The notes under the pieces are model-generated. The model saw nothing but the letters and a program-made list of their open reading frames with translations. It did no database searches and had not been told where the DNA came from. Positions 1 through 64,000 of a stretch of 64,000 bases of DNA are shown here, piece after piece (position 1 is the stretch's first letter; each line of letters begins with the position of its first letter). The position numbers were made by a program, and so were the translations under genes. This DNA is from Promethearchaeota archaeon (lineage in GTDB: Archaea; Asgardarchaeota; Lokiarchaeia; Sigyniarchaeales; SOKP01). The DNA is taken from the NCBI GenBank assembly GCA_048938005.1, contig JBHLMQ010000003.1:64001-128000 (forward strand). The letters run 5' to 3'.

Positions 1-1158
1 ATGAAATTCTTTGATGAAAAGCTTGCAGATAAAGCAATTGAAAAGAAGGAAATAGATGAATTTACTGTTGGAACTGCAATGGGTGTCTATGAAGCTTGGA
101 CTTATGGAGGAAGAATCCCATTATTTTTAGCAGAATTTCCTCCCACGGTACCTGCCATGTTTGTGGATAGACAATGTGGTTCTGCTGGCTCTGGAATGCA
201 TGTTGGGATTATGGAAATTATGACGGGTAATAGTAAAATCTGTTTAGCTGGTGGCGTTGAACATATGACTCGAATACCAATGCAGAATGATTGGATTCGT
301 CCAAACTTAAAAATGATCAATAAGAAAAGCGAATGGTATCGACCACAATATGATTTCGTAACAACAATTAATATGATTCAAACCGCTCAAAAACTTTATG
401 AAGAGGAAGTTCCTGTTTTTACAAAGGAAGATATAGATAAATTTGGAGTTAGAAGTCATAATTTAACAGTGAAATATACTGAAGAAGGGTGGTTTAAGGG
501 TGAAATCGTTCCTATTGAGGGTCATGTTGAAGGTAATGTAGAAGAACCAATGATGATTGATAGAGACATGGCAGCACGAAAGTCCACTTTGGAAGGTGTA
601 GCTGGACTACGTCGACTTTCGAACCCATTTTACCTGAAGAAAAATGGAGGTAGAGCGGGATATGAAGAAAGAGAAGGGACTAGTGAAGGAGTAATAACTG
701 CTGGGAATTCTTCCCCACTGAATGCAGGTGCTACCACTTGTTTATTAATGGAAGCAAAAGAAGCAGAAAAAAGAGGACTTGAGCCATTAGCGAGGATTGT
801 ATCAATTGGTTGGGCAGCCGTAGATCCAAGTGTTATGGGTCGAGGTCCAGTTCCAGCCTCTCAAAAAGCATTAGATTATGCTGGTTTAACTGTTGACGAT
901 ATTGATTATTGGGAAATAAATGAAGCATTCACTATTGTTACGCTTAACTGCATGAAGGCTCTCAACATCCCTGAAGAAAAAGTTAATATCATGGGAGGAG
1001 CTACAGCAATAGGGCATCCCTTAGGTGCAACAATGATAAGATTACCAGGCACCCTTGCTCGTATTTTAAAAGATAAAAAAGCTAAGTATGGAGTTGCAAA
1101 CGCCTGTGTCGGTGGTGGGCAAGGTGTTGCAACAATATTAGAGAATATGGATGCCTAA
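1..1158 (+). CDS. Acetyl-CoA acyltransferase (thiolase), probably 5'-truncated by window edge
   Basis: DRQCGS nucleophile Cys, NEAF, GHPLGATM, ACVGGGQG motifs; typical N-terminal strand missing. Confidence 0.95.
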   Translation: MKFFDEKLADKAIEKKEIDEFTVGTAMGVYEAWTYGGRIPLFLAEFPPTVPAMFVDRQCGSAGSGMHVGIMEIMTGNSKICLAGGVEHMTRIPMQNDWIRPNLKMINKKSEWYRPQYDFVTTINMIQTAQKLYEEEVPVFTKEDIDKFGVRSHNLTVKYTEEGWFKGEIVPIEGHVEGNVEEPMMIDRDMAARKSTLEGVAGLRRLSNPFYLKKNGGRAGYEEREGTSEGVITAGNSSPLNAGATTCLLMEAKEAEKRGLEPLARIVSIGWAAVDPSVMGRGPVPASQKALDYAGLTVDDIDYWEINEAFTIVTLNCMKALNIPEEKVNIMGGATAIGHPLGATMIRLPGTLARILKDKKAKYGVANACVGGGQGVATILENMDA

Positions 1159-1189
1159 AACTTATTAAAATAAATTTTATATTACATTC

Positions 1190-1230
1190 TTTACATTTTT
1201 TTTGTTTTTTTTTATATTATTTTTTTTTCT
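1190..1230 (+). terminator. T-rich archaeal-type terminator after thiolase
   Basis: Several oligo-T runs shortly after the stop codon. Confidence 0.45.
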
Positions 1231-1349
1231 AGTGTCATCCAACCTGGAAAAATAAAATCCTTTAGATAAATCTGCCTTCTGCGAAATATTTAAATATTAA
1301 CGAATAACAAATTAACTTACAAAAAAATTAAATTTGAAGTGAAATCAAA

Positions 1350-1556
1350 ATGCCAGTTTATAAAAGTATTCAGTTAGTTGGAACCTCTGATAAAAATTGG
1401 GCTGATGCGGTTAAAAATTGTTATGATGAAGCAAAAAAGAGTCTCCGTGGTATTCGAAACATCCAAATTATTGAATCTGACGTAAAAGTTAAAGAAGACA
1501 TTGATAAATTAATTTATAGGGTAAGAGTTCAAGTTAACTTTCAATTAGAAAGGTAA
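1350..1556 (+). CDS. Dodecin-family flavin-binding protein
   Basis: 68 aa, VYKSIQLVGTS...W..A...A.KSLRGI...YRV pattern. Confidence 0.85.
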   Translation: MPVYKSIQLVGTSDKNWADAVKNCYDEAKKSLRGIRNIQIIESDVKVKEDIDKLIYRVRVQVNFQLER

Positions 1557-1616
1557 ATTATTAATCAATTCTTTATTTTTTTTCCTTTTCCTAAATTTTA
1601 GCTATATGCCATAATT

Positions 1617-2141
1617 TCATTTAATTCTCATTCTTTTTAATTCATTTAATTTCTGTCTTATTTGAGATTGTGCTACTAATGCATAAGTAAAATTAGGATC
1701 AATTTCTAATGCATGTTCATAGTTTTTTAAAGCTTCCTCGTAATTTTCTATTGCTTCATAAATTAATCCTAAATTGTAAAAACAATATTTATAATCAGGT
1801 TTAATTTTTAGTGCTGTTTCCAAAGAATTCTTAGCATTTTCCATTTCGCCTAAATTGTAATAAGCAATACCTAGATTATAATGAGCTCTATAATTATTAG
1901 AACTTAGATCAGTAATTCTTTTAAATATTTTTAGGGCTTTTTGGTATTTTTGAGTATAATAATCATTAAGGTACCCCCCATAATCAAATAAAGTCTCAAT
2001 TAAAATATTTTTTATCTCTTCAGAATTAGGAAACTTTTCATATAATTGATCTAAAATTTCTAAAGCTTCTTCGAAATTTTCTTGTTTCTTTAAAGTTTTT
2101 GCCTTTTTAATAAGATCTGTGGCATTATTTGAACTTTTCAT
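1617..2141 (-). CDS. Tetratricopeptide repeat protein
   Basis: Repeated YNLGxxY...A...ALxIxP TPR consensus. Confidence 0.9.
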   Translation of the reverse strand: MKSSNNATDLIKKAKTLKKQENFEEALEILDQLYEKFPNSEEIKNILIETLFDYGGYLNDYYTQKYQKALKIFKRITDLSSNNYRAHYNLGIAYYNLGEMENAKNSLETALKIKPDYKYCFYNLGLIYEAIENYEEALKNYEHALEIDPNFTYALVAQSQIRQKLNELKRMRIK

Positions 2142-2191
2142 GACATATATTCACATTCTTAGTAAATACAGAGAAAAGATATAAATAGGAA

Positions 2192-2680
2192 TTAAATTTC
2201 ATTTTCATACCAAATGTTTTGAGATTTTTTAACCCCAAGCTTTAGGAAAAGACTTCTTAAAGCTCCGTCTGAATCTGGACATATAAAATATACTTTATCT
2301 ATTTTTAACGTTCTCTTAACATATAATTGTAGCTCTCGAATAATTTTTTCTTCAATTCCTTTTTTAAAAGAATCTTCTTTTTTAGTCATAACTTGATGAA
2401 TTAATACTCTATCATTTCCTAAATAGTCCCTAAATAAGGTATAAGTTCCAAAACCTAAGATTTTCCCATCTTCCTTGGCTACAACCATAGAGTTTCGATA
2501 TTGAAGGTCAAGAGCCCTCCGATTTAATTCTTCCTCAAACTTTTCCCAATGAGAGAAGAAATAAGACTTGATCGAGATAAAATCTTTAAACAATTCCTTC
2601 AATGCTTCTTTGTCAACCCTGGGGTCATACCTGTCGATTATAATCAAACTTTTCACCGTAGAAATATTGATATTTAACAA
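2192..2680 (-). CDS. GNAT-fold putative N-acetyltransferase (start may be TTG at 2647 after GGTGA)
   Basis: VVAKEDGKILGFG strand, KKGI motif-A-like segment, LFLKLG ending. Confidence 0.55.
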   Translation of the reverse strand: MLNINISTVKSLIIIDRYDPRVDKEALKELFKDFISIKSYFFSHWEKFEEELNRRALDLQYRNSMVVAKEDGKILGFGTYTLFRDYLGNDRVLIHQVMTKKEDSFKKGIEEKIIRELQLYVKRTLKIDKVYFICPDSDGALRSLFLKLGVKKSQNIWYENEI

Positions 2681-2741
2681 AATATCTATTCTTTAATAAA
2701 AATTATTTTTTAAAACTAAGAATAATTTAAAATGATAAATT

Positions 2742-3257
2742 ATGAGCCGTAAGATTAATAAGAAACCTTTCTCAATTCCTTTAAAGAAATTAAGAGAAGA
2801 TACTTTAATCCCAAAACCATCAAAACCAGGAGATGCTGGTGCTGATGCTCGAATTATGGGCTTTAAGAAGATAATTCATGAAAATGATAAAAAAGAATTA
2901 ATCGAAATTGATAAGGATGTTTATACATTAAAACCACTTGAGAGAATTGGATGTTCATTAGGTTTTTCAACTGCTATACCAGATGGTTATTATTTTAAAG
3001 TTGTACCCAGAAGTGGATTAGCTTTATGGGATGGTCTTTCTATTATGAATTCTCCCGGCACCATCGATTCAGGATACAGAAATGAGTGGATGGCAATAAT
3101 AGTCAACTTATCCAATAAAGAGGTTAAATTGAAAAAAGGAGAAAGAATTTGCCAAATCATCTTATCTAAAATGTATAGTTATGAATTTAATGAAACAGAT
3201 AATCTAAATGAATCAGAACGTGGACAAGGAGGATTCGGGAGCACAGGGAAAGAGTAG
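2742..3257 (+). CDS. dut: dUTP diphosphatase (trimeric dUTPase)
   Basis: AGAD, PRSG, GTIDSGYR, ERICQ, RGQGGFGSTG motifs. Confidence 0.95.
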   Translation: MSRKINKKPFSIPLKKLREDTLIPKPSKPGDAGADARIMGFKKIIHENDKKELIEIDKDVYTLKPLERIGCSLGFSTAIPDGYYFKVVPRSGLALWDGLSIMNSPGTIDSGYRNEWMAIIVNLSNKEVKLKKGERICQIILSKMYSYEFNETDNLNESERGQGGFGSTGKE

Positions 3258-3297
3258 ATATGAAATTATTTATATCATTAAAAGGAAAAATCATATT

Positions 3298-3420
3298 ATG
3301 TCTGAGTTACCTCGTCAAGAATTATTCATGATTGAGGAATTAAAAGAAAATAGATGTGAAATGAGTTAAAAGGAATTGTAAGCGCTTTGTAAGGAAAAAT
3401 TTGAAGTTAAGATTTCATAA
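3298..3420 (+). pseudogene. Possible decayed remnant of a small helical protein gene
   Basis: MSELPRQELFMIEELKENRCEMS*KEL*ALCKEKFEVKIS*; protein-like frame with two internal TAA. Confidence 0.35.
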
Positions 3421-3489
3421 ATTTCTCAATCGTAAACCTTATGTTATTTTTTTAATTTTCTTTGATAATATTCGGGTTTAAAATATATT

Positions 3490-5013
3490 ATGAGTGAAAA
3501 TAATACAGGATCCGCCAAAGATAATTTTATTGAACAAATTCTAAATCCCCAGAGTATCTGTGTTTTTGGTGCTAATAATAATCTTATGACTACAATGGGC
3601 TCAATGCAACTCAGAAATATTATAGCTGGCGGTGGATTTAATGGAAATTTATACCCCGTGCATCCAAGATTGGAAAAAGTTCAAGGAATTCAAGCTTATA
3701 AATCTATATTCAATATTCCAATAATACCAGATTTAGCATTTATTATATTGCCAACTAGAATTGTACCACAAATTATGGAAGAATGTGGTCAAAAGGGTGT
3801 AAAGCATTTAATTATTACATCGGGTGGCTTTCGAGAAAGTGGATCCGAAGGAATAGAATTATCTAAACAAATTGACGAAATAGCTAAAAAATATAATATG
3901 AGATTCATTGGCCCTAACTGTCTAGGTGTATATAATGGATGGTATGGTTATCCTGATAAAAAAGACGCATATTTTAACACTTTTTGGATTTATCTCCCTC
4001 ATAAACGAGGAAATATTTCTATTATTAGTCAATCTGGTACTGTTGCTGCTCAAACTGCTTTTTATACGAATGATCTCGGAATAAAAATAGGAAAATCTAT
4101 CTCTGTAGGCAATGAAAGAAATATAGATTTAGTAGATGTATTGCAATATTTTAAAAATGATCCTCTTACTGAAGTAATTGGACTCTATATCGAAGAAATT
4201 AAACAAGGAAGGAATTTCATTGAATTAGTAAAAGAAATAACTCCTAAAAAACCTGTAGTTGCAATTTATGCTGGAGGTACAAAAGCAGCAGCAAGATCTA
4301 TAATGAGCCATACAGGTTCAATTAGTGCTGACAATAAAATTTATAAAGCTATATTTAAAGAAACAGGTATAATTTCTACTAATTCTATTATGGATTTCTT
4401 GTATTATCTTAGAACTTTATCACAAGCACAATCTTATAAAATCTTTCCAAAAGGCAATAGAGTAGGAATTATAACTGATTCTGGAGGTCCCGGTGCTATG
4501 ATGACTAAAACTGCCGAATTATATGGATTAGAGGTACCAGAATTTTCACAAGAATTACAATCGGAAATTAAAAGAGAAATTCCTAAAACAGCAAGCTCAG
4601 TGAATCCTATCGACATTACTTTTCATGAAAACTTCATGAATATGTTTACAAAATTTCCAAAATTATTAATAAAATCTCACGAAGTCGATGCAATTATAGT
4701 ATTTGGAGTTTATGATTTTGATGATATAATGAATGTTATTGAGAAATCAGGGATGAAATTTGATGAAAATATGATTAATATGAGAGATATTTTTGAAAAT
4801 CTTGTTCTAAAATCTATAAAAAGATTAATGCAAAAATTTTCAATACCAATATTTTTTGCTGGGCCATACCCTTATAGATATCCTTGGATGCAGAAATTCA
4901 TAGAACATGATATTCCTATTTTTAGTATGTGGGATGATATAACTAAATGCCTTAATATTTTATGTCAATATACTGAATATCGGAACAAAATGAATCTAAA
5001 ATTTAAAGAATGA
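3490..5013 (+). CDS. Acyl-CoA synthetase (ADP-forming) alpha-subunit-like
   Basis: CoA-binding domain, GPNCLG, SQSG, SVGNE, SHTGS phospho-His, NPID. Confidence 0.9.
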   Translation: MSENNTGSAKDNFIEQILNPQSICVFGANNNLMTTMGSMQLRNIIAGGGFNGNLYPVHPRLEKVQGIQAYKSIFNIPIIPDLAFIILPTRIVPQIMEECGQKGVKHLIITSGGFRESGSEGIELSKQIDEIAKKYNMRFIGPNCLGVYNGWYGYPDKKDAYFNTFWIYLPHKRGNISIISQSGTVAAQTAFYTNDLGIKIGKSISVGNERNIDLVDVLQYFKNDPLTEVIGLYIEEIKQGRNFIELVKEITPKKPVVAIYAGGTKAAARSIMSHTGSISADNKIYKAIFKETGIISTNSIMDFLYYLRTLSQAQSYKIFPKGNRVGIITDSGGPGAMMTKTAELYGLEVPEFSQELQSEIKREIPKTASSVNPIDITFHENFMNMFTKFPKLLIKSHEVDAIIVFGVYDFDDIMNVIEKSGMKFDENMINMRDIFENLVLKSIKRLMQKFSIPIFFAGPYPYRYPWMQKFIEHDIPIFSMWDDITKCLNILCQYTEYRNKMNLKFKE

Positions 5014-5141
5014 AGATTTAAGTTGTAATAATTCTATTGATTTCACTAATTATATATATAAATTTTATCTATAATTATTAGAATACTTTAAAAAGAAATT
5101 TTAGATAATTGAGAATGTAATAACATAAATGTGAGTTTTTT

Positions 5142-6140
5142 TTGTCTCTAGAATTTATTAATCCTCCATCAGCGATATTAGCTTCCGGATCTAAATTAGG
5201 TGTTGAACTTGGAGGAAGTAAAAGCATCATAAGTATTGACGCATTCCATAATTTATATTCTGAAGGGTTAATCTTTAGCGAACTCAGTTGGGGCGCTTTC
5301 TATCAAGAAGAAGGTTTAGAAGATCAAATTGACACATTTGAAACAAAGGAATTTGATTCTATTAGGGAGGATCCTGAAGCTTTAATTAAAACAATTGTAG
5401 AAACCATATACAATATTATAAATAATGAAAAACTCTTTTATGGTATTGCTGATTTTGAAGTAGACGCCTTTCTTAATCAAAATACTGTTATTCCTGGTCT
5501 TAAATTAGATTATGATATTATAAATAAATTATTAGAAGCTCATAAAAAGACAAGGAATAAAGATTTATTTCCAAAACTCGTGTCCAATGCAAAAGGAGCA
5601 CATAGAATAAAAGTAGAATTTCAAGGAAAGAAAAAAAAGAATCTTCATCTTAAAGGAAATAAGTTAGAAGATTTAGCAAATATTTTAAGATTTGCTAATG
5701 GATTTGCTACAGGTATTGTCTGTACTTCTCGAGGTGCCGCAAACCTCTATGTCTTAAGTGATAATATTGTTTTTGAAGAAGATATAATACCGGATCTTCA
5801 TATTGATGAAGATAATTTAGCAATAATTGAGCTCGGTATTCAAAGAGAGTTGCTGTTTCCAATTAGTTGGTTTAGAATCGATTTAGGGATTAAATCATTA
5901 GAAACATTAGAACTCTGGGATAAAATTAAAGATAATGCTAAATTAAGTAAAGCATTAGAACGGTATGAGAAATATGTCACAAGTTTAGTCTATAAAAAGT
6001 TTAAATTTATGGCTTCAACAGAGCAGATAGGTACCGATTTTGAAGAGGATTTTTATGAAATGAGTCCAGCTGAAAGAAGAAAAGCTCTTAGAGATATGGC
6101 CGAAGCAATAAGAAAATTAACCGATGAATATAAAAAATAG
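5142..6140 (+). CDS. Hypothetical protein (332 aa)
   Basis: Long ORF, TTG start, no recognised motif. Confidence 0.75.
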   Translation: MSLEFINPPSAILASGSKLGVELGGSKSIISIDAFHNLYSEGLIFSELSWGAFYQEEGLEDQIDTFETKEFDSIREDPEALIKTIVETIYNIINNEKLFYGIADFEVDAFLNQNTVIPGLKLDYDIINKLLEAHKKTRNKDLFPKLVSNAKGAHRIKVEFQGKKKKNLHLKGNKLEDLANILRFANGFATGIVCTSRGAANLYVLSDNIVFEEDIIPDLHIDEDNLAIIELGIQRELLFPISWFRIDLGIKSLETLELWDKIKDNAKLSKALERYEKYVTSLVYKKFKFMASTEQIGTDFEEDFYEMSPAERRKALRDMAEAIRKLTDEYKK

Positions 6141-6144
6141 AGTT

Positions 6145-6453
6145 CTACTTCTCTTTTAGAATTCTTGGAGCCTTGAAATAACCATTTTTTGTATGTTTAG
6201 CATTCTTTAAAGCTTCTTCATTAGATAGGGATTCCCAAGGCTCATCTTCTCTAAAAACGTTCTTTAAACCTTCTATTGGATGGGTCATTGGCTTAACATT
6301 ACCGGTATCAATATCTTCTAACTTCTTGAAATAATTAAGAATATCACCTAATTCTTTAGATAATTTATCTTTTTCTTCATCAGATAAATCTAATAAAGCT
6401 AATTTTGATATGTGATCAATAGTATCTTTTGATAATTCTCCGTTCTTAGTCAT
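6145..6453 (-). CDS. gatC: Asp/Glu-tRNA amidotransferase subunit C
   Basis: HISKLALL, L..IL.YF.KL..IDT, NVFRED, ALKNA...GYFKAPRI. Confidence 0.92.
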   Translation of the reverse strand: MTKNGELSKDTIDHISKLALLDLSDEEKDKLSKELGDILNYFKKLEDIDTGNVKPMTHPIEGLKNVFREDEPWESLSNEEALKNAKHTKNGYFKAPRILKEK

Positions 6454-6569
6454 AACTTAACTCATTAAATTATAGTCTTATAAAATAATTAAGCTTGATT
6501 ATATTAGATTTACAAAAATTAGGAATAAAAGTTAAATAAATAAATTTAAATATTTTATAGACACTATAT

Positions 6570-6593
6570 CAGTAACTGGTAGTCCAGTTACTG
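6570..6593. promoter_or_regulatory. Perfect inverted repeat, probable PadR operator
   Basis: CAGTAACTGG-TAGT-CCAGTTACTG, about 40 bp upstream of the PadR gene. Confidence 0.65.
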
Positions 6594-6634
6594 GTACTTT
6601 TTGATTTTATGTAAAATTCAGAGATTTATCTTCC

Positions 6635-7258
6635 ATGGTTGAAAATTATCACAAAAATTTTGAAAAAGTATTGAAAAAAAACTTTACCAATATTTTTGTC
6701 CTTACTATTATTGAAAAAGAACCTTCTCATGGTTATAAGATAGGTAATGAAATAGAAAAGCGGACTTTAGGAATGTGGAAACCATCTGCATCGACACTTT
6801 ATTGGATATTAAATAACCTAAGGGAAAAAGGATTCATAAGACTCATTAAAGAAGATAAAAACAAAAAAATCTATCAAATTACAGATACAGGTAGAGAAAC
6901 CTTGAAATTAATGAAATTAACTCAGCGTAAGGTAAGAAAATCATATCGTCGTTTTCTATCAACATCTATAGTAGATAATGGTTCAGTTAATGAAGAGGAG
7001 CTCGAGCACTTTGATGATGTTCCAAGTATTCAGATGTTACCAACTGCTCTGAGACCAGATAGATTTAATGGGGATTTAACACTATCAGAGAAACTGTACC
7101 TTTTAGAAACTCAAAGAGCATCAATAATAGAAAATCGCGATAGAATGAATGACTACATCAAAGATTTCGATGAAACAATTTTAAAAATTAAAATTGAACT
7201 GGATAATGAGGAGAAGAAATCTCAACCAGGAAAATTTAGAAAAAATGAAAGACAATGA
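6635..7258 (+). CDS. PadR-family transcriptional regulator
   Basis: HGYKI...PSASTLY..L..L.EKGFI...KKIYQITDTG. Confidence 0.9.
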   Translation: MVENYHKNFEKVLKKNFTNIFVLTIIEKEPSHGYKIGNEIEKRTLGMWKPSASTLYWILNNLREKGFIRLIKEDKNKKIYQITDTGRETLKLMKLTQRKVRKSYRRFLSTSIVDNGSVNEEELEHFDDVPSIQMLPTALRPDRFNGDLTLSEKLYLLETQRASIIENRDRMNDYIKDFDETILKIKIELDNEEKKSQPGKFRKNERQ

Positions 7259-7280
7259 TTAAAAACGAGTTGATATAAAA

Positions 7281-8252
7281 ATGAATATTGAACAAAATAA
7301 AAAGAGAATAAATTTTCTTACTTTTCTAATCTCTTATAAATGTACTAATGAATGTAAGCATTGTGCGATTCCAGGTTCTCCAAATCAAGACAATATTTCA
7401 ATGAAACTGGAGGATGTAAGAAGATACTTAGAAGATGTTACCTCTAATTATATTGTTGATGAAGTTGGTTTTTTTGGAGGAGAGCCTTTACTTCACCTTA
7501 ATTTACTAGTTAGACTCATTGAAGAAGTGAAAAAATTTGATATTCCAAAGATCGGATTACCCACAAATGGATATTGGGGAAAAAATGATTCGATTGCTAA
7601 CAAATATGCCTTAAAGTTAAAAGAAGCAGGTTTGAATACAATTGGTTTTAGTGTTGACACGTTTCATCAAGATTTTATTCCACTCGATGTAGTTAAACGA
7701 GCAATGAAAGCTGCTTATGAAGTTGGAATTGAACAGATATATTCAATAACTCAAAATCTGGGGCCTGAAAATATAAAAAATTCTTTTAATGAACAGAATA
7801 AAAAAATTACTGAAGAAATTTCTAAAGAGTTTGAGTTTTGCCAGGTAATAAATAGTGAATTACAAGTGAGAGGTCGAGCTGCGACACAACTCTCTGAATA
7901 TTTCTCAATGACTACGATACCCTCAGATAAATGTCTTATTTTTAAGCTTCCAATGTTTATGATAGATCCTAATGGATGGGTTTTTCATCAATTATGTCAT
8001 GGCATTTGTATTGGGAATGCCAAGGAAAATTCATTATCGGAGATAATAGGTGAGTTTAACTATCGAAAACATCCAATAATAAGTAAGGTGGTATCTAAGG
8101 GAGGCCCTCAAAATCTTCTTGAAATTGCGATTGAAAAAGGTTATCAACCTCAAAATGGGTATGCGGATAAATGCCACCTTTGTTATTCCGTTAGGAATTT
8201 TCTCCGTCCTTTTTATCCAAATATCCTTCAACCCTCAAATGTATATTTTTAA
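7281..8252 (+). CDS. Radical SAM protein with C-terminal Cys-rich (SPASM/twitch-like) region
   Basis: CTNECKHC, GGEP, TNG, SVDTFH, C-terminal CxxxC...CHLC. Confidence 0.9.
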   Translation: MNIEQNKKRINFLTFLISYKCTNECKHCAIPGSPNQDNISMKLEDVRRYLEDVTSNYIVDEVGFFGGEPLLHLNLLVRLIEEVKKFDIPKIGLPTNGYWGKNDSIANKYALKLKEAGLNTIGFSVDTFHQDFIPLDVVKRAMKAAYEVGIEQIYSITQNLGPENIKNSFNEQNKKITEEISKEFEFCQVINSELQVRGRAATQLSEYFSMTTIPSDKCLIFKLPMFMIDPNGWVFHQLCHGICIGNAKENSLSEIIGEFNYRKHPIISKVVSKGGPQNLLEIAIEKGYQPQNGYADKCHLCYSVRNFLRPFYPNILQPSNVYF

Positions 8253-8352
8253 ATAATACGATGAAGATATAGGATATCCATCAAAGGAATTTAGTAAGAA
8301 TCTTTAAAAAATAATAGTAAGAATTAAGTTTTATCTATATTTTATTTTAAAT

Positions 8353-8706
8353 ATGGTAGATAAAGAAGATTTAAGACTGGAAATCCCAAGTTATGCATAT
8401 ATCGCTCTAGCAAGACGTGGAATGGAAAAGATTTCTTTAGATCAATGCTTTCTTAAAGACTGTGATAATCAAGACCCAAACTTATTAGAACCTTTAAAAA
8501 AGGAAGAAAGTGAAGAAGAACTTAAATCAATAAAGAAAATTTATATAAAATGCAAGAAATGTAATAGAATTTTTATTCTTAAATTTGAAACACTAAAATA
8601 TGTTGCCAAGTCAACTAAAGATAAAGAAAATGAGCCTCTTTCAATGGGCTTAGTTCATGCTTTAGATGAAAACGGTAAAAATTTAGGGCATATAGGATAT
8701 TTTTAA
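8353..8706 (+). CDS. Hypothetical protein, probable Zn-binding
   Basis: CFLKDC and CKKC pairs. Confidence 0.7.
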   Translation: MVDKEDLRLEIPSYAYIALARRGMEKISLDQCFLKDCDNQDPNLLEPLKKEESEEELKSIKKIYIKCKKCNRIFILKFETLKYVAKSTKDKENEPLSMGLVHALDENGKNLGHIGYF

Positions 8707-8735
8707 AAATTTAAGTTAATTTTCTTATTTACCTA

Positions 8736-9431
8736 ATGAAATATAATTTTTATTTATTTGATTTGGATGGAACTTTGCTCCATCTTGGCAATATCGGAGC
8801 TTATGTTGATCAGATATTAATTGAAACCTTCATTAGATTAGAAGCTAGTAATCCTCCAAAAAACAATGAAAAGTATAGACTTTGGTCTCCTGAAGAAGAT
8901 TTTTTTGATGTTTTAGAAGAATGGGGTGTTAAAAATCCTCATAATTTTTGGAAGGTTTATGATGAGATAGATTTTAACTGGAGAAAGAAACTAATAGAAA
9001 AAAAACAGGTTTTCTTATATAAGGATGTTTATAATATATTAGAAAAGCTTTATCATCACAAAAATAATAAAAAACTCGCAATAGTTTCAAACACAGCATA
9101 TTACATTGTTGAATTTATCTTGGAGAAATTTAATATCACTAAATTTTTCCATGAGATTTTTAGTTTAGGTTATTATAATAACGATCAAGAATTAGCGAAA
9201 CCGTCTCCTAAAGGTGTTCTCACCATATTGGATAAATTTGAATATAATCCAAAAGAATCAAAAGCTATCTTAGTTGGAGATTCTAAATTTGATATTATTG
9301 CTGCTAAAAAAGCTAACATTTATGCTTGTTTAATAAGAAGGGAAATAAATCCACATAATAAACAATATAAAAAATGGAATATTCAACCAGATTTCGTCAT
9401 AGAAGGATTAAATGAACTACTTTATTTATAA
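8736..9431 (+). CDS. HAD-superfamily hydrolase (phosphoglycolate phosphatase-like)
   Basis: FDLDGTL, IVSN, KPSP, GDSKFDI. Confidence 0.92.
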   Translation: MKYNFYLFDLDGTLLHLGNIGAYVDQILIETFIRLEASNPPKNNEKYRLWSPEEDFFDVLEEWGVKNPHNFWKVYDEIDFNWRKKLIEKKQVFLYKDVYNILEKLYHHKNNKKLAIVSNTAYYIVEFILEKFNITKFFHEIFSLGYYNNDQELAKPSPKGVLTILDKFEYNPKESKAILVGDSKFDIIAAKKANIYACLIRREINPHNKQYKKWNIQPDFVIEGLNELLYL

Positions 9432-9558
9432 TATTAAGAAATTTAAAAATGTTTGACTTCCAACTCAAAATTAATGAAATAATACAAATTGAATGAATAA
9501 AATTAAATAATCAAACTGATTTTTATTTAATATTGAAAATCTTAAGAGAATAGTCCAA

Positions 9559-11286
9559 ATGTCGACAAAATTAGGAGAGGACGATGAATTAAGAAAAAAA
9601 GTGTGGAAAATCATCAATTTAATACAAGCTAATCAATTATTTGTACATTATAAAGATATGAGCATTAAGTACCTAGATGAAAAAAATAGAAAAATAAGTA
9701 CAAAATTATTGCCAGAAATATTATCACTATGCATTCTCAATGCCATAGTTCCCAACTCCGCTATGTTGTTAATTGGAGGTCATGGAGGGGGTAAAACCAC
9801 GCTTGTAAAGCTTTTAGGAAGGATGTTTACATCTAATTCACTTAATGATATTGAAAACTCTATCATAAGAGGCCATCCTCAATTAACTGAAGAGAAACTT
9901 ATTGGAACCTTAAAGCTAGGTAAATTGATGAAAGAAGGTGAGGAAGAAGTAGTATGGAGACAATTTGTTACAAATTTTTGGAAAATTATTGATGAAGTAA
10001 ATCGGTTAACTCCATATGCCCAAGATATTCTATTATCGTTATTAGCAGAGGGAACAGTAAAATATTATGATTCAATAACAACAATTAATAAATATTGCTT
10101 ATTTGCTACTATAAATCCACATGATATAGGGACTTTTGAATTATCTCAACCATTCTTAGATAGATTTGGAATCTCTGTTCCTATTTCAATGCCTGGAAGC
10201 CATGATTTGCAGTTAATCTTAACAGGAAAAGATGAAAAATATAGTGGGTATGATGAATTAATCCAAGTGCCTCAAGTTTTGAGTATAGATGAATTAATGG
10301 AAATACATTTTTATGTTAATAGAATTCCTTTCTCATCTGAAGTTAATAACTATATACATGCTATAATTAGAGAATTTACATTATGCTCGAGGGTTGATAA
10401 AGGAAATACTGAGGATTTAAAACCTAGTACCGGATTATGTTCAGGATGTCATTTTAACACAGCACAAAATATTTGTAATAAGATTGATTCAATTCTAAGT
10501 GTAAGGGTTGCTAAGGATCTATTAAGGTATTCAAAAGCTCTAGTATGGTTATTAGGAATTGATAAGATTGATGTTAATATTGTAAATACCATTGCTCCTT
10601 ATGTAATTTCACATAGAACTGTATATGTTAAAAGGGAATTAGATAAATCACCATATTTTGGAAACAAATATGAATTTACTAGAAATATCTTGAAAAGTGT
10701 CCAACAAAGATTTAAAAATCGTGAAACTTGTTATCAAATTGCTGATAGATTTCGTGAAGGAAGATCCAAAGATAATGATTTAACCGAATTAAAAAAATTC
10801 GAAAAGAATGATTTAATTGTAAAACATGATTTAATTCCATTTGTTAATTCAATTAACAATAAGGAATATCCTCCAATTGCACAACAAATACAAGAAGCAT
10901 CTAAGAAGGGAGATATTTCAAGACTCGCAGAAATTCGGAATGAACTCTTAGAAGAAATCGATTTCCCTAATAGAGGAGATCTAATTGAATGGTGTAATCG
11001 AGAACTATTTAAACAAACAGTTACCGATTATGTTATTAAATACTCTTATTGGAAAGAAGTTTGGGCCGACGTTGCGACTGAATTCTCTAATTTGGATCAA
11101 CCAATAAAAGAAGCATTTAGCCAAAGACAAACTAAACAAATTCGCACAGAAGATATGTTGATTGAAATTAATGTTACGGGAACTAAAGATGATTCATTAG
11201 TAAATATTCAGATTTCAGGAGGATCTGAAGCTTTAAAATTAAGAAATATTCTAGATAATTTAGAATACATACAAAAGGAAGAATAA
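9559..11286 (+). CDS. MoxR-type AAA+ ATPase
   Basis: Walker A GGHGGGKT, IDEVNR, ATINP, FLDRF. Confidence 0.88.
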   Translation: MSTKLGEDDELRKKVWKIINLIQANQLFVHYKDMSIKYLDEKNRKISTKLLPEILSLCILNAIVPNSAMLLIGGHGGGKTTLVKLLGRMFTSNSLNDIENSIIRGHPQLTEEKLIGTLKLGKLMKEGEEEVVWRQFVTNFWKIIDEVNRLTPYAQDILLSLLAEGTVKYYDSITTINKYCLFATINPHDIGTFELSQPFLDRFGISVPISMPGSHDLQLILTGKDEKYSGYDELIQVPQVLSIDELMEIHFYVNRIPFSSEVNNYIHAIIREFTLCSRVDKGNTEDLKPSTGLCSGCHFNTAQNICNKIDSILSVRVAKDLLRYSKALVWLLGIDKIDVNIVNTIAPYVISHRTVYVKRELDKSPYFGNKYEFTRNILKSVQQRFKNRETCYQIADRFREGRSKDNDLTELKKFEKNDLIVKHDLIPFVNSINNKEYPPIAQQIQEASKKGDISRLAEIRNELLEEIDFPNRGDLIEWCNRELFKQTVTDYVIKYSYWKEVWADVATEFSNLDQPIKEAFSQRQTKQIRTEDMLIEINVTGTKDDSLVNIQISGGSEALKLRNILDNLEYIQKEE

Positions 11287-11303
11287 AAGAATCTAATTGT
11301 AAA

Positions 11304-13025
11304 ATGATTCAAATAAGAAAAAAGAGAAGACGGAAGGGTATTAAACAAGACATAACAGAAAAGGAAAGAAAATTAATAGAATTAGCTAAGATTGCATGGG
11401 GTAAAACATTAAAGGAATTCTATTATCCCCCTTTAAACGACCCTAATTATGTGTTTGATTATACGCATTTAGAGGGTTTTTATATTGATCCTGATCATCG
11501 ATGGCAAATAACAATGAACTTAGCTAATACCCCAATATTTAAAGACAAGAATGAATATATTGACTATTTTCATATTATATCACTTCATGAAGTCTCTCAT
11601 TATCAAATAATTCCTTATGATGGTCTGATCAATGCAAAGTTACTTAGAGCTGCGATTATGAATGTTAATGAGAATTATGCCCCTATTATTGTAAACATTT
11701 TCGCTGATCTCATTATAGACACAAAATTATTTCAAAAATATCCAAATCTTATTATGTGGGAAATGAGGGTAACCTATCAACATATTAAAAATAAAGGGCC
11801 AATTAGCAACTTAACAAGGTTTTTATTTCGAGCTTATGAAAAAATCTGGAATAAAGATGTCTTAAATGATGAGACATTAAAGGAAATGGATTCCTTAGCA
11901 GAAAGAGTTACCAAAATAATTTTAAAAGATTTTGAGGACGAGTCGACTTGGGAAAAAAAAGTAGCTCTAGTTGCAAAATATTTAAATAATTTAATACAAG
12001 ATACCTTTACGTTATTAGGAACTAGAAGTCTTTTGGATAAAAATAAAGAAAAGAGAAAAAGCCCTGGAGGCGCTTTTATAGAAGTTCCCAAAGATGTTTT
12101 AGAAGTAATGGATAATCCTTTAGAGAATAAAAACTCAGATAAATTAAAAGAAGGTAATGAAGAGGAATTAAGACAAAAATCAGAAGAATTTGCAAAAGAT
12201 ATTCCATACTCTGAATTTGGAGGACCAGCACGCCAAGCCGGAATATTAGTTGATGCTAGTGCATTGGCTACATGGTATAGAGGATTGGCAAAAAATTTAA
12301 TTGAAATAAAAATATTTGCAGAAAAACCTGGAGGGCAATTACCAGTTTATCCGGAGATGTGGCGTATTGGAGATCGAATAGAAGAGTTAGATATTGTTCA
12401 GAGTTTATTAAATAGCCCGGTAATTATACCCAATATTACTACAAGAAAATGGGCATTTAAAGAAGGTCGAGGGCATCTAGTTGAAAAACAGATACCAGAT
12501 CTATTAATTGTTTTAGATTCTTCGGGATCTATGAATTGGAATTATACATCGAGATCTGCCAGGGGAAAAGGTCCGTATCACACAGCTTTAGTAGCTGCAT
12601 TTGCATCTTTACATTATGCTGCTAGAAAAGGTGCTAAATTCAGTGTAATCAATTTTTCCAATAGAGCAGACATATGTCAATGGACCTCTGATTATATTAA
12701 AGCTGAAAAAGTCTTATTGAGATATCAAGGAGGAGGAACATTTTTGCCAATAAAAGAAATTGCAAATCAATGTGAAAAAGCAGAGAGAAATACTCTGGTA
12801 TTTATTATCACTGATTTTGGTATATATAATTGGAGTAAAGCTAAAAAATTGATGATAAATCTTGCTCAAAGCGGTCATAAAATCATAGGTTTTTTTATAG
12901 GATCACCAAGAATACCAAAAGAAAAATTTAAGAACTTACTTAATAAAGTTAAATTTTACGGGATTAGGAATCCTAAAGATCTAATTAATCTAGTAATAAA
13001 AGAAGTTCATAATTATTATACATAA
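11304..13025 (+). CDS. vWA-domain protein with N-terminal HExxH metallopeptidase-like domain
   Basis: LHEVSH and NIFAD; MIDAS DSSGSM, GGGT, ITD. Confidence 0.85.
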   Translation: MIQIRKKRRRKGIKQDITEKERKLIELAKIAWGKTLKEFYYPPLNDPNYVFDYTHLEGFYIDPDHRWQITMNLANTPIFKDKNEYIDYFHIISLHEVSHYQIIPYDGLINAKLLRAAIMNVNENYAPIIVNIFADLIIDTKLFQKYPNLIMWEMRVTYQHIKNKGPISNLTRFLFRAYEKIWNKDVLNDETLKEMDSLAERVTKIILKDFEDESTWEKKVALVAKYLNNLIQDTFTLLGTRSLLDKNKEKRKSPGGAFIEVPKDVLEVMDNPLENKNSDKLKEGNEEELRQKSEEFAKDIPYSEFGGPARQAGILVDASALATWYRGLAKNLIEIKIFAEKPGGQLPVYPEMWRIGDRIEELDIVQSLLNSPVIIPNITTRKWAFKEGRGHLVEKQIPDLLIVLDSSGSMNWNYTSRSARGKGPYHTALVAAFASLHYAARKGAKFSVINFSNRADICQWTSDYIKAEKVLLRYQGGGTFLPIKEIANQCEKAERNTLVFIITDFGIYNWSKAKKLMINLAQSGHKIIGFFIGSPRIPKEKFKNLLNKVKFYGIRNPKDLINLVIKEVHNYYT

Positions 13026-13125
13026 AAAATATATCGATACTTCAAAAATATAGTATTTAAATTTAAAAGATAAAAATATCTTGTCTTTATTAGATTATAA
13101 ATCGCTAATAAAGAATAATATTATT

Positions 13126-14073
13126 ATGGCTAATTTTTGTATAAACTGTGGGAAACCTATAAACCCTAAATGGAAGTTTTGTCCATTTTGCTCTCATCAT
13201 GTTTATCAAGCACCAGAAGATATTTCTCAAATACCATTCGAAAAGCCAAGATTTGAGGCTTATCAGGCTGTAGATACCTACTCATCAGAACCAAGCACAT
13301 TTGAAAAAGAAAGGAAAAAAAAAAAGAGATTAACAAAACTTCAAAAAAGAGCTATAATTATAGGGGTACCTATAATAGTTGCTGCGATTATTATACCTAT
13401 TGCTAGTATCGCAATATATCAATATCTTTTTCCACAAAAAACAATTCATTTTTTCGTAGATAATGGAAATTATTCTACATCTTACACGGTTACAACTACT
13501 CGAGCTACTTTAGAATATTTTGATGATAAAACGCATCCTTCTCATACTTACTATGATCCAGATGATGTAGTATCGGTTATTGAATCCTATTGCACCCCCA
13601 ATGACTCAAGAATTATTCAAATTGCAAATGGAATTCGTTCAAAATGTATTGATCCATATGATTTCGAAGAAATTGTAAACGGTTTGTTAAGTTTTACCCA
13701 AGCTATTGGATATAAAGAAGAGATTTATGATTTAGCTCAATATCCAATGGAAACTATTTTCAACCAGGGAGATTGCGAAGATCTTTCTATTTTATTTGGC
13801 TCATTAGTAGTTTCCTTAGGATTTGAAGCAATTATCTGCGTTATAAATTACTTTGATGAAAGTGAAGGTGAATGGTTTGGTCATGCAAGTGTTGGTGTAT
13901 ATTTAAATTTTACTCCCACACAGCATACGAGTTATCCTCCTAGTCATTCTTTTTTAGTAAATAGTAAGGATTATTGGATTTGTGAAACTACATACCAAGG
14001 TTGGATGATAGGACAATTACCTACATCTAATCCGAGTTATTATGAAATGCTAGCTTATGAATTCATCAACTAA
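13126..14073 (+). CDS. Zinc-ribbon, single-TM, transglutaminase-like protein
   Basis: CINCG...CPFC, hydrophobic TM, YPMET...GDCED, GHA, CETT; ATG at 13126 preferred over TTG at 13081. Confidence 0.8.
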   Translation: MANFCINCGKPINPKWKFCPFCSHHVYQAPEDISQIPFEKPRFEAYQAVDTYSSEPSTFEKERKKKKRLTKLQKRAIIIGVPIIVAAIIIPIASIAIYQYLFPQKTIHFFVDNGNYSTSYTVTTTRATLEYFDDKTHPSHTYYDPDDVVSVIESYCTPNDSRIIQIANGIRSKCIDPYDFEEIVNGLLSFTQAIGYKEEIYDLAQYPMETIFNQGDCEDLSILFGSLVVSLGFEAIICVINYFDESEGEWFGHASVGVYLNFTPTQHTSYPPSHSFLVNSKDYWICETTYQGWMIGQLPTSNPSYYEMLAYEFIN

Positions 14074-14078
14074 TACTT

Positions 14079-14579
14079 TCATTCCTTATTAATTTCTCGT
14101 AAATAAAGCTTCATAAAATAGCGTTGACTTTGGCAATAAAGAAGCTTATCCTTATATGTTAAATGCCTACATTTTTGTAATACATTCGAAATATCTGTTA
14201 GAAGTTTAAAATTATCATATTTTGTCTTTTGTGGTATTATTTCTACTTGTTTGTCAATGCTATTATTAATAGCTTTCTTTTCATAGAATAAATCTTTAAG
14301 ATTTAGAACTGGTTCCGATTCTTTTACTTCTGAATCCTTCATTATTTTTACTCTTTCCTCAGGAATCCTTAATTTATTATTGGTAGAAATTTTATAGGTG
14401 TGTTTAGAATTCTCATTTATTTCATTCTTAATTTCTTCATAAAAAAATTCAGTGCAAATCCCTTTATGCCGATATCTACAATTTATGCAAGCACGCGAAC
14501 CTCGATCAGACTGGATTTTACAAACATTATAAGGTTTTTTAAGAATATCCTCCGATTCATTTAAATTTGAACTCATCAT
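14079..14579 (-). CDS. Hypothetical protein with Cys clusters
   Basis: 166-aa ORF, CINCRY...C. Confidence 0.5.
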   Translation of the reverse strand: MMSSNLNESEDILKKPYNVCKIQSDRGSRACINCRYRHKGICTEFFYEEIKNEINENSKHTYKISTNNKLRIPEERVKIMKDSEVKESEPVLNLKDLFYEKKAINNSIDKQVEIIPQKTKYDNFKLLTDISNVLQKCRHLTYKDKLLYCQSQRYFMKLYLREINKE

Positions 14580-14818
14580 TTTCTTGGTTATTACGTATTA
14601 TTCAATAATTTTTTCTTGTAATTCTCTTAGACTTCTCCGATAATAGCAGAGAAATATCCACATATATATTAAAAGAATTTAATTTAATCTTTTGAACATA
14701 AATGATATCTAGGTAATATCCTCAATTATTTGAAATTATTTTGAAATTTGAAAAAAAATAATAAAATTTTCTTTTAATTATAAAATTATTAAATTAAGGA
14801 AAAATATGGAGATATTAA

Positions 14819-15928
14819 ATGAAAGCAGAGGAAATAAGAATATATAGAAAATTGCAAGAACATCTTGATAAATTTCCGATTGGTTTTCCTGCTACAAAAT
14901 CTGGAGTAGAATTAAAATTATTGCAATACCTTTTTACTCCCGAAGAGGCAAAGGTTGCTACTAAACTTAATTTCGCTTTTGAACCCCTAAATATGATATA
15001 TGAACGGGTAAACGATCCTAATTTGTCAATTGAAGAATTAGAAAAATTATTAGAAAATAGCGTAAAGAAGGGGGCTATTCATTATAAAAAAAAAGGAGAT
15101 AAGAAACTTTACGCAAATGCAATGCTGATTATTGGTATTTTTGAGTATCAAGTAAACAGACTTACAATGGAGTTTATGGATCTTATGAAGCAATATGGAC
15201 AAGAAGTGTTTGATGTTGAGCTATTTCGAACCAAAATATCTCAGACTCGCGTAGTACCGGTGGAGAAAAGCATAACCCACGAGAATTTTGTAGCCACTTA
15301 TAATGATGTAAGGAGCCTAATTGAAAATGCAGAAAAACCTATTGCTGTGGCCAAATGTGTGTGTCGCCAAAAACAAGATGTTCGAAGAGAAAGAGATCCA
15401 TGTAAACTTACCGATAGATATGAGACATGTATAGGATTTGGACATATGGCACAGATGTACATCGACCAAGGTTGGGCTCGTGAAATAACTAAGGAGGACG
15501 CTCTAAAAATTTTAGATAAAAATGAAGAAACAGGATTAGTGCTACAGTCTGGTAATGCTCAACGTCCAAACTTTATATGTAGTTGTTGTGGATGTTGCTG
15601 CGGATTATTAAGAGATTTAAAAAAGATGAACAATCCAGCAAGACTTATGAAAACTAATTATTACATTGAGATTGATTCTGATTTATGTGTTGGGTGTGGA
15701 ATATGTATAGAACGATGTCAAATGGATGCTTTAACTCTTGTTGACGACATCTCAACTGTGAATCGAAAAAAATGTTTGGGTTGCGGCCTTTGCGTTGTAA
15801 CTTGTTCTTCAGGAGCAATCAAGTTAAAGAACAATGAGAACGTAACATCTCCACCTGAGACAACTGATGATTTGAACACAGTGATCCTAAATAAAAAAAA
15901 TGAATTAATAGAGAAATATACTAAATAA
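14819..15928 (+). CDS. 4Fe-4S dicluster protein
   Basis: CVCR, ICSCCGCCCG, two C-terminal CxxCxxCxxxC motifs. Confidence 0.88.
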   Translation: MKAEEIRIYRKLQEHLDKFPIGFPATKSGVELKLLQYLFTPEEAKVATKLNFAFEPLNMIYERVNDPNLSIEELEKLLENSVKKGAIHYKKKGDKKLYANAMLIIGIFEYQVNRLTMEFMDLMKQYGQEVFDVELFRTKISQTRVVPVEKSITHENFVATYNDVRSLIENAEKPIAVAKCVCRQKQDVRRERDPCKLTDRYETCIGFGHMAQMYIDQGWAREITKEDALKILDKNEETGLVLQSGNAQRPNFICSCCGCCCGLLRDLKKMNNPARLMKTNYYIEIDSDLCVGCGICIERCQMDALTLVDDISTVNRKKCLGCGLCVVTCSSGAIKLKNNENVTSPPETTDDLNTVILNKKNELIEKYTK

Positions 15929-16002
15929 AAAAGTTAATTAATTTTACCCCAAATAATTTTTGGGTGCATCATTTTAGTCTAATTTTTATTATTCTTAAGG
16001 AA

Positions 16003-16533
16003 TTAGAGTACAGCAAGTAAACTATCAATATCAAGCCAACCTTTTAATGCATGAATTATATTTCCTCGCTCATTTACAACGAATTGCCCGGGTCCTTGTT
16101 TTTCCCACCCTTCATATTTCCCATGCTCAATACCTAATTTGCTGGCCTCTTTCAATTTCGACCGAACTTGAGCAACTGCTTCAGAAGTCATTATTCCAAG
16201 CCCATATTCCTGATATAATTCATCCTTTGAACTTGGAATAACCGGAAAATCAATATTTTCCTTTTCTATATATTCTTTTGCTACTTCTTCGCCTGATTGA
16301 GTGATATATAAAATTTTAGCTCCTTTTTCCTCAATTTCATTTTTGCGTGCCAAAATGTTTTTTAGATCTAATTGGCATATATTGCATCCAAAATATCTTG
16401 AAAAAATTAAGACAATTTTCTGAGCTACAATTAATTCTACTAAGTCAATCGTGCCTGCGTTATAGGATTCTAATTTAAATAATGGGGCTTTATCTCCTTC
16501 TTTTAAATCTTTATTTCCCATAATATCCCACAT
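16003..16533 (-). CDS. AhpC/TSA peroxiredoxin-like redoxin
   Basis: GDKAPLF, RYFGCNIC thioredoxin-fold motif. Confidence 0.8.
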   Translation of the reverse strand: MWDIMGNKDLKEGDKAPLFKLESYNAGTIDLVELIVAQKIVLIFSRYFGCNICQLDLKNILARKNEIEEKGAKILYITQSGEEVAKEYIEKENIDFPVIPSSKDELYQEYGLGIMTSEAVAQVRSKLKEASKLGIEHGKYEGWEKQGPGQFVVNERGNIIHALKGWLDIDSLLAVL

Positions 16534-16706
16534 TTCTTTAATATATATTTTTCAAATTCTTGCTTTCATAAAAGATTTACTGAAGTTTCCTGTCAGTTAC
16601 TTATTCTTTAAGATGAATTTTTAAAATTAAAATAAATAAAAATGAAAACTTAAAAATTCCAAAATAGATGTTACTACATTATTAAGCTAAAAAGAGGGAC
16701 ACATAT

Positions 16707-18542
16707 TTGAAAGGATTTGCAGGAAAACTTTTGGCAATATATCTAAATAATAATGACATTAAAGAGGAACCTTTGGATGAGGAAATTGCACAAAATTTCT
16801 TAGGTGGTTCAGGTTATTGCTGTAAATATTTATATAATAAGATAGATAAAGACACTAACCCTTTATCTCCAGAAAATATTCTTATGTTCATGACAGGTCC
16901 ATTATGTGGATCCAGCGCTCCCTCGAGTGGTAGGTTTGTCGTGTGTGCTAAGTCTCCTTTAACAGGAATCTGGGGAGAATCAAACTGTGGAGGTTTTTTC
17001 GGTCCTGAATTGAAAAAGGTAGGATATGATGGAATTATAATAAAGGGGGCTTCAAATACTCCGGTATATATAGAAATCACTGAAAGTGGTGTTAAAATCA
17101 AGGATGGTACAATATTATGGGGAAAAGGAATCTTTGAGACTTCAAAGATATTAAAAGAAAATTTAGGGCTAAAGTTTGCTAGAGTTGCCTGTATTGGGCC
17201 AGCAGGAGAAAATCTTGTAAAATACGCTACAATAGCATCAGAAGAAAGAGCAGCAGGTAGGACCGGTATGGGTGCAGTGATGGGTTCAAAAAAACTAAAA
17301 GCTATTGTTGTGAGAGGTGATAAAATGATATATACTCCAGCTAATCCAGAAAAATATAAAGAATCTATAAAAAAAGCCAGAAAGCATATAAAGAACTCAT
17401 TTTTCACTCAGCTATTTGGTATGTTTGGTACTTCTGGATTTGTAGATTCTTGCAATGTTTATGGAGATTTGCCTACAAAGTATTGGACTTTAGGTAAATA
17501 TGACAAGGCAGATAAAATCTCAGGAACAGTAACATATGAAAAGTTTTACACGAGAAAAAATCCTTGCTTTTCATGTCCTATTGGTTGTGCCCGTAAAATC
17601 ATGATAAAGGAAGGAAATTACAAAACAGATCATGAAATTGAAGCAGCAGAATTTGAAACTGTTGTTGGTTTCGGTTCCTTGATTTTAAATCACAACTTAG
17701 AATCGATTCAAAAAGCAAATTATATGTGTAATGATCTGGGGATTGATACGATTAGTGGAAGTAGTACTATTGCTTTTATCTATTATCTTTTTGATAATCA
17801 GAAAATTAAATCGGAGGATATTGATGGTTTGGTACCAGAGTGGGGCCGTATAGATCCAGCTCTTGACATGATTAAAAAAATTGCTTATAGAGATGGAATT
17901 GGAAACTTACTAGCAGAAGGTTCCGATGCGGTTGGCAAAAAGTTTAATATCCCACAGGATGAAATTGCAACTGTGTATGGAATGGAAGTTCCATATCATG
18001 ATTTACGACATATATATGGCATGGCTGTAGCATACGCTTTAGGTACTCCAAGAGGCCCATGTCACGAATCATGCGATTTGTTCGTTGTATTGATGGGCTC
18101 TCAACTTGAAAGTTTTGGAATCAAATTGATAGATTGGCATCAAGACGATAAAGAAATGGCAATAGTTAGTGCCTTGGTACAAGATTATAGAGCAATTTTT
18201 AATTCTATGATAATGTGTAGTATTGCTGATCCTTTATCTGAACAAATAATAGATATACTTAACGCAGCAATAGGATTAGACTTTAATATGGCTGAATTTA
18301 AAAAATTAGGAGAAAGAATTTATATGATTAAACGCATGTTCAATCTTAAAATGGGCATTACTCCTGAAGATGATAAATTACCACGAATATTATTAAATCC
18401 TGTTAATGAGGGTGGTTCAGCAGGTAATACCCCAAATTTTGAAAAATTAAAAAAGGCTTATTACAAATATAGAACCTTTGATCTCAAAAACGGTTATCCA
18501 AATCAAGAAAAATTAAAATTTCTGGGATTGGATAATCTTTAA
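16707..18542 (+). CDS. aor: Aldehyde:ferredoxin oxidoreductase (W/Mo-pterin AOR family)
   Basis: KSPLTG, GPAGENLV, AGRTGMGAVMGSKKLKA, CxxCxxxC, DDKLPR. Confidence 0.93.
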   Translation: MKGFAGKLLAIYLNNNDIKEEPLDEEIAQNFLGGSGYCCKYLYNKIDKDTNPLSPENILMFMTGPLCGSSAPSSGRFVVCAKSPLTGIWGESNCGGFFGPELKKVGYDGIIIKGASNTPVYIEITESGVKIKDGTILWGKGIFETSKILKENLGLKFARVACIGPAGENLVKYATIASEERAAGRTGMGAVMGSKKLKAIVVRGDKMIYTPANPEKYKESIKKARKHIKNSFFTQLFGMFGTSGFVDSCNVYGDLPTKYWTLGKYDKADKISGTVTYEKFYTRKNPCFSCPIGCARKIMIKEGNYKTDHEIEAAEFETVVGFGSLILNHNLESIQKANYMCNDLGIDTISGSSTIAFIYYLFDNQKIKSEDIDGLVPEWGRIDPALDMIKKIAYRDGIGNLLAEGSDAVGKKFNIPQDEIATVYGMEVPYHDLRHIYGMAVAYALGTPRGPCHESCDLFVVLMGSQLESFGIKLIDWHQDDKEMAIVSALVQDYRAIFNSMIMCSIADPLSEQIIDILNAAIGLDFNMAEFKKLGERIYMIKRMFNLKMGITPEDDKLPRILLNPVNEGGSAGNTPNFEKLKKAYYKYRTFDLKNGYPNQEKLKFLGLDNL

Positions 18543-18570
18543 TAAATTTCTATACCAATATCTTTATTGA

Positions 18571-19215
18571 TTAGAAATTCTTTGCAACCCAATCTTCAAA
18601 TTTGATTTTTCTAAGCTGTTCTGCCCATAATGCTTTTAAATTAGGTTTTTTAGGGAGTAAATCCTCTTCCTTAAGATTGCTATATAATTTGTCAATCGCT
18701 TTTTCTATTAAGATCTCGTATAAGGGAGTTTTTCTATCAAGCTCTCTAAATTTCTCTTGAACTTCTTTTTTTAGTTGTTTAATAATAGTAATCCAATTTT
18801 CTGTATATTTCACTATATATTCTTCTAGTCTTTCGAATTCTTCAGTTGATAATATTGGTATTGTTAATTGATATTTCTGATTTATTAATTTAATTAAAGC
18901 ATACCATTCTAAAGTCATAAGATGGTTATTAACGGTTTCTTTAGTCCATTGGTAAGAAATTTGGCAATCATATTCTTCCTTTGTTATTAATAGTGGTTTT
19001 GGGGTAAAATTAACCTTTTCATAGATTTCTTGAAATGTTTTTGGACCTTTAGCAAGAACTGTTAATATTTCACGTCTTACTTTATTATCTAAAATCCATG
19101 GAATTTCGGGATCATCCCATGGTTTTGATGTGGCAAAATCAAACCAAGGTTGTATCTCATCTACATTTATTTTTCCTACAAAACGATAATTATGATATTT
19201 TGTATTTTCTTTCAA
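18571..19215 (-). CDS. Winged-helix (ArsR-like) protein downstream of sufCB-like genes
   Basis: RREILTVLAKGPKTFQEI...HL..LE...LI pattern. Confidence 0.6.
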   Translation of the reverse strand: MKENTKYHNYRFVGKINVDEIQPWFDFATSKPWDDPEIPWILDNKVRREILTVLAKGPKTFQEIYEKVNFTPKPLLITKEEYDCQISYQWTKETVNNHLMTLEWYALIKLINQKYQLTIPILSTEEFERLEEYIVKYTENWITIIKQLKKEVQEKFRELDRKTPLYEILIEKAIDKLYSNLKEEDLLPKKPNLKALWAEQLRKIKFEDWVAKNF

Positions 19216-19250
19216 TTAATTTCACCATTTCAATTTGAATTTTTTTTAAA

Positions 19251-20213
19251 TTATTCTTCTTGAAGCATAGCATCAATGAGAACTTGTGTTGCTTCCTCCT
19301 CATTTAATCCTTTAGCTTGTAGTTCATCAAGCCATTTTTGTGGGAATCTTCCTAAGGAAGCTTCATGTGAAACACTTGAAGTTGGATCTATTGCTCTTAT
19401 AAAAGGAGTTGCTCTACATATAGATCCTTTTCCAAGTACAATTTCATTGCATTCCACATGTCCATTACAATTTGGTGCATTTCCCTCAGTAATTCCATAC
19501 ATTAACACTTCTCCACCATCTCGGGCAGCAGCTTTCATTTTAATAATACTCCGAGCATTTTCTCCTTCAAGAAAAACTGAATCTCTAATTCTTACAGAAT
19601 CTTTTTTACTTTTTCCAAAAGCTCTAATATTTGATTTGATCACACTATTTTTCATAGCATAAATATCAATCATTATTTTTACTTTCCCAGGAGTTCCTCT
19701 TGTAAGATTAAAACTATTTTCAAAAATACTATTTTCGCCTACATACATATAACCAACTGGTGCAACTAAAGCTCCTGAATTTTCACCATGATAATGAGTT
19801 TCATTATAAGTAAAATTACAATTTTTACCAATATAGAAATGGCCAAACATTTTGTGAATTAATCCATTTGCTTTTGGAAAACTACAATGTGCTTGTACAG
19901 TCACTTCTGTATTATCTTCAGCAATAATTCGTGGAAAAATTTCTTGAACTCCCGTTTCTTTATTAACTCCAAAGCATAAATGAACAGGTTGTTCGATTTT
20001 CGTTCCTTGTTTAATTAAAATATCTGCTACAATTCCATTTTCAATCTCTCTACCTTTTAAAATGACACCTTCCACTTGTTCTAATCCACTAATTTTATTA
20101 AAATCTAATAAAAGTTTGGCACCTTTCCCATGTCCAGGTAAAAAATCCTTAATATCTATATTATAATCTTCAAGACTTTCCAATATTTCTTCTGGATATT
20201 CTGTTTTACTCAT
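19251..20213 (-). CDS. sufB: SufB/SufD-like Fe-S scaffold (SmsB type)
   Basis: PVHLCFG, AHCSF, GHVECNEI, VSHEASLG, KGL.EEEA. Confidence 0.9.
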   Translation of the reverse strand: MSKTEYPEEILESLEDYNIDIKDFLPGHGKGAKLLLDFNKISGLEQVEGVILKGREIENGIVADILIKQGTKIEQPVHLCFGVNKETGVQEIFPRIIAEDNTEVTVQAHCSFPKANGLIHKMFGHFYIGKNCNFTYNETHYHGENSGALVAPVGYMYVGENSIFENSFNLTRGTPGKVKIMIDIYAMKNSVIKSNIRAFGKSKKDSVRIRDSVFLEGENARSIIKMKAAARDGGEVLMYGITEGNAPNCNGHVECNEIVLGKGSICRATPFIRAIDPTSSVSHEASLGRFPQKWLDELQAKGLNEEEATQVLIDAMLQEE

Positions 20214-21007
20214 AGTCCTTGTTCCTCTCTAAAAATTTTATCTATATAATCCTCATCAAAACAGGCATGTTCTCCTGTGAATAATTTTCTTTTGCAAAAT
20301 TCTTTTAATCCTGCTTTAGCACAATATTTTAACATAACTTTTGGAAATTCATCTGTCAATATTGCATCACCCCTCCAAATCAGAGTTCCATAATCTGCCA
20401 CCATTCCGATATCTTCTCTATGTGTAATCAATAATATTGTCATATTTAACTCCTTAATTTTCTCGAAAATATTTAAGAAATCTTCAATTACAATGAAGTC
20501 TAAACCAGAATCGGGTTCATCTAACATAACCAATCTAGGTCTCATAGCAATAGTTGCTGCCAATTCTACTCTTTTTCTTTCACCACCACTTAAGGATTCA
20601 TCAATGGTTCTATTCATATATTTTTCAGGCTCTAAGTTTACAATTTTTAAAGCTTCTATAACTATTTCTTTAATCTTTACTTTATCCTTAATACCAAGAG
20701 AAATATACTTAAGAATTGATAAACCATCGATTCTAGCAGGTTCTTGCCATGCTAAAGTTATACCTAGCTTGGCACGTTCAGTTATATTCATATTAGTTAT
20801 ATCAATTCCATTAAAATATACCTTTCCTTCAGAAGGTTTATAATTATTTAACCCCATTATAGTGTATGCTAGTGTAGATTTACCACTTCCATTAGGGCCT
20901 ATAATTGCATGTATAGAGCCCTCCTTTACACCAAATGAGACCTTATTTATTATTACACACTTTTGATCTAATGTTGGAATAGTTAGATCTTTTACCTCCA
21001 AAATCAA
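20210..21007 (-). CDS. sufC: SufC-like ABC ATPase (SmsC type)
   Basis: GPNGSGKST, LSGGERKR, LDEPDSG, C-terminal Cys; 4-bp overlap with sufB. Confidence 0.9.
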   Translation of the reverse strand: MILEVKDLTIPTLDQKCVIINKVSFGVKEGSIHAIIGPNGSGKSTLAYTIMGLNNYKPSEGKVYFNGIDITNMNITERAKLGITLAWQEPARIDGLSILKYISLGIKDKVKIKEIVIEALKIVNLEPEKYMNRTIDESLSGGERKRVELAATIAMRPRLVMLDEPDSGLDFIVIEDFLNIFEKIKELNMTILLITHREDIGMVADYGTLIWRGDAILTDEFPKVMLKYCAKAGLKEFCKRKLFTGEHACFDEDYIDKIFREEQGL

Positions 21008-21258
21008 TTTGAATCACCAAATTTGTTCGACTAGAATTTTTTAAGAAATCTAAACTAAATTATTTAATTCTCTTTCTATTAAAAATTTAAATAATCTCTA
21101 ATTCTTTTTCATCAGGAAATATATAAAATTAAATCTATATATGAATTATATTAGTTAAACTAAAAAAGACCTTTAATATTATAATCATAGGTTTTATTAT
21201 ATATTTTAAAACAAAAAATCAAGAAGATGTGATTGTAAAAAAAAATAATTAAAATTGT

Positions 21259-22089
21259 GTGATTGCAATGGTAAAAAAAGAATATGTTTGCGAAAAATTA
21301 CTTGATCATTTCGATCAGGTATTTCAAGGTAAGAAAAGCAGTATAATTATAGAAGATTTTACTGATTTACGGGAAGGTGCTACATTAATTCTTGGTTTTG
21401 CAGGAATAGGTTTGATAGGACCAATTGTAGCTAATACTCTAATAGAACAATTACCTGATATAAAAGAGATAGGATTTGTAACAAGTGAATACCTCCCTCC
21501 TATAAGTGTTTTTTATGCTGGTGTGTTAAAACATCCTTTTAGAATTCTTTATTCACCCCAACATAACTTAATTATAGGAGTATGTGAAGTTCCTTTTCAA
21601 GTTTCTACAGCATATAATGATCTTGCTAAAACAATATGCAATTGGGCTTTATCTGAAGATATTAAGGCAAAAGAGATAGTAATCTTTCAAGGAATCCCCC
21701 AGAGAGGTATTATTGATGAATACCCTGTGTATTATGCGGCTGAGGAGAATATGATGAAATTTCTCGAGACATTTGAAATTAGTAAAGTTGAGAAAGGGAT
21801 AATAGTCGGTCCGGAAGCAACTGTTTTAAACGAAGCACTAACAAATAAATTAAATGCTTATGCATTATTTACCCCAGTATTAGAAATACCAACTCCTGAG
21901 GGTGCTGCTAGCATCTTAGAAATATTAAATAAAATTTATAAATTAAGTATTGATACAACTGCTCTTATTGAGCAAGGGAAAGAAATTAAAGCTAAAATGC
22001 TAGAGTTAGCTCAGAAAGCTTCGGAATATCAACAAAAACAAATTAGCGGACCTATTCCTGGAAAAGAATACACCGGCTATTTCCAGTAG
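21259..22089 (+). CDS. PAC2-family proteasome assembly chaperone-like protein
   Basis: LGFAGIGLIG..., PP...., PFRI, P.PEGAA, IDTT.L. Confidence 0.85.
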   Translation: MIAMVKKEYVCEKLLDHFDQVFQGKKSSIIIEDFTDLREGATLILGFAGIGLIGPIVANTLIEQLPDIKEIGFVTSEYLPPISVFYAGVLKHPFRILYSPQHNLIIGVCEVPFQVSTAYNDLAKTICNWALSEDIKAKEIVIFQGIPQRGIIDEYPVYYAAEENMMKFLETFEISKVEKGIIVGPEATVLNEALTNKLNAYALFTPVLEIPTPEGAASILEILNKIYKLSIDTTALIEQGKEIKAKMLELAQKASEYQQKQISGPIPGKEYTGYFQ

Positions 22090-22299
22090 TTTTACATTTC
22101 TACTTTTAAATTTTTTAAACAAAAATTTTATTAATTTTTTCTATTTTTAATTAAAATTATTAAAAATGAAGGATATTTGTAAATTTCTATACATTATTAT
22201 TGATAATTTATAAAAACCAATTTTAAAATTTTTCTTCATTTAAACAAATTAAATAAATAGAAGTAAAAATAATAGAATAAATATCTGAGGTAAATTCTT

Positions 22300-22740
22300 A
22301 TTAAAGAAAAATTCATTCCTGTTCAAATTGATCAAGAATTATGCGTAAGATGTGAACGTTGTTTACGAACCTGTAAAGACAAAGCCATTTATTTTGAGCA
22401 CGGAATTAGAAAAGTTGATTATGCTAAATGTAAAGCTTGTTTAAATTGTGTTCAAGTTTGTCCGAGAAATGCTATAGAAGTTACCTCTATAACAACACCA
22501 GAGCAAATTGTTAGTATAAAGATTGATCATGAGAAGTGTAGTTTGTGTGAAAAATGTCTTGATGAAAACGGAAAATTCTGCCCTAAAAATCTTTTTTATA
22601 AAGATATTGTGAAAAAAGTAGGAAGAGAAGAGGAAGGAATTAGATACAAATATAGAGAAATCGCAAAATGTCAGGGATGTTTAAAATGTGAATTATCTTG
22701 CCCAGAACGAGCTATTAAATCTGTGAAATTTGCAGTTTAA
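22300..22740 (+). CDS. Polyferredoxin (4 Cys clusters, about 146 aa); probable ATT start
   Basis: Frame open from 22294: CVRCERCLRTC, CKACLNCVQVCP, CSLCEKC...CP, CQGCLKCELSCP; GAGGT at 22287. Confidence 0.85.
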   Translation: MKEKFIPVQIDQELCVRCERCLRTCKDKAIYFEHGIRKVDYAKCKACLNCVQVCPRNAIEVTSITTPEQIVSIKIDHEKCSLCEKCLDENGKFCPKNLFYKDIVKKVGREEEGIRYKYREIAKCQGCLKCELSCPERAIKSVKFAV

Positions 22741-22757
22741 ATTAATTCTATACATTC

Positions 22758-23309
22758 TTAGCTTTTCTCTTTAATTTTTTGAAGAATAAGAGTCTTAATC
22801 TGAGCAAAATCTGAAATTACAACTATCCCTTCCATTTGGTTTAATTTTTTAATATTTTCAATTTCAATATCTCTTATCTTTAGAACTAAGGGAGAACCAT
22901 CAGGTCGAGAAGTTACAATAGGTTTAGTATCTTGATCTGATGGAAAAATATAGACTATTTGTCCACCTTTAATAGCTTGGGCAACACAATTAGTTATTAG
23001 TGTATCCGCTATTCCTTGAACAATTTTGGCAACTGAATTAGCTGAAACTGGACAAACTAAAAAAAAATCGAATTTTCCTAATTGCAATGGTCCAGCATAA
23101 AAAGGAATATTAGGTGTTTTTTCTACTTTGACTTTTTCAACAGCTTCCGTAAGAGCTAGCCACTTTTTATACCATTTTACAACAGCAGCACCTTCCTTTG
23201 AAAGAATTACAGTTAAATCAATATTATATTTTTTCTGCAATTCTTTCATTAAATCAATTGATTCTTGAAGGACATAACCAGTTCCTGTTATACCCCAAAC
23301 AAGCTTCAT
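22758..23309 (-). CDS. Archaeal flavoprotein (AfpA/HFCD family)
   Basis: WGITGTG, P.SANSVAKI..GIADTL.TN. Confidence 0.85.
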   Translation of the reverse strand: MKLVWGITGTGYVLQESIDLMKELQKKYNIDLTVILSKEGAAVVKWYKKWLALTEAVEKVKVEKTPNIPFYAGPLQLGKFDFFLVCPVSANSVAKIVQGIADTLITNCVAQAIKGGQIVYIFPSDQDTKPIVTSRPDGSPLVLKIRDIEIENIKKLNQMEGIVVISDFAQIKTLILQKIKEKS

Positions 23310-23319
23310 ATCCTTCTAA

Positions 23320-23832
23320 TCACCGTTCTTCTTCGTATAATCTTGGCAAAAATTCAGTAAAATGTCCTATTTCTTCGACATTATGCTTTCTCAAATGTTC
23401 AATGAATGAATTTGGGACTTGAGCACTTAAACGAAATGTTGATCGTAAGTGAGTTCCATTAGGAATTGAGCGATATTCATGTAATACCCAACTAATAGGC
23501 TTATCCTTATTATTTAAAACACTTGCTGCATTTTTATGGCTAAACTCCGCCTTTATAGGTATTGAGTCAGGATTTTCCCATCGAATTCTTAATGTTGTTG
23601 GTCTTCCTTCGATTGTTTCAACAATTCGATGTATTGCTCCTACATGACCCTTCACATTTGCAGGAGAGATTTCCCATTCAAATGATTTATGGTCTTTAGG
23701 ATGCCATAATCTATAGCGTTCTGAATTATCAATATGATCCCACCACCAATCAATCATTTCAGGAGAAACTCCAAATAATTCATGTTCCACGATTAGATCA
23801 ATCGCTTCATTATTTGATTTTTTGTTATTCAT
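23320..23832 (-). CDS. PhlG/DAPG-hydrolase-like (Bet v1-fold) protein
   Basis: EMIDWWW.H, RYRLWHPKDH, H.VE, LRS.F, H..EE..H..EFLP.LY. Confidence 0.7.
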   Translation of the reverse strand: MNNKKSNNEAIDLIVEHELFGVSPEMIDWWWDHIDNSERYRLWHPKDHKSFEWEISPANVKGHVGAIHRIVETIEGRPTTLRIRWENPDSIPIKAEFSHKNAASVLNNKDKPISWVLHEYRSIPNGTHLRSTFRLSAQVPNSFIEHLRKHNVEEIGHFTEFLPRLYEEER

Positions 23833-23984
23833 TTTTATATTTCAATTAGCGATTTTAGAAGTTTAAGTAGTTCTTAATTTATGAAAAATTAGCTTCATTT
23901 ATAAAATCTAATGAAAAGAATTAATAATTTAAGTATGATAAATATTTAATTAGGAAAATCTAAAATTCTTCATAATGATGAATT

Positions 23985-25217
23985 ATGAATGATTCAAAGT
24001 ATGTGTATCTAGATAATGCTGCTACAACTCCTATGGATCCTCGTGTAATCGAGGAAATTAACAAACATTTTAAAGAAAACTATGGAAATTCTATGAGTTT
24101 ACATTCTATTGGACAAAAGGCAGCTCAAGTATTAATGAAATCACGTGAAATGATAGCATCGTTAATCAATGCTGAAAGAGACGAAATTTTCTTTACTTCT
24201 TCTGGAACTGAGGCAGATAATATTGCTATACTTGGTGTTACTGCTAAAAATAAAAATCGTGGTAATCATATTATAACTTCTTCTATTGAACATCATGCTA
24301 TAGGTCATCCAAGTGAACAATTGGAAAAAAGAGGTTTTGAAGTTTCAGTTTTACCTGTTAATAAAGACGGATTAATTAATCTTGATGAGTTAGAAGAATC
24401 AATAACAAAGAAAACAATTCTCATTAGCATCATGTTTGCTAATAATGAAATTGGGACAATCCAACCTATCAAAGAAATCGGAGAAATCGCAAAAAAACAT
24501 GATATTATATTTCATACAGATGCAGTACAAGCTTTTGGTAAAATTCCAATAGATGTAAAAGAAATGAATATTGATCTTTTATCTGCATCAGCACACAAAT
24601 TATATGGACCTAAAGGAGTAGGCATGTTATATATAAGGAATAAAGGCGTAAGAGAAGGGTGGGGCAGATTTATTGAACCAATAATGTATGGTGGAGGTCA
24701 CGAAAGAGATATGAGACCTAGTACTGTGAATGTTCCTGGCATTGCTGGATTTGCTAAAGCTGTTGAGATAGCAAAAGAAGAAATGCAAAACGAGATGGAA
24801 AGGCATACTGAATTACGTGATAAAATTATAAAATGGGTAACAGAAAATATTGAGGACTCCTATCTTAATGGCCACCCAACCCAAAGGCTCCCTAATAATG
24901 TAAATTTAGGATTTAGATATATAGAAGGAGAATCTATTGTACTTGATTTGGATATGGAACGAATAGCAACTTCAACTGGATCTGCATGTTCATCAAAATC
25001 CCTGGATCCATCTCATGTGCTTTTAGCAATCGGACTAAAACCAGAAGAAGCACACGGGTCGCTGCGGGTTTCCTTAGGGCGATTTACCACAGAAGAAGAT
25101 GTAGATTATTTCTTACAGAAATTACCAGGTGTAATTGAGAGATTGAGAAAAATGTCCCCACTGAGCAAGGGAGTGAAATATATGTTTGATGAGAGTGCTA
25201 CAAATCATTATCATTAA
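23985..25217 (+). CDS. iscS: Cysteine desulfurase (IscS/NifS type)
   Basis: YLDNAATT, IEH, HTDAVQ, SAHKLYGPKG, STGSACSS. Confidence 0.95.
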   Translation: MNDSKYVYLDNAATTPMDPRVIEEINKHFKENYGNSMSLHSIGQKAAQVLMKSREMIASLINAERDEIFFTSSGTEADNIAILGVTAKNKNRGNHIITSSIEHHAIGHPSEQLEKRGFEVSVLPVNKDGLINLDELEESITKKTILISIMFANNEIGTIQPIKEIGEIAKKHDIIFHTDAVQAFGKIPIDVKEMNIDLLSASAHKLYGPKGVGMLYIRNKGVREGWGRFIEPIMYGGGHERDMRPSTVNVPGIAGFAKAVEIAKEEMQNEMERHTELRDKIIKWVTENIEDSYLNGHPTQRLPNNVNLGFRYIEGESIVLDLDMERIATSTGSACSSKSLDPSHVLLAIGLKPEEAHGSLRVSLGRFTTEEDVDYFLQKLPGVIERLRKMSPLSKGVKYMFDESATNHYH

Positions 25218-25751
25218 TATCTTTTGAAAAAAAATATTTTAAATAGAGATTTAATAATTATTACATCTGGGGGGTTCCATTTCTATTAAAGTATGAATAA
25301 AATTGAGATTAGTTTAACATTACTTCTTTTTTTATGATATATTTTTACAAACAAAACAATTTTCTGATAAAATTTTATCTTTTTTTTTAAATTAAAATGA
25401 AATGGATCCGTTAAACTAATAAAATTTATCTTAAAAAGAGAAATTTAAAATATACTCAAACTTATTAGAGATTCTTAAAAAATGTAGGATTTATATATTT
25501 AATAATTAATTTAACTCAGTTTTTTATTAAAATAAGTAACATCATTTTATATTTGGTTAAAAGCAAAAGGGATAAAGCTGTAAAAGTATTAATCATTGCT
25601 TTTAAATTTACTATAATACCAATTAACATTTTTTATTTTAATTATTGTTATTAAAATTAGAAATATTTAAATATTTGATAAGTTTTTTATCGTAATTGAA
25701 AATATATTATAATTTTAATCTAGTATAAATAAAAACAAATGGAGATACAAA

Positions 25752-25877
25752 ATGAAAGGTAAAAAGAAAGATGAAGAAGAAGATTGGGATGAAGATGAAG
25801 ATAGGGATGAAGATGAAGAGGAAGATTGGGATGAAGATGAAGAGGAAGATTGGGAAGATTATGATGAGAATTATTGA
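25752..25877 (+). CDS. 41-aa hyperacidic Trp-repeat microprotein (not in ORF track)
   Basis: GGAGA-6nt-ATG; MKGKKKDEEEDWDEDEDRDEDEEEDWDEDEEEDWEDYDENY*; purine-rich island in AT-rich spacer. Confidence 0.75.
   Translation: MKGKKKDEEEDWDEDEDRDEDEEEDWDEDEEEDWEDYDENY
25782..25859 (+). repeat. In-frame 18-24 bp tandem repeat GAT(T/A)GGGATGAAGATGAAGAGGAA
   Basis: Units 25800-25823 and 25824-25847 differ by 1 nt; partial flanking copies. Confidence 0.85.
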
Positions 25878-26038
25878 ACCCGAATAAAAATATTGAGATT
25901 TTATACCTAATTTAGAAAATCTTTTTATTTTTTTATTAATCACTTCAAACCATAGAAAATTAAAAATAAATATTCAGACTTAATCATAGTAAAAAATCTT
26001 AAATAAACAAAAATAAACGAGAATTTTTAAACAAAAGA

Positions 26039-26698
26039 ATGAATGATCAAAAATATTTAGCGATTCTTATTTTAATCGGTGGAAAAAGTACTCGCTTTGG
26101 TATCGAGAAACCTATAATAGATTTTTATGGAAAACCGTTAATTTTACATCAATTAGATATCTTATCAAAAATTGATCATGACATCTATTTAGTTGCTCAT
26201 TCTGAAGAACAAATATTTGATTATCGAAAGCAGATAAACTTTCCAAAAGATATTAATTTTATTGTAGATGATAGAGATATTTTTGAACATCCCAAAATTC
26301 ATAAACCAATTTTAGGAATCTATTCTGGTTTTAAAGAACTGAATAAATTAGGTTTTGAAAAAGCATTTCTCTTATCCTGTGATATGCCACTTATTAATCC
26401 GGAAGTAATTAACTTAATGATCAATGAATCTCAAGGATTTGATTGCTGTATTCCAAGATGGAAGAATGATTTTTTAGAACTCTTTTTTGCAATTTATCCA
26501 GTTAAAAAAGGATTTCAAAAAGCTAAAGAGATATTAATTACTGAGAATTATGGATTAATTAATTTTATTGATAAGAATTGGAAAATAAATTATATCTCTG
26601 TAGAAAATTCTATTCAAAAATTAGATAAAAATTTAATAAGTTTAACTAATATTAATGGCCCAATAGACATTGCAAAATTATTAAAATTAAATCGTTAA
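26039..26698 (+). CDS. mobA: Molybdenum cofactor guanylyltransferase-like
   Basis: LIGGKSTRFG.EK, P.LGIYSG, SCDMP, NIN.P.D. Confidence 0.85.
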   Translation: MNDQKYLAILILIGGKSTRFGIEKPIIDFYGKPLILHQLDILSKIDHDIYLVAHSEEQIFDYRKQINFPKDINFIVDDRDIFEHPKIHKPILGIYSGFKELNKLGFEKAFLLSCDMPLINPEVINLMINESQGFDCCIPRWKNDFLELFFAIYPVKKGFQKAKEILITENYGLINFIDKNWKINYISVENSIQKLDKNLISLTNINGPIDIAKLLKLNR

Positions 26699-26740
26699 AA
26701 ATTGAATTAGACACTCAAAAATCTTAACAATGGTAATAAA

Positions 26741-27151
26741 ATGAATTGGAATGAATTTAAATATTGTTTTTTAGAAAATAATATCTTTTATATAAAAAAC
26801 AATTTTAAAAAAAAGGGGAAAGAATATGGAATTGTAAAACTAAATGTAAAAAATATTAATGCCTTCGCAGAAAGTATAGATTTACAATCAGTAGCACCAT
26901 TAGTATCTCCAAAATTTAGTCAGAGAATAGAAACATTCTTATTACCTAGATTTGACGAAATAACTAGAATAATTTACGCAATAAAACCTCCTCCTGACGA
27001 ATTGGGAATTGAACTTTCAAAAGAAAACTTAAATGATATTCTTAAAGGTCTCACATTTCCTAGTGTTATTACTGGATTAAAAGAAAGAGGTTATTCTGTT
27101 GAAGAATTAAATACATCACTAAAAAAAGTCAAATTTCAAAAATTAAAATAA
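26741..27151 (+). CDS. Hypothetical protein
   Basis: 136-aa ORF with ATG start. Confidence 0.65.
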   Translation: MNWNEFKYCFLENNIFYIKNNFKKKGKEYGIVKLNVKNINAFAESIDLQSVAPLVSPKFSQRIETFLLPRFDEITRIIYAIKPPPDELGIELSKENLNDILKGLTFPSVITGLKERGYSVEELNTSLKKVKFQKLK

Positions 27152-27240
27152 ATATTTTTTTTCAAAATACATTTTATTTTAAAATTTATAATCTTAGTTT
27201 AAAATTATTATAAAAAAATATCATATTCTTATTTTTTAAA

Positions 27241-27804
27241 GAAAATCCATTTTTCTCTTTAATCATAAGCCCTTCATTAATCTTTTTAGCACGCATTGCA
27301 GATGTAACATTAGCGACTTTAAGAATAGTATTCATTTCGCAGGGGAGACGTAGTTTAGTTCCTATAATAAGGTTTCTTGAAATCTTTATTTGGCTACTTG
27401 CAGTTGGACAAATTTTCAGAAATTAAACCAGTTTTCTATATTACGTCGCTTACGCAGGACGATTTGCTATGGGTACTTACATTGGATTAATAATTGAAAA
27501 TAAAATATCTTTAGGATTACTTAGTATTCATTTAATAATAAGAGATGACCTGGAAAAATTAATAAGAACATTAAAAGAAAATGGATATGGTCAAACTATA
27601 TTAACAGTAAAAGGAACAAAAGGCGATGTTAAATTAGTGGTTATGATTGTTAAACTAAATAATCAATTTAAAATACTTGAAATTATTAGAAAGATTAATC
27701 CTAATGCATTTATCTCAATTAAAAACGTTCAATCTGTAAAAAATGGTAATTTTTCTTTACCTCAAAAGACTCGATGGCATCTTTTAAGAAGAAGAAAGTC
27801 CTAG
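27241..27804 (+). pseudogene. DUF2179/UPF0316 membrane protein pseudogene
   Basis: LIFLARIADVTLATLRIVF...EIFIWLLAVGQIFRN*...AYAGRFAMGTYIG; in-frame TAA at 27424, no upstream start. Confidence 0.75.
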
Positions 27805-27893
27805 AATTAAAACTACGATATTTTAGAAATTATCTTCCGGACAAAATAAAAAAATCATAATTGTTATTTTACGTGACATATATCACAAATTAA

Positions 27894-30197
27894 ATGAATA
27901 TTGAGGAATTTAAATTTTTAGATAAGACAATCCTGATTGAAAACAAAGAGAAATTAAAATCTTCATTTAAGATTAAGTCTTATAAAATTAAACTGAAATT
28001 TATGGAAGATAACAAAATTCCTCGAAAAAGTATTAAAGAAGTTCTTAATCATCTATTTTTTAAGGATAAATTTATCTCTATTAAAACTAAAACCTCAATT
28101 TCGAAAATAATCTACTCTGAAATTGATAGGATTATCATTATAATCACACCAAGTGGAAAAGATATAATTCGAAATCGCGATAAATTAGTTAGAAATTATG
28201 GTTGGTTCTTCTTTATATCTGAGAGTGATACAACTCAAGAAATAGCTAAAAAGGATAAGATTAAAAAGAAAGAAAATAAAAAACAAGAAATAACACTTTC
28301 TAAAGAAGAATTCCAATATGAAGATTTGAGAATTATTTTAAAACAAAAAAAAAATATGCGTCCACTTTATCACACAAAAGAATATAGACATTATTTAAAA
28401 TTAATCAAATCAGAAAATATTCCGCATCTTCCTTTAAAAGATGTTCTTAATGATTTATTTTTTAGTGTTGAATCAATTCCAATAGAAGAGAAGAAAGCCA
28501 TTAGAAAAATCATTTATTACCAAGAAGAAAAAGTTATTGTCATTAAATCTCTTATTGGAGATGAAATGTATGAAAACTTAGAGAATCTCGTTAAGAAATA
28601 TGGGTGGTATCTCTATATTACAGGTGTGCCTGTAGGAAAAAGTGATATCTCAATTGCTATAGATAAAATTGAAAAAAAATTTAATTCGGATTCTTTTACC
28701 AATATTTCCTTAATCGATGAAGAGAGTAATTCAAGTAACATTCGGGTAACGATTTATCCTATAGTTTTAAAACCAAATCATAATGCACATATTCTCGGAT
28801 TAGGTAACTTTAATATATTACTCGATTGCGGACTTTCTGAAAAAGATGAAGAAAAAGAAATGGAAGGAGATTTCCAATATATTGAAGAATATCTTCAGAA
28901 TTTACCACAGTATATTATGGAAGAAGAGAAAAAGAAAAAAGGAAATACAGAAGATGAATCAAATGATATTAGCTTAGATGATTTACCAAGGAATCCTAAA
29001 ATTAATGCTATATTTATATCTCATAGCCATTATGATCATGTTTCTGGGCTTAAGGAATTAATAAGATTGCATCCTGATATTCCTATTTTATGTTCTCGAA
29101 TAACTCTTGATTTATACTTATTGAGAGATTCTAACTTCTTAAAACAAGAAAATCATAATGAAATTGAAGAAGAAGAGTACCTAAAAATAGTAAAAAATAT
29201 AATATATGTTGAAAACGGCACCAAAATCGAGTTTAAAGAAAAAGATTGTTTTATCTCATTTTTCCATGCAGGTCATATGCCAGGAGCATTGATGATCCTA
29301 GTAAAAGTTAATAATTTTAAATTTCTCTATACAGGAGACTATACTTATTATGATATAACACCATTTGCTGGTACTAGACGATTTCTAGAACAAATTTCTC
29401 ATCCTATTGATTATCTCTTAATTGATGGTACTAGTGCACAAGAAGATTTTGGAAATATCTCTGATCAATTTCATAGTTTAATCTTATTTTTAGAACAAAA
29501 AGCAGAATATGGAGACAACTCATTAATAGGTGCGGATCCTTCAAGTTTAGCTATTAGTTTCATGTTAATATTTTGGAGATATTTTAGGAAACTTCAATTA
29601 CGGCGTGGTTTCAAAAAGCGTCCAAATATTTATGTAGACATGATGGTGAGAAAAAATATTCAAGTAATAAATCACCGTTATGAATATATCTATGGCCCAA
29701 TTTCAAGATTAATTAGAGATAAAGCAAATCCATTCAATAGCATAAAATTTAGATGGTTCGATCAATCCAATTTAGATTTCTTACGTAAAAGAAATAATAT
29801 AATTATTTCACATCCACCAGACCTTTCTTATGGATTAATAAGAAATATTATTAATGTTGTAGGACGAAGTCCACACACCTTTGTTTTTCTTGCTGGTTCT
29901 ATTCATGAACAGCCTGGATTAGATCTAATAGAAGGTGCTGAAGAAATTGTTTTATCTGAAACGTGGAAGGTGCCATTTAGAGCTTTTCTGCTTAATAACT
30001 TTGCACCTCATATTAAAATTAAACTACATGCCGACAAAAATCAACTGAGAGAAATGATAAAAATTTTGGAACCAAAAGAAGTATGTTTTTTTCATCAATC
30101 CGCTAAAAAATTGACTAATGTAGTAGAATACGTAAAACAATTAGGGGTCGAAAAAGTCTCATTGCCTAAAAAAAGGAAACTCTTGATATTAAATTAA
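27894..30197 (+). CDS. Beta-CASP metallo-beta-lactamase nuclease (aCPSF-like) with duplicated N-terminal domain
   Basis: LLDCG, SHSHYDH, AGHMPGA, YTGD, LHAD, FFH. Confidence 0.85.
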   Translation: MNIEEFKFLDKTILIENKEKLKSSFKIKSYKIKLKFMEDNKIPRKSIKEVLNHLFFKDKFISIKTKTSISKIIYSEIDRIIIIITPSGKDIIRNRDKLVRNYGWFFFISESDTTQEIAKKDKIKKKENKKQEITLSKEEFQYEDLRIILKQKKNMRPLYHTKEYRHYLKLIKSENIPHLPLKDVLNDLFFSVESIPIEEKKAIRKIIYYQEEKVIVIKSLIGDEMYENLENLVKKYGWYLYITGVPVGKSDISIAIDKIEKKFNSDSFTNISLIDEESNSSNIRVTIYPIVLKPNHNAHILGLGNFNILLDCGLSEKDEEKEMEGDFQYIEEYLQNLPQYIMEEEKKKKGNTEDESNDISLDDLPRNPKINAIFISHSHYDHVSGLKELIRLHPDIPILCSRITLDLYLLRDSNFLKQENHNEIEEEEYLKIVKNIIYVENGTKIEFKEKDCFISFFHAGHMPGALMILVKVNNFKFLYTGDYTYYDITPFAGTRRFLEQISHPIDYLLIDGTSAQEDFGNISDQFHSLILFLEQKAEYGDNSLIGADPSSLAISFMLIFWRYFRKLQLRRGFKKRPNIYVDMMVRKNIQVINHRYEYIYGPISRLIRDKANPFNSIKFRWFDQSNLDFLRKRNNIIISHPPDLSYGLIRNIINVVGRSPHTFVFLAGSIHEQPGLDLIEGAEEIVLSETWKVPFRAFLLNNFAPHIKIKLHADKNQLREMIKILEPKEVCFFHQSAKKLTNVVEYVKQLGVEKVSLPKKRKLLILN

Positions 30198-30278
30198 TAA
30201 ACATTATTTATAAGAAATAAACAATAAAGCTTTAAGTTAACATTTTATTATTTTACTTAGTAGTACATTATCGATGGG

Positions 30279-30668
30279 GTGAAAGAGATTTATTCTGAAA
30301 AAGTAATGGAACATTTTAGAAATCCCAGAAACATGGGAGAAATGAAAGATGCTGATTCAGTAGGAGAAGTTGGAAATCCTGTCTGTGGAGATTTAATGTA
30401 TATCTATATAAAAGTAAAAGAAAAAGATGGGCAAGATATTATTGATGATATTTCTTTTCAAACATTCGGGTGTGCTGCTGCTATAGCAACCTCATCAATG
30501 GTAACTGAATTAGCGAAGGGAAAAACACTAGATGAAGCTTTAGAGATTACTAGAGGAGATGTTGCTGATTCTTTAGATGGCCTCCCTCCCATAAAATTGC
30601 ACTGTTCTAATCTAGCAGCTGATGGATTACATGATGCTATTAAAAAGTATAGAGATAAAAAGAAATAA
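30279..30668 (+). CDS. iscU: Fe-S cluster scaffold IscU/NifU
   Basis: YSEKVMEHF.NPRN, GNPVCGD, FGCAAAIA, LPPIKLHCS. Confidence 0.95.
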   Translation: MKEIYSEKVMEHFRNPRNMGEMKDADSVGEVGNPVCGDLMYIYIKVKEKDGQDIIDDISFQTFGCAAAIATSSMVTELAKGKTLDEALEITRGDVADSLDGLPPIKLHCSNLAADGLHDAIKKYRDKKK

Positions 30669-30691
30669 TAAGATATTCTGATTTTAATTTT

Positions 30692-31558
30692 ATGCATTTT
30701 TCTAAACCTATAATTGAGATTATTCAAGAGCGAACGTCCCGGAGAACTTATTCTGGGCAACCTCTTCAGGAAGATAAAAGAGATAATGTGATAAATTTAT
30801 TAGAAAACCATGATTTAAATAGTCCATTTAGGAAATATGCTGGAAAAGCGAGATTTAAGCTTGTTAGTGTTCCAGAGTTTGATCCTAATGAAAGGAAAAA
30901 ATTAGGAACTTATGGATTAATTAAGGGAGCTCAAGATTTTGTTGTGGGGGCCGTTGAAAAGTCTCAATTTAATCTAGAACATTATGGTTATCTTATGGAA
31001 ACTATTATCTTAGCTGCTACAGATATGGGTTTGGGTACTTGTTGGTTAGGAGGTTTTTTCAATAAAAGTCTTTTTGCATCTAAAATTGACGCTACTTTGA
31101 ATGAAATTGTACCTGCTATTAGTCCTATTGGTTATCCTGTAAAAAGAACGCTTAAAGAAAAGATGATTCGATCATTTGCTAAAGCAGATAAAAGAAGTCT
31201 GTGGAATCAGCTGTTTTTTGAAGGGAATTTTAATGATCCTCTTACAGAGAAAAAGGCAGGAGATTATTCAAAATTACTTGAAATGATAAGAATAGGACCA
31301 TCTGCTGGAAATCACCAACCTTGGCGGATTGTTAGAGAAATCAATAAAAATATTTTTCATTTTTACATCATCAATCCCAAGGATGGACGATTCTTGCGTT
31401 ATAGCAGATTTAGACCTTTAGATATTGGAATAGCAGTTAGTCATTTTGATCTTACCGCAAAGGAATTAGGTATTAAAGGGAACTGGGTATTTGAAAACCC
31501 TGAAATTCCCGGAGCCGAGGTTTTAATATATAAGATTACTTGGAATGGGGATAACTAA
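30692..31558 (+). CDS. Nitroreductase-family protein (tandem domain)
   Basis: RTSRRTY, GLGTCWLG, PSAGNHQPW, DIGIA.SHF. Confidence 0.88.
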   Translation: MHFSKPIIEIIQERTSRRTYSGQPLQEDKRDNVINLLENHDLNSPFRKYAGKARFKLVSVPEFDPNERKKLGTYGLIKGAQDFVVGAVEKSQFNLEHYGYLMETIILAATDMGLGTCWLGGFFNKSLFASKIDATLNEIVPAISPIGYPVKRTLKEKMIRSFAKADKRSLWNQLFFEGNFNDPLTEKKAGDYSKLLEMIRIGPSAGNHQPWRIVREINKNIFHFYIINPKDGRFLRYSRFRPLDIGIAVSHFDLTAKELGIKGNWVFENPEIPGAEVLIYKITWNGDN

Positions 31559-31706
31559 AAATAAGTCTTTACACTAATTTATATTTTTTCTAAAATCAAC
31601 CCTCATAATAGGTTTTTAAATTATAATCGACACCTATAATTACAGAAAATAGTAATGAATCTTAAAGTAATATAAAATAAATTTTTTAAAGATTGGAGTT
31701 AAAGAA

Positions 31707-31940
31707 ATGATATTTAATATTTGGGATACATATTCCTTTGTTCCATTTCATTGGATTTTCATGTTAGCTGGTGGTATTATTTATTTTATAGTTAGCTTAT
31801 TTATTGCTAAATATATGCATAGAGATGCCTTAAAGCGAGGAATTAAAAATACTGAATTTTGGTTGGTAATCGGTTTTATCCTGAACGTAATCGGCTTATT
31901 GCTTTATATATTTGTTAGGAAAAATTACGAAGAAAGATAA
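31707..31940 (+). CDS. Small two-TM membrane protein
   Basis: YMHRDA.KRG...W......NVIGLLLY..VR; GGAG SD. Confidence 0.75.
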   Translation: MIFNIWDTYSFVPFHWIFMLAGGIIYFIVSLFIAKYMHRDALKRGIKNTEFWLVIGFILNVIGLLLYIFVRKNYEER

Positions 31941-32002
31941 TAAGACTCAATTCCTAAAGAAAAAAGCAAATAATAACTTCCTAACCCAAATTTTTTTCTT
32001 TT

Positions 32003-32449
32003 TTATTTTTGAGTTTTATATGCTTTTGCACAATGTTTGCAACAGAAATTGAACTCCTTCCCTTTAATTACTTCGCTATAATAATCATCGTATAGTTTAA
32101 CACCACAACTTGCACAGATTTTTAATTTTGATTGAATTGCAGCCTCAATTAGATTATTAAATCGCGAGAAAATACGATCAGTAAATTCCGATCCTTCAGG
32201 AGTTATTCTGAATCCTTGTGCTCTTTTTGATTTTGGTGTAGGGATATCCTTAATGTATCCTTCAGCTCTTAATTGCTTTAAAAAATCGTAAACATAAGTA
32301 GGACTAGCGATTGTGCCTAGGTCTTTTTCAAGTCGCTTTATTATAGAATATCCTGTAATTTTTTTTTCTGATTTTAATAACATTAGTATATAAAATCTGG
32401 TTAGACTTTGAATTTTAATTTCATGTTCCTCACCCATTCTTAAAATCAC
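32003..32449 (-). CDS. PadR-like regulator with C-terminal TRASH metal-binding domain
   Basis: TGYSI...VY..L..L..EGYI wHTH; CASCG...FCCKHC. Confidence 0.85.
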   Translation of the reverse strand: MILRMGEEHEIKIQSLTRFYILMLLKSEKKITGYSIIKRLEKDLGTIASPTYVYDFLKQLRAEGYIKDIPTPKSKRAQGFRITPEGSEFTDRIFSRFNNLIEAAIQSKLKICASCGVKLYDDYYSEVIKGKEFNFCCKHCAKAYKTQK

Positions 32450-32522
32450 CTCATCATTCTAATAAATAATGAATTAGTAAATTATAAAAATGTTGTATAT
32501 ATTTTATAATAAATATACTTAA

Positions 32523-32544
32523 ATATATACTATCCAGTATATAT
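32523..32544. promoter_or_regulatory. Inverted repeat in divergent promoter of copper locus
   Basis: ATATATACT-ATCC-AGTATATAT. Confidence 0.5.
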
Positions 32545-32622
32545 ATTAGATTTTAAAAATTAATTTAATTACTTAGAGTTGATTGAATTATATTTGATGA
32601 TGGATTTGATTTTGGGCATCAC

Positions 32623-32904
32623 ATGATGGATTGGGATCTTGGAAATTGGATCTTTATTATATTTGGAGCGGGAATAATTCTTTTGATAACAATTTTTTTA
32701 ATTTTTCTCTTAGTCTCAAAGTCTAACCATAAATCTTCTCAAAATACCATTCAAAAACAAGAACAAGGTAAAATTAATGAACATAAAATTTCGAGAGACC
32801 TAAGAGAATTTAAAAGCCAAAAAGCAAATTATTGTCATAGTTGTGGAAAAAAATTGGATAATAGTCCATCAACATATTGTCCATATTGCGGAGTGAAAAT
32901 TTAA
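32623..32904 (+). CDS. Single-TM zinc-ribbon protein
   Basis: N-terminal TM, CHSCG...CPYCG. Confidence 0.75.
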   Translation: MMDWDLGNWIFIIFGAGIILLITIFLIFLLVSKSNHKSSQNTIQKQEQGKINEHKISRDLREFKSQKANYCHSCGKKLDNSPSTYCPYCGVKI

Positions 32905-33068
32905 GTTATAAATAAAATGTGGAAACATCAACTTAAATAATTATAAAGATATTTTTTTAAAATCCATAATTGGGAAATCAAATTCCAAAATAAATTTACA
33001 AATTATAATCAAAACTTATAATTAAAATACGAAGTATAATTGATATGAGAATCTATTAGTGATTTTAT

Positions 33069-35966
33069 ATGAGTGAAACCAAAGAAAATGTAAATATAAA
33101 ACTTGGAGGAATGACATGTGCAAATTGTGCCCTAAAGATTGAAAATAAATTGAATAATCTTGAGGGCGTTAACAAAGCTGTAGTTAATTTTGCTAATGAA
33201 GAAGCGACCGTTGAATATAACCCAAATACTACTAATTTCAGTGATTTTAAAGAAGCAATTCGAGATCTTGGATATAAAGCGTCCTTAGCTAAAATTGATC
33301 TGAAAGTTCTTGATAAGCTTCCGGAAAATGAATTTGAAAATTTTATTAGTAGGATCAAAGAAATTAAAGGAATTTTTGAAATAAGAGGGAATTTTAAAGC
33401 ATCCAAAATGTTCATTGAATTCAATGAATCACTTATTGATGAAAATGGTGTTTATTCTAAAATTAAACAATTGGGATATAAAATTGAGAAGTCTGCCGGA
33501 GCTATGGATATGGAAATCATAAAACATAAGAAAGAAATGAGGTATCGATTACGCATTATGGTGGTTTCCCTTATGTTTTCTCTAATAATTACACCAATAA
33601 GTTGGTTTGTAGCAGATTCGTTTGAACGAAATTTACTCCTTTTCTTTTTAGCTGGAGCGAATTATTTCATTTCGGGATCATTTTTCTTGATAGGTGCGTA
33701 TAAATCCCTAAAAAATAAATCAACTAATATGGATGTATTAGTTGCCATAGGTACCACGACAGCATTTATCTATTCGATTTTAACGACTTTCTTAATCTCT
33801 GGGAAAACATTCTATGAAGCAATGAGTATGATTATCTCTTTCTTGTTGATTGGAAAATACCTTGAACATAGAACTAAAGGTCAGACATCTGAAGCTATTA
33901 AAAAATTGATTGGATTACAACCAAAATCCGCTACAATTTTAAAAGGTGGACAGGAAATTGAAATCCCTATCGAAGAAATTGAAGTAGGGGATGTGTTAAT
34001 TGTTAGACCAGGTGAAAAGATCCCTGTTGATGGGAGAATAATCGAAGGTAAATCGAAAGTTGATGAATCAATGATTACTGGTGAAAGTAAATATGTTAAA
34101 AAAGAAATTGATAGTGAAGTTATTGGTGCAACGGTTAATCAAACGGGTTTAATTCATATGAAAGCTGAAAAAATAGGAAAAGATACATTATTATTTCAAA
34201 TAATTGATTTTGTAAAGCAAGCTCAAAGCAGAAAAGCTGCTAAACAACAATTAGCTGATAAAGTAAGTAATTATTTTGTACCAATAGTGATAATTATCGC
34301 TATAAGCGCATTTATTTTTTGGTTTTTCGTTGGTCCGCAAATATACCCTGTACTTCAATCTACAAGACTAGAAACATCCTTACTTGTATTTACTTCCGTT
34401 GTAGTTATTGCATGTCCTTGTGCCTTAGGGCTTGCAATTCCAACAGCTGTAATGGTTGGTACAGGTAAAGGTGCTGAAAATGGTCTTTTAATTAAAGGTG
34501 GGGATTCTCTTGAATCAATCAATACTATAAACACTATTGTGTTTGATAAGACAGGAACTTTAACTGTTGGCAAACCAAAAGTTTCAGTTTTGTTTACTGA
34601 AAATGATTTATGGGGAAGCGGTTATGATGAAAATAAACTATTATTTTATGCTGGGAGTGCAGAAATGGGCTCCGAACATCCACTTGGTAGAGCCATTATT
34701 GAGGAAGCAAATCAAAGAGGTTTATCTCTTGAATCTCCAACCGATTTTGAAGCTATTCCAGGAAAAGGAATTAAAACTAATATTAATGGAAAGATAGTTG
34801 TAATCGGAAATGACAAATTGATGATGGATTATAATTTCTCAATTGAAGAATATAAAATTAAATTCAGTGAATTTCAGCAACAAGGGATAACTACTATTTT
34901 AATAAGTATTGATGATGCTATTAGGGGAATTATAGGGATTTCAGATAAAATTAAAGATCAAGCACCTTATGCTTTAGATAAATTAAGGGAAATTGGATTA
35001 GATATTTACATGCTAACTGGCGATACCCTGCAAACAGCATTAAGTATTGGAAGCCAACTAAAATTAGATGAACAGCATATTCTAGCAGAAGTTCTCCCTA
35101 ATGAGAAAGCTTTAACTATTCAAAAACTCCAAGAATCTGGGGATCATAAAATTGTTGGGATGGTGGGAGATGGAATAAACGATGCTCCTGCATTAGCTCA
35201 AGCAGATGTAGGGATTGCGATTGGATCTGGAACCGATGTGGCTATTGAGACAGCAGATATCGTACTTATGAGAGGAGATGTGAGAAATGTTGTATCCGCT
35301 ATTAATTTATCTAAGAAAACTTACAAAAAGATGATAACAAATTTATTCTGGGCATTTATATATAATATTATTGGAATTCCAATTGCTGCTGGAGTTTTAT
35401 ACAGTTTAGCAGGATTGTTCTTACCTCCATACTTAGCAGCAGTTTTTATGGCTACTAGTTCAGTTTCAGTAGTTACAAATGCCTTATTCTTAAAGAGATA
35501 TGAACCAAAAACACCTCAACAATTAGAAGAAGAACGATTGTTGATTTCTCAAGAGAAAGTTACCGATCCAGTATGTGGAATGAAAATTGATCCAAGACGC
35601 GCGATTGAATATGAATATGAAGGTAAAATTTATCATTTTTGTAGTTCAAACTGTGAAGCTCACTTTAAACGAGAACCTGAAAGATTTAAAAATTATGATG
35701 CAATGGATCCAAAATTAATGCAAATGAAGAATAATGATGAGGATAAAATAGAAGGAATTAATAATAAGAATATAATGAAAAAAGAGGAGGAAAAAAATAT
35801 GGGTAAATTAAAATGTGTGGAATGTGGACTAGAACAAGAACTTCCAATGCATTGTGGACAAGCAATGCATAAGGAAGGTGATCAATTAGTCTGTTGGATG
35901 GGAGCCAGTTGTGGAGCTCAACCAATCCCAGAACATCACGGAAAGCCTATGGATGTTATTGAATAA
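33069..35966 (+). CDS. copA: Cu+-translocating P1B-type ATPase with YHS and Cys/His tail
   Basis: [33 protein letters not shown], MxxSS, DPVCGM...FCS. Confidence 0.95.
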
Positions 35967-35985
35967 AGTAAAATAATGAATTATC

Positions 35986-36168
35986 ATGGAAAAATTGAAA
36001 TTAGTATGTTGTAAATGCGGGAATGTGATGGAGACACTTCCCAGTAGTAGCCAAGATATTATTATCGATGAAGAGACAGGTGAGATGCTATACTGGAATG
36101 GAAAAAAATGTGGATATAGGACAATAGATTGCCTTGTTTGTGAAAAATGTCAAGAAAAAGGTTGTTAA
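35986..36168 (+). CDS. Small Cys-rich putative metal-binding protein
   Basis: 60 aa, CCKC, C, CLVCEKC, C; follows copA by 19 bp. Confidence 0.65.
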   Translation: MEKLKLVCCKCGNVMETLPSSSQDIIIDEETGEMLYWNGKKCGYRTIDCLVCEKCQEKGC

Positions 36169-36267
36169 AACAGATTTTTTTTTAATTTTATAGTTTATAA
36201 AAAATAATATTTAAAATAATTCATACTTATTGAATTTTAAATAGATAATGAGCAAATTAGATGAATT

Positions 36268-37263
36268 ATGAGATATTATTCAAATATTTTAAAATTAATT
36301 GGCAAAACTCCTTTAGTTCGAATTAATGAGAGTAATCCAAATCCTAATGTGTTATTGTTAGCAAAGTTAGAGAAATATAATCCTGCTGGTTCAGTTAAAG
36401 ATAGAATTGCAATTACAATGATTGAAGAAGCTGAAAAAAAAGGTGAATTAACACCTGGAAAAATAGTGATAGAGCCCAGCAGTGGGAATACAGGTATTGG
36501 GCTTTCCTTAATTTGTGCTGTAAAAGGATATCCTTTAGAAATTGTCATGCCTGAAACGATGTCTGTAGAAAGACGTAAAATAATGACTGCTTATGGGGCA
36601 AAAATAACATTAACTCCTGGCGATAAAGGGATGGATGGTGCACAAGATTATGTAAAGGAGATAGTAGAACAAGATCCTGATAAATACTTTTTTCCTAATC
36701 AATTTGCCAATGAAAATAATCCTATAGCTCATTACAGGTATACTGCTGAAGAAATTATTGAAGATACTGATGGAAAACTAGATATATTTGTAGCTGGTCT
36801 TGGAACATCTGGAACTCTAATGGGTGTTTCGAGAAGATTAAAGGAATTCAATCCTAAAATAAAAATAATAGCTGTAGAACCAGATCCAGAAGAGCCTATC
36901 CAAGGATTAAAAAGCCTAAAAACATCTTATATACCTGAAATATACGATGAATCTCAAATAGATGAAAAGATATACGTAAAGATACAAGATGCCGAACATG
37001 CTTCCCGGATGCTCGCCTTGCAAGAAGGAATTTTTACAGGAATAAGTTCTGGTGCTGCAATGCATGTTGCTATTAACATAGCAAGCAAAATGAAATTTGG
37101 TACATTAGTTGTGTTATTACCCGATGGTGGAGAAAAATATATATCTCATCCTATTTTTGCTCCAGAGAAATGCCTAGAATGCACTAAGAAATGTAAAATA
37201 ACGACATTATGGGATGAAAAGTATATTGCATCCATTTCAGATTGGTGGGAAAAAAGTCAATAA
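36268..37263 (+). CDS. cysK: Cysteine synthase (O-acetylserine sulfhydrylase family)
   Basis: NPAGSVKDR, SSGNTG, GTSGT, GISSGA, PDGGEKY. Confidence 0.92.
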   Translation: MRYYSNILKLIGKTPLVRINESNPNPNVLLLAKLEKYNPAGSVKDRIAITMIEEAEKKGELTPGKIVIEPSSGNTGIGLSLICAVKGYPLEIVMPETMSVERRKIMTAYGAKITLTPGDKGMDGAQDYVKEIVEQDPDKYFFPNQFANENNPIAHYRYTAEEIIEDTDGKLDIFVAGLGTSGTLMGVSRRLKEFNPKIKIIAVEPDPEEPIQGLKSLKTSYIPEIYDESQIDEKIYVKIQDAEHASRMLALQEGIFTGISSGAAMHVAINIASKMKFGTLVVLLPDGGEKYISHPIFAPEKCLECTKKCKITTLWDEKYIASISDWWEKSQ

Positions 37264-37362
37264 ATTTTTCCTTCATTTTTCTTGATTATAATGTTTATGT
37301 GTTCTCAATAGTGGATCTTAAGATTTATAGATTTAAAGATTTTTTGAACTTCTTAAAGCTTA

Positions 37363-39819
37363 TTATTCTTCGAATACGCTCTTCCATCTATCTAACTGCT
37401 TTAATAATTTTTGTGTATTAGGAACACGATTTATTTGCTCAGCATACATTGGATAATGTTTATGCAATATATTCAATAGATTAATCCAAGTTTTTTGACT
37501 TTCTGTTTTATTAGGGATTTCCTTTTTTAATTGAAAGATGATTCTTTTTTCTTTTTTAGTTTTTAGGGCCGTTAAAAAGTTTTTAGTAACAAATATTCTA
37601 AAACTGGAATATTCCTCGGGTCTAAATGCTGCTAATGAATAAATTATGCTTTCATCAGCATATGGGAAAAATTTAATCTTTTTATCTTCAGGCTCATCTG
37701 GATTATCAATTAAGGCAAGTTCTATATCAACATTACCAATATCTTCTAAGATTAAGTAGAATTCACCAGGATTAATATTTAATTTTCGTTCAATTTGACT
37801 TGTAATCTCAGATATTGGAAAGTGAAAATCTTGTATTTTTTCAGGATTTTCAATTCGGTAAAGATATTCTTTTTTGATCACTTGTATAATTTGATCCTTT
37901 AATTCTTTAGAAAAATCTTCCGTTGTAAAAGAAATCTGTGTTTCTTTTAATTTCTGTCGAAATAATTCTTTATCTCTTTGTTTTTTATTGTAATCAATAC
38001 TAAGTGAAGACAAAAATCTATCTGTGGGTTGATCCATCTCCGTACTCTTAATTAATCTACTAGATTTACTATCCTTTTCCCTCGCTCTTTCGAATATCCT
38101 TTCACTTAGATATTTTCTAGCTTTCTTTTGAGCAACACCTTTTTTTTCAAAACGTTCAGTCACGGATACAAAATCAATCATTTTTACAGGTTTCTCCAGT
38201 TCTTTTTTTTCTTCCTTAATCAAAATGTCCATATCTTTCCTTGCTAATTTCTCAAGAAGTGCATAGACATTACCTTTTGATAATTGAGTTGCTTTAATCA
38301 ATTCTCGCTCAATTATTGCAATTGGAAAAGCTTCACCTCTTCTAATATATTCACTTCTTATAATTTTATATATCTTATCGATGCTTCTTTCCTCTTCATC
38401 AACAATTTCTTTTTGTAATCTCATAAACATTGAGGTTTCCCGAGGTTTAAGATAATAGACTAGCAATGTACTACCTAAGAAAAAAATCATGAGCACTGAA
38501 ACAATATACTTATCACCCATTAATACAACACCTATATCAGTTATAACTTGATTAGGTATTTGATTCGCAAGAGAAAAACGTGTTAATGTTTGAGCAAATA
38601 CACAAGCTAAACATAACAAAATCAAACCGTCTTTTTTAAAGAATAGTATGCGCCATCCTAAAGTTTTACCAGTTTTTCGAATAATACGATACAAAAAGTA
38701 CATAGATACAATAAACTCAAATATAAAAACGTAAGAAACAGCTGAACCTGTTGCGCCTATTGATGCTTTAAAAGCATTGATTGTAGGATCTTGAAGCAAC
38801 ATATAAATACTAATTTCCAAAATTTGAAAGAAAAAGATAAATAATACTATCAAAGAAAACGTAAAATTATCGAATGTTCCTGCTCTTTTAGTTTCAGCGC
38901 GTCTTCTAGTAAATACAAATTCAAAAATAATAAACATTAATGTCATTACTAAACTAAAATAGATCAGTGGCATAACTACACGCATTTCTAGATTATATAC
39001 TTTAACAGCGCTACTAGGATTAAATAAACTAAAAAAATCTAAAGATAACCATACTAAAAAACTCCTATAAAACAATGAAAGTATAACAAGAACGCCTAAA
39101 ATAAAAAAAGGAATAATAATTGCCAGCCCATATCGAGGAATTGAATACTTTTTTATGAATCTTGCTTCTATTTTTGTTGAAAATTTCCTTGAATAGATAT
39201 AGAACCGACTACTCAATAAAATTAACCAGATCATCGCTAATGTTAATAAGTAAGTCATAAAGTTAATATTGGTTGAGGCATATAAAAAAAGGGAGTATAA
39301 TAATGAAATAAGACCACAATATAATATGAATTGTTTAATAGCAGTTTTTTTTTCAAAAATAAAGATTCGCACTTTATCAATACTAAATAAAATGGATAAA
39401 ACCATAAAAAATGCTACAATTGTATTTGAAAACGCAAAAGGGTTGCCAAACATTAAAATGTTAATCCAATTGCTTCCTGGAAGGTTAATTGCTATAATTA
39501 AAATTAGAGAATAAACTATAAATATTCCATATAATCCATAAAACTTTTTTTCAAAAGAATATGACGGTGGTACTTGACCGTCTACATACACCTCCTGATG
39601 GATGATTTTATTGTAAAAACCAGTTTTGATTTTGGATTTAAAAGCGCTCACCTTCGCCCTTTGTCTTGAAGAAAGATGTTTAACCTTATTCTTAACCCCT
39701 ATTCTTCTGAGTTTTGAAGTTTTTGATAATTTTAATTTCTTTAATTTCTCTTGTTTTTTTTTGGTCTCTTGTTCAGAACCATTTGACTTTTTTGAAGAAT
39801 TAGATTGCTTACCAGACAT
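37363..39819 (-). CDS. Polytopic membrane protein with basic N-terminus and large soluble C-terminus
   Basis: About 10-11 hydrophobic segments, then about 360 aa soluble region. Confidence 0.85.
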   Translation of the reverse strand: MSGKQSNSSKKSNGSEQETKKKQEKLKKLKLSKTSKLRRIGVKNKVKHLSSRQRAKVSAFKSKIKTGFYNKIIHQEVYVDGQVPPSYSFEKKFYGLYGIFIVYSLILIIAINLPGSNWINILMFGNPFAFSNTIVAFFMVLSILFSIDKVRIFIFEKKTAIKQFILYCGLISLLYSLFLYASTNINFMTYLLTLAMIWLILLSSRFYIYSRKFSTKIEARFIKKYSIPRYGLAIIIPFFILGVLVILSLFYRSFLVWLSLDFFSLFNPSSAVKVYNLEMRVVMPLIYFSLVMTLMFIIFEFVFTRRRAETKRAGTFDNFTFSLIVLFIFFFQILEISIYMLLQDPTINAFKASIGATGSAVSYVFIFEFIVSMYFLYRIIRKTGKTLGWRILFFKKDGLILLCLACVFAQTLTRFSLANQIPNQVITDIGVVLMGDKYIVSVLMIFFLGSTLLVYYLKPRETSMFMRLQKEIVDEEERSIDKIYKIIRSEYIRRGEAFPIAIIERELIKATQLSKGNVYALLEKLARKDMDILIKEEKKELEKPVKMIDFVSVTERFEKKGVAQKKARKYLSERIFERAREKDSKSSRLIKSTEMDQPTDRFLSSLSIDYNKKQRDKELFRQKLKETQISFTTEDFSKELKDQIIQVIKKEYLYRIENPEKIQDFHFPISEITSQIERKLNINPGEFYLILEDIGNVDIELALIDNPDEPEDKKIKFFPYADESIIYSLAAFRPEEYSSFRIFVTKNFLTALKTKKEKRIIFQLKKEIPNKTESQKTWINLLNILHKHYPMYAEQINRVPNTQKLLKQLDRWKSVFEE

Positions 39820-40136
39820 TTTTAAAATAAAAATGTTGTTATTATTATATCTTGTATATGAGAACTTTTAAAATTTCATAATACAAGAGGTTATAAATAT
39901 TACATTAATTGAACTAAGATTCATCTGTCTATTTTATAGGATTGAAAAAAAATAACAAGTCCCGATATCTATTGTTTTAGAAGCACAAGTTATTTTTCAA
40001 ATATATCAGATTGTAAATTTTGAGTGTGAATAGACTTATAAAAAGGTATCAAGTAATAATTTAAATTCTTGATGTAAATTTTAAAAATATTCGAATATAA
40101 CTTTAAATATAGTCATTTCATTTTCTTATCTTAGAT

Positions 40137-40415
40137 ATGCAAAAAAATAAAGTAGAAAACCGAGAAAAACTTATTCAATTAGTTAAAAGAGGTATTGAAC
40201 TACTCTGTGAAAAAAATATCTCAAGTGTAGTTATTCTCTCTTCTTATAAAATTAATTCGGTTTTGAAAGAGTATTATGGTATCAATTTGAAGGTTGACAA
40301 AATAGGTAGAATATTAAGTACAGTAGCGAAATTAAATGAATTAAAAAGATTAAATACAAATATTCCTAAATATAAATTACACATTTCGAGAGTTTCTAGT
40401 CTACAATTCTTTTGA
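40137..40415 (+). CDS. Small basic hypothetical protein (possible winged helix)
   Basis: 92 aa, KIGRILS..A...L...PKYKL. Confidence 0.6.
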   Translation: MQKNKVENREKLIQLVKRGIELLCEKNISSVVILSSYKINSVLKEYYGINLKVDKIGRILSTVAKLNELKRLNTNIPKYKLHISRVSSLQFF

Positions 40416-40423
40416 TTTCTCGT

Positions 40424-41824
40424 TTAAGTTAAATTCCGAAAATCTGTAATTATTTTTTGGAGTTTCTCAAGTAAAATCTTTATTTCTGAATTGTATTCTT
40501 TGAAGGGTTCTAATTGTGTGCTCAACTTCTCGACTTTTTCATTAATATTTGTCTGTAGTGGTGTAATTGAATTTTCAATCTTTTTTTCAATATCTTGAGC
40601 GATATTATTTACCTGATTATCGGTTGTAGCTATAAATGTCTGGAGATTCTTTATTGTTTCTTCAATATTTAAATTTGTTTCCATAGTTTCTTCGAATTTT
40701 TCCCTTGTTGAGTTAACTATAGTTTCCATCTCGTTATTTAGATTTTTAATATTCTTATCAATGAGAGTATTTAGTTTATTAATAAGATTATCTTTTGCTT
40801 TGGAGATGTCTTCCGTGAAACCTTTATTATCTTCGATTCGCTTTTCTACATATTTAGAAATGGTATTTTTAAACTCATTTGTAGTATCATTCAAAGTCTT
40901 TTTAAACCAATTATCTACTTTCACAAGTCCAGATGATATTGCCTCTCTCATTTTATTCACAGCTTTACTTATGTATTCAGTTCCTTTAGAAGTACCTTGA
41001 GTTATATCATCAATCCAATCTCCCATTTGAGTCGTAATCATATCCATCAACATTTCAGAAAATCTTTCTGAACCACGTTGAAAACTAGAAATTATTGGTT
41101 TTATTTGCTGATACTTTTCTATTTCTTCTTCACTTAGTCCAGCTTCATCAGATATTGGGATTTCTTGTAACTCTCCTGGAACTTGCTCTACAAATTCATT
41201 TATTTCCTTAATAAGGACAGGGGTCTTTTTCTGAAAATCCTCTAAAAATTTTTGAACCCATTTAAAATATTCTAATGTGTCTGGTATTTCAATTTCAAAT
41301 GATACTGTATGATATTTTTCTGGTTTAGAATAATCATCTAGCCTATAAATTTCAAATCCAAGATTCCCATCTTTCCCCATAAGAGTGTGATCAAACACAA
41401 TAGCAAAACCGTTTGGAAATTTTTCATTTTGAAAAAACTGTAAATTCTTTAAATCACTTTCTGATAAATACAATCCCCATGAAGGATGAGAATGATAATA
41501 TCCAATTAAATCTGATGAATATTTCTTCCCAATCTGGCTAAATAATTCATAAGCATCTTTATCAAAACCAATTTCTACTTTATCTCCGTGAATTATTGGT
41601 ACAGCATTTTCTATTATAATTTTATCATCATTAGAATCATATTTTCCTACACAGATTCCCATTACTTCTACACTTTTTTCTAAATTATGACTCCCAAAAC
41701 GTAGAACATGGGTAATCATATTTCTGAAAGCCTCTTTTTTAATGAATACTAGCCCTTTATCAAATTTATTCTCATCATTTATATCTTTTTGATTTGAGTT
41801 ACTATCTAATTTTTCTTCGACCAT
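40424..41824 (-). CDS. JAMM/MPN+ metalloprotease with long helical/coiled-coil C-terminus
   Basis: EVMGICVG; GYYHSHPSWGLYLSESD. Confidence 0.9.
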   Translation of the reverse strand: MVEEKLDSNSNQKDINDENKFDKGLVFIKKEAFRNMITHVLRFGSHNLEKSVEVMGICVGKYDSNDDKIIIENAVPIIHGDKVEIGFDKDAYELFSQIGKKYSSDLIGYYHSHPSWGLYLSESDLKNLQFFQNEKFPNGFAIVFDHTLMGKDGNLGFEIYRLDDYSKPEKYHTVSFEIEIPDTLEYFKWVQKFLEDFQKKTPVLIKEINEFVEQVPGELQEIPISDEAGLSEEEIEKYQQIKPIISSFQRGSERFSEMLMDMITTQMGDWIDDITQGTSKGTEYISKAVNKMREAISSGLVKVDNWFKKTLNDTTNEFKNTISKYVEKRIEDNKGFTEDISKAKDNLINKLNTLIDKNIKNLNNEMETIVNSTREKFEETMETNLNIEETIKNLQTFIATTDNQVNNIAQDIEKKIENSITPLQTNINEKVEKLSTQLEPFKEYNSEIKILLEKLQKIITDFRNLT

Positions 41825-41830
41825 TTCTCC

Positions 41831-43303
41831 TTATTCCTCTCCTTTTTCTAATTTTTTTATCTTATTTGATAGATCTTGATTTTCCTTTTTTAATCCTATG
41901 ATGTTCTTTTGAAGGGTTTTGATTTCAATTTCTTGTGTATCTAGTTTGTTTTGTAATGGAGTCTTTGAGCTTTCTAATAATATTATTGCTGCTTTTAAGT
42001 CTGAAAGAAAACTTTTATTATCTTTATTTAAATTGATAAAATTTCCTATAACTTTATTAATATTTTTTATGAAATTTCCAGATAAATTTTCGAAACTTTC
42101 ATTTAATTTATTAAAGGTCAAGTCTTCTATTGAATTAATATTTTCTAATAAATTTTCTAAAACACTAATTTGTTTGTCCAAAATTTCAGAAGACCTTAAT
42201 CCTATACTATTAATTTCAGTTAATTTTTGCCCGTGTTTATCTAATAAATTTAAAATCTTTTTCAGATTATCTTCTAACTTTTCTCCGAATAATATATTAA
42301 ATTGTTCTTTAAGTTCAGTTTTAATTTTATCAAAGTATTCTCTGAAAAATTCCTGATCAGAGTCAAATTCTTCGAATCTATCATCAATATACATATCTAA
42401 TTCATTTAATTTTTCCTTTAATGCAAATTTGAAATCTTTTTGTAAATTAGAGATTCCATCACCTAGATTTTCTTTTATTTTAATAATATCCTTTCTCATT
42501 TGCAGATTATTCTCAACAATATTATTAATCATACCTTCACTCCAAGAATTGAGAAATAATATAAATGGTGCAATAAAAAGTTCTAAAAAATTTGATACTC
42601 CATCTTTGAGAGTAGAAAGGATCTTTGCAGAATCTAATTCCGGTTTCTTTGAAAAAATTTGGCTTTCACTTGGAAAAACAATATCTCCAAACAAATCAGG
42701 CATTTCATTAATTTCTAAGATGGGAGATTCTTGCGAGTGAACACAATTAATTAATTCCATTAGTTTTATATAATATTCAATCTTATCTGGAGGTTCTACG
42801 GTGGTTTCTACTTCATGATAACCAGACATTTGACCCTTAGCAGGATTATCTAATCGAAATGTACGAAATCCCAAATCTCCAGGAGTTTCTAAATGAGTAT
42901 GATCAAATACAATACCAATTGCACTTGGATTTGGGGTTTGCCAACCAAGCTGATTGCGTACATCTGTTGAGGAAAAGAAAATATCTAACCCTGGATGCGA
43001 ATGAAACCATCCACAACTAAACCAATTATTTTCTGCATAAGCTGCATCAACCATAGAGAAGGTTACATAATCTTCCGGCTGGAAAGCGACTTCAATCGAA
43101 CTCCCATGCGAAATTGGAACAGCATCTTCAATAATAACATCTCTTATTCCTTTCTTATCTGGTTCTCCCTCAAGATGTCCTATTAAAATACCCATAACTT
43201 CTCTAAATTGTTTTCTATCTCTTACTTTATTACCAAACCGAAGGACATGTAGAAGCATTTTATAGTATGCTTCTGGTTTAATAATAACTGTTTTATCAGT
43301 CAA
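41831..43303 (-). CDS. JAMM/MPN+ metalloprotease with long helical/coiled-coil C-terminus
   Basis: EVMGILIG; GWFHSHPGLDIFFSSTD. Confidence 0.9.
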   Translation of the reverse strand: MTDKTVIIKPEAYYKMLLHVLRFGNKVRDRKQFREVMGILIGHLEGEPDKKGIRDVIIEDAVPISHGSSIEVAFQPEDYVTFSMVDAAYAENNWFSCGWFHSHPGLDIFFSSTDVRNQLGWQTPNPSAIGIVFDHTHLETPGDLGFRTFRLDNPAKGQMSGYHEVETTVEPPDKIEYYIKLMELINCVHSQESPILEINEMPDLFGDIVFPSESQIFSKKPELDSAKILSTLKDGVSNFLELFIAPFILFLNSWSEGMINNIVENNLQMRKDIIKIKENLGDGISNLQKDFKFALKEKLNELDMYIDDRFEEFDSDQEFFREYFDKIKTELKEQFNILFGEKLEDNLKKILNLLDKHGQKLTEINSIGLRSSEILDKQISVLENLLENINSIEDLTFNKLNESFENLSGNFIKNINKVIGNFINLNKDNKSFLSDLKAAIILLESSKTPLQNKLDTQEIEIKTLQKNIIGLKKENQDLSNKIKKLEKGEE

Positions 43304-43594
43304 ATGTAATCACGATTTATAAAAGATTGAGATATACTTTGTTAATGATATATATATAATTTAATTGGTTTTAAATATTTGAATTAAAGATTAGTAGCAA
43401 AATTTGATTTTCAAAATTTTTATTTAATGATAATTTTTTATGAAATTCAAATATATTTGATAGACATATTAATTGAACTGTATTGAATAAGATGTAATAT
43501 TAAAAAAAAATTTACTAATTAAATTATTGATTTTCTTTTTTTGTTTATATAAATAACTATATACAATTCTTCAAGATTTTTTCAAGCATATCTA

Positions 43595-43732
43595 TCATAA
43601 TTTTCCAAGACCACTTATGATGTAATATATGCCTAATACTATCATTGCAATAGCAAAGATGGCCCAAACCCATCTTGGTACCCGTCTCTTTTTAGGTTCG
43701 GGTTGATCTGGTTCAGATTCAGATTCGGACAT
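43595..43732 (-). CDS. 45-aa tail-anchored membrane microprotein (not in ORF track)
   Basis: GTGA SD then MSESESEPDQPEPKKRRVPRWVWAIFAIAMIVLGIYYIISGLGKL*; GC above flanks. Confidence 0.75.
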   Translation of the reverse strand: MSESESEPDQPEPKKRRVPRWVWAIFAIAMIVLGIYYIISGLGKL

Positions 43733-43855
43733 TTTTTTTCACTTTTTATTTCTTTATTACATTATAGAAATTACATTATCTTGTATTTAAATGCATTTGT
43801 CCTTGAATAACCTTTAGGACTAAAATTGAGGCATGAAGAAAAAAATTATCACTTA

Positions 43856-44500
43856 TTAACCTTCATGAGGTAATCTCTTACCACAATAGGGACAGTATAT
43901 AAATCCTAAATCTTTTCCGCAAAAAGGACAAAAATCACCCTCTTTAGCTGCTTGTACTTCAGTTCCTTCCTTTGGTATTGAAGGTAATTGTCTTGATGTT
44001 TTAAGAGTTGATGCTGAAGTTTGAGTTTCTACCTTTCTTGCTGCTACTGTCGCCCTAAAAGCTCGTCTTCTCTCTTCCTCAAGTTCTTCTTGAGATTTTA
44101 TTCCTTCTGACTTTACCCAACCTTGAACCTTAGGTCTTTTTAATTCACTTTCTGGAACTTTTTCTAATTCTATTTCTCTAGTTTCTGATAAAGGAGCCAT
44201 TACTTTTCTTTGATCTTTCTTCTGTATTGCTTGCTTAACGAGGGCTTGAGTTGTTTTCATTACTTGATGTGGGTTAATATTAGGAATCGCAACAGTCCGT
44301 AATACCCACCCGACGATCAAATTTTGATTAGGAAAATCACCTTGAACATCCTCATCCTTAAATACATATGAATCGATTATATCTCTCCCTTTTAATAAAC
44401 GTATTGCCCATTTCTCATTAATTTCTCCTAATTGGATTCTATAACTAGTCCCCGGGACTCCCAATTCGCTTGTGAGAGGAATAAAACCTTTTTCAGCCAC
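43856..44500 (-). CDS. Hypothetical protein with C-terminal double zinc ribbon
   Basis: CPFCG...CPYCG; GTGA SD with GTG start. Confidence 0.8.
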   Translation of the reverse strand: MAEKGFIPLTSELGVPGTSYRIQLGEINEKWAIRLLKGRDIIDSYVFKDEDVQGDFPNQNLIVGWVLRTVAIPNINPHQVMKTTQALVKQAIQKKDQRKVMAPLSETREIELEKVPESELKRPKVQGWVKSEGIKSQEELEEERRRAFRATVAARKVETQTSASTLKTSRQLPSIPKEGTEVQAAKEGDFCPFCGKDLGFIYCPYCGKRLPHEG

Positions 44501-44762
44501 TTTAAATCACTTTTTTTAAAAAGATAATATGATTTCAGTAATATTATAAAAATAAATTTTGAATTTAAATTATTTTTTATTTATGGTAAAAATTCATTGT
44601 AAAGTTAAAAATTTTATTGGATAGCTTTACTATAATACTTAAGGAAAGACTGAATTCTTTTAATTTTTTTTTGGAATAAAAAACACATAAATAGAACAAT
44701 TTGTATTAGTTTGTAAAAACTCATAAATTTATAAATTAACATTTGCATAATGAGGTGATCTA

Positions 44763-45719
44763 ACGGTTATAATTATTCCAAAAGAGGTCTATTTAACTAT
44801 TGTTGCAGCTTCTGTGAGATATGCAAATACTCGCATACCTAAAGATGATTGGCTTGAAGTTAGTGGGATTTTTACTGGTAGAAATGAAGGAGATGATGTT
44901 CTTATAACAAAGGCTTACCCTATCATGCATCAAGAATTAGATAGAGACGCTGTTATTGATCAATATAAATGGAATAATGAAGATTATGAATCTCTTTATA
45001 TTATTGATGAACAAGCCTTTTCAAGAGATCCCCCTGAGTTTGTTGTTGGATGGTGGCATTCACACCCTGGTTTTAAAGTAATGATGTCACATATTGATAT
45101 CCAAACAACACTATCTTATCAACAAAACAATCCTTTAGCAATCTCGCTTGTATTTAATCCAATAAGATTACTTCGTCAAATTGAAGTAGCAGAAAAAAAG
45201 GGAGATCCCGATAAGCAATTAAAAAATGATCCTGGGTTTAAAATTTTTCGATTAGATGATGTTGGTCGAGGTGTTGAAGCGGCTTATCATACAGTTGATT
45301 ATAAAATTGAAGGATATGAAAGTATGGAACAATTAATTAATACAACACAGAAATTTATAATTGATGTTGCTAATTTTTTTCCTAGAGAAAAAGTTCCAAA
45401 GACTTATGAAAAATTCATTGATGATCGTATAAACCAATTTAATGCACTAATTCTTGGAACTGAAGAATATTTAACTACTTTAACACATCGGGGTGAGAAA
45501 ACAAGAATTCCAGAAGTTTTAGAAAATCAAAATCAAGAAATTCGTAAATTTGTTGCAGATACTTCTGTAAAAATAGAAAATATTAAGGAATTCGCGGACT
45601 ATTTAGAATATAAAGAAAAGGAAGCAATAGTAACTCAAATTGAGAGTATTTTATATAAATGGGATGAAACTGTTTCTGGATTAGATAAGAGATTGAAACA
45701 ATTATCTAAGAAATTTTAA
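44763..45719 (+). CDS. JAMM/MPN+ metalloprotease with helical tail; probable near-cognate start upstream of 44814
   Basis: EVSGIFTG; GWWHSHPGFKVMMSHID; upstream frame TVIIIPKEVYLTIVAASVRY aligns with paralog N-termini; GAGGTGAT at 44752. Confidence 0.85.
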   Translation, partial: TVIIIPKEVYLTIVAASVRYANTRIPKDDWLEVSGIFTGRNEGDDVLITKAYPIMHQELDRDAVIDQYKWNNEDYESLYIIDEQAFSRDPPEFVVGWWHSHPGFKVMMSHIDIQTTLSYQQNNPLAISLVFNPIRLLRQIEVAEKKGDPDKQLKNDPGFKIFRLDDVGRGVEAAYHTVDYKIEGYESMEQLINTTQKFIIDVANFFPREKVPKTYEKFIDDRINQFNALILGTEEYLTTLTHRGEKTRIPEVLENQNQEIRKFVADTSVKIENIKEFADYLEYKEKEAIVTQIESILYKWDETVSGLDKRLKQLSKKF

Positions 45720-45844
45720 ATCTAATAATTTTCATCTTATTTTTAATTTTGATAAATTTTTATGTGATTACGTTTTTCTATGATTAATTAAGCTATTTAA
45801 TAAATTAAGAAATATCATAGAATTCTCAAAATACAACTTTTATT

Positions 45845-48049
45845 ATGAAAAAAATTAATTTTCCGTTTACAGCGATTCTTGGTCAAGAAAAAATGAAGAT
45901 GGGGTTAATTTTGAATGTTATTGACCCTCAAATAGGTGGAATACTATTAACTGGCCAACAAGGTACTGGAAAAAGCACTGCTGTAAGATCACTCGTAGAA
46001 TTAATGCCACAAATCGAAGTTATTAAGGGTTGTGAATTCTCATGTGACCCTTATTCAGATATAGATGATTTATGTCAAAATTGTATAGAAAAGCAGGAAA
46101 AAAAGCAGGTTAAAACTGAATTCAGGGACATGTGGCTAGTTAATTTACCTTTAGGAGTTACAGAAGACATGGTTTGTGGAAGTTTGTCGATAGACAAAGT
46201 GTTAACTGAGGGTATAAGAGCTTTACACCCTGGACTACTTGCTAAAGCAAATCGAGGTATTTTATATGTGGATGAAATTAATCTTCTTCAAGATCATATT
46301 GTTGATGTTCTTTTAGATTCTGCTGCTTCAGGTGTGAATATTATAGAAAGAGAAGGCATTTCTGTATCACACCCTTCAAAGTTTGTATTAGTCGGTTCAA
46401 TGAACCCAGAAGAAGGCGATTTACGTCCACAAATTGCAGATCGTTTAGGGTTAGAAGTAAGAATAAAAGCACCTAGAGATCCCGAATTGCGTGCTGAAAT
46501 AACTAAAAGAGTTATAGAATTTGATGATCATCCAAAAGAATTCATTAAGAACTTCGAAGATAACCAAGAAAAATTGAGAAAACAAATCTTAAACGCTCGT
46601 AAAATATTAAAGGAAGTTCAAATTCCAAATTCAGTTTATGAATTTGTGTCTAAAATTGTAAATGAGTTAGAAATCTTTTCTCAAAGAGCTGATATTACTT
46701 TTATTCGATGTGCAAGGGCTCATGCAGCATTAAATAACAGAAAAGTTATATCAGAAGATGATCTAAATGTTGCAATGGATTTAGTATTTGAACATAGAAT
46801 GCAATCGCTCCATTATGAAATGACGCCAAAAGAAATTCAATCAAAAATTGCTGAAGTTTATGGCAAAATAAAAGAAGCATATGAAAATCTAAAGGTGCTT
46901 CGACCAAATAAAGAGACAGAAGGGCCTTTAAAGCATTCAGACAAACCACAAAAAGAGTTTCAACGGCAATCTGTAGATCCTGATAAAGTTGATATCTCCG
47001 AGTCAAAAGAACAAAAACTACCTCCTCCAAAATATCCTGATAACAAACAACGGAATCCTAGACCCGCTGGAGGGTGGAAGGTTAAAAATATTCCCTTTGA
47101 TGATGATCTTAAATTCTTTGAAGCGAAAAATGTATCAATGCCATTTATTTATAAAATGGAAAAGAAAATAACTTCAATCTTAGATGATATTAGGAAAGAT
47201 AAGAAAATTTCTGATTATGGTGGAAGAGGAATAGGAAGGAGAATCAAAATCTCTTCATCTCAAAAGGGAAGATATGTATCTTATAGAAAACCAATCCGTG
47301 AAGAACCTAAAAGTATTGCATTAGATGCCACTATTAGAAACTATTTGAAAAATATTATTTACAATAAAACAGATATCCATTTTCCGATTCATTTTAATAA
47401 ATATGATTTAATGGATAAAATCTATGAATATCGAGCTCCTTTAGTTTTATTTTTTGTATTAGATAGTTCTGCTTCAATGTACTATGTAATAAAGCAAATG
47501 ACGGATGTAATATTGTCTTTACACAGAGAGGGGTATAGAAAGAGAGATAAAATAGCTTTAATTGTCTTTCGAGGTAAAAAAGCGGTCGTTTTACAAAATC
47601 CTACTGTAAATTTTAAGATGGCAGTAAATAAGTTGAAAAGAATAGAAGGAAAATCATATACTCCTATGGCTGCTGCATTAAAAAAAGTATCAGAGCTTAT
47701 AAAAGTCGAAAAATTAAAAAATCGGCAATCAGTACCTGTAGTTTTCATTTTATCTGATTGTGGTGCCAATATCTCTTCTAAATACCCTGATTTAATAGCC
47801 CAAGTAGAAACAGATTATACTTTAATAACACATGAATTAAAAGAGTTAACAAAAAAATTATCTAAACAAAATATACATATGGTTGTACTAGAGCCTAAAA
47901 AATCTTATGCAACACACGCACTTGGAGTACACACCTATTCTGCAGAAAAAATTAAGAAGAATTTTAAAAAATATGGGAATGCTCATGTATACAAATTTGA
48001 TAAATATGATCCTAATTCCTTAATATTAGAATTGAAAAAAATACTCTAA
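45845..48049 (+). CDS. ChlI/ChlD-like chelatase AAA+ ATPase fused to vWA domain
   Basis: FPFTAILGQ, GQQGTGKST, GLLAKANRGILYVDEINLL, NPEEGDLRPQ, MIDAS DSSASM. Confidence 0.9.
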   Translation: MKKINFPFTAILGQEKMKMGLILNVIDPQIGGILLTGQQGTGKSTAVRSLVELMPQIEVIKGCEFSCDPYSDIDDLCQNCIEKQEKKQVKTEFRDMWLVNLPLGVTEDMVCGSLSIDKVLTEGIRALHPGLLAKANRGILYVDEINLLQDHIVDVLLDSAASGVNIIEREGISVSHPSKFVLVGSMNPEEGDLRPQIADRLGLEVRIKAPRDPELRAEITKRVIEFDDHPKEFIKNFEDNQEKLRKQILNARKILKEVQIPNSVYEFVSKIVNELEIFSQRADITFIRCARAHAALNNRKVISEDDLNVAMDLVFEHRMQSLHYEMTPKEIQSKIAEVYGKIKEAYENLKVLRPNKETEGPLKHSDKPQKEFQRQSVDPDKVDISESKEQKLPPPKYPDNKQRNPRPAGGWKVKNIPFDDDLKFFEAKNVSMPFIYKMEKKITSILDDIRKDKKISDYGGRGIGRRIKISSSQKGRYVSYRKPIREEPKSIALDATIRNYLKNIIYNKTDIHFPIHFNKYDLMDKIYEYRAPLVLFFVLDSSASMYYVIKQMTDVILSLHREGYRKRDKIALIVFRGKKAVVLQNPTVNFKMAVNKLKRIEGKSYTPMAAALKKVSELIKVEKLKNRQSVPVVFILSDCGANISSKYPDLIAQVETDYTLITHELKELTKKLSKQNIHMVVLEPKKSYATHALGVHTYSAEKIKKNFKKYGNAHVYKFDKYDPNSLILELKKIL

Positions 48050-48140
48050 ATATTAAACTAAATTAATTTTTAAAATCCATCACTAATCAATTTCTTAAAA
48101 TTCAATTTTTTATTACCATTTTTAATCCAATTTTTAGATC

Positions 48141-49382
48141 ATGACTGATAACTCAAATTCTGTGCTAGTTGTTGGATATAATACTCGTCCATTAGCTACT
48201 TCTCTGAATAAAGCAGGATATGTTGTATATGCAGTGGATTTTTTTGGCGATTTAGATCTCTATCCCTATATAGAAGATTATATTATAATCGTGAAAGAAT
48301 TACAAGGTAATTATAACTCTTTAAAAGATAAATATAGTAAGTATTTAGTTGATTTTACATTGAACTTATACCGTATTTATAAGGACGTAAAGTTCTTATT
48401 AATCGGTAGTGGGTTAGATGATGCCTACGAAGGGAGAAAACGTATTTTAGACGAAATTAAAAATTTCAGTACAATAAGTGTCAATAACAATTTAGAAATT
48501 ATAAAAAAATCAAGAAATATTGAATATCTTTTTGAATTTCTTAAATTCCAAGGGTATAAAGTTCCATTATATTGTTCCTTTGAAAAATTTCAATTAAAGA
48601 GATCTATCTTGGAATTTCCTTTCATCTTAAAAAAAAAGAGAAGTGCTGGAGGCGTTAATGTTTTTAAAATTGAAGATGAGAGGAATTTTAATTCTCAAGT
48701 AAAGATTTTACAAGAGAAAATGTTTATCGCGTCAGATTGGGTGATTCAAGAATATATCGAAGGAATTCCTGTTAGTTGTACAGTGATTTCAGATGGTAAA
48801 GAATGTGAGATTATCTCTATCAATCGTCAAATCATAGGAGAAAAGTTTCTAAATTCTCCAAAGGAATTTATGTATTGTGGTAATATTGTACCTGGAGGAT
48901 TGTTGAAAGATGAAACGAGAATCATATCTGAAATTTCAAAATTTTTAACTGAAGAATTAGGCTTAAAAGGAATTAATGGATTTGATTTTGTATTAAAAGA
49001 TCATTATCCATATTTTATGGAATGTAATCCAAGAATCCCTGGTTCTATAAGTGCTTCAGAATCTGTACTAGATTTAAATCTCGTAGATTTGCATATAAAA
49101 AGCTTTTTGCTTAATGAATGGATTAGTATTAAAAAAATGATTAAATCTGCCATGCCAAAAACATTTGCAACAAAATTAATATTTTTTGCCCCCAAAGTTA
49201 TTGAAAAAAATCTATTACCAGAAATTAATAATCTTGAATTTGTTTATGATAAACCTGAACCAATAAAGAATATTTTAAAAGGTGAACCTTTATGTACTGT
49301 TTTATATGAAGCAGATAATTTCTCTGAATCTTTTAATGGGGCAAAAAAGATTGTAAATAAAATAAATAAAATTATTGGATAA
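48141..49382 (+). CDS. ATP-grasp ligase (archaeal cofactor-biosynthesis-associated type)
   Basis: DFFGDLD, SAGG, QEYIEG, YCGN, GINGFDF, ECNPR. Confidence 0.85.
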   Translation: MTDNSNSVLVVGYNTRPLATSLNKAGYVVYAVDFFGDLDLYPYIEDYIIIVKELQGNYNSLKDKYSKYLVDFTLNLYRIYKDVKFLLIGSGLDDAYEGRKRILDEIKNFSTISVNNNLEIIKKSRNIEYLFEFLKFQGYKVPLYCSFEKFQLKRSILEFPFILKKKRSAGGVNVFKIEDERNFNSQVKILQEKMFIASDWVIQEYIEGIPVSCTVISDGKECEIISINRQIIGEKFLNSPKEFMYCGNIVPGGLLKDETRIISEISKFLTEELGLKGINGFDFVLKDHYPYFMECNPRIPGSISASESVLDLNLVDLHIKSFLLNEWISIKKMIKSAMPKTFATKLIFFAPKVIEKNLLPEINNLEFVYDKPEPIKNILKGEPLCTVLYEADNFSESFNGAKKIVNKINKIIG

Positions 49383-49393
49383 TTATTCTTATA

Positions 49394-50131
49394 CTACTGG
49401 ATGATTGCTTTTATTTTCGCGATGTAAGTTCCTAATTTCCTCCCATCTGATTCTGGAACAGCAAGTGCTAAGACTCTATTCTCATCTAAATCATGTATTA
49501 TAACAGAACCATTTTCTCCACCTATTATTGAATATTCCATACCACTTTCTAATAAAACTCCAGATAAATTATATAATGCAGCAACCATAGCTGAAAGAAT
49601 AGGTTCAGGCATAGTAGATTGAATCTTAATTGGTAATCCATCTTTAGTTATTATTGCTAAAACAAGAGTGTTTGGAATAGCTCGTTTCAGTCCCTTAAAT
49701 ATTTCTTCTTTGAGTATGTCTGATGTCTCAATAATAGCAGATATTTGTAAACTTAATTTTTGTAATTTATCAATATGAGAATCCAGTCCTTCAAGCTCAG
49801 CTAATTCTCTATTTAAATAAGTTATCATAGATATATTTTCTGTTAAAATTGAAAGGACAATTTTATCTTTCCCAATAATTAAATTATAAGAAACTTCTTG
49901 ATTTAGTGAATCTCTTAACATTTTAGATGATAGAAATACAAGACTGCTGTTAGCAGCTGTAACTTCCCCTGTTGTCATTTTAATATCTTTTTTAAATTTA
50001 TTTGCAACTTTAGTTCCTTCAGGAGTTCCAATATTAATCCCTAATACAGCTGGGGAGGATTGTAGTTCCCTTTCTATTAATTCAGCAATATCTGATTGTA
50101 AAGCTTCGATTATTTTATCTTGCTTTTCCAT
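49394..50131 (-). CDS. Tandem Roadblock/LC7-domain protein
   Basis: Two approximately 120-aa units: IGTPEGT..AA and IITKDGLPI...SAMVAA...IIGGENG. Confidence 0.75.
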   Translation of the reverse strand: MEKQDKIIEALQSDIAELIERELQSSPAVLGINIGTPEGTKVANKFKKDIKMTTGEVTAANSSLVFLSSKMLRDSLNQEVSYNLIIGKDKIVLSILTENISMITYLNRELAELEGLDSHIDKLQKLSLQISAIIETSDILKEEIFKGLKRAIPNTLVLAIITKDGLPIKIQSTMPEPILSAMVAALYNLSGVLLESGMEYSIIGGENGSVIIHDLDENRVLALAVPESDGRKLGTYIAKIKAIIQ

Positions 50132-50224
50132 GGATGAATATTAATATATTTGAAAATAAAAAGATATTCTAATAATTAAATAATAATTTTAAGAATTTGA
50201 ATACAAAATTCATTTTGGTTATAT

Positions 50225-51349
50225 ATGGCAGATACAAAATCGGATATCTATGTAATAATATTAGCTGCGGGTTTAGCTACTAGATTACGACCTCTCTCAA
50301 ATAGAATACCAAAACCTTTAATAAACATTTGTGGAAGTTCAATAAATTACAGAATAATATCTAATTTTAAGAATGCTGGATTTTTTAGATTTTGTATTTT
50401 AATAGGATATAAAAAGGAACGTGTAAAGAAAGAAGTTTTAAAAAATAAAGATATTGAGATAGAATTCGTAGAACAAAAGGAAATTACAGGTATGGCTGAA
50501 GCAATCTCCTTATCTATCAACCACATTAATAAAAATAAAGAAAATATAAAAGGTTTTTTTGTAACCGCTGCTGATATTATTCCTGAAAAGTGGGATATTC
50601 TTAATATGTATTCATTTTATAAAAATTCAAAAGCAGATATTATTCTGAGTTTAATGGTATCACATGATAGCGAAATTGCAAGCGGGCATGCTAATATTAA
50701 AATATCAAACGATTCAATATTAAGTAAAGAAATAGATCTAAATCATGTTTTGGAAATTATTGATATTATTGAAAAGCCAAAACCTCTTCAGATCTTAAGT
50801 GATTATTATTCCCTACCCTTTTATTTTTTTAATCAGAATATTCTTAAGAATTTCGAAAATATTAATATTTCAGAACGTGGTGAGAAAGAGTTTCAAGATG
50901 CGATAAAGAATGCCTTAATTTCGGGAGATGAGGTTCTTGGAATACCTATAATAGATACTCCGATTACAAAAAATAATATCGGTAAATTCCATTTAACAAA
51001 TTTAAAGGATATCATTAAAATGAACAATAGATTTCTATCTGGTGTAAACCTTGAAAAATTCAAAGGCAAATCTCCTGAATTTTTTGAGCCAGTTAAAATA
51101 AAATACGGAGTTGAGATAGGACATAAGGTTATATTAGGCCCTTATGTGATAATTGGCAAGTTTTGTAAGATAGGTGATTTTTGTGAATTAACAGATGTTA
51201 TTATCTTCGATAATACCATTATTGGAAAATCTTCTAAATTAAGTTGGTGTATTATAGACGAGAACGTAACCGTAACAGATAATTTTCATGCAAAAGACTG
51301 TTTTATTACTCAAAATGATGAAAAAGAATTAGATATAATAAATTTCTAA
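50225..51349 (+). CDS. Sugar-phosphate nucleotidyltransferase with left-handed beta-helix
   Basis: LAAGLATRLRPL...PKPL, EKP, SERGEKE, hexapeptide repeats. Confidence 0.88.
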   Translation: MADTKSDIYVIILAAGLATRLRPLSNRIPKPLINICGSSINYRIISNFKNAGFFRFCILIGYKKERVKKEVLKNKDIEIEFVEQKEITGMAEAISLSINHINKNKENIKGFFVTAADIIPEKWDILNMYSFYKNSKADIILSLMVSHDSEIASGHANIKISNDSILSKEIDLNHVLEIIDIIEKPKPLQILSDYYSLPFYFFNQNILKNFENINISERGEKEFQDAIKNALISGDEVLGIPIIDTPITKNNIGKFHLTNLKDIIKMNNRFLSGVNLEKFKGKSPEFFEPVKIKYGVEIGHKVILGPYVIIGKFCKIGDFCELTDVIIFDNTIIGKSSKLSWCIIDENVTVTDNFHAKDCFITQNDEKELDIINF

Positions 51350-51434
51350 ATTGTAATCATTATAGTAAAAATTATTAATAAAAAACATTATTATTAATGA
51401 TAAAGGGACTCTATATATTAAATTTTTATGCGAA

Positions 51435-52250
51435 GTGATCTTGTTAATGGATGAATTTTCAATAAAAAAACAATTAGAGACTAAAGATAACCTCATTAAA
51501 TTAAAAGATGAGCAAGTTAAGACCCTCGAGAATTCTCTTCAATTAAAAGATGAGCAAATTAAAACTCTCGAGAAGACACTCAAAACTAAAGATGATGAGA
51601 CTAAAACTTTAGAAAAAACCATTGCATTAAAAGAAGAAGAAATCATAAAAATAGCATCTTCAACAGTTGATACAAGTATTTTAAAAGAGAAAGATGATAC
51701 GATTACTCAGCTTCAAAAAGAGATAGAAATATTAAATGAAGAATTAGCTAAAGCAGATGAAGAATTAGAAAGCTTAGAATTGGAAAATGAGAAACTCAGA
51801 AAAGCTGAATCTAGTTCTGCAGATTTTAAAATTATTGATTATACAAATATAAACATCAACAAAACTCAGATTCTTGAGAAAATGAGAGACATATTAGAAA
51901 AAGCAATAGCTAATGTTAGCATAGTCGTTCCTAGTATTGAGGATTTGCAGGAGTTGTATTTATATGAGCTCAGATCATCTGTGTCCATGTCGATTGCATG
52001 TTCAATTAATCCCGGAATTGATGAGCATTCTGAACTGCTAGAAGAGTTCGAAAGTTTAGATAATATAAATTTGCGAAATTACGAACGAGCAGACAGATAT
52101 GTATTAACAAGAGACGGAGAAGAACTGCTATTAGCAGTAATTGGTGATTCTGAAGATAATAATTTAGTAATCCATACAAAAGATCCTAAACATATTAAAT
52201 TACTCAATTCTATAGCTACAGAGGGTTGGATCCAGAGCCGAAAAATCTAA
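51435..52250 (+). CDS. Coiled-coil protein with globular C-terminal domain
   Basis: 14-aa repeats LKDEQxKTLExxLx; alpha/beta C-terminus. Confidence 0.8.
   Translation: MILLMDEFSIKKQLETKDNLIKLKDEQVKTLENSLQLKDEQIKTLEKTLKTKDDETKTLEKTIALKEEEIIKIASSTVDTSILKEKDDTITQLQKEIEILNEELAKADEELESLELENEKLRKAESSSADFKIIDYTNININKTQILEKMRDILEKAIANVSIVVPSIEDLQELYLYELRSSVSMSIACSINPGIDEHSELLEEFESLDNINLRNYERADRYVLTRDGEELLLAVIGDSEDNNLVIHTKDPKHIKLLNSIATEGWIQSRKI
51501..51644 (+). repeat. 42-bp degenerate coding tandem repeat (about 3.5 copies)
   Basis: Units start at 51501, 51543, 51585, 51627. Confidence 0.75.
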
Positions 52251-52262
52251 AAAATAAGAAGT

Positions 52263-52997
52263 TTAGAAAATAGGACACTCTTCTTTTACACATTTATCGT
52301 TAATCTTTGAAAAAGGACATCTTTTAAAATTATAACCTAAATTTATGCTAAACTTTTCTTGTAAGAATTTTAAAGTTTCTATAATTGATAATCTTACAGA
52401 TCTCTTGCAGCAATGTTCTAAATTATCTGCAATTTTATCTAATGATTGAGATGTTACTTGATTTGCTAATGTCCTTGGACCATCTGTTGCAGGTGTTGCT
52501 CCTGTGAAAATACTTATTGCTACGCCAGATCCCATACCTGCACCGCATGAGCCATAAAAACCACACCAACCACCTGGGATCTTAGAAGCTCTTCTAATTG
52601 CTTCCTTAATATCAAATAAGGATATCTTATCCCCACTAGGTTTGTTAACTCCATTATTCTTAAGAGATGTTAAAATAACAGCAGGTGTTAGTACATGATG
52701 CTCAGGACCATACACTTTAAAATTTGGGTGTTTCATGATTATATCTGCTAATTCAAATGGATCCTTAATATCAGTTTCTTCGCATATTTTTTCAATAATT
52801 TCAATTGGGTCTTTTGAATGGCAAGCATCGCAGATATAATGTCCAACACTGCAGTATATATTAGTTTTAAATTTTTTTTTACAAAATTCACAGTTCAATT
52901 CTTTATAATCTTCCAATTTAGTCGCATAAAGTAAAGTTTCACCACAAATTTCACATTTATCACTTATTTCTTTTTTCATTTTTAATCTTATCAGCAT
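52263..52997 (-). CDS. DUF5714-like Cys-rich protein
   Basis: Zn-finger N-terminus, GHYICDACH, GPEHH, GGWCGFYGSCGA, CCKR. Confidence 0.75.
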   Translation of the reverse strand: MLIRLKMKKEISDKCEICGETLLYATKLEDYKELNCEFCKKKFKTNIYCSVGHYICDACHSKDPIEIIEKICEETDIKDPFELADIIMKHPNFKVYGPEHHVLTPAVILTSLKNNGVNKPSGDKISLFDIKEAIRRASKIPGGWCGFYGSCGAGMGSGVAISIFTGATPATDGPRTLANQVTSQSLDKIADNLEHCCKRSVRLSIIETLKFLQEKFSINLGYNFKRCPFSKINDKCVKEECPIF

Positions 52998-53003
52998 GTT
53001 TAA

Positions 53004-53858
53004 TTATATTTCAATCAAAGTCATTTTTCTTTTGTTAAAATGGGCTAATTGATTGTATCCTATTCTTCTTAACATAACAATTATTTTTTTGAATTCCCAA
53101 GCAATATAAACAGGATTATGAGCATCAGATCCTAGCAAGATTGGAATATCAAGAGAATACATCTCCTTTATGATTTCCTTACTTGGATATTGCTCATTAC
53201 AGTCCTTCCTCAACCCTCCTGTATTAATTTCCATAGCGATATTTCTTTTTCTTTTAATGAGTTCTAAGGTTTTCATTGCTTCATTGAATATTATTTCTTT
53301 ATTATTAGGAATATCATTAAATTTCTTGGGTAAATCGAAATGTGCAATGATATCAAAATTAAATCTGGGTGTTCTTACCATTTTTTGGAGTTTTTGATAA
53401 TAAAACATATATACTTTATCTGCTCCATAATACTCATAATCATTTCTAAACCTAGAATCATCAAAACCCCAAGCTCCTTTTCCATCAAAAAAATTTAAAA
53501 TATGTATTGAGCCCAATATAAAATCCAATCTACTTATAATTGGTTTTAGATGATTATTTAATGTAGACTCTTGATTTTTGAGGTAATCTATTTCAAAACC
53601 AATCCGAATTGTAATATCCTCTTTATACTTCTCTCTTAATTTTTCTGTTGTAGATAAATAATTTTCAATTTCATGTAGAGTTATAGCATATTCCTGATGG
53701 GGAATCCTCTCAATTTTCTTCAGAAATTCATAGGGAAAATGATCACTTATCCCTATTGTTTTAAGTTCAAGTTCAATAGCTTTTTTAATATAATCTTCAA
53801 TTGAGCCAATAGCATGATGGCATTGTTGATTATGAGTGTGCCAGTCCTCAAGTATCAT
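53004..53858 (-). CDS. hisJ: Histidinol-phosphatase, PHP family
   Basis: DWHTH, CHHA.G, SDH, GSIH, AHFD, EINT.G, GSDAH. Confidence 0.85.
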   Translation of the reverse strand: MILEDWHTHNQQCHHAIGSIEDYIKKAIELELKTIGISDHFPYEFLKKIERIPHQEYAITLHEIENYLSTTEKLREKYKEDITIRIGFEIDYLKNQESTLNNHLKPIISRLDFILGSIHILNFFDGKGAWGFDDSRFRNDYEYYGADKVYMFYYQKLQKMVRTPRFNFDIIAHFDLPKKFNDIPNNKEIIFNEAMKTLELIKRKRNIAMEINTGGLRKDCNEQYPSKEIIKEMYSLDIPILLGSDAHNPVYIAWEFKKIIVMLRRIGYNQLAHFNKRKMTLIEI

Positions 53859-53955
53859 TTATTATACGACCAAGATTTTTTATACCATTGCTTAATTTTA
53901 ACAATTAAATAAGAAAGATAAAATTTATGATTACTTTATATTAGCTGATTTTTTC

Positions 53956-54765
53956 TTGGAATTTAAAAAAAAACAGTTTGATGGACCTTATGAAGTTGCC
54001 TCTCTTGATATTTATGTTGAAGATGAGTTATTCAAGGGGTTGCTTTATTATCCCCCCATATCTTTTCAAAAACCCTATCCTGTAATAATATATTTTCATG
54101 GATTTCCGCAACTATTTCCTCTACAAGAGATTGTAAGAAGTTATCATTATCTTTTGGATATTGGTTATGCTTTCATCACATTTAATTTTAGGGGTTATAG
54201 ATATAGTGAAGGAGAGGTTTCGATAAAATCTCAAGTAGCAGACGCATACAAAATTATTGATTTTATTAATTCCATGGCTAAAAATGATATCTTTAATTTA
54301 ACCAACGTTAACATTATTGGTCATGATTTTGGTGCATATATTGCGCTGATTCTTTGTTCTCAAATTAACTGTATTACTAAATTGTTATTAATTACTCCAA
54401 TTATAGATGTAAAAAAACATATACATGACGATAATTTCTCTCAAGTATTAAATTATATAAATCGATTTCTCCCTGGTAATGTAAAGGGGATTAGCAATAT
54501 TAATGAATTTATTAATTTAATTAAGATGGAATTGTCTCAGAAAAAATATCAAATTAGATATTTTATAAACCATCTAACAATCAAAAAATTAAAAATTGTG
54601 ATTGGAAATGTAGATAAAATTACACCTATTTCTGCAGTAGAAGAAGTAATGCATAACTCAAACATCGATTATGAACTGGCATTGATAGAAAATATGGATC
54701 ATGATATCATTTATGAAGAAGATTTATTAAAAATAAAAAAAGAAATAAGGAAATTTTTTGAATAA
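53956..54765 (+). CDS. Alpha/beta-fold hydrolase
   Basis: HGFP, FRGY.YSEG, GHDFG nucleophile elbow, D and H near C-terminus. Confidence 0.85.
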   Translation: MEFKKKQFDGPYEVASLDIYVEDELFKGLLYYPPISFQKPYPVIIYFHGFPQLFPLQEIVRSYHYLLDIGYAFITFNFRGYRYSEGEVSIKSQVADAYKIIDFINSMAKNDIFNLTNVNIIGHDFGAYIALILCSQINCITKLLLITPIIDVKKHIHDDNFSQVLNYINRFLPGNVKGISNINEFINLIKMELSQKKYQIRYFINHLTIKKLKIVIGNVDKITPISAVEEVMHNSNIDYELALIENMDHDIIYEEDLLKIKKEIRKFFE

Positions 54766-54839
54766 AAATCGTGAAAACGATGAAAATATTAAAACAATTA
54801 ACGCTAATGAGCATGTTCCAGAAATCTAAACTTTTTACT

Positions 54840-55490
54840 TTATTCTATATATTTTTTAATATATCGTTGTACTTCACTTGTAGGTTGAAAAATCCCGAAA
54901 TGTCCCTCACATAAAATATCTGCGTTCAAATCTAAAAGTTTTCGTAAAGAACTTTGATAATCTCCAAAATTACTAACACCGGGTATTATAGGGCCATGAA
55001 TATCCTGTCCAAATAATATCTTCTTATTATCTTCAGTCTCGATTAAAATAGAGATAGAACCAGGAGTATGGCCGGGAGTATGGATACATTGAAACTCATA
55101 AATTCCAAATTTTAAGATTTCAAAATCTCCTTTTAATCTTTTCTGAAGTTTAACTGGTTTATAATTTACTCCGTACCACATAGCTGCTGTTTCTCTATCA
55201 TGTCCTTTCTCTTCTATTGCATCTGCATCCAATTCATGAGCGTAAAACTTTACGTTTTTGTTAAATTGTTTAAAATCATAACAAGCACCAATATGATCTA
55301 TATGGAAATGAGTGATAATACAATGTTTTATTTCCATTGGATTTAAATTAAGTTTACTGATCTTTTTTATCATTTCAAGACTCATTCCGCAATCTATTAA
55401 AATAAGACCATCTGCGCTATGGGTATTAACTAGAAAAACAGAACATCCACTGTCGCCAATATGGTATACATTCTTATAAATTTCCCTCAT
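54840..55490 (-). CDS. Metallo-beta-lactamase-fold hydrolase
   Basis: THFHIDH, TPGHTPGS, EGH. Confidence 0.9.
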   Translation of the reverse strand: MREIYKNVYHIGDSGCSVFLVNTHSADGLILIDCGMSLEMIKKISKLNLNPMEIKHCIITHFHIDHIGACYDFKQFNKNVKFYAHELDADAIEEKGHDRETAAMWYGVNYKPVKLQKRLKGDFEILKFGIYEFQCIHTPGHTPGSISILIETEDNKKILFGQDIHGPIIPGVSNFGDYQSSLRKLLDLNADILCEGHFGIFQPTSEVQRYIKKYIE

Positions 55491-55538
55491 TTTTTACTCG
55501 ATTATTTGTTATCGTAATTATACATTAAAATTTTTTAT

Positions 55539-56270
55539 TTATTTAAAATGTTCCATTATTAGATTTAGAAGTGTATCTGGATAATCTGTATAAATTGCTT
55601 GTACAATTTGGCCCTTATAGCCTAAATTTAATACTTTTTGCATATTGGTTTTGGTGTTAACTCCCCAAATGTAGCATTTAAAATCATTATCAATTACCAT
55701 TTTAAATAAGTCTTTAATATATCCTGAACACTTCAAGTTTATTCCACATACATTAATTTTTCTCAATTTATCCACATTTAAAGCGTTATCTCTAAATGTA
55801 TTGATAATATCTGTTGAAGTGTAAATAAGTTTAACATCGTTATTTTGTTTCCTTAATAGAGAAAGTGTTATTAATCGTCTATCTGTAATTTCTATTTGAT
55901 TGAGAAGTGAATATTTTTCAGCTAGATTCAAAAGCTCTAACCCTACTTGTTTATTTGAAATATCAAAACTATATCGCAAATCATAAGAACTATTCTTAAA
56001 AATTTGAAAGACCTCTTCAACTAGGGGAATTTTACGCCTATCTTTAAATTGAATTCCCTGAATGTCTTTAAATGTTAAATCACTTATAGCATTGTATCCT
56101 GTTCCTATTTTAACATAAGGATCATGAAAACATATTAATTTATTATCTTTAGTAATTTGTATATCTGTTTCAATTCCTACTCCCATACTTACTGCTTTTT
56201 TAAAAGATGGAATTGTATTTTCAATTTCATATCCTGAGGCTCCTCGATGTGCAAAAACATATGGTTTCAT
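55539..56270 (-). CDS. Glycerophosphodiester phosphodiesterase
   Basis: AHRGAS..ENT, ETD..TKD...HD, TDYP. Confidence 0.9.
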   Translation of the reverse strand: MKPYVFAHRGASGYEIENTIPSFKKAVSMGVGIETDIQITKDNKLICFHDPYVKIGTGYNAISDLTFKDIQGIQFKDRRKIPLVEEVFQIFKNSSYDLRYSFDISNKQVGLELLNLAEKYSLLNQIEITDRRLITLSLLRKQNNDVKLIYTSTDIINTFRDNALNVDKLRKINVCGINLKCSGYIKDLFKMVIDNDFKCYIWGVNTKTNMQKVLNLGYKGQIVQAIYTDYPDTLLNLIMEHFK

Positions 56271-56367
56271 TTTTCAAGAAAAACAGCATTTTTTATGCAA
56301 AAATATGAAAAAAATACTTTTTATAGAAATTTAAATTACTAATATTACTTAATATTTACTCAAGATT

Positions 56368-57195
56368 TTGGTTGATATGGTACAAGAGAATAGTGATAAG
56401 CAAATAGATGATAATCCACCATTTTCGGTAAAATTAAAAAATTACTTCAAAAATTTGATTGATTTTTCTCATTATAACACCAAAACTATAATATATATTA
56501 TTATCTTTGCTGCTTTAATCATCTTTTCGATAGCTTTATTTATTTACAACTATTTTGTTGATCCTACTTTTCTTTATTCAGTAATTGTTAATTTCTTCGT
56601 CAATCCTATACTAGCAATAGGAGTTTGGGGGATTTTCTTATTTATTGGGATAATGGCAATCCAAGGTTTAATAATCCCTATTCCTTCTGAAATTGTTCTT
56701 CTAGCCACAGGAATGATTTGGGGCATTTATTATGGAGGAATCATGGGGATCATTGGATCAGTAGCAGCAGGCATGCTTTGCTTTTATATTAGCAAAAAAG
56801 GTGGTCGTCCACTTGCAGAGAAATTTGTTGGAAAGAAAGCTATAAATATGGCTGATGAATTTATTGAAAAGTATGGTATATGGGCAATTCTAATCTCAAG
56901 AATGCTTCCGTTCATTGCGTTTGATCCTGTTAGTTATGCATCAGGGCTTGTGGAAATGGATACTAAGAAATATTCTATTGGAACTTTGATTGGAGCAATT
57001 CCACGTGCTTTTTTCTTCGCATGGCTCGGATCCCTTTTCGGAATCGACCCCTCCGACCCTAATATTGAAGCACAATCGGTACTTTTTAATATAATCTTCT
57101 TAATCATAGTTGGTGTTCTAGGAACAATATTCATTGTTTATTACCTTTATGGAAGATATTGGAATAAGAAAAAAAAGCTAAAAAAAGGAGATTAA
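56368..57195 (+). CDS. TVP38/TMEM64 (DedA/VTT) membrane protein
   Basis: PIPSE, GRP, RMLPFIAFD.VSYASG. Confidence 0.88.
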   Translation: MVDMVQENSDKQIDDNPPFSVKLKNYFKNLIDFSHYNTKTIIYIIIFAALIIFSIALFIYNYFVDPTFLYSVIVNFFVNPILAIGVWGIFLFIGIMAIQGLIIPIPSEIVLLATGMIWGIYYGGIMGIIGSVAAGMLCFYISKKGGRPLAEKFVGKKAINMADEFIEKYGIWAILISRMLPFIAFDPVSYASGLVEMDTKKYSIGTLIGAIPRAFFFAWLGSLFGIDPSDPNIEAQSVLFNIIFLIIVGVLGTIFIVYYLYGRYWNKKKKLKKGD

Positions 57196-57299
57196 TTCCG
57201 GATTTACTTAATATCTAGCTTCTTCTTATCTTTTTTTATCAAAATCATAATATTGTGATATTATTGATTTTTTTAATATTTGCAAAAATATAGTTCTGT

Positions 57300-57473
57300 A
57301 TGAACGAAAAAGAAAAAGATTTTGAAGAAATTTCTTCCAAGGAAAACTACGAGCTAAATTTACCAGAGTTTTTTAAAGCACTCAATAAGGCAATAAGTAC
57401 TAATAACATGCAGTCTATTTATGGGCTTTCAAAGGTATTTACTAGATATTGTTTTAAAAAATTAGATAACTAA
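57300..57473 (+). CDS. Possible 57-aa small protein (not in ORF track)
   Basis: MNEKEKDFEEISSKENYELNLPEFFKALNKAISTNNMQSIYGLSKVFTRYCFKKLDN*. Confidence 0.45.
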   Translation: MNEKEKDFEEISSKENYELNLPEFFKALNKAISTNNMQSIYGLSKVFTRYCFKKLDN

Positions 57474-57730
57474 GGATTTTTTCGGTTGAGTCAGAGTTAA
57501 TTACTTATTTTATTTTCTAAAGAAATATTGGAAGGAGCTAATAACAATTTATTAAGTTTTTTTATTATCTCCTTTTGAATCTTTTTGTGTACACATCACT
57601 ATTTTTTTTATGAACAAAAATTTTTTGTCCGTAATAATGATATATAAATTTTTTGGTTTGAGTAATTTTATATATCCAAAACCTATGTTTAATTTGAGGT
57701 ATTTAATATTAAGTTTAAGGAAGATTTATA

Positions 57731-57988
57731 ATGGCAACAATAAATACTAATCATAACTACGAAAAAATTCTACAAGATAACCTAAAAGATGAACTACAAT
57801 GGCTCGAAAATGAATTTATGTTTCAATTTAAAAATAAAAAGAAAAAAACAAAAGAAGATATTACTCTTGGAAATCAAATTTTAAATAATATAATTGATAG
57901 TATTAAAGCAGATAACAGTGAAGAAGTCCTTAATCTATTAGCAATAACCTTAAACAGAATTGAACATGATTTTCCAGAATTTTTTTAA
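57731..57988 (+). CDS. Small helical hypothetical protein
   Basis: 85-aa ORF with ATG. Confidence 0.7.
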   Translation: MATINTNHNYEKILQDNLKDELQWLENEFMFQFKNKKKKTKEDITLGNQILNNIIDSIKADNSEEVLNLLAITLNRIEHDFPEFF

Positions 57989-58260
57989 TTAAATTCAATT
58001 ATTCAAAATATAGGTTCCCTCAATTTTTGTTAATATTGAACTATACAACTTTTTCTTGGAGAGCTCAATTCTTAATACTGTGTTATAATAAAATTTAAGC
58101 TTTCAATAATAGATTTAACTAATTTCTTAAAAACATAAATTATTATAAGAACAAAAACCATTAATAAGAAAGGGAAATATAATTTAAAACATAAATAAAT
58201 ATTAAATTAAGAAAAGAAATTCATCAGAACTTCATCAGAAAAATCAAATAAACTTTAATT

Positions 58261-59346
58261 ATGGAAAGAATAATTTTAACTCACTGGAATACTCAGATTG
58301 GACCTGAACCAATTATCCAATATCCACCAGAAAAACTCTTTCCAACAAAAGATCTTTTTCTAAAAATTTGGGCGAAACATGAACTAAATAAAGAAAATTC
58401 AATGATAGAATTTATACCAGAGGATGGTGAGTATAGTTATGTTTCAATAATACAAAAATTTGAAGGAGAAATCTACTTTTTAATTTTAGTCTATAGTCAA
58501 AAAGACAAGAGTGAAGACATAATTAAGGATTCCCCAGATATTTTAGCCCTGATAAGTAAGAATTTAATAGAATTAATTAACACAAATAAGATTACTCGTG
58601 CGATCTCTGAAGCATTTAATACAATAAGAGATTATTCTAAATTAGATGAGGAAGAAAATCTTATTAACTTTTTTCAAGATAGAATCAAATATACAATTCT
58701 ACAAATTCTAAGATCTGGAGTAATTTCCAAATCTAAACTCACTGATATGCTAAGGCATGATTATGGTTTCTCTACAGTAAATATTGATTTGTTATTAATT
58801 TCCTTTATTCATGAAAATTTAATAATCAAAAAAAATGTACCAGGAAGTAAAGAATGCTACTTTCTAATAAAAGATCTTTCTTGTACTAGAATTCCTCCTA
58901 AAAATTTACCTTCAGAACAAATGGAAGAAAGTATTTTAAGAAAATATAGAGAATCTTTAAAAAATTATTATTTGGATTACTATAATCTATCAGATTTTGA
59001 GAATAAAACAATAATTCAAACAGTCCTTTTTAATAAGGATGTGTTTCATCTATTAAAAACACTTAGAAAAAAAAACTTAACTGTAAATGATTGTCTGAAT
59101 CTCCTAAATAATAAAGAAGAACTCTTTAATGAACTTATAGACAAGAAATTTATTTATGAAGCAAAAGGTTTCGTATTTCTTTTCTCCGATATTCGATTTA
59201 TCAAATTTAGTCCAAATTACATCATCGAAAAGTTAGTGGAAAGATATGATAATCAAGAGATTTCATTAAATGAATATATAGCCCATTTAAAACTATTAGC
59301 AATGCAGATTGAAGAGCCTCTATCCATTGATTATGAAATTGTGTGA
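58261..59346 (+). CDS. Longin/uDENN-like N-terminal domain with winged-helix-like C-terminal repeats
   Basis: IILTHWNTQIGPEPIIQYP resembles uDENN/NPRL2-type hhhxxFxxxxGPxhxxQxP start. Confidence 0.55.
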   Translation: MERIILTHWNTQIGPEPIIQYPPEKLFPTKDLFLKIWAKHELNKENSMIEFIPEDGEYSYVSIIQKFEGEIYFLILVYSQKDKSEDIIKDSPDILALISKNLIELINTNKITRAISEAFNTIRDYSKLDEEENLINFFQDRIKYTILQILRSGVISKSKLTDMLRHDYGFSTVNIDLLLISFIHENLIIKKNVPGSKECYFLIKDLSCTRIPPKNLPSEQMEESILRKYRESLKNYYLDYYNLSDFENKTIIQTVLFNKDVFHLLKTLRKKNLTVNDCLNLLNNKEELFNELIDKKFIYEAKGFVFLFSDIRFIKFSPNYIIEKLVERYDNQEISLNEYIAHLKLLAMQIEEPLSIDYEIV

Positions 59347-59467
59347 TTAATTCTGATTTTTCAATTTTTTTCTTTAAGTTAATCTTAAGAAAATAAAAAT
59401 ATATATATTAAATAATCGAATTTTATACTATTTACTTAAAATATATATTAAAGAAAAGTGATAATTT

Positions 59468-60226
59468 TTGGCACTTGAACCAGTGGATTATCTTCAGGGA
59501 AGCTTTAGTCTTATATTTGTTATAATTTCTCTCATTATCGGAATTACAATCTTATCAAAATATTTTGAATTTAAAAACCGATTATATATTTTAGTGGGAA
59601 TTTCATGGATTGGTGTAGCAATCCCTTGGATGCCAGATTCAATCTCATTTCTTATGAATCTCATTATACAAAAATCGTTGGATCCTGGGTGGTATTTCAT
59701 TATAGGAAATTGTTTTCTTCCAATAGCTTTAATAACTTGGTCAATTGCTTTTACAGATATGATCTATAGGCAAGCACAAAAAAAAATTGTTTTAATTGTG
59801 ATTATTCTTTCAATTCTTTTTGAAATTATCTTCTTTACACTGTTTTTTATAGATATAGATTTGATTGGTACAATTGATCCTGTAATCAGACCTTTCACTG
59901 CGGATTTTGGATTATTTATAATAATCTATTTAATGCTAGCTATCTTATATATGTTAGTTACTGGAGTTATTTTTGCCCAAAAATCAGTTAAATTAGAGGA
60001 TCGTGAAGTTCGATTGAAAGGGAAATTACTTAGAGCTGCATTTATTACCTTTACTGTTGCTGCTGTTTTAGATGCTAGCCTTGGAATGATATTTGAAGAT
60101 CCAGCTGATCCACTTTTAGCGGTTATGGTTGTAATTGTTAGAGTCTTGTTAATATTCAGCGCATTGGAGTTTTATGGTGGATTCTTGCTTCCTAAATGGA
60201 TGAAAGAAATTTTTATGAAAAAATAA
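59468..60226 (+). CDS. Seven-TM membrane protein, no soluble output domain
   Basis: Seven hydrophobic segments in 252 aa. Confidence 0.8.
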   Translation: MALEPVDYLQGSFSLIFVIISLIIGITILSKYFEFKNRLYILVGISWIGVAIPWMPDSISFLMNLIIQKSLDPGWYFIIGNCFLPIALITWSIAFTDMIYRQAQKKIVLIVIILSILFEIIFFTLFFIDIDLIGTIDPVIRPFTADFGLFIIIYLMLAILYMLVTGVIFAQKSVKLEDREVRLKGKLLRAAFITFTVAAVLDASLGMIFEDPADPLLAVMVVIVRVLLIFSALEFYGGFLLPKWMKEIFMKK

Positions 60227-60271
60227 AAATTTAATTTTCAATCTTAATTTTTTTTTAAAATAAAAAGTGAG

Positions 60272-60964
60272 TTAAATAGGTAATATCGAAGTGTCTGAAA
60301 TTTCTTTATCAACTGGAGCTTCTCCATCTCCATATATATGATACAACACAGTTCTTCTAGCAATCTCATAAAAACTACGATATATATCTTTTTCTTGATC
60401 GTATAATGCACAAGTTTTGTAAATTAATGGATTCCAAATAAATAAATTATGTTTAGGCTCATACCAAAGTTTTTCCTTTTTCAATATTTGAATAAAATTG
60501 TCATCATTAATTACATTTTTGAGATCTTGCTTATTCAACATAATAATAAATGGAATCTCTTTAATGAGTCTATTATTTGTTATGTTTTTTAATTCTAATA
60601 GAAATTCAATATTATCTTCAAAAAATTTTGTTTGAGAATCTACTACAAAAATTACGGCATCAGTTTGGGCATCAAGACTATTGAAGACTTTAATTCTTAA
60701 TGGAGTGAATGTTTTTTGACCTGCAACTGTATATACTCTATAATATATTTTTTTCTTCTTTGTCGATTGGAAAATACCTCTATCAAAATAAAGTGTAGCA
60801 CCACTTGCTCTATCTATTTTTTGTAACTCCCCAACAGGAACAATTTCTCTTTTACTGTCTTTTGTTAGTTTATAAAGAGTTTCCAATATGGTAGTCTTTC
60901 CGGATCCTGCCATGCCATAGTACACAATCTTCAGGTAGATATTACCGTTTTTGTATTGAACCAT
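60272..60964 (-). CDS. MglA-like small GTPase
   Basis: KIVYYGMAGSGKTT, TLYFD, YTVAGQ, FVVDSQ, NKQD, TCA. Confidence 0.88.
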   Translation of the reverse strand: MVQYKNGNIYLKIVYYGMAGSGKTTILETLYKLTKDSKREIVPVGELQKIDRASGATLYFDRGIFQSTKKKKIYYRVYTVAGQKTFTPLRIKVFNSLDAQTDAVIFVVDSQTKFFEDNIEFLLELKNITNNRLIKEIPFIIMLNKQDLKNVINDDNFIQILKKEKLWYEPKHNLFIWNPLIYKTCALYDQEKDIYRSFYEIARRTVLYHIYGDGEAPVDKEISDTSILPI

Positions 60965-61262
60965 CAGAAACCACCATGTTATATAAGGAAATGTATTGAT
61001 TTTATAGAATAATTAACATTTATTAGATTTTTTGTTTCTCTTATCATATTTCTTTAAGGAATTCTTTAAAAAATATTTTTTCAATTCGCGTTTAATTTCA
61101 AAACTCTAATAATTATAATTGGATTAAATATAAAAAATTACAAAATTAAAGATTTTGCTTTGTAAAATTATTTTTATAAATACAATAATTTTTTTACTAT
61201 GAATTATGATTCTCTCATAGAAACAGAAAATATCAAATAATAAGCGATAAACAAACGAAATC

Positions 61263-61781
61263 ATGGATGAATATACAGACTCAAACTGGAATTGGGATTT
61301 TTATAAAGAACTTGTAGATGACGTAGATGAAAATAAAAACATAATTCAATGTATATCTTGCGGGAAATGTGTTGGAGATTGTCCTGCCAAAAAAATCTCC
61401 AATTTTAATATAAGAAAAATAATTAGAAAAGTTCTTCGAGGAGATAAGAGCGTTTTAAAAGATTCTGATATCTGGTATTGTTATCTGTGTGAACGCTGTA
61501 AACGTGTGTGTCCAAAAGATAATATCAATATCCCCTTATTAATTATAAATTTAAGAAATGAAAGTTTTAAAAAAGGTTTTGGACCTCGTTATAATGATTT
61601 AAGAAAATATGTTGAAATGTCCGAAAGATTTTTAACTAACGGTACTGTATTGGAAGATCCTTTAGATGGAGGTTTACCACGAGAACGTATGAAAGAATTA
61701 AATGAAATTTGCAATTTTGCAAGAATAAAATATGTATTTAAAGCAAGTAAACATAAAAAAAAAAATAAAAAGAATAAATAG
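61263..61781 (+). CDS. hdrC: HdrC-like 2x[4Fe-4S] subunit
   Basis: CISCGKCVGDCP, IWYCYLCERCKRVCP. Confidence 0.8.
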   Translation: MDEYTDSNWNWDFYKELVDDVDENKNIIQCISCGKCVGDCPAKKISNFNIRKIIRKVLRGDKSVLKDSDIWYCYLCERCKRVCPKDNINIPLLIINLRNESFKKGFGPRYNDLRKYVEMSERFLTNGTVLEDPLDGGLPRERMKELNEICNFARIKYVFKASKHKKKNKKNK

Positions 61782-61818
61782 CAATAAATACCAACCAATT
61801 TACGTAAATTAAATAATA

Positions 61819-62832
61819 ATGGATGGTCAAAATTTAGTTTTAGATTTAGAAAAAATTGAGAAAGAATACCCTGAAAATCCTTTAGAATTTTTTAGGGGTA
61901 AAAGATTGTGTTTATTTAAAGCTTGTTTAGAGAAATATTTTCCCGGAGTCAGATGGGGCATTCAAGAATTATTAGAAGATTTAGATTTAGAAGTTACTAC
62001 TTGTAAGAATCAATCCTGTTGTAGTGGAACGTTTTTTCAACGAAATTTAATTACAAGAGCGCAATTTGTAGCTATTAATGAAAGAAATCTTAACGAAATG
62101 AATCGACAGGCAGATATTGTTTTGTTTAGTTGCAATGGATGTTATAATTCCATTTTGAGAGGTCGAGATTTTTTAAAAATCCCAGAAATAATTAAAAAAA
62201 CACAAGCTATTTTAAATAGTTTAAAAAATAAAGAGTTTGGGGAAAATTATCCTGGAAAATATGACATTTTAGATAATCCAAAAATTAAAGTCATACACGA
62301 CTTAGACTTTTTATATTTAATAAGGAATGATGTTCTTAATTCTTTAAAATTTGATTTAAAGGGCCTTAAAGTAGCTGCCCACTATGGCTGTCATTATTTA
62401 AATTTGGAGAGAGATAAAAAAACAGCTGAAAGTTACTTAAGGGATAAAACCAAGTTAGATGATTTTATATCGCTATTTGGTGGCATTCCTGTAGAATATC
62501 AAGAAAAAGAAGAATGTTGTGGATGGGGTGCATCTCAAGTTGTACTACATCCAAATGAAGCTTTAAAAGGTACATATAAAAAACTTAAAAGTGCTGAAAA
62601 TGCTGGAGCAGATTTTTTATTAATGCCTTGTCCAACTTGCTTATATACACTTAGTAAACCGGAATTTAGGAATGAGATAAATGTTTTATTTGGCGAAAAG
62701 ATGGATATTCCAACTATTCACCTGAATGAGTTAATAGCTATATTACGAGGCTGCGAAGAAGAACGATGTATTACTCTTAGACGAAAAACTCCTCGCATTG
62801 ATGAGATTTTTGAAATCATAACTAAGGAATAG
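61819..62832 (+). CDS. hdrB: HdrB-like CCG-domain protein
   Basis: SCCSG, CNGCY, HYGCH, CCGWG, CPTC. Confidence 0.85.
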   Translation: MDGQNLVLDLEKIEKEYPENPLEFFRGKRLCLFKACLEKYFPGVRWGIQELLEDLDLEVTTCKNQSCCSGTFFQRNLITRAQFVAINERNLNEMNRQADIVLFSCNGCYNSILRGRDFLKIPEIIKKTQAILNSLKNKEFGENYPGKYDILDNPKIKVIHDLDFLYLIRNDVLNSLKFDLKGLKVAAHYGCHYLNLERDKKTAESYLRDKTKLDDFISLFGGIPVEYQEKEECCGWGASQVVLHPNEALKGTYKKLKSAENAGADFLLMPCPTCLYTLSKPEFRNEINVLFGEKMDIPTIHLNELIAILRGCEEERCITLRRKTPRIDEIFEIITKE

Positions 62833-62871
62833 AAAAAATATGAAATTTCATATTTTAAAACTATAGTTATA

Positions 62872-63267
62872 TTACATTTCTTCAATCGCAAATCTCGGGC
62901 AACTATTTACGCATAAAAAACAACCAATACATTTCTCGTATGAAAATTCTAACCTTTCTTCTTCATTGAAATGCAGAGCATCAGTTGGACATAAAGAAAG
63001 GCATGCTCCACAATCAATACATTTTTCAATTTCAACCATTACTCGGCCTTTCTTATTTACAATTATATTACTTTCAGTAAGTGATTCCGTAATAGTTTTT
63101 ACCTTTTCTTCTGGTATATCTAATAATAAGTTTATTCCTGCTAAACCGGTTGAAAATTTTAAAATGTTAAAAGTAATATTATATTTTAGAATCTGATTGA
63201 CAATTTTCGAATAATCACCAATATCTTTTACTAAACCAAAAGGGATTGAAACGTTTATTATAGTCAT
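62872..63267 (-). CDS. NIL-domain ferredoxin (MA1822-like homocysteine-synthesis partner)
   Basis: FNILK NIL motif; CIDCGACLSLCP, CIGCFLCVNSCP. Confidence 0.8.
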   Translation of the reverse strand: MTIINVSIPFGLVKDIGDYSKIVNQILKYNITFNILKFSTGLAGINLLLDIPEEKVKTITESLTESNIIVNKKGRVMVEIEKCIDCGACLSLCPTDALHFNEEERLEFSYEKCIGCFLCVNSCPRFAIEEM

Positions 63268-63270
63268 TTC

Positions 63271-64000
63271 TTAGATCATCTCCTCACTAGAAATTAAACC
63301 CACAACCTTATTATTCTCATCAATAACTGGTAGGGCAGAAATATCATATTCTTTCATTTTTCTGGCAGCATTACTGATTGGTTCATCATCATATGTAGTA
63401 ATTACGCGTTTAGTAATAATAGATTTTAATTCATGTTTATCTTCAGCAATAGCTTTTGTAATATCGAAACTTGTAACAATCCCTTTTAAATTATTTTCTT
63501 TATCAATAATAACTACATGGTTAATGTTTTCATTTATGATCTTTCGAGCAACAGTCTTAATGTCGCAATCTTCATAACATATCTCTGCTTTCTTTTTCAA
63601 ATCTTTTACGAATTTTAACTCTGTCGTTTGTTTCATTGGTTTAAAGATTGTATCCGCAGGCAACGTCTCTGCGGGGTGGTTTAGGTAAAATTTTCCTTCT
63701 TGTATCCACTTTTTAAGAGTTTCAGCGATTTTACGAGCATAGAATAGGGAAGATAGCGAAGAACATTTTAATTTTTTGCCATTTAGTTCGATAAATCCAC
63801 TTTTTAACTCCTTATAATTTACTTGTTTAAGAATTGGTCTGTTTCTTCTTGGCACTCCATAATCCACAACGTCAGTTAAAATATCTTCATCTCTAATAGC
63901 AGTTTTTTTAGCTAAATCTTCATTTAAAATTGGAATTGGGATTCCAACACCTACAAACATTGATGTTCCATACTTTTCATAGGTTACACCACGTAAAAAT
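63271..64000 (-). CDS. DUF39 + CBS protein (MJ0100/MA1821-like aspartate-semialdehyde sulfurtransferase), 5' part outside window
   Basis: YGTSMFVGVGIPIPILNE, DYG.P.R.RP, SLSS...A, two CBS domains; adjacent to NIL-ferredoxin. Confidence 0.85.
   Translation of the reverse strand, partial: FLRGVTYEKYGTSMFVGVGIPIPILNEDLAKKTAIRDEDILTDVVDYGVPRRNRPILKQVNYKELKSGFIELNGKKLKCSSLSSLFYARKIAETLKKWIQEGKFYLNHPAETLPADTIFKPMKQTTELKFVKDLKKKAEICYEDCDIKTVARKIINENINHVVIIDKENNLKGIVTSFDITKAIAEDKHELKSIITKRVITTYDDEPISNAARKMKEYDISALPVIDENNKVVGLISSEEMI

Follow-up and report, generated by a model that had tools for sequence, protein, structure and literature searches.

The window analysed here is a 64,000-nucleotide stretch of the genome of a Promethearchaeota archaeon, and it contains three genes encoding proteins of the MPN+/JAMM family. 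Two of these lie in tandem on the reverse strand: JAMM2 (positions 41831-43303; 490 aa, with a TTG start; match to the Pfam family JAB, PF01398, at E 1.2e-10 and 41.7 bits) and JAMM1 (40424-41824; 466 aa; E 1.4e-9, 38.2 bits), the start of which begins 6 nt past the JAMM2 stop. The third, JAMM3 (44769..45719; E 7.1e-12, 45.6 bits), is on the forward strand. All three scores are above the curated cut-off of the JAB family (22.5 bits). In each protein the catalytic Glu and the zinc motif H-x-H-x7-S-x2-D are complete and the MPN domain is followed by a helical tail (130-260 residues); a three-way alignment shows no variation in the EV(M/S)G glutamate, the H-S-H-P sequence, the serine and aspartate of the JAMM motif, or the VF..GF..RLD..YH.V block. 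The open reading frames, the JAB matches and the alignment thus agree with the initial annotation, which had described three MPN+/JAMM paralogues at these positions with intact E..HSH-x7-S-x2-D sites and helical tails, the tandem genes being 6 bp apart. Every one of the 68 genomes sampled from the same family has a JAMM2 match at E<=1e-5, and 64 of them have one at E<=1e-90, so the locus is not a chance observation; comparison of loci in family relatives and in a sister family revealed that the synteny has been kept.

The gene for Znr214 (43856-44500, reverse strand), a Zn-ribbon protein of 214 aa, precedes JAMM2 on the same strand and diverges from JAMM3. About 100 aa at the N-terminus of the protein form a conserved domain, which a linker joins to a zinc ribbon (CPxCG..CPxCG) at the C-terminus; four Cys are invariant in an alignment of 22 sequences. 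The N-terminal domain is modelled by AF2 with a pLDDT of about 85-91, and a fold search with it gave no convincing match; the sequence cluster is found in Asgard only. On the other side of the tandem, convergent with JAMM1, is orf92 (40137..40415, forward strand), which encodes a small conserved protein (64-81% identity among the loci holding it; Asgard-only clusters). Divergent from orf92 is mem818 (37363..39819, reverse strand), a single-copy gene whose product crosses the membrane several times and has a soluble C-terminal half; the gene adjoins orf92 in most of the family's loci and is replaced in one (L016). Neither orf92 nor mem818 has a Pfam family.

The helical tail of JAMM3 is conserved and shorter, at about 130 aa. 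The JAMM3 reading frame is open from 44754, and the codon that is ATG in 12 of 12 orthologues is CTA here. The first canonical start, a GTG at 44814, would delete a conserved N-terminal strand, and a protein of 314 aa in a public annotation corresponds to a start at the ATT at 44775. The stretch around the start is identical in contigs from three runs belonging to three studies, one of which may be the source sample. Since the position is conserved and has no canonical start, an ATA or ATT start at 44769-44775 is likely. The adjacency of JAMM3 and Znr214 is retained in the sister family; in genus g3 the two genes are 10.6 kb apart, JAMM3 still adjoining the AAA-vWA gene.

The three proteins had been assigned to the eukaryote-type MPN+ enzymes resembling Rpn11, CSN5 and BRCC36, rather than to the ordinary short archaeal JAMMs, and comparisons with solved structures bear this out. 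In phmmer searches of the PDB, CsRpn11, Rpn11 and CSN5 top the JAMM matches (E 4e-9 to 1e-8); in searches with family profiles, JAMM2 matches CsRpn11 (1e-14) and Rpn11 (7e-12), and JAMM3 matches CSN5 (3e-12); and Foldseek, given the JAMM2 model, places BRCC36 first (6gvw_B, E 5.9e-13), followed by CSN5 and Rpn11, with a probability of 1.00. JAMM1 has a weak match to the NCBIfam desampylase (E 4.4e-5, 23 bits vs a cut-off of 130), HvJAMM1-type chains are absent among the PDB matches listed for the single JAMMs and the profiles, and Pfam Prok-JAB is below its cut-off for all three. A PADLOC search for anti-phage JAB systems returned only generic JAB models and long-helix similarity, with no system-specific partners, and gave no match for Znr214, mem818, orf92 or a 45-aa open reading frame between Znr214 and JAMM2. 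The tailed JAMMs form orthogroups of their own, older than the f1/f2 split.

JAMM1 is a full-length paralogue of JAMM2, including the tail (27.8% identity over 454 residues, E 3e-40). In 25 of the 26 distinct related loci the JAMM1 start falls between -11 and +17 nt from the JAMM2 stop, at 30-40% identity (all compared loci come from kindred genomes, and locus counts are not independent events), and in a genome of the sister family (G165) the genes share a 19-nt overlap. This coupling appears operon-like. The exception is L016, in which 6,046 nt separate the two genes; this counts against a heteromer.

The E/H/H/D residues of the JAMM2 active site are present without exception in the 27 loci and in all 114 of the database clusters, from the best 120, that cover all four columns; the JAMM3 site is intact in 18 of 18 sequences and in 120 of 120 clusters (the best 120). 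The completeness of these sites implies that catalysis is under selection. In JAMM1, E/H/H/D is substituted in 12 of 27 loci, and among 118 clusters (from the best 120) the site is intact in 71 and has lost at least one catalytic residue in 47. The loss requires at least five state changes on the JAMM2 tree, and the terminal branches of JAMM1 are about 2-7 times longer than those of JAMM2 from the same genomes. In G165 the JAMM1 homologue downstream of JAMM2 (25% identity, E 1e-13) is fully degenerate (E>G, H>S, H>R, D>N) and is no longer recognised as JAB by Pfam. Thus, the suggestion that every MPN subunit has remained active, in contrast to eukaryotic MPN+/MPN- pairs, holds for this genome and for part of its family only. 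As the JAMM1 site is intact here and often degenerate in relatives, JAMM1 may be read as an MPN(+/-) partner subunit, and JAMM2 as the putative MPN+ catalytic subunit, with a predicted Zn-dependent (iso)peptidase activity.

Degenerate copies of JAMM1 are unlike decaying genes: they remain full length, with an invariant post-MPN linker segment (E179..P223) and a tail free of indels over 192 columns, and even the fully degenerate copy of G165 is an intact gene overlapping the JAMM2 stop. This, and the narrow spacing held in 25 of 26 loci despite 30-40% identity, makes it unlikely that the three JAMMs are independent, stand-alone proteases which form homo-oligomers via their own tails, with JAMM1 and JAMM2 adjacent through tandem duplication and JAMM1 being lost in some lineages. 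Such an explanation would nevertheless account for the three complete sites in this genome, where JAMM1 could be an enzyme in its own right (a point against a heteromer), for the 6 kb that split the pair in one locus, and for the weak complex score described below; furthermore, CsRpn11 was crystallised as a homodimer, according to its structural study (PMC6043591).

The AF2 model of JAMM2 (mean pLDDT 74.5) has an MPN fold in residues 1-188, with block-mean pLDDT mostly 70-93, then a conserved disordered linker at about 190-228 with the motif P-I-L-E-I-N-E, and then one long helix from 225 to 487. The tail of JAMM1 has zero indels over its 192 columns at 30-84% identity, degenerate copies included, and that of JAMM2 has zero indels over 170 residues. 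The tail lengths (192-199 residues in JAMM1, 211-302 in JAMM2) do not co-vary (r = -0.58), which counts against a heteromer. The tails show a hydrophobic period of 3.62-3.64 residues, compared with 3.5 in a canonical coiled coil, a further point against a heteromer; this period fits straight amphipathic or hendecad helices, not heptads. The tails match Pfam Apolipoprotein (E 3.5e-9), the JAMM2 family profile matches solved ApoA-IV (E 1e-8) and ApoA-I (E 6e-8), and PADLOC revealed a long-helix similarity of the JAMMs to ZorA and LmuB. Together with the lack of an adjacent ubiquitin (Ub) gene, the period and the apolipoprotein matches could be taken to mean that structure or surface binding is the main role of these proteins, their tails coating a membrane, lipid or filament while the MPN heads process a non-ubiquitin substrate or simply bind. 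We regard this as quite improbable: the catalytic residues are retained in 114 of 114 JAMM2 and 120 of 120 JAMM3 clusters, the MPN domains are nearest to dedicated Ub/Nedd8 isopeptidases, and the long-helix matches may reflect composition alone. Surface binding is also compatible with a JAMM2-JAMM1 heterodimer, and thus overlaps with the explanation preferred below.

The AAA-vWA gene (45845-48049, forward strand; 734 aa, with Pfam matches to Mg_chelatase, AAA_lid_2 and VWA_2) and the 45-aa open reading frame (43595-43732, reverse strand; one hydrophobic segment) had been proposed to join three active JAMMs and the Zn-ribbon protein in one, possibly membrane-tethered, hetero-oligomer. All these genes are grouped in the window, and in 12 of 18 loci JAMM3 precedes the AAA-vWA gene by 100-141 nt, besides adjoining it in genus g3, but insertions of 1.6-4.6 kb lie between the two in 6 of the 18, and in G165 they are 40 kb apart. 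The AAA-vWA protein is a ChlI/ChlD-type fusion that matches TIGR02442 (putative cobaltochelatase) over nearly its whole length (E 7.4e-180, 599.5 bits, below the cut-off of 779.45). For such a chelatase role the CobN/ChlH partner (PF02514) has no match in this 95.3%-complete genome, with matches in 5 of 14 control genomes; this, and the intact DxSxS MIDAS motif of the vWA domain, would leave room for a role with the JAMMs. Full-length orthologues with 38-46% identity occur, however, in families without tailed JAMMs (f21, f10 and f6, where JAMM2 matches are weak, E 1e-6 to 1e-17). The tethering rested on the 45-aa open reading frame, for which tblastn finds a match in one of 35 related loci scanned (L001, from a 91%-identical relative) and Pfam gives no family; it is doubtful as a gene. 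As JAMM1 also appears to be often inactive (47 of 118 clusters degenerate), an assembly of this composition is very improbable.

Prediction of the JAMM2-JAMM1 complex gave a score of 0.60 (runs of 0.63, 0.60 and 0.57) against 0.00 for the best of three controls, with at least 69% of contacts shared among runs and a partner pLDDT of at least 65; the support is weak, and no interface was returned. Of 157 solved complexes, 116 reach the mark that this score passes, as do 2 of 215 mismatched pairs; scores of 0.60 or less occur in only 18 of the 157 and in both mismatches that passed. Since similar complexes have already been solved, the pass may reflect likeness to them. Nevertheless, the coupled tandem, the one-sided catalytic loss, the indel-free tails and this weak score make a JAMM2-JAMM1 heteromer the best reading, and we hold it to have somewhat better than an even chance of being correct, with JAMM3 as a separate module and the AAA-vWA gene and the 45-aa open reading frame as neighbours. 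The heteromeric complex first proposed for the cluster would thus stand for the JAMM2-JAMM1 pair and is not supported for the AAA-vWA protein and the 45-aa product as partners.

In the heteromer, JAMM2 and JAMM1 would be two subunits of one co-transcribed MPN-MPN complex, JAMM2 being the obligate Zn isopeptidase and JAMM1 a paralogous partner with a structural or regulatory role, for which reason its own active site could be lost. Domain identity, the conservation and loss of sites, synteny and the constraint on tail length are direct observations; the physical pairing, the substrate and the role of the tails as a stalk are inferred. The subunits would pair via their MPN heads and/or via the long amphipathic helices, which would keep their register over some 170-190 residues (roughly 25-29 nm, were the whole stretch helical), with JAMM2 bearing a variable C-terminal extension past the in-register stretch. 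JAMM3 would be a third, always-active paralogue, probably forming its separate module with the adjoining Asgard-specific Zn-ribbon protein.

The reaction would be the cleavage of the C-terminal (iso)peptide bonds of Ub or a Ub-like protein (Ubl), made by E1/E2 systems encoded on other contigs. As the initial annotation had stated, Pfam scans of the open reading frames of the window found no Ub, E1 or E2 gene; the genome's matches to PF00240, PF00179 and PF00899 are on other contigs. One of these (C97) has a Ub-E1-E2-JAMM cluster with an Rpn11-like operon JAMM, another (C9) an E2-E1-JAMM cluster, and a third (C76) an E2 plus an E1. With Ub, E1 and E2 genes not adjacent to the locus, Ub/Ubl as the JAMM substrate is a guess from the protein family.

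To our knowledge, the eukaryotic MPN+ isopeptidases of large complexes (Rpn11, CSN5, BRCC36) are all paired with an inactive MPN- paralogue. An MPN+/MPN- organisation was not known in archaea according to a 2018 structural study of an archaeal Rpn11 (PMC6043591), and literature searches brought up no subsequent description of an archaeal pair. Two of the three Asgard JAMMs look like such an active/inactive pair, previously thought to be eukaryote-only. Perhaps, and we put this forward tentatively, as something short of an even chance, active/inactive MPN pairing of the eukaryotic style evolved independently in the Asgard lineage and is seen here in mid-transition (the partner being either catalytic or a pseudoenzyme, with five or more changes on the tree). 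The pair would sit on a rigid stalk some 25-29 nm long, the length of which is fixed to the residue and the apolipoprotein-like amphipathic periodicity of which may set a distance from a membrane or other surface. The relation to the eukaryotic pairs may be one of descent or of parallel origin, the JAMM tree having been built without eukaryotic sequences. Asgard genomes with an active, a partly degenerate or a fully degenerate partner form a natural series that would permit a direct test, feasible with small recombinant proteins, of the reasons for such pairing and of the contribution made by the inactive subunit. Tailed deubiquitinase-like enzymes would be a new class in the Asgard ubiquitin toolkit.

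Among known systems, the short stand-alone archaeal JAMMs (of the desampylase HvJAMM1 type) have the JAMM Zn motif in common with the proteins of this locus but are without tails. CsRpn11 of Caldiarchaeum subterraneum is the best sequence match of JAMM2 (6fjv, E 4.2e-9 with the single protein, 9.9e-15 with the profile). It is short and encoded in a Ub operon (PMC6043591), whereas JAMM1, JAMM2 and JAMM3 are long-tailed and outside any Ub operon, and JAMM2 and JAMM1 are paired with one-sided site loss. The Rpn11-Rpn8 and CSN5-CSN6 pairs share the MPN+ Zn site, yeast Rpn11 and CSN5 being among the best solved matches, and have helices C-terminal to the MPN domain; their combination of a catalytic subunit with a paralogue whose site is dispensable resembles that proposed for JAMM2 and JAMM1. 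The tails of JAMM2 and JAMM1, however, each consist of one helix of about 230-260 residues rather than short bundle helices, the JAMM1 partner is still MPN+ in many genomes, this one included, and a PCI-domain gene is absent from the locus: PCI has zero matches in any locus gene (mem818 and orf92 were checked up to E 10), and the PCI-like matches of the genome fall on different contigs or, on the same contig (C11), at a distance of about 96 kb. BRCC36 with KIAA0157 or Abraxas, in BRISC and BRCA1-A, is likened to the locus by the Foldseek search, in which BRCC36 was the first match of JAMM2. The BRCC36-Abraxas pairing uses C-terminal coiled-coil helices, and BRISC and BRCA1-A contain a vWA subunit, MERIT40. 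On the other hand, the sequence match of BRCC36 to the JAMMs is weaker than those of Rpn11 and CSN5, a UEV-like partner is not seen in the JAMM locus, and the neighbouring vWA gene here is a ChlI/ChlD-type ATPase fusion with a wider distribution. BRCC36 is an MPN+ enzyme that requires an MPN- pseudo-DUB partner (PMC4579573). Across relatives, the pattern of JAMM2 and JAMM1 appears to be that of the eukaryotic Rpn11/Rpn8 and BRCC36/Abraxas pairs.

The source genome is of the Asgard (Promethearchaeota/Lokiarchaeia) type, 3.72 Mb in size and 95% complete, and the window has a G+C content of ~29%. Every open reading frame listed in the initial annotation is present, and its observation of three paralogous MPN+/JAMM metalloprotease genes with helical tails is borne out: JAMM1 (40424–41824, minus strand, 466 aa), JAMM2 (41831–43303, minus strand, 490 aa) and JAMM3 (plus strand, ending at 45719). 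Each has a Pfam JAB match above the cut-off, and in a three-way alignment the glutamate, the H-S-H-x7-S-x2-D motif and the VF..GF..RLD..YH.V block are common to all three. Between JAMM2 and JAMM3 lie a 45-aa open reading frame with one hydrophobic segment (43595–43732, minus strand) and Znr214, a 214-aa Zn-ribbon protein (43856–44500, minus strand); JAMM3 is followed by an AAA-vWA gene (45845–48049, plus strand), a fusion of the ChlI/ChlD type, and by an ATP-grasp gene (48141–49382, plus strand). On the other side are orf92, a small protein convergent with JAMM1 (40137–40415, plus strand), and mem818, a multi-pass membrane protein (37363–39819, minus strand); for these two, no family match was found even at E values up to 10 and no paralogues in their own genome, and orf92 falls into Asgard-only hypothetical clusters of the Atlas. 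Elsewhere in the window, a MoxR-like AAA_5 ATPase (9559–11283) is followed by proteins of 573 aa and 330 aa without Pfam match (the region spanning 9559–14070), and there are three proteins with eukaryote-flavoured domains, i.e., a PAC2 proteasome-assembly-chaperone family protein (21259–22086), a 245-aa protein with a Roadblock/LC7 match (49394–50131) and an Arf-like small GTPase (60275–60964).

In single-sequence searches of the PDB, the best matches of the JAMMs are CsRpn11, Rpn11 and CSN5 (E 4e-9 to 1e-8), with BRCC36 and AMSH ranking weaker. The family profile of JAMM2 matches CsRpn11 (1e-14), Rpn11 (7e-12), and BRCC36 and CSN5 (both 4e-10), and that of JAMM3 matches CSN5 (3e-12); short stand-alone archaeal JAMMs are not among the PDB matches listed. 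An AF2 model of JAMM2 (62-sequence alignment, mean pLDDT 74.5) predicts an MPN domain (residues 1–188), a low-confidence segment (190–228) that includes a conserved P-I-L-E-I-N-E motif, and a single continuous helix (225–487), and Foldseek places BRCC36, CSN5 and Rpn11 at the top for this model. So far as the ranking of PDB matches tells, which is a weaker substitute for a tree with the eukaryotic Rpn11, CSN5, BRCC36 and AMSH, the MPN domains do not group with ordinary archaeal JAMMs, in keeping with the initial annotation.

All 68 genomes sampled from the window's family have a JAMM2 match at E<=1e-5 (64 of them at E<=1e-90), and a full-length orthologue is found in one genome, G165, of the sister family; in the remaining families of the phylum the matches are weak (E 1e-6 to 1e-25). 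The loci compared were 15 from contigs of related genomes and 20 regions picked for genus diversity, of which, after removal of the duplicates L019, L024 and L029, 26 distinct loci of the window's family served for spacing counts. The distance from the JAMM2 stop to the JAMM1 start is −11 to +17 nt in 25/26 of these, the exception being L016, where the two genes are separated by 6,046 nt.

The two members of this tandem differ in the fate of their active sites. In matched alignments, JAMM2 retains E, H, H and D in 27/27 loci, whereas JAMM1 has at least one substitution at these positions in 12/27, the Zn ligands being gone in 10 of those (changes include H>I, H>S, H>L, H>R, D>A and D>G). Mapped on the JAMM2 tree, the loss of the JAMM1 site needs at least five state changes. 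When the best 120 clusters (90% identity) for each JAMM were taken from a large protein collection, the site was intact in 114/114 JAMM2 clusters for which all four columns are present (six more, truncated at the N-terminus, keep H, H and D), in 120/120 JAMM3 clusters, and in 71/118 JAMM1 clusters. In G165, JAMM2 ends 19 nt inside the next gene, whose 422-aa product is homologous to JAMM1 (25% identity, E 1e-13); all four site positions of this product are altered and its JAB domain is no longer seen by Pfam. L005 is another example of a lineage with a degenerate JAMM1. There is no decay in these degenerate copies of JAMM1, which retain their full length and an invariant post-MPN segment (E179–P223, numbered as in the window). 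Their terminal branches are ~2–7 times those of JAMM2 from the same genomes. By analogy, this is the pattern expected of a catalytic subunit and a partner that would have a catalysis-independent function. The initial annotation had proposed that all MPN subunits are still active, which holds for this genome but not across its family, as the JAMM1 site has been lost in many relatives.

JAMM1 and JAMM2 are homologous from end to end (27.8% identity over 454 residues), and JAMM3 can be aligned to them over the MPN domain only. Counted from a conserved Trp, the JAMM1 tail comprises 192–199 residues in 27/27 orthologues, with zero indels over 192 alignment columns at 30–84% identity; the JAMM2 tail (211–302 residues in total) has zero indels for 170 residues and is variable only beyond these. 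Such a ruler-like constraint would suit helices that pack in register with a partner, and does not in itself prove that partner's identity. There is no co-variation between the lengths of the two tails (r = −0.58). As to the form of the helix, the dominant hydrophobic period of the tails is 3.62–3.64 residues, not 3.5, and the tails match apolipoprotein families, so that a classical coiled coil and a straight helix (amphipathic or hendecad, possibly surface-binding) would be equally likely.

Complex prediction with full-length JAMM2 and JAMM1 (a 27-row alignment for each) gave a score of 0.60 (runs 0.63, 0.60 and 0.57), the best of three controls scoring 0.00. The score mark is reached by 116/157 solved complexes and by 2/215 mismatched pairs; scores of at most 0.60 occurred in just 18 of the 157 solved complexes, and in both mismatches that passed. 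At least 69% of contacts were common to the runs and the partner pLDDT was at least 65, the contacts and interface themselves not being part of the output. The pass may reflect likeness, because MPN heterodimers have already been solved; the prediction lends weak support to a physical pairing of JAMM2 and JAMM1.

For JAMM3, the N-terminus reads M-(T/V/I)-V-I-I-P-K in 12/12 orthologues, and the homologous ATG is CTA in the window. The next canonical start, GTG at 44814, would cost the conserved N-terminal strand, and the start implied by a public 314-aa gene call is ATT at 44775. To judge from these codons, translation would have to start at ATA or ATT (44769–44775), or at GTG 44814 with the conserved strand lost. 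The missing ATG is not an assembly slip, because the stretch 44754–44814 is identical in contigs assembled from three runs, each of a different study; one of these runs may be the source sample. The JAMM3 orthologues of L003 (5886–6859) and L007 (309–1290) match as two pieces in different frames, which may be due to a frameshift or sequencing error; that of L023 (11590–12527) is likewise split into two matches, and single in-frame stops occur in several JAMM2 orthologues. In the JAMM3 site alignment, which leaves out L006, L009, L022 and L023, the catalytic residues are intact in 18/18.

JAMM3 and Znr214 are divergent and 176–526 nt apart in 19/20 loci having both genes complete (1,251 nt in the other). 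JAMM3 lies 100–141 nt upstream of the AAA-vWA gene in 12/18 loci, with inserted genes (1.6–4.6 kb) in the other six. In the sister family Znr214 is still divergent from JAMM3, with the JAMM2 pair on a different contig; in genus g3 Znr214 is 10.6 kb from JAMM3, which remains next to the AAA-vWA gene. Neither adjacency is universal. In Znr214, an N-terminal domain (~100 residues) that is predicted well is joined by a linker to a four-Cys ribbon; Foldseek against the PDB gave no match at E<=0.001, the best VIA-align match (Z 6.8) is a designed protein, no fold or family match was convincing, and the sole Atlas match is its own Asgard-only cluster. A PH-like assignment (EVH1, Ran-binding, talin F3) was rejected, its Z values of 3.8–5.0 being inside VIA-align's stated background.

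The AAA-vWA protein, which had been proposed as a partner of the JAMMs, is better treated as a neighbour with its own job, since it matches TIGR02442 (ChlI/ChlD-type; E 7.4e-180, under the curated cut-off), has full-length orthologues in three families without tailed JAMMs (f21, f10 and f6), and in G165 lies 40 kb from JAMM3, beside the same coiled-coil, nucleotidyl-transferase and Roadblock genes as in the window. Its identity is 72–94% in most genomes of the window's family and 61–62% in genus g3. A role as chelatase subunit is doubtful, because a search of the genome, 95% complete, gave no CobN/ChlH gene. The ATP-grasp gene follows it in those loci of the window's family that reach far enough, and not in G165. 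Membrane tethering through the 45-aa open reading frame is likewise not supported: tblastn at E<=1e-3 finds it just in L001, the closest relative, although so short a peptide may evade detection. A defence-system reading was rejected, as PADLOC gave generic JAB and long-helix matches only, with no defence-system signature. No PCI gene was found in the locus; a frame on another contig (C82:1882–2715, minus strand, reported as 795 aa) has four PCI/winged-helix-like matches (best E 2.1e-6) and no JAMM gene near it.

The whole genome has seven JAB matches. Among these are tailed paralogues with intact motifs on C91 (8698–10305, minus strand; with a TPR-like C-terminal half and an orthologue, L031, in G165) and C38 (11066–12253, minus strand; with a helical tail), and the JAMMs of two ubiquitin clusters. 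The tailed MPN+ family is expanded, with at least five per genome. Of the ubiquitin clusters, that on C97 (~11.8–17.0 kb) is eukaryote-like, with three Ub-like matches, E1, E2 and an Rpn11-like JAMM; that on C9 (~64.7–66.7 kb) is E2-E1-JAMM; and C76 (~6.5–9.9 kb) carries an E2 and E1 pair. All three are likely substrate sources for the orphan tailed JAMMs. The Ub/Ubl proteins of this genome are encoded on C97 and C56. In two other genomes of the same class, proteins in L034 (4642–6297, minus strand; G240) and L035 (5743–7194, minus strand; G297) begin with a TPR region that matches MIT weakly (E 2e-5 and 8e-4) and continue with a JAB domain, an order that recalls AMSH; one of them matches PCI as well, again weakly (E 0.004).

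The full-text literature searched (supplements and subscription-only papers lying outside this) yielded no account of Asgard MPN proteins that are tailed or paired, and one may possibly exist; in passages of an ESCRT survey (PMC10936438) and of a UEV-Vps23 preprint, MPN is mentioned only to label gene clusters, in figures or text. The proposal of a heteromer is supported for JAMM2 and JAMM1 by the one-sided site loss, the tandem spacing, the indel-free tails and the weak complex score, and a JAMM2/JAMM1 heteromer is the best-supported model: JAMM2 would be the catalytic and JAMM1 the auxiliary subunit, on a long stalk of fixed length, acting on Ub/Ubl conjugates made by systems encoded elsewhere in the genome, and JAMM3 would be a separate, always-active enzyme, possibly with Znr214. 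The pattern proposed for JAMM2 and JAMM1, a catalytic subunit and a partner that would not need catalysis, is that of Rpn11/Rpn8, CSN5/CSN6 and BRCC36/KIAA0157.
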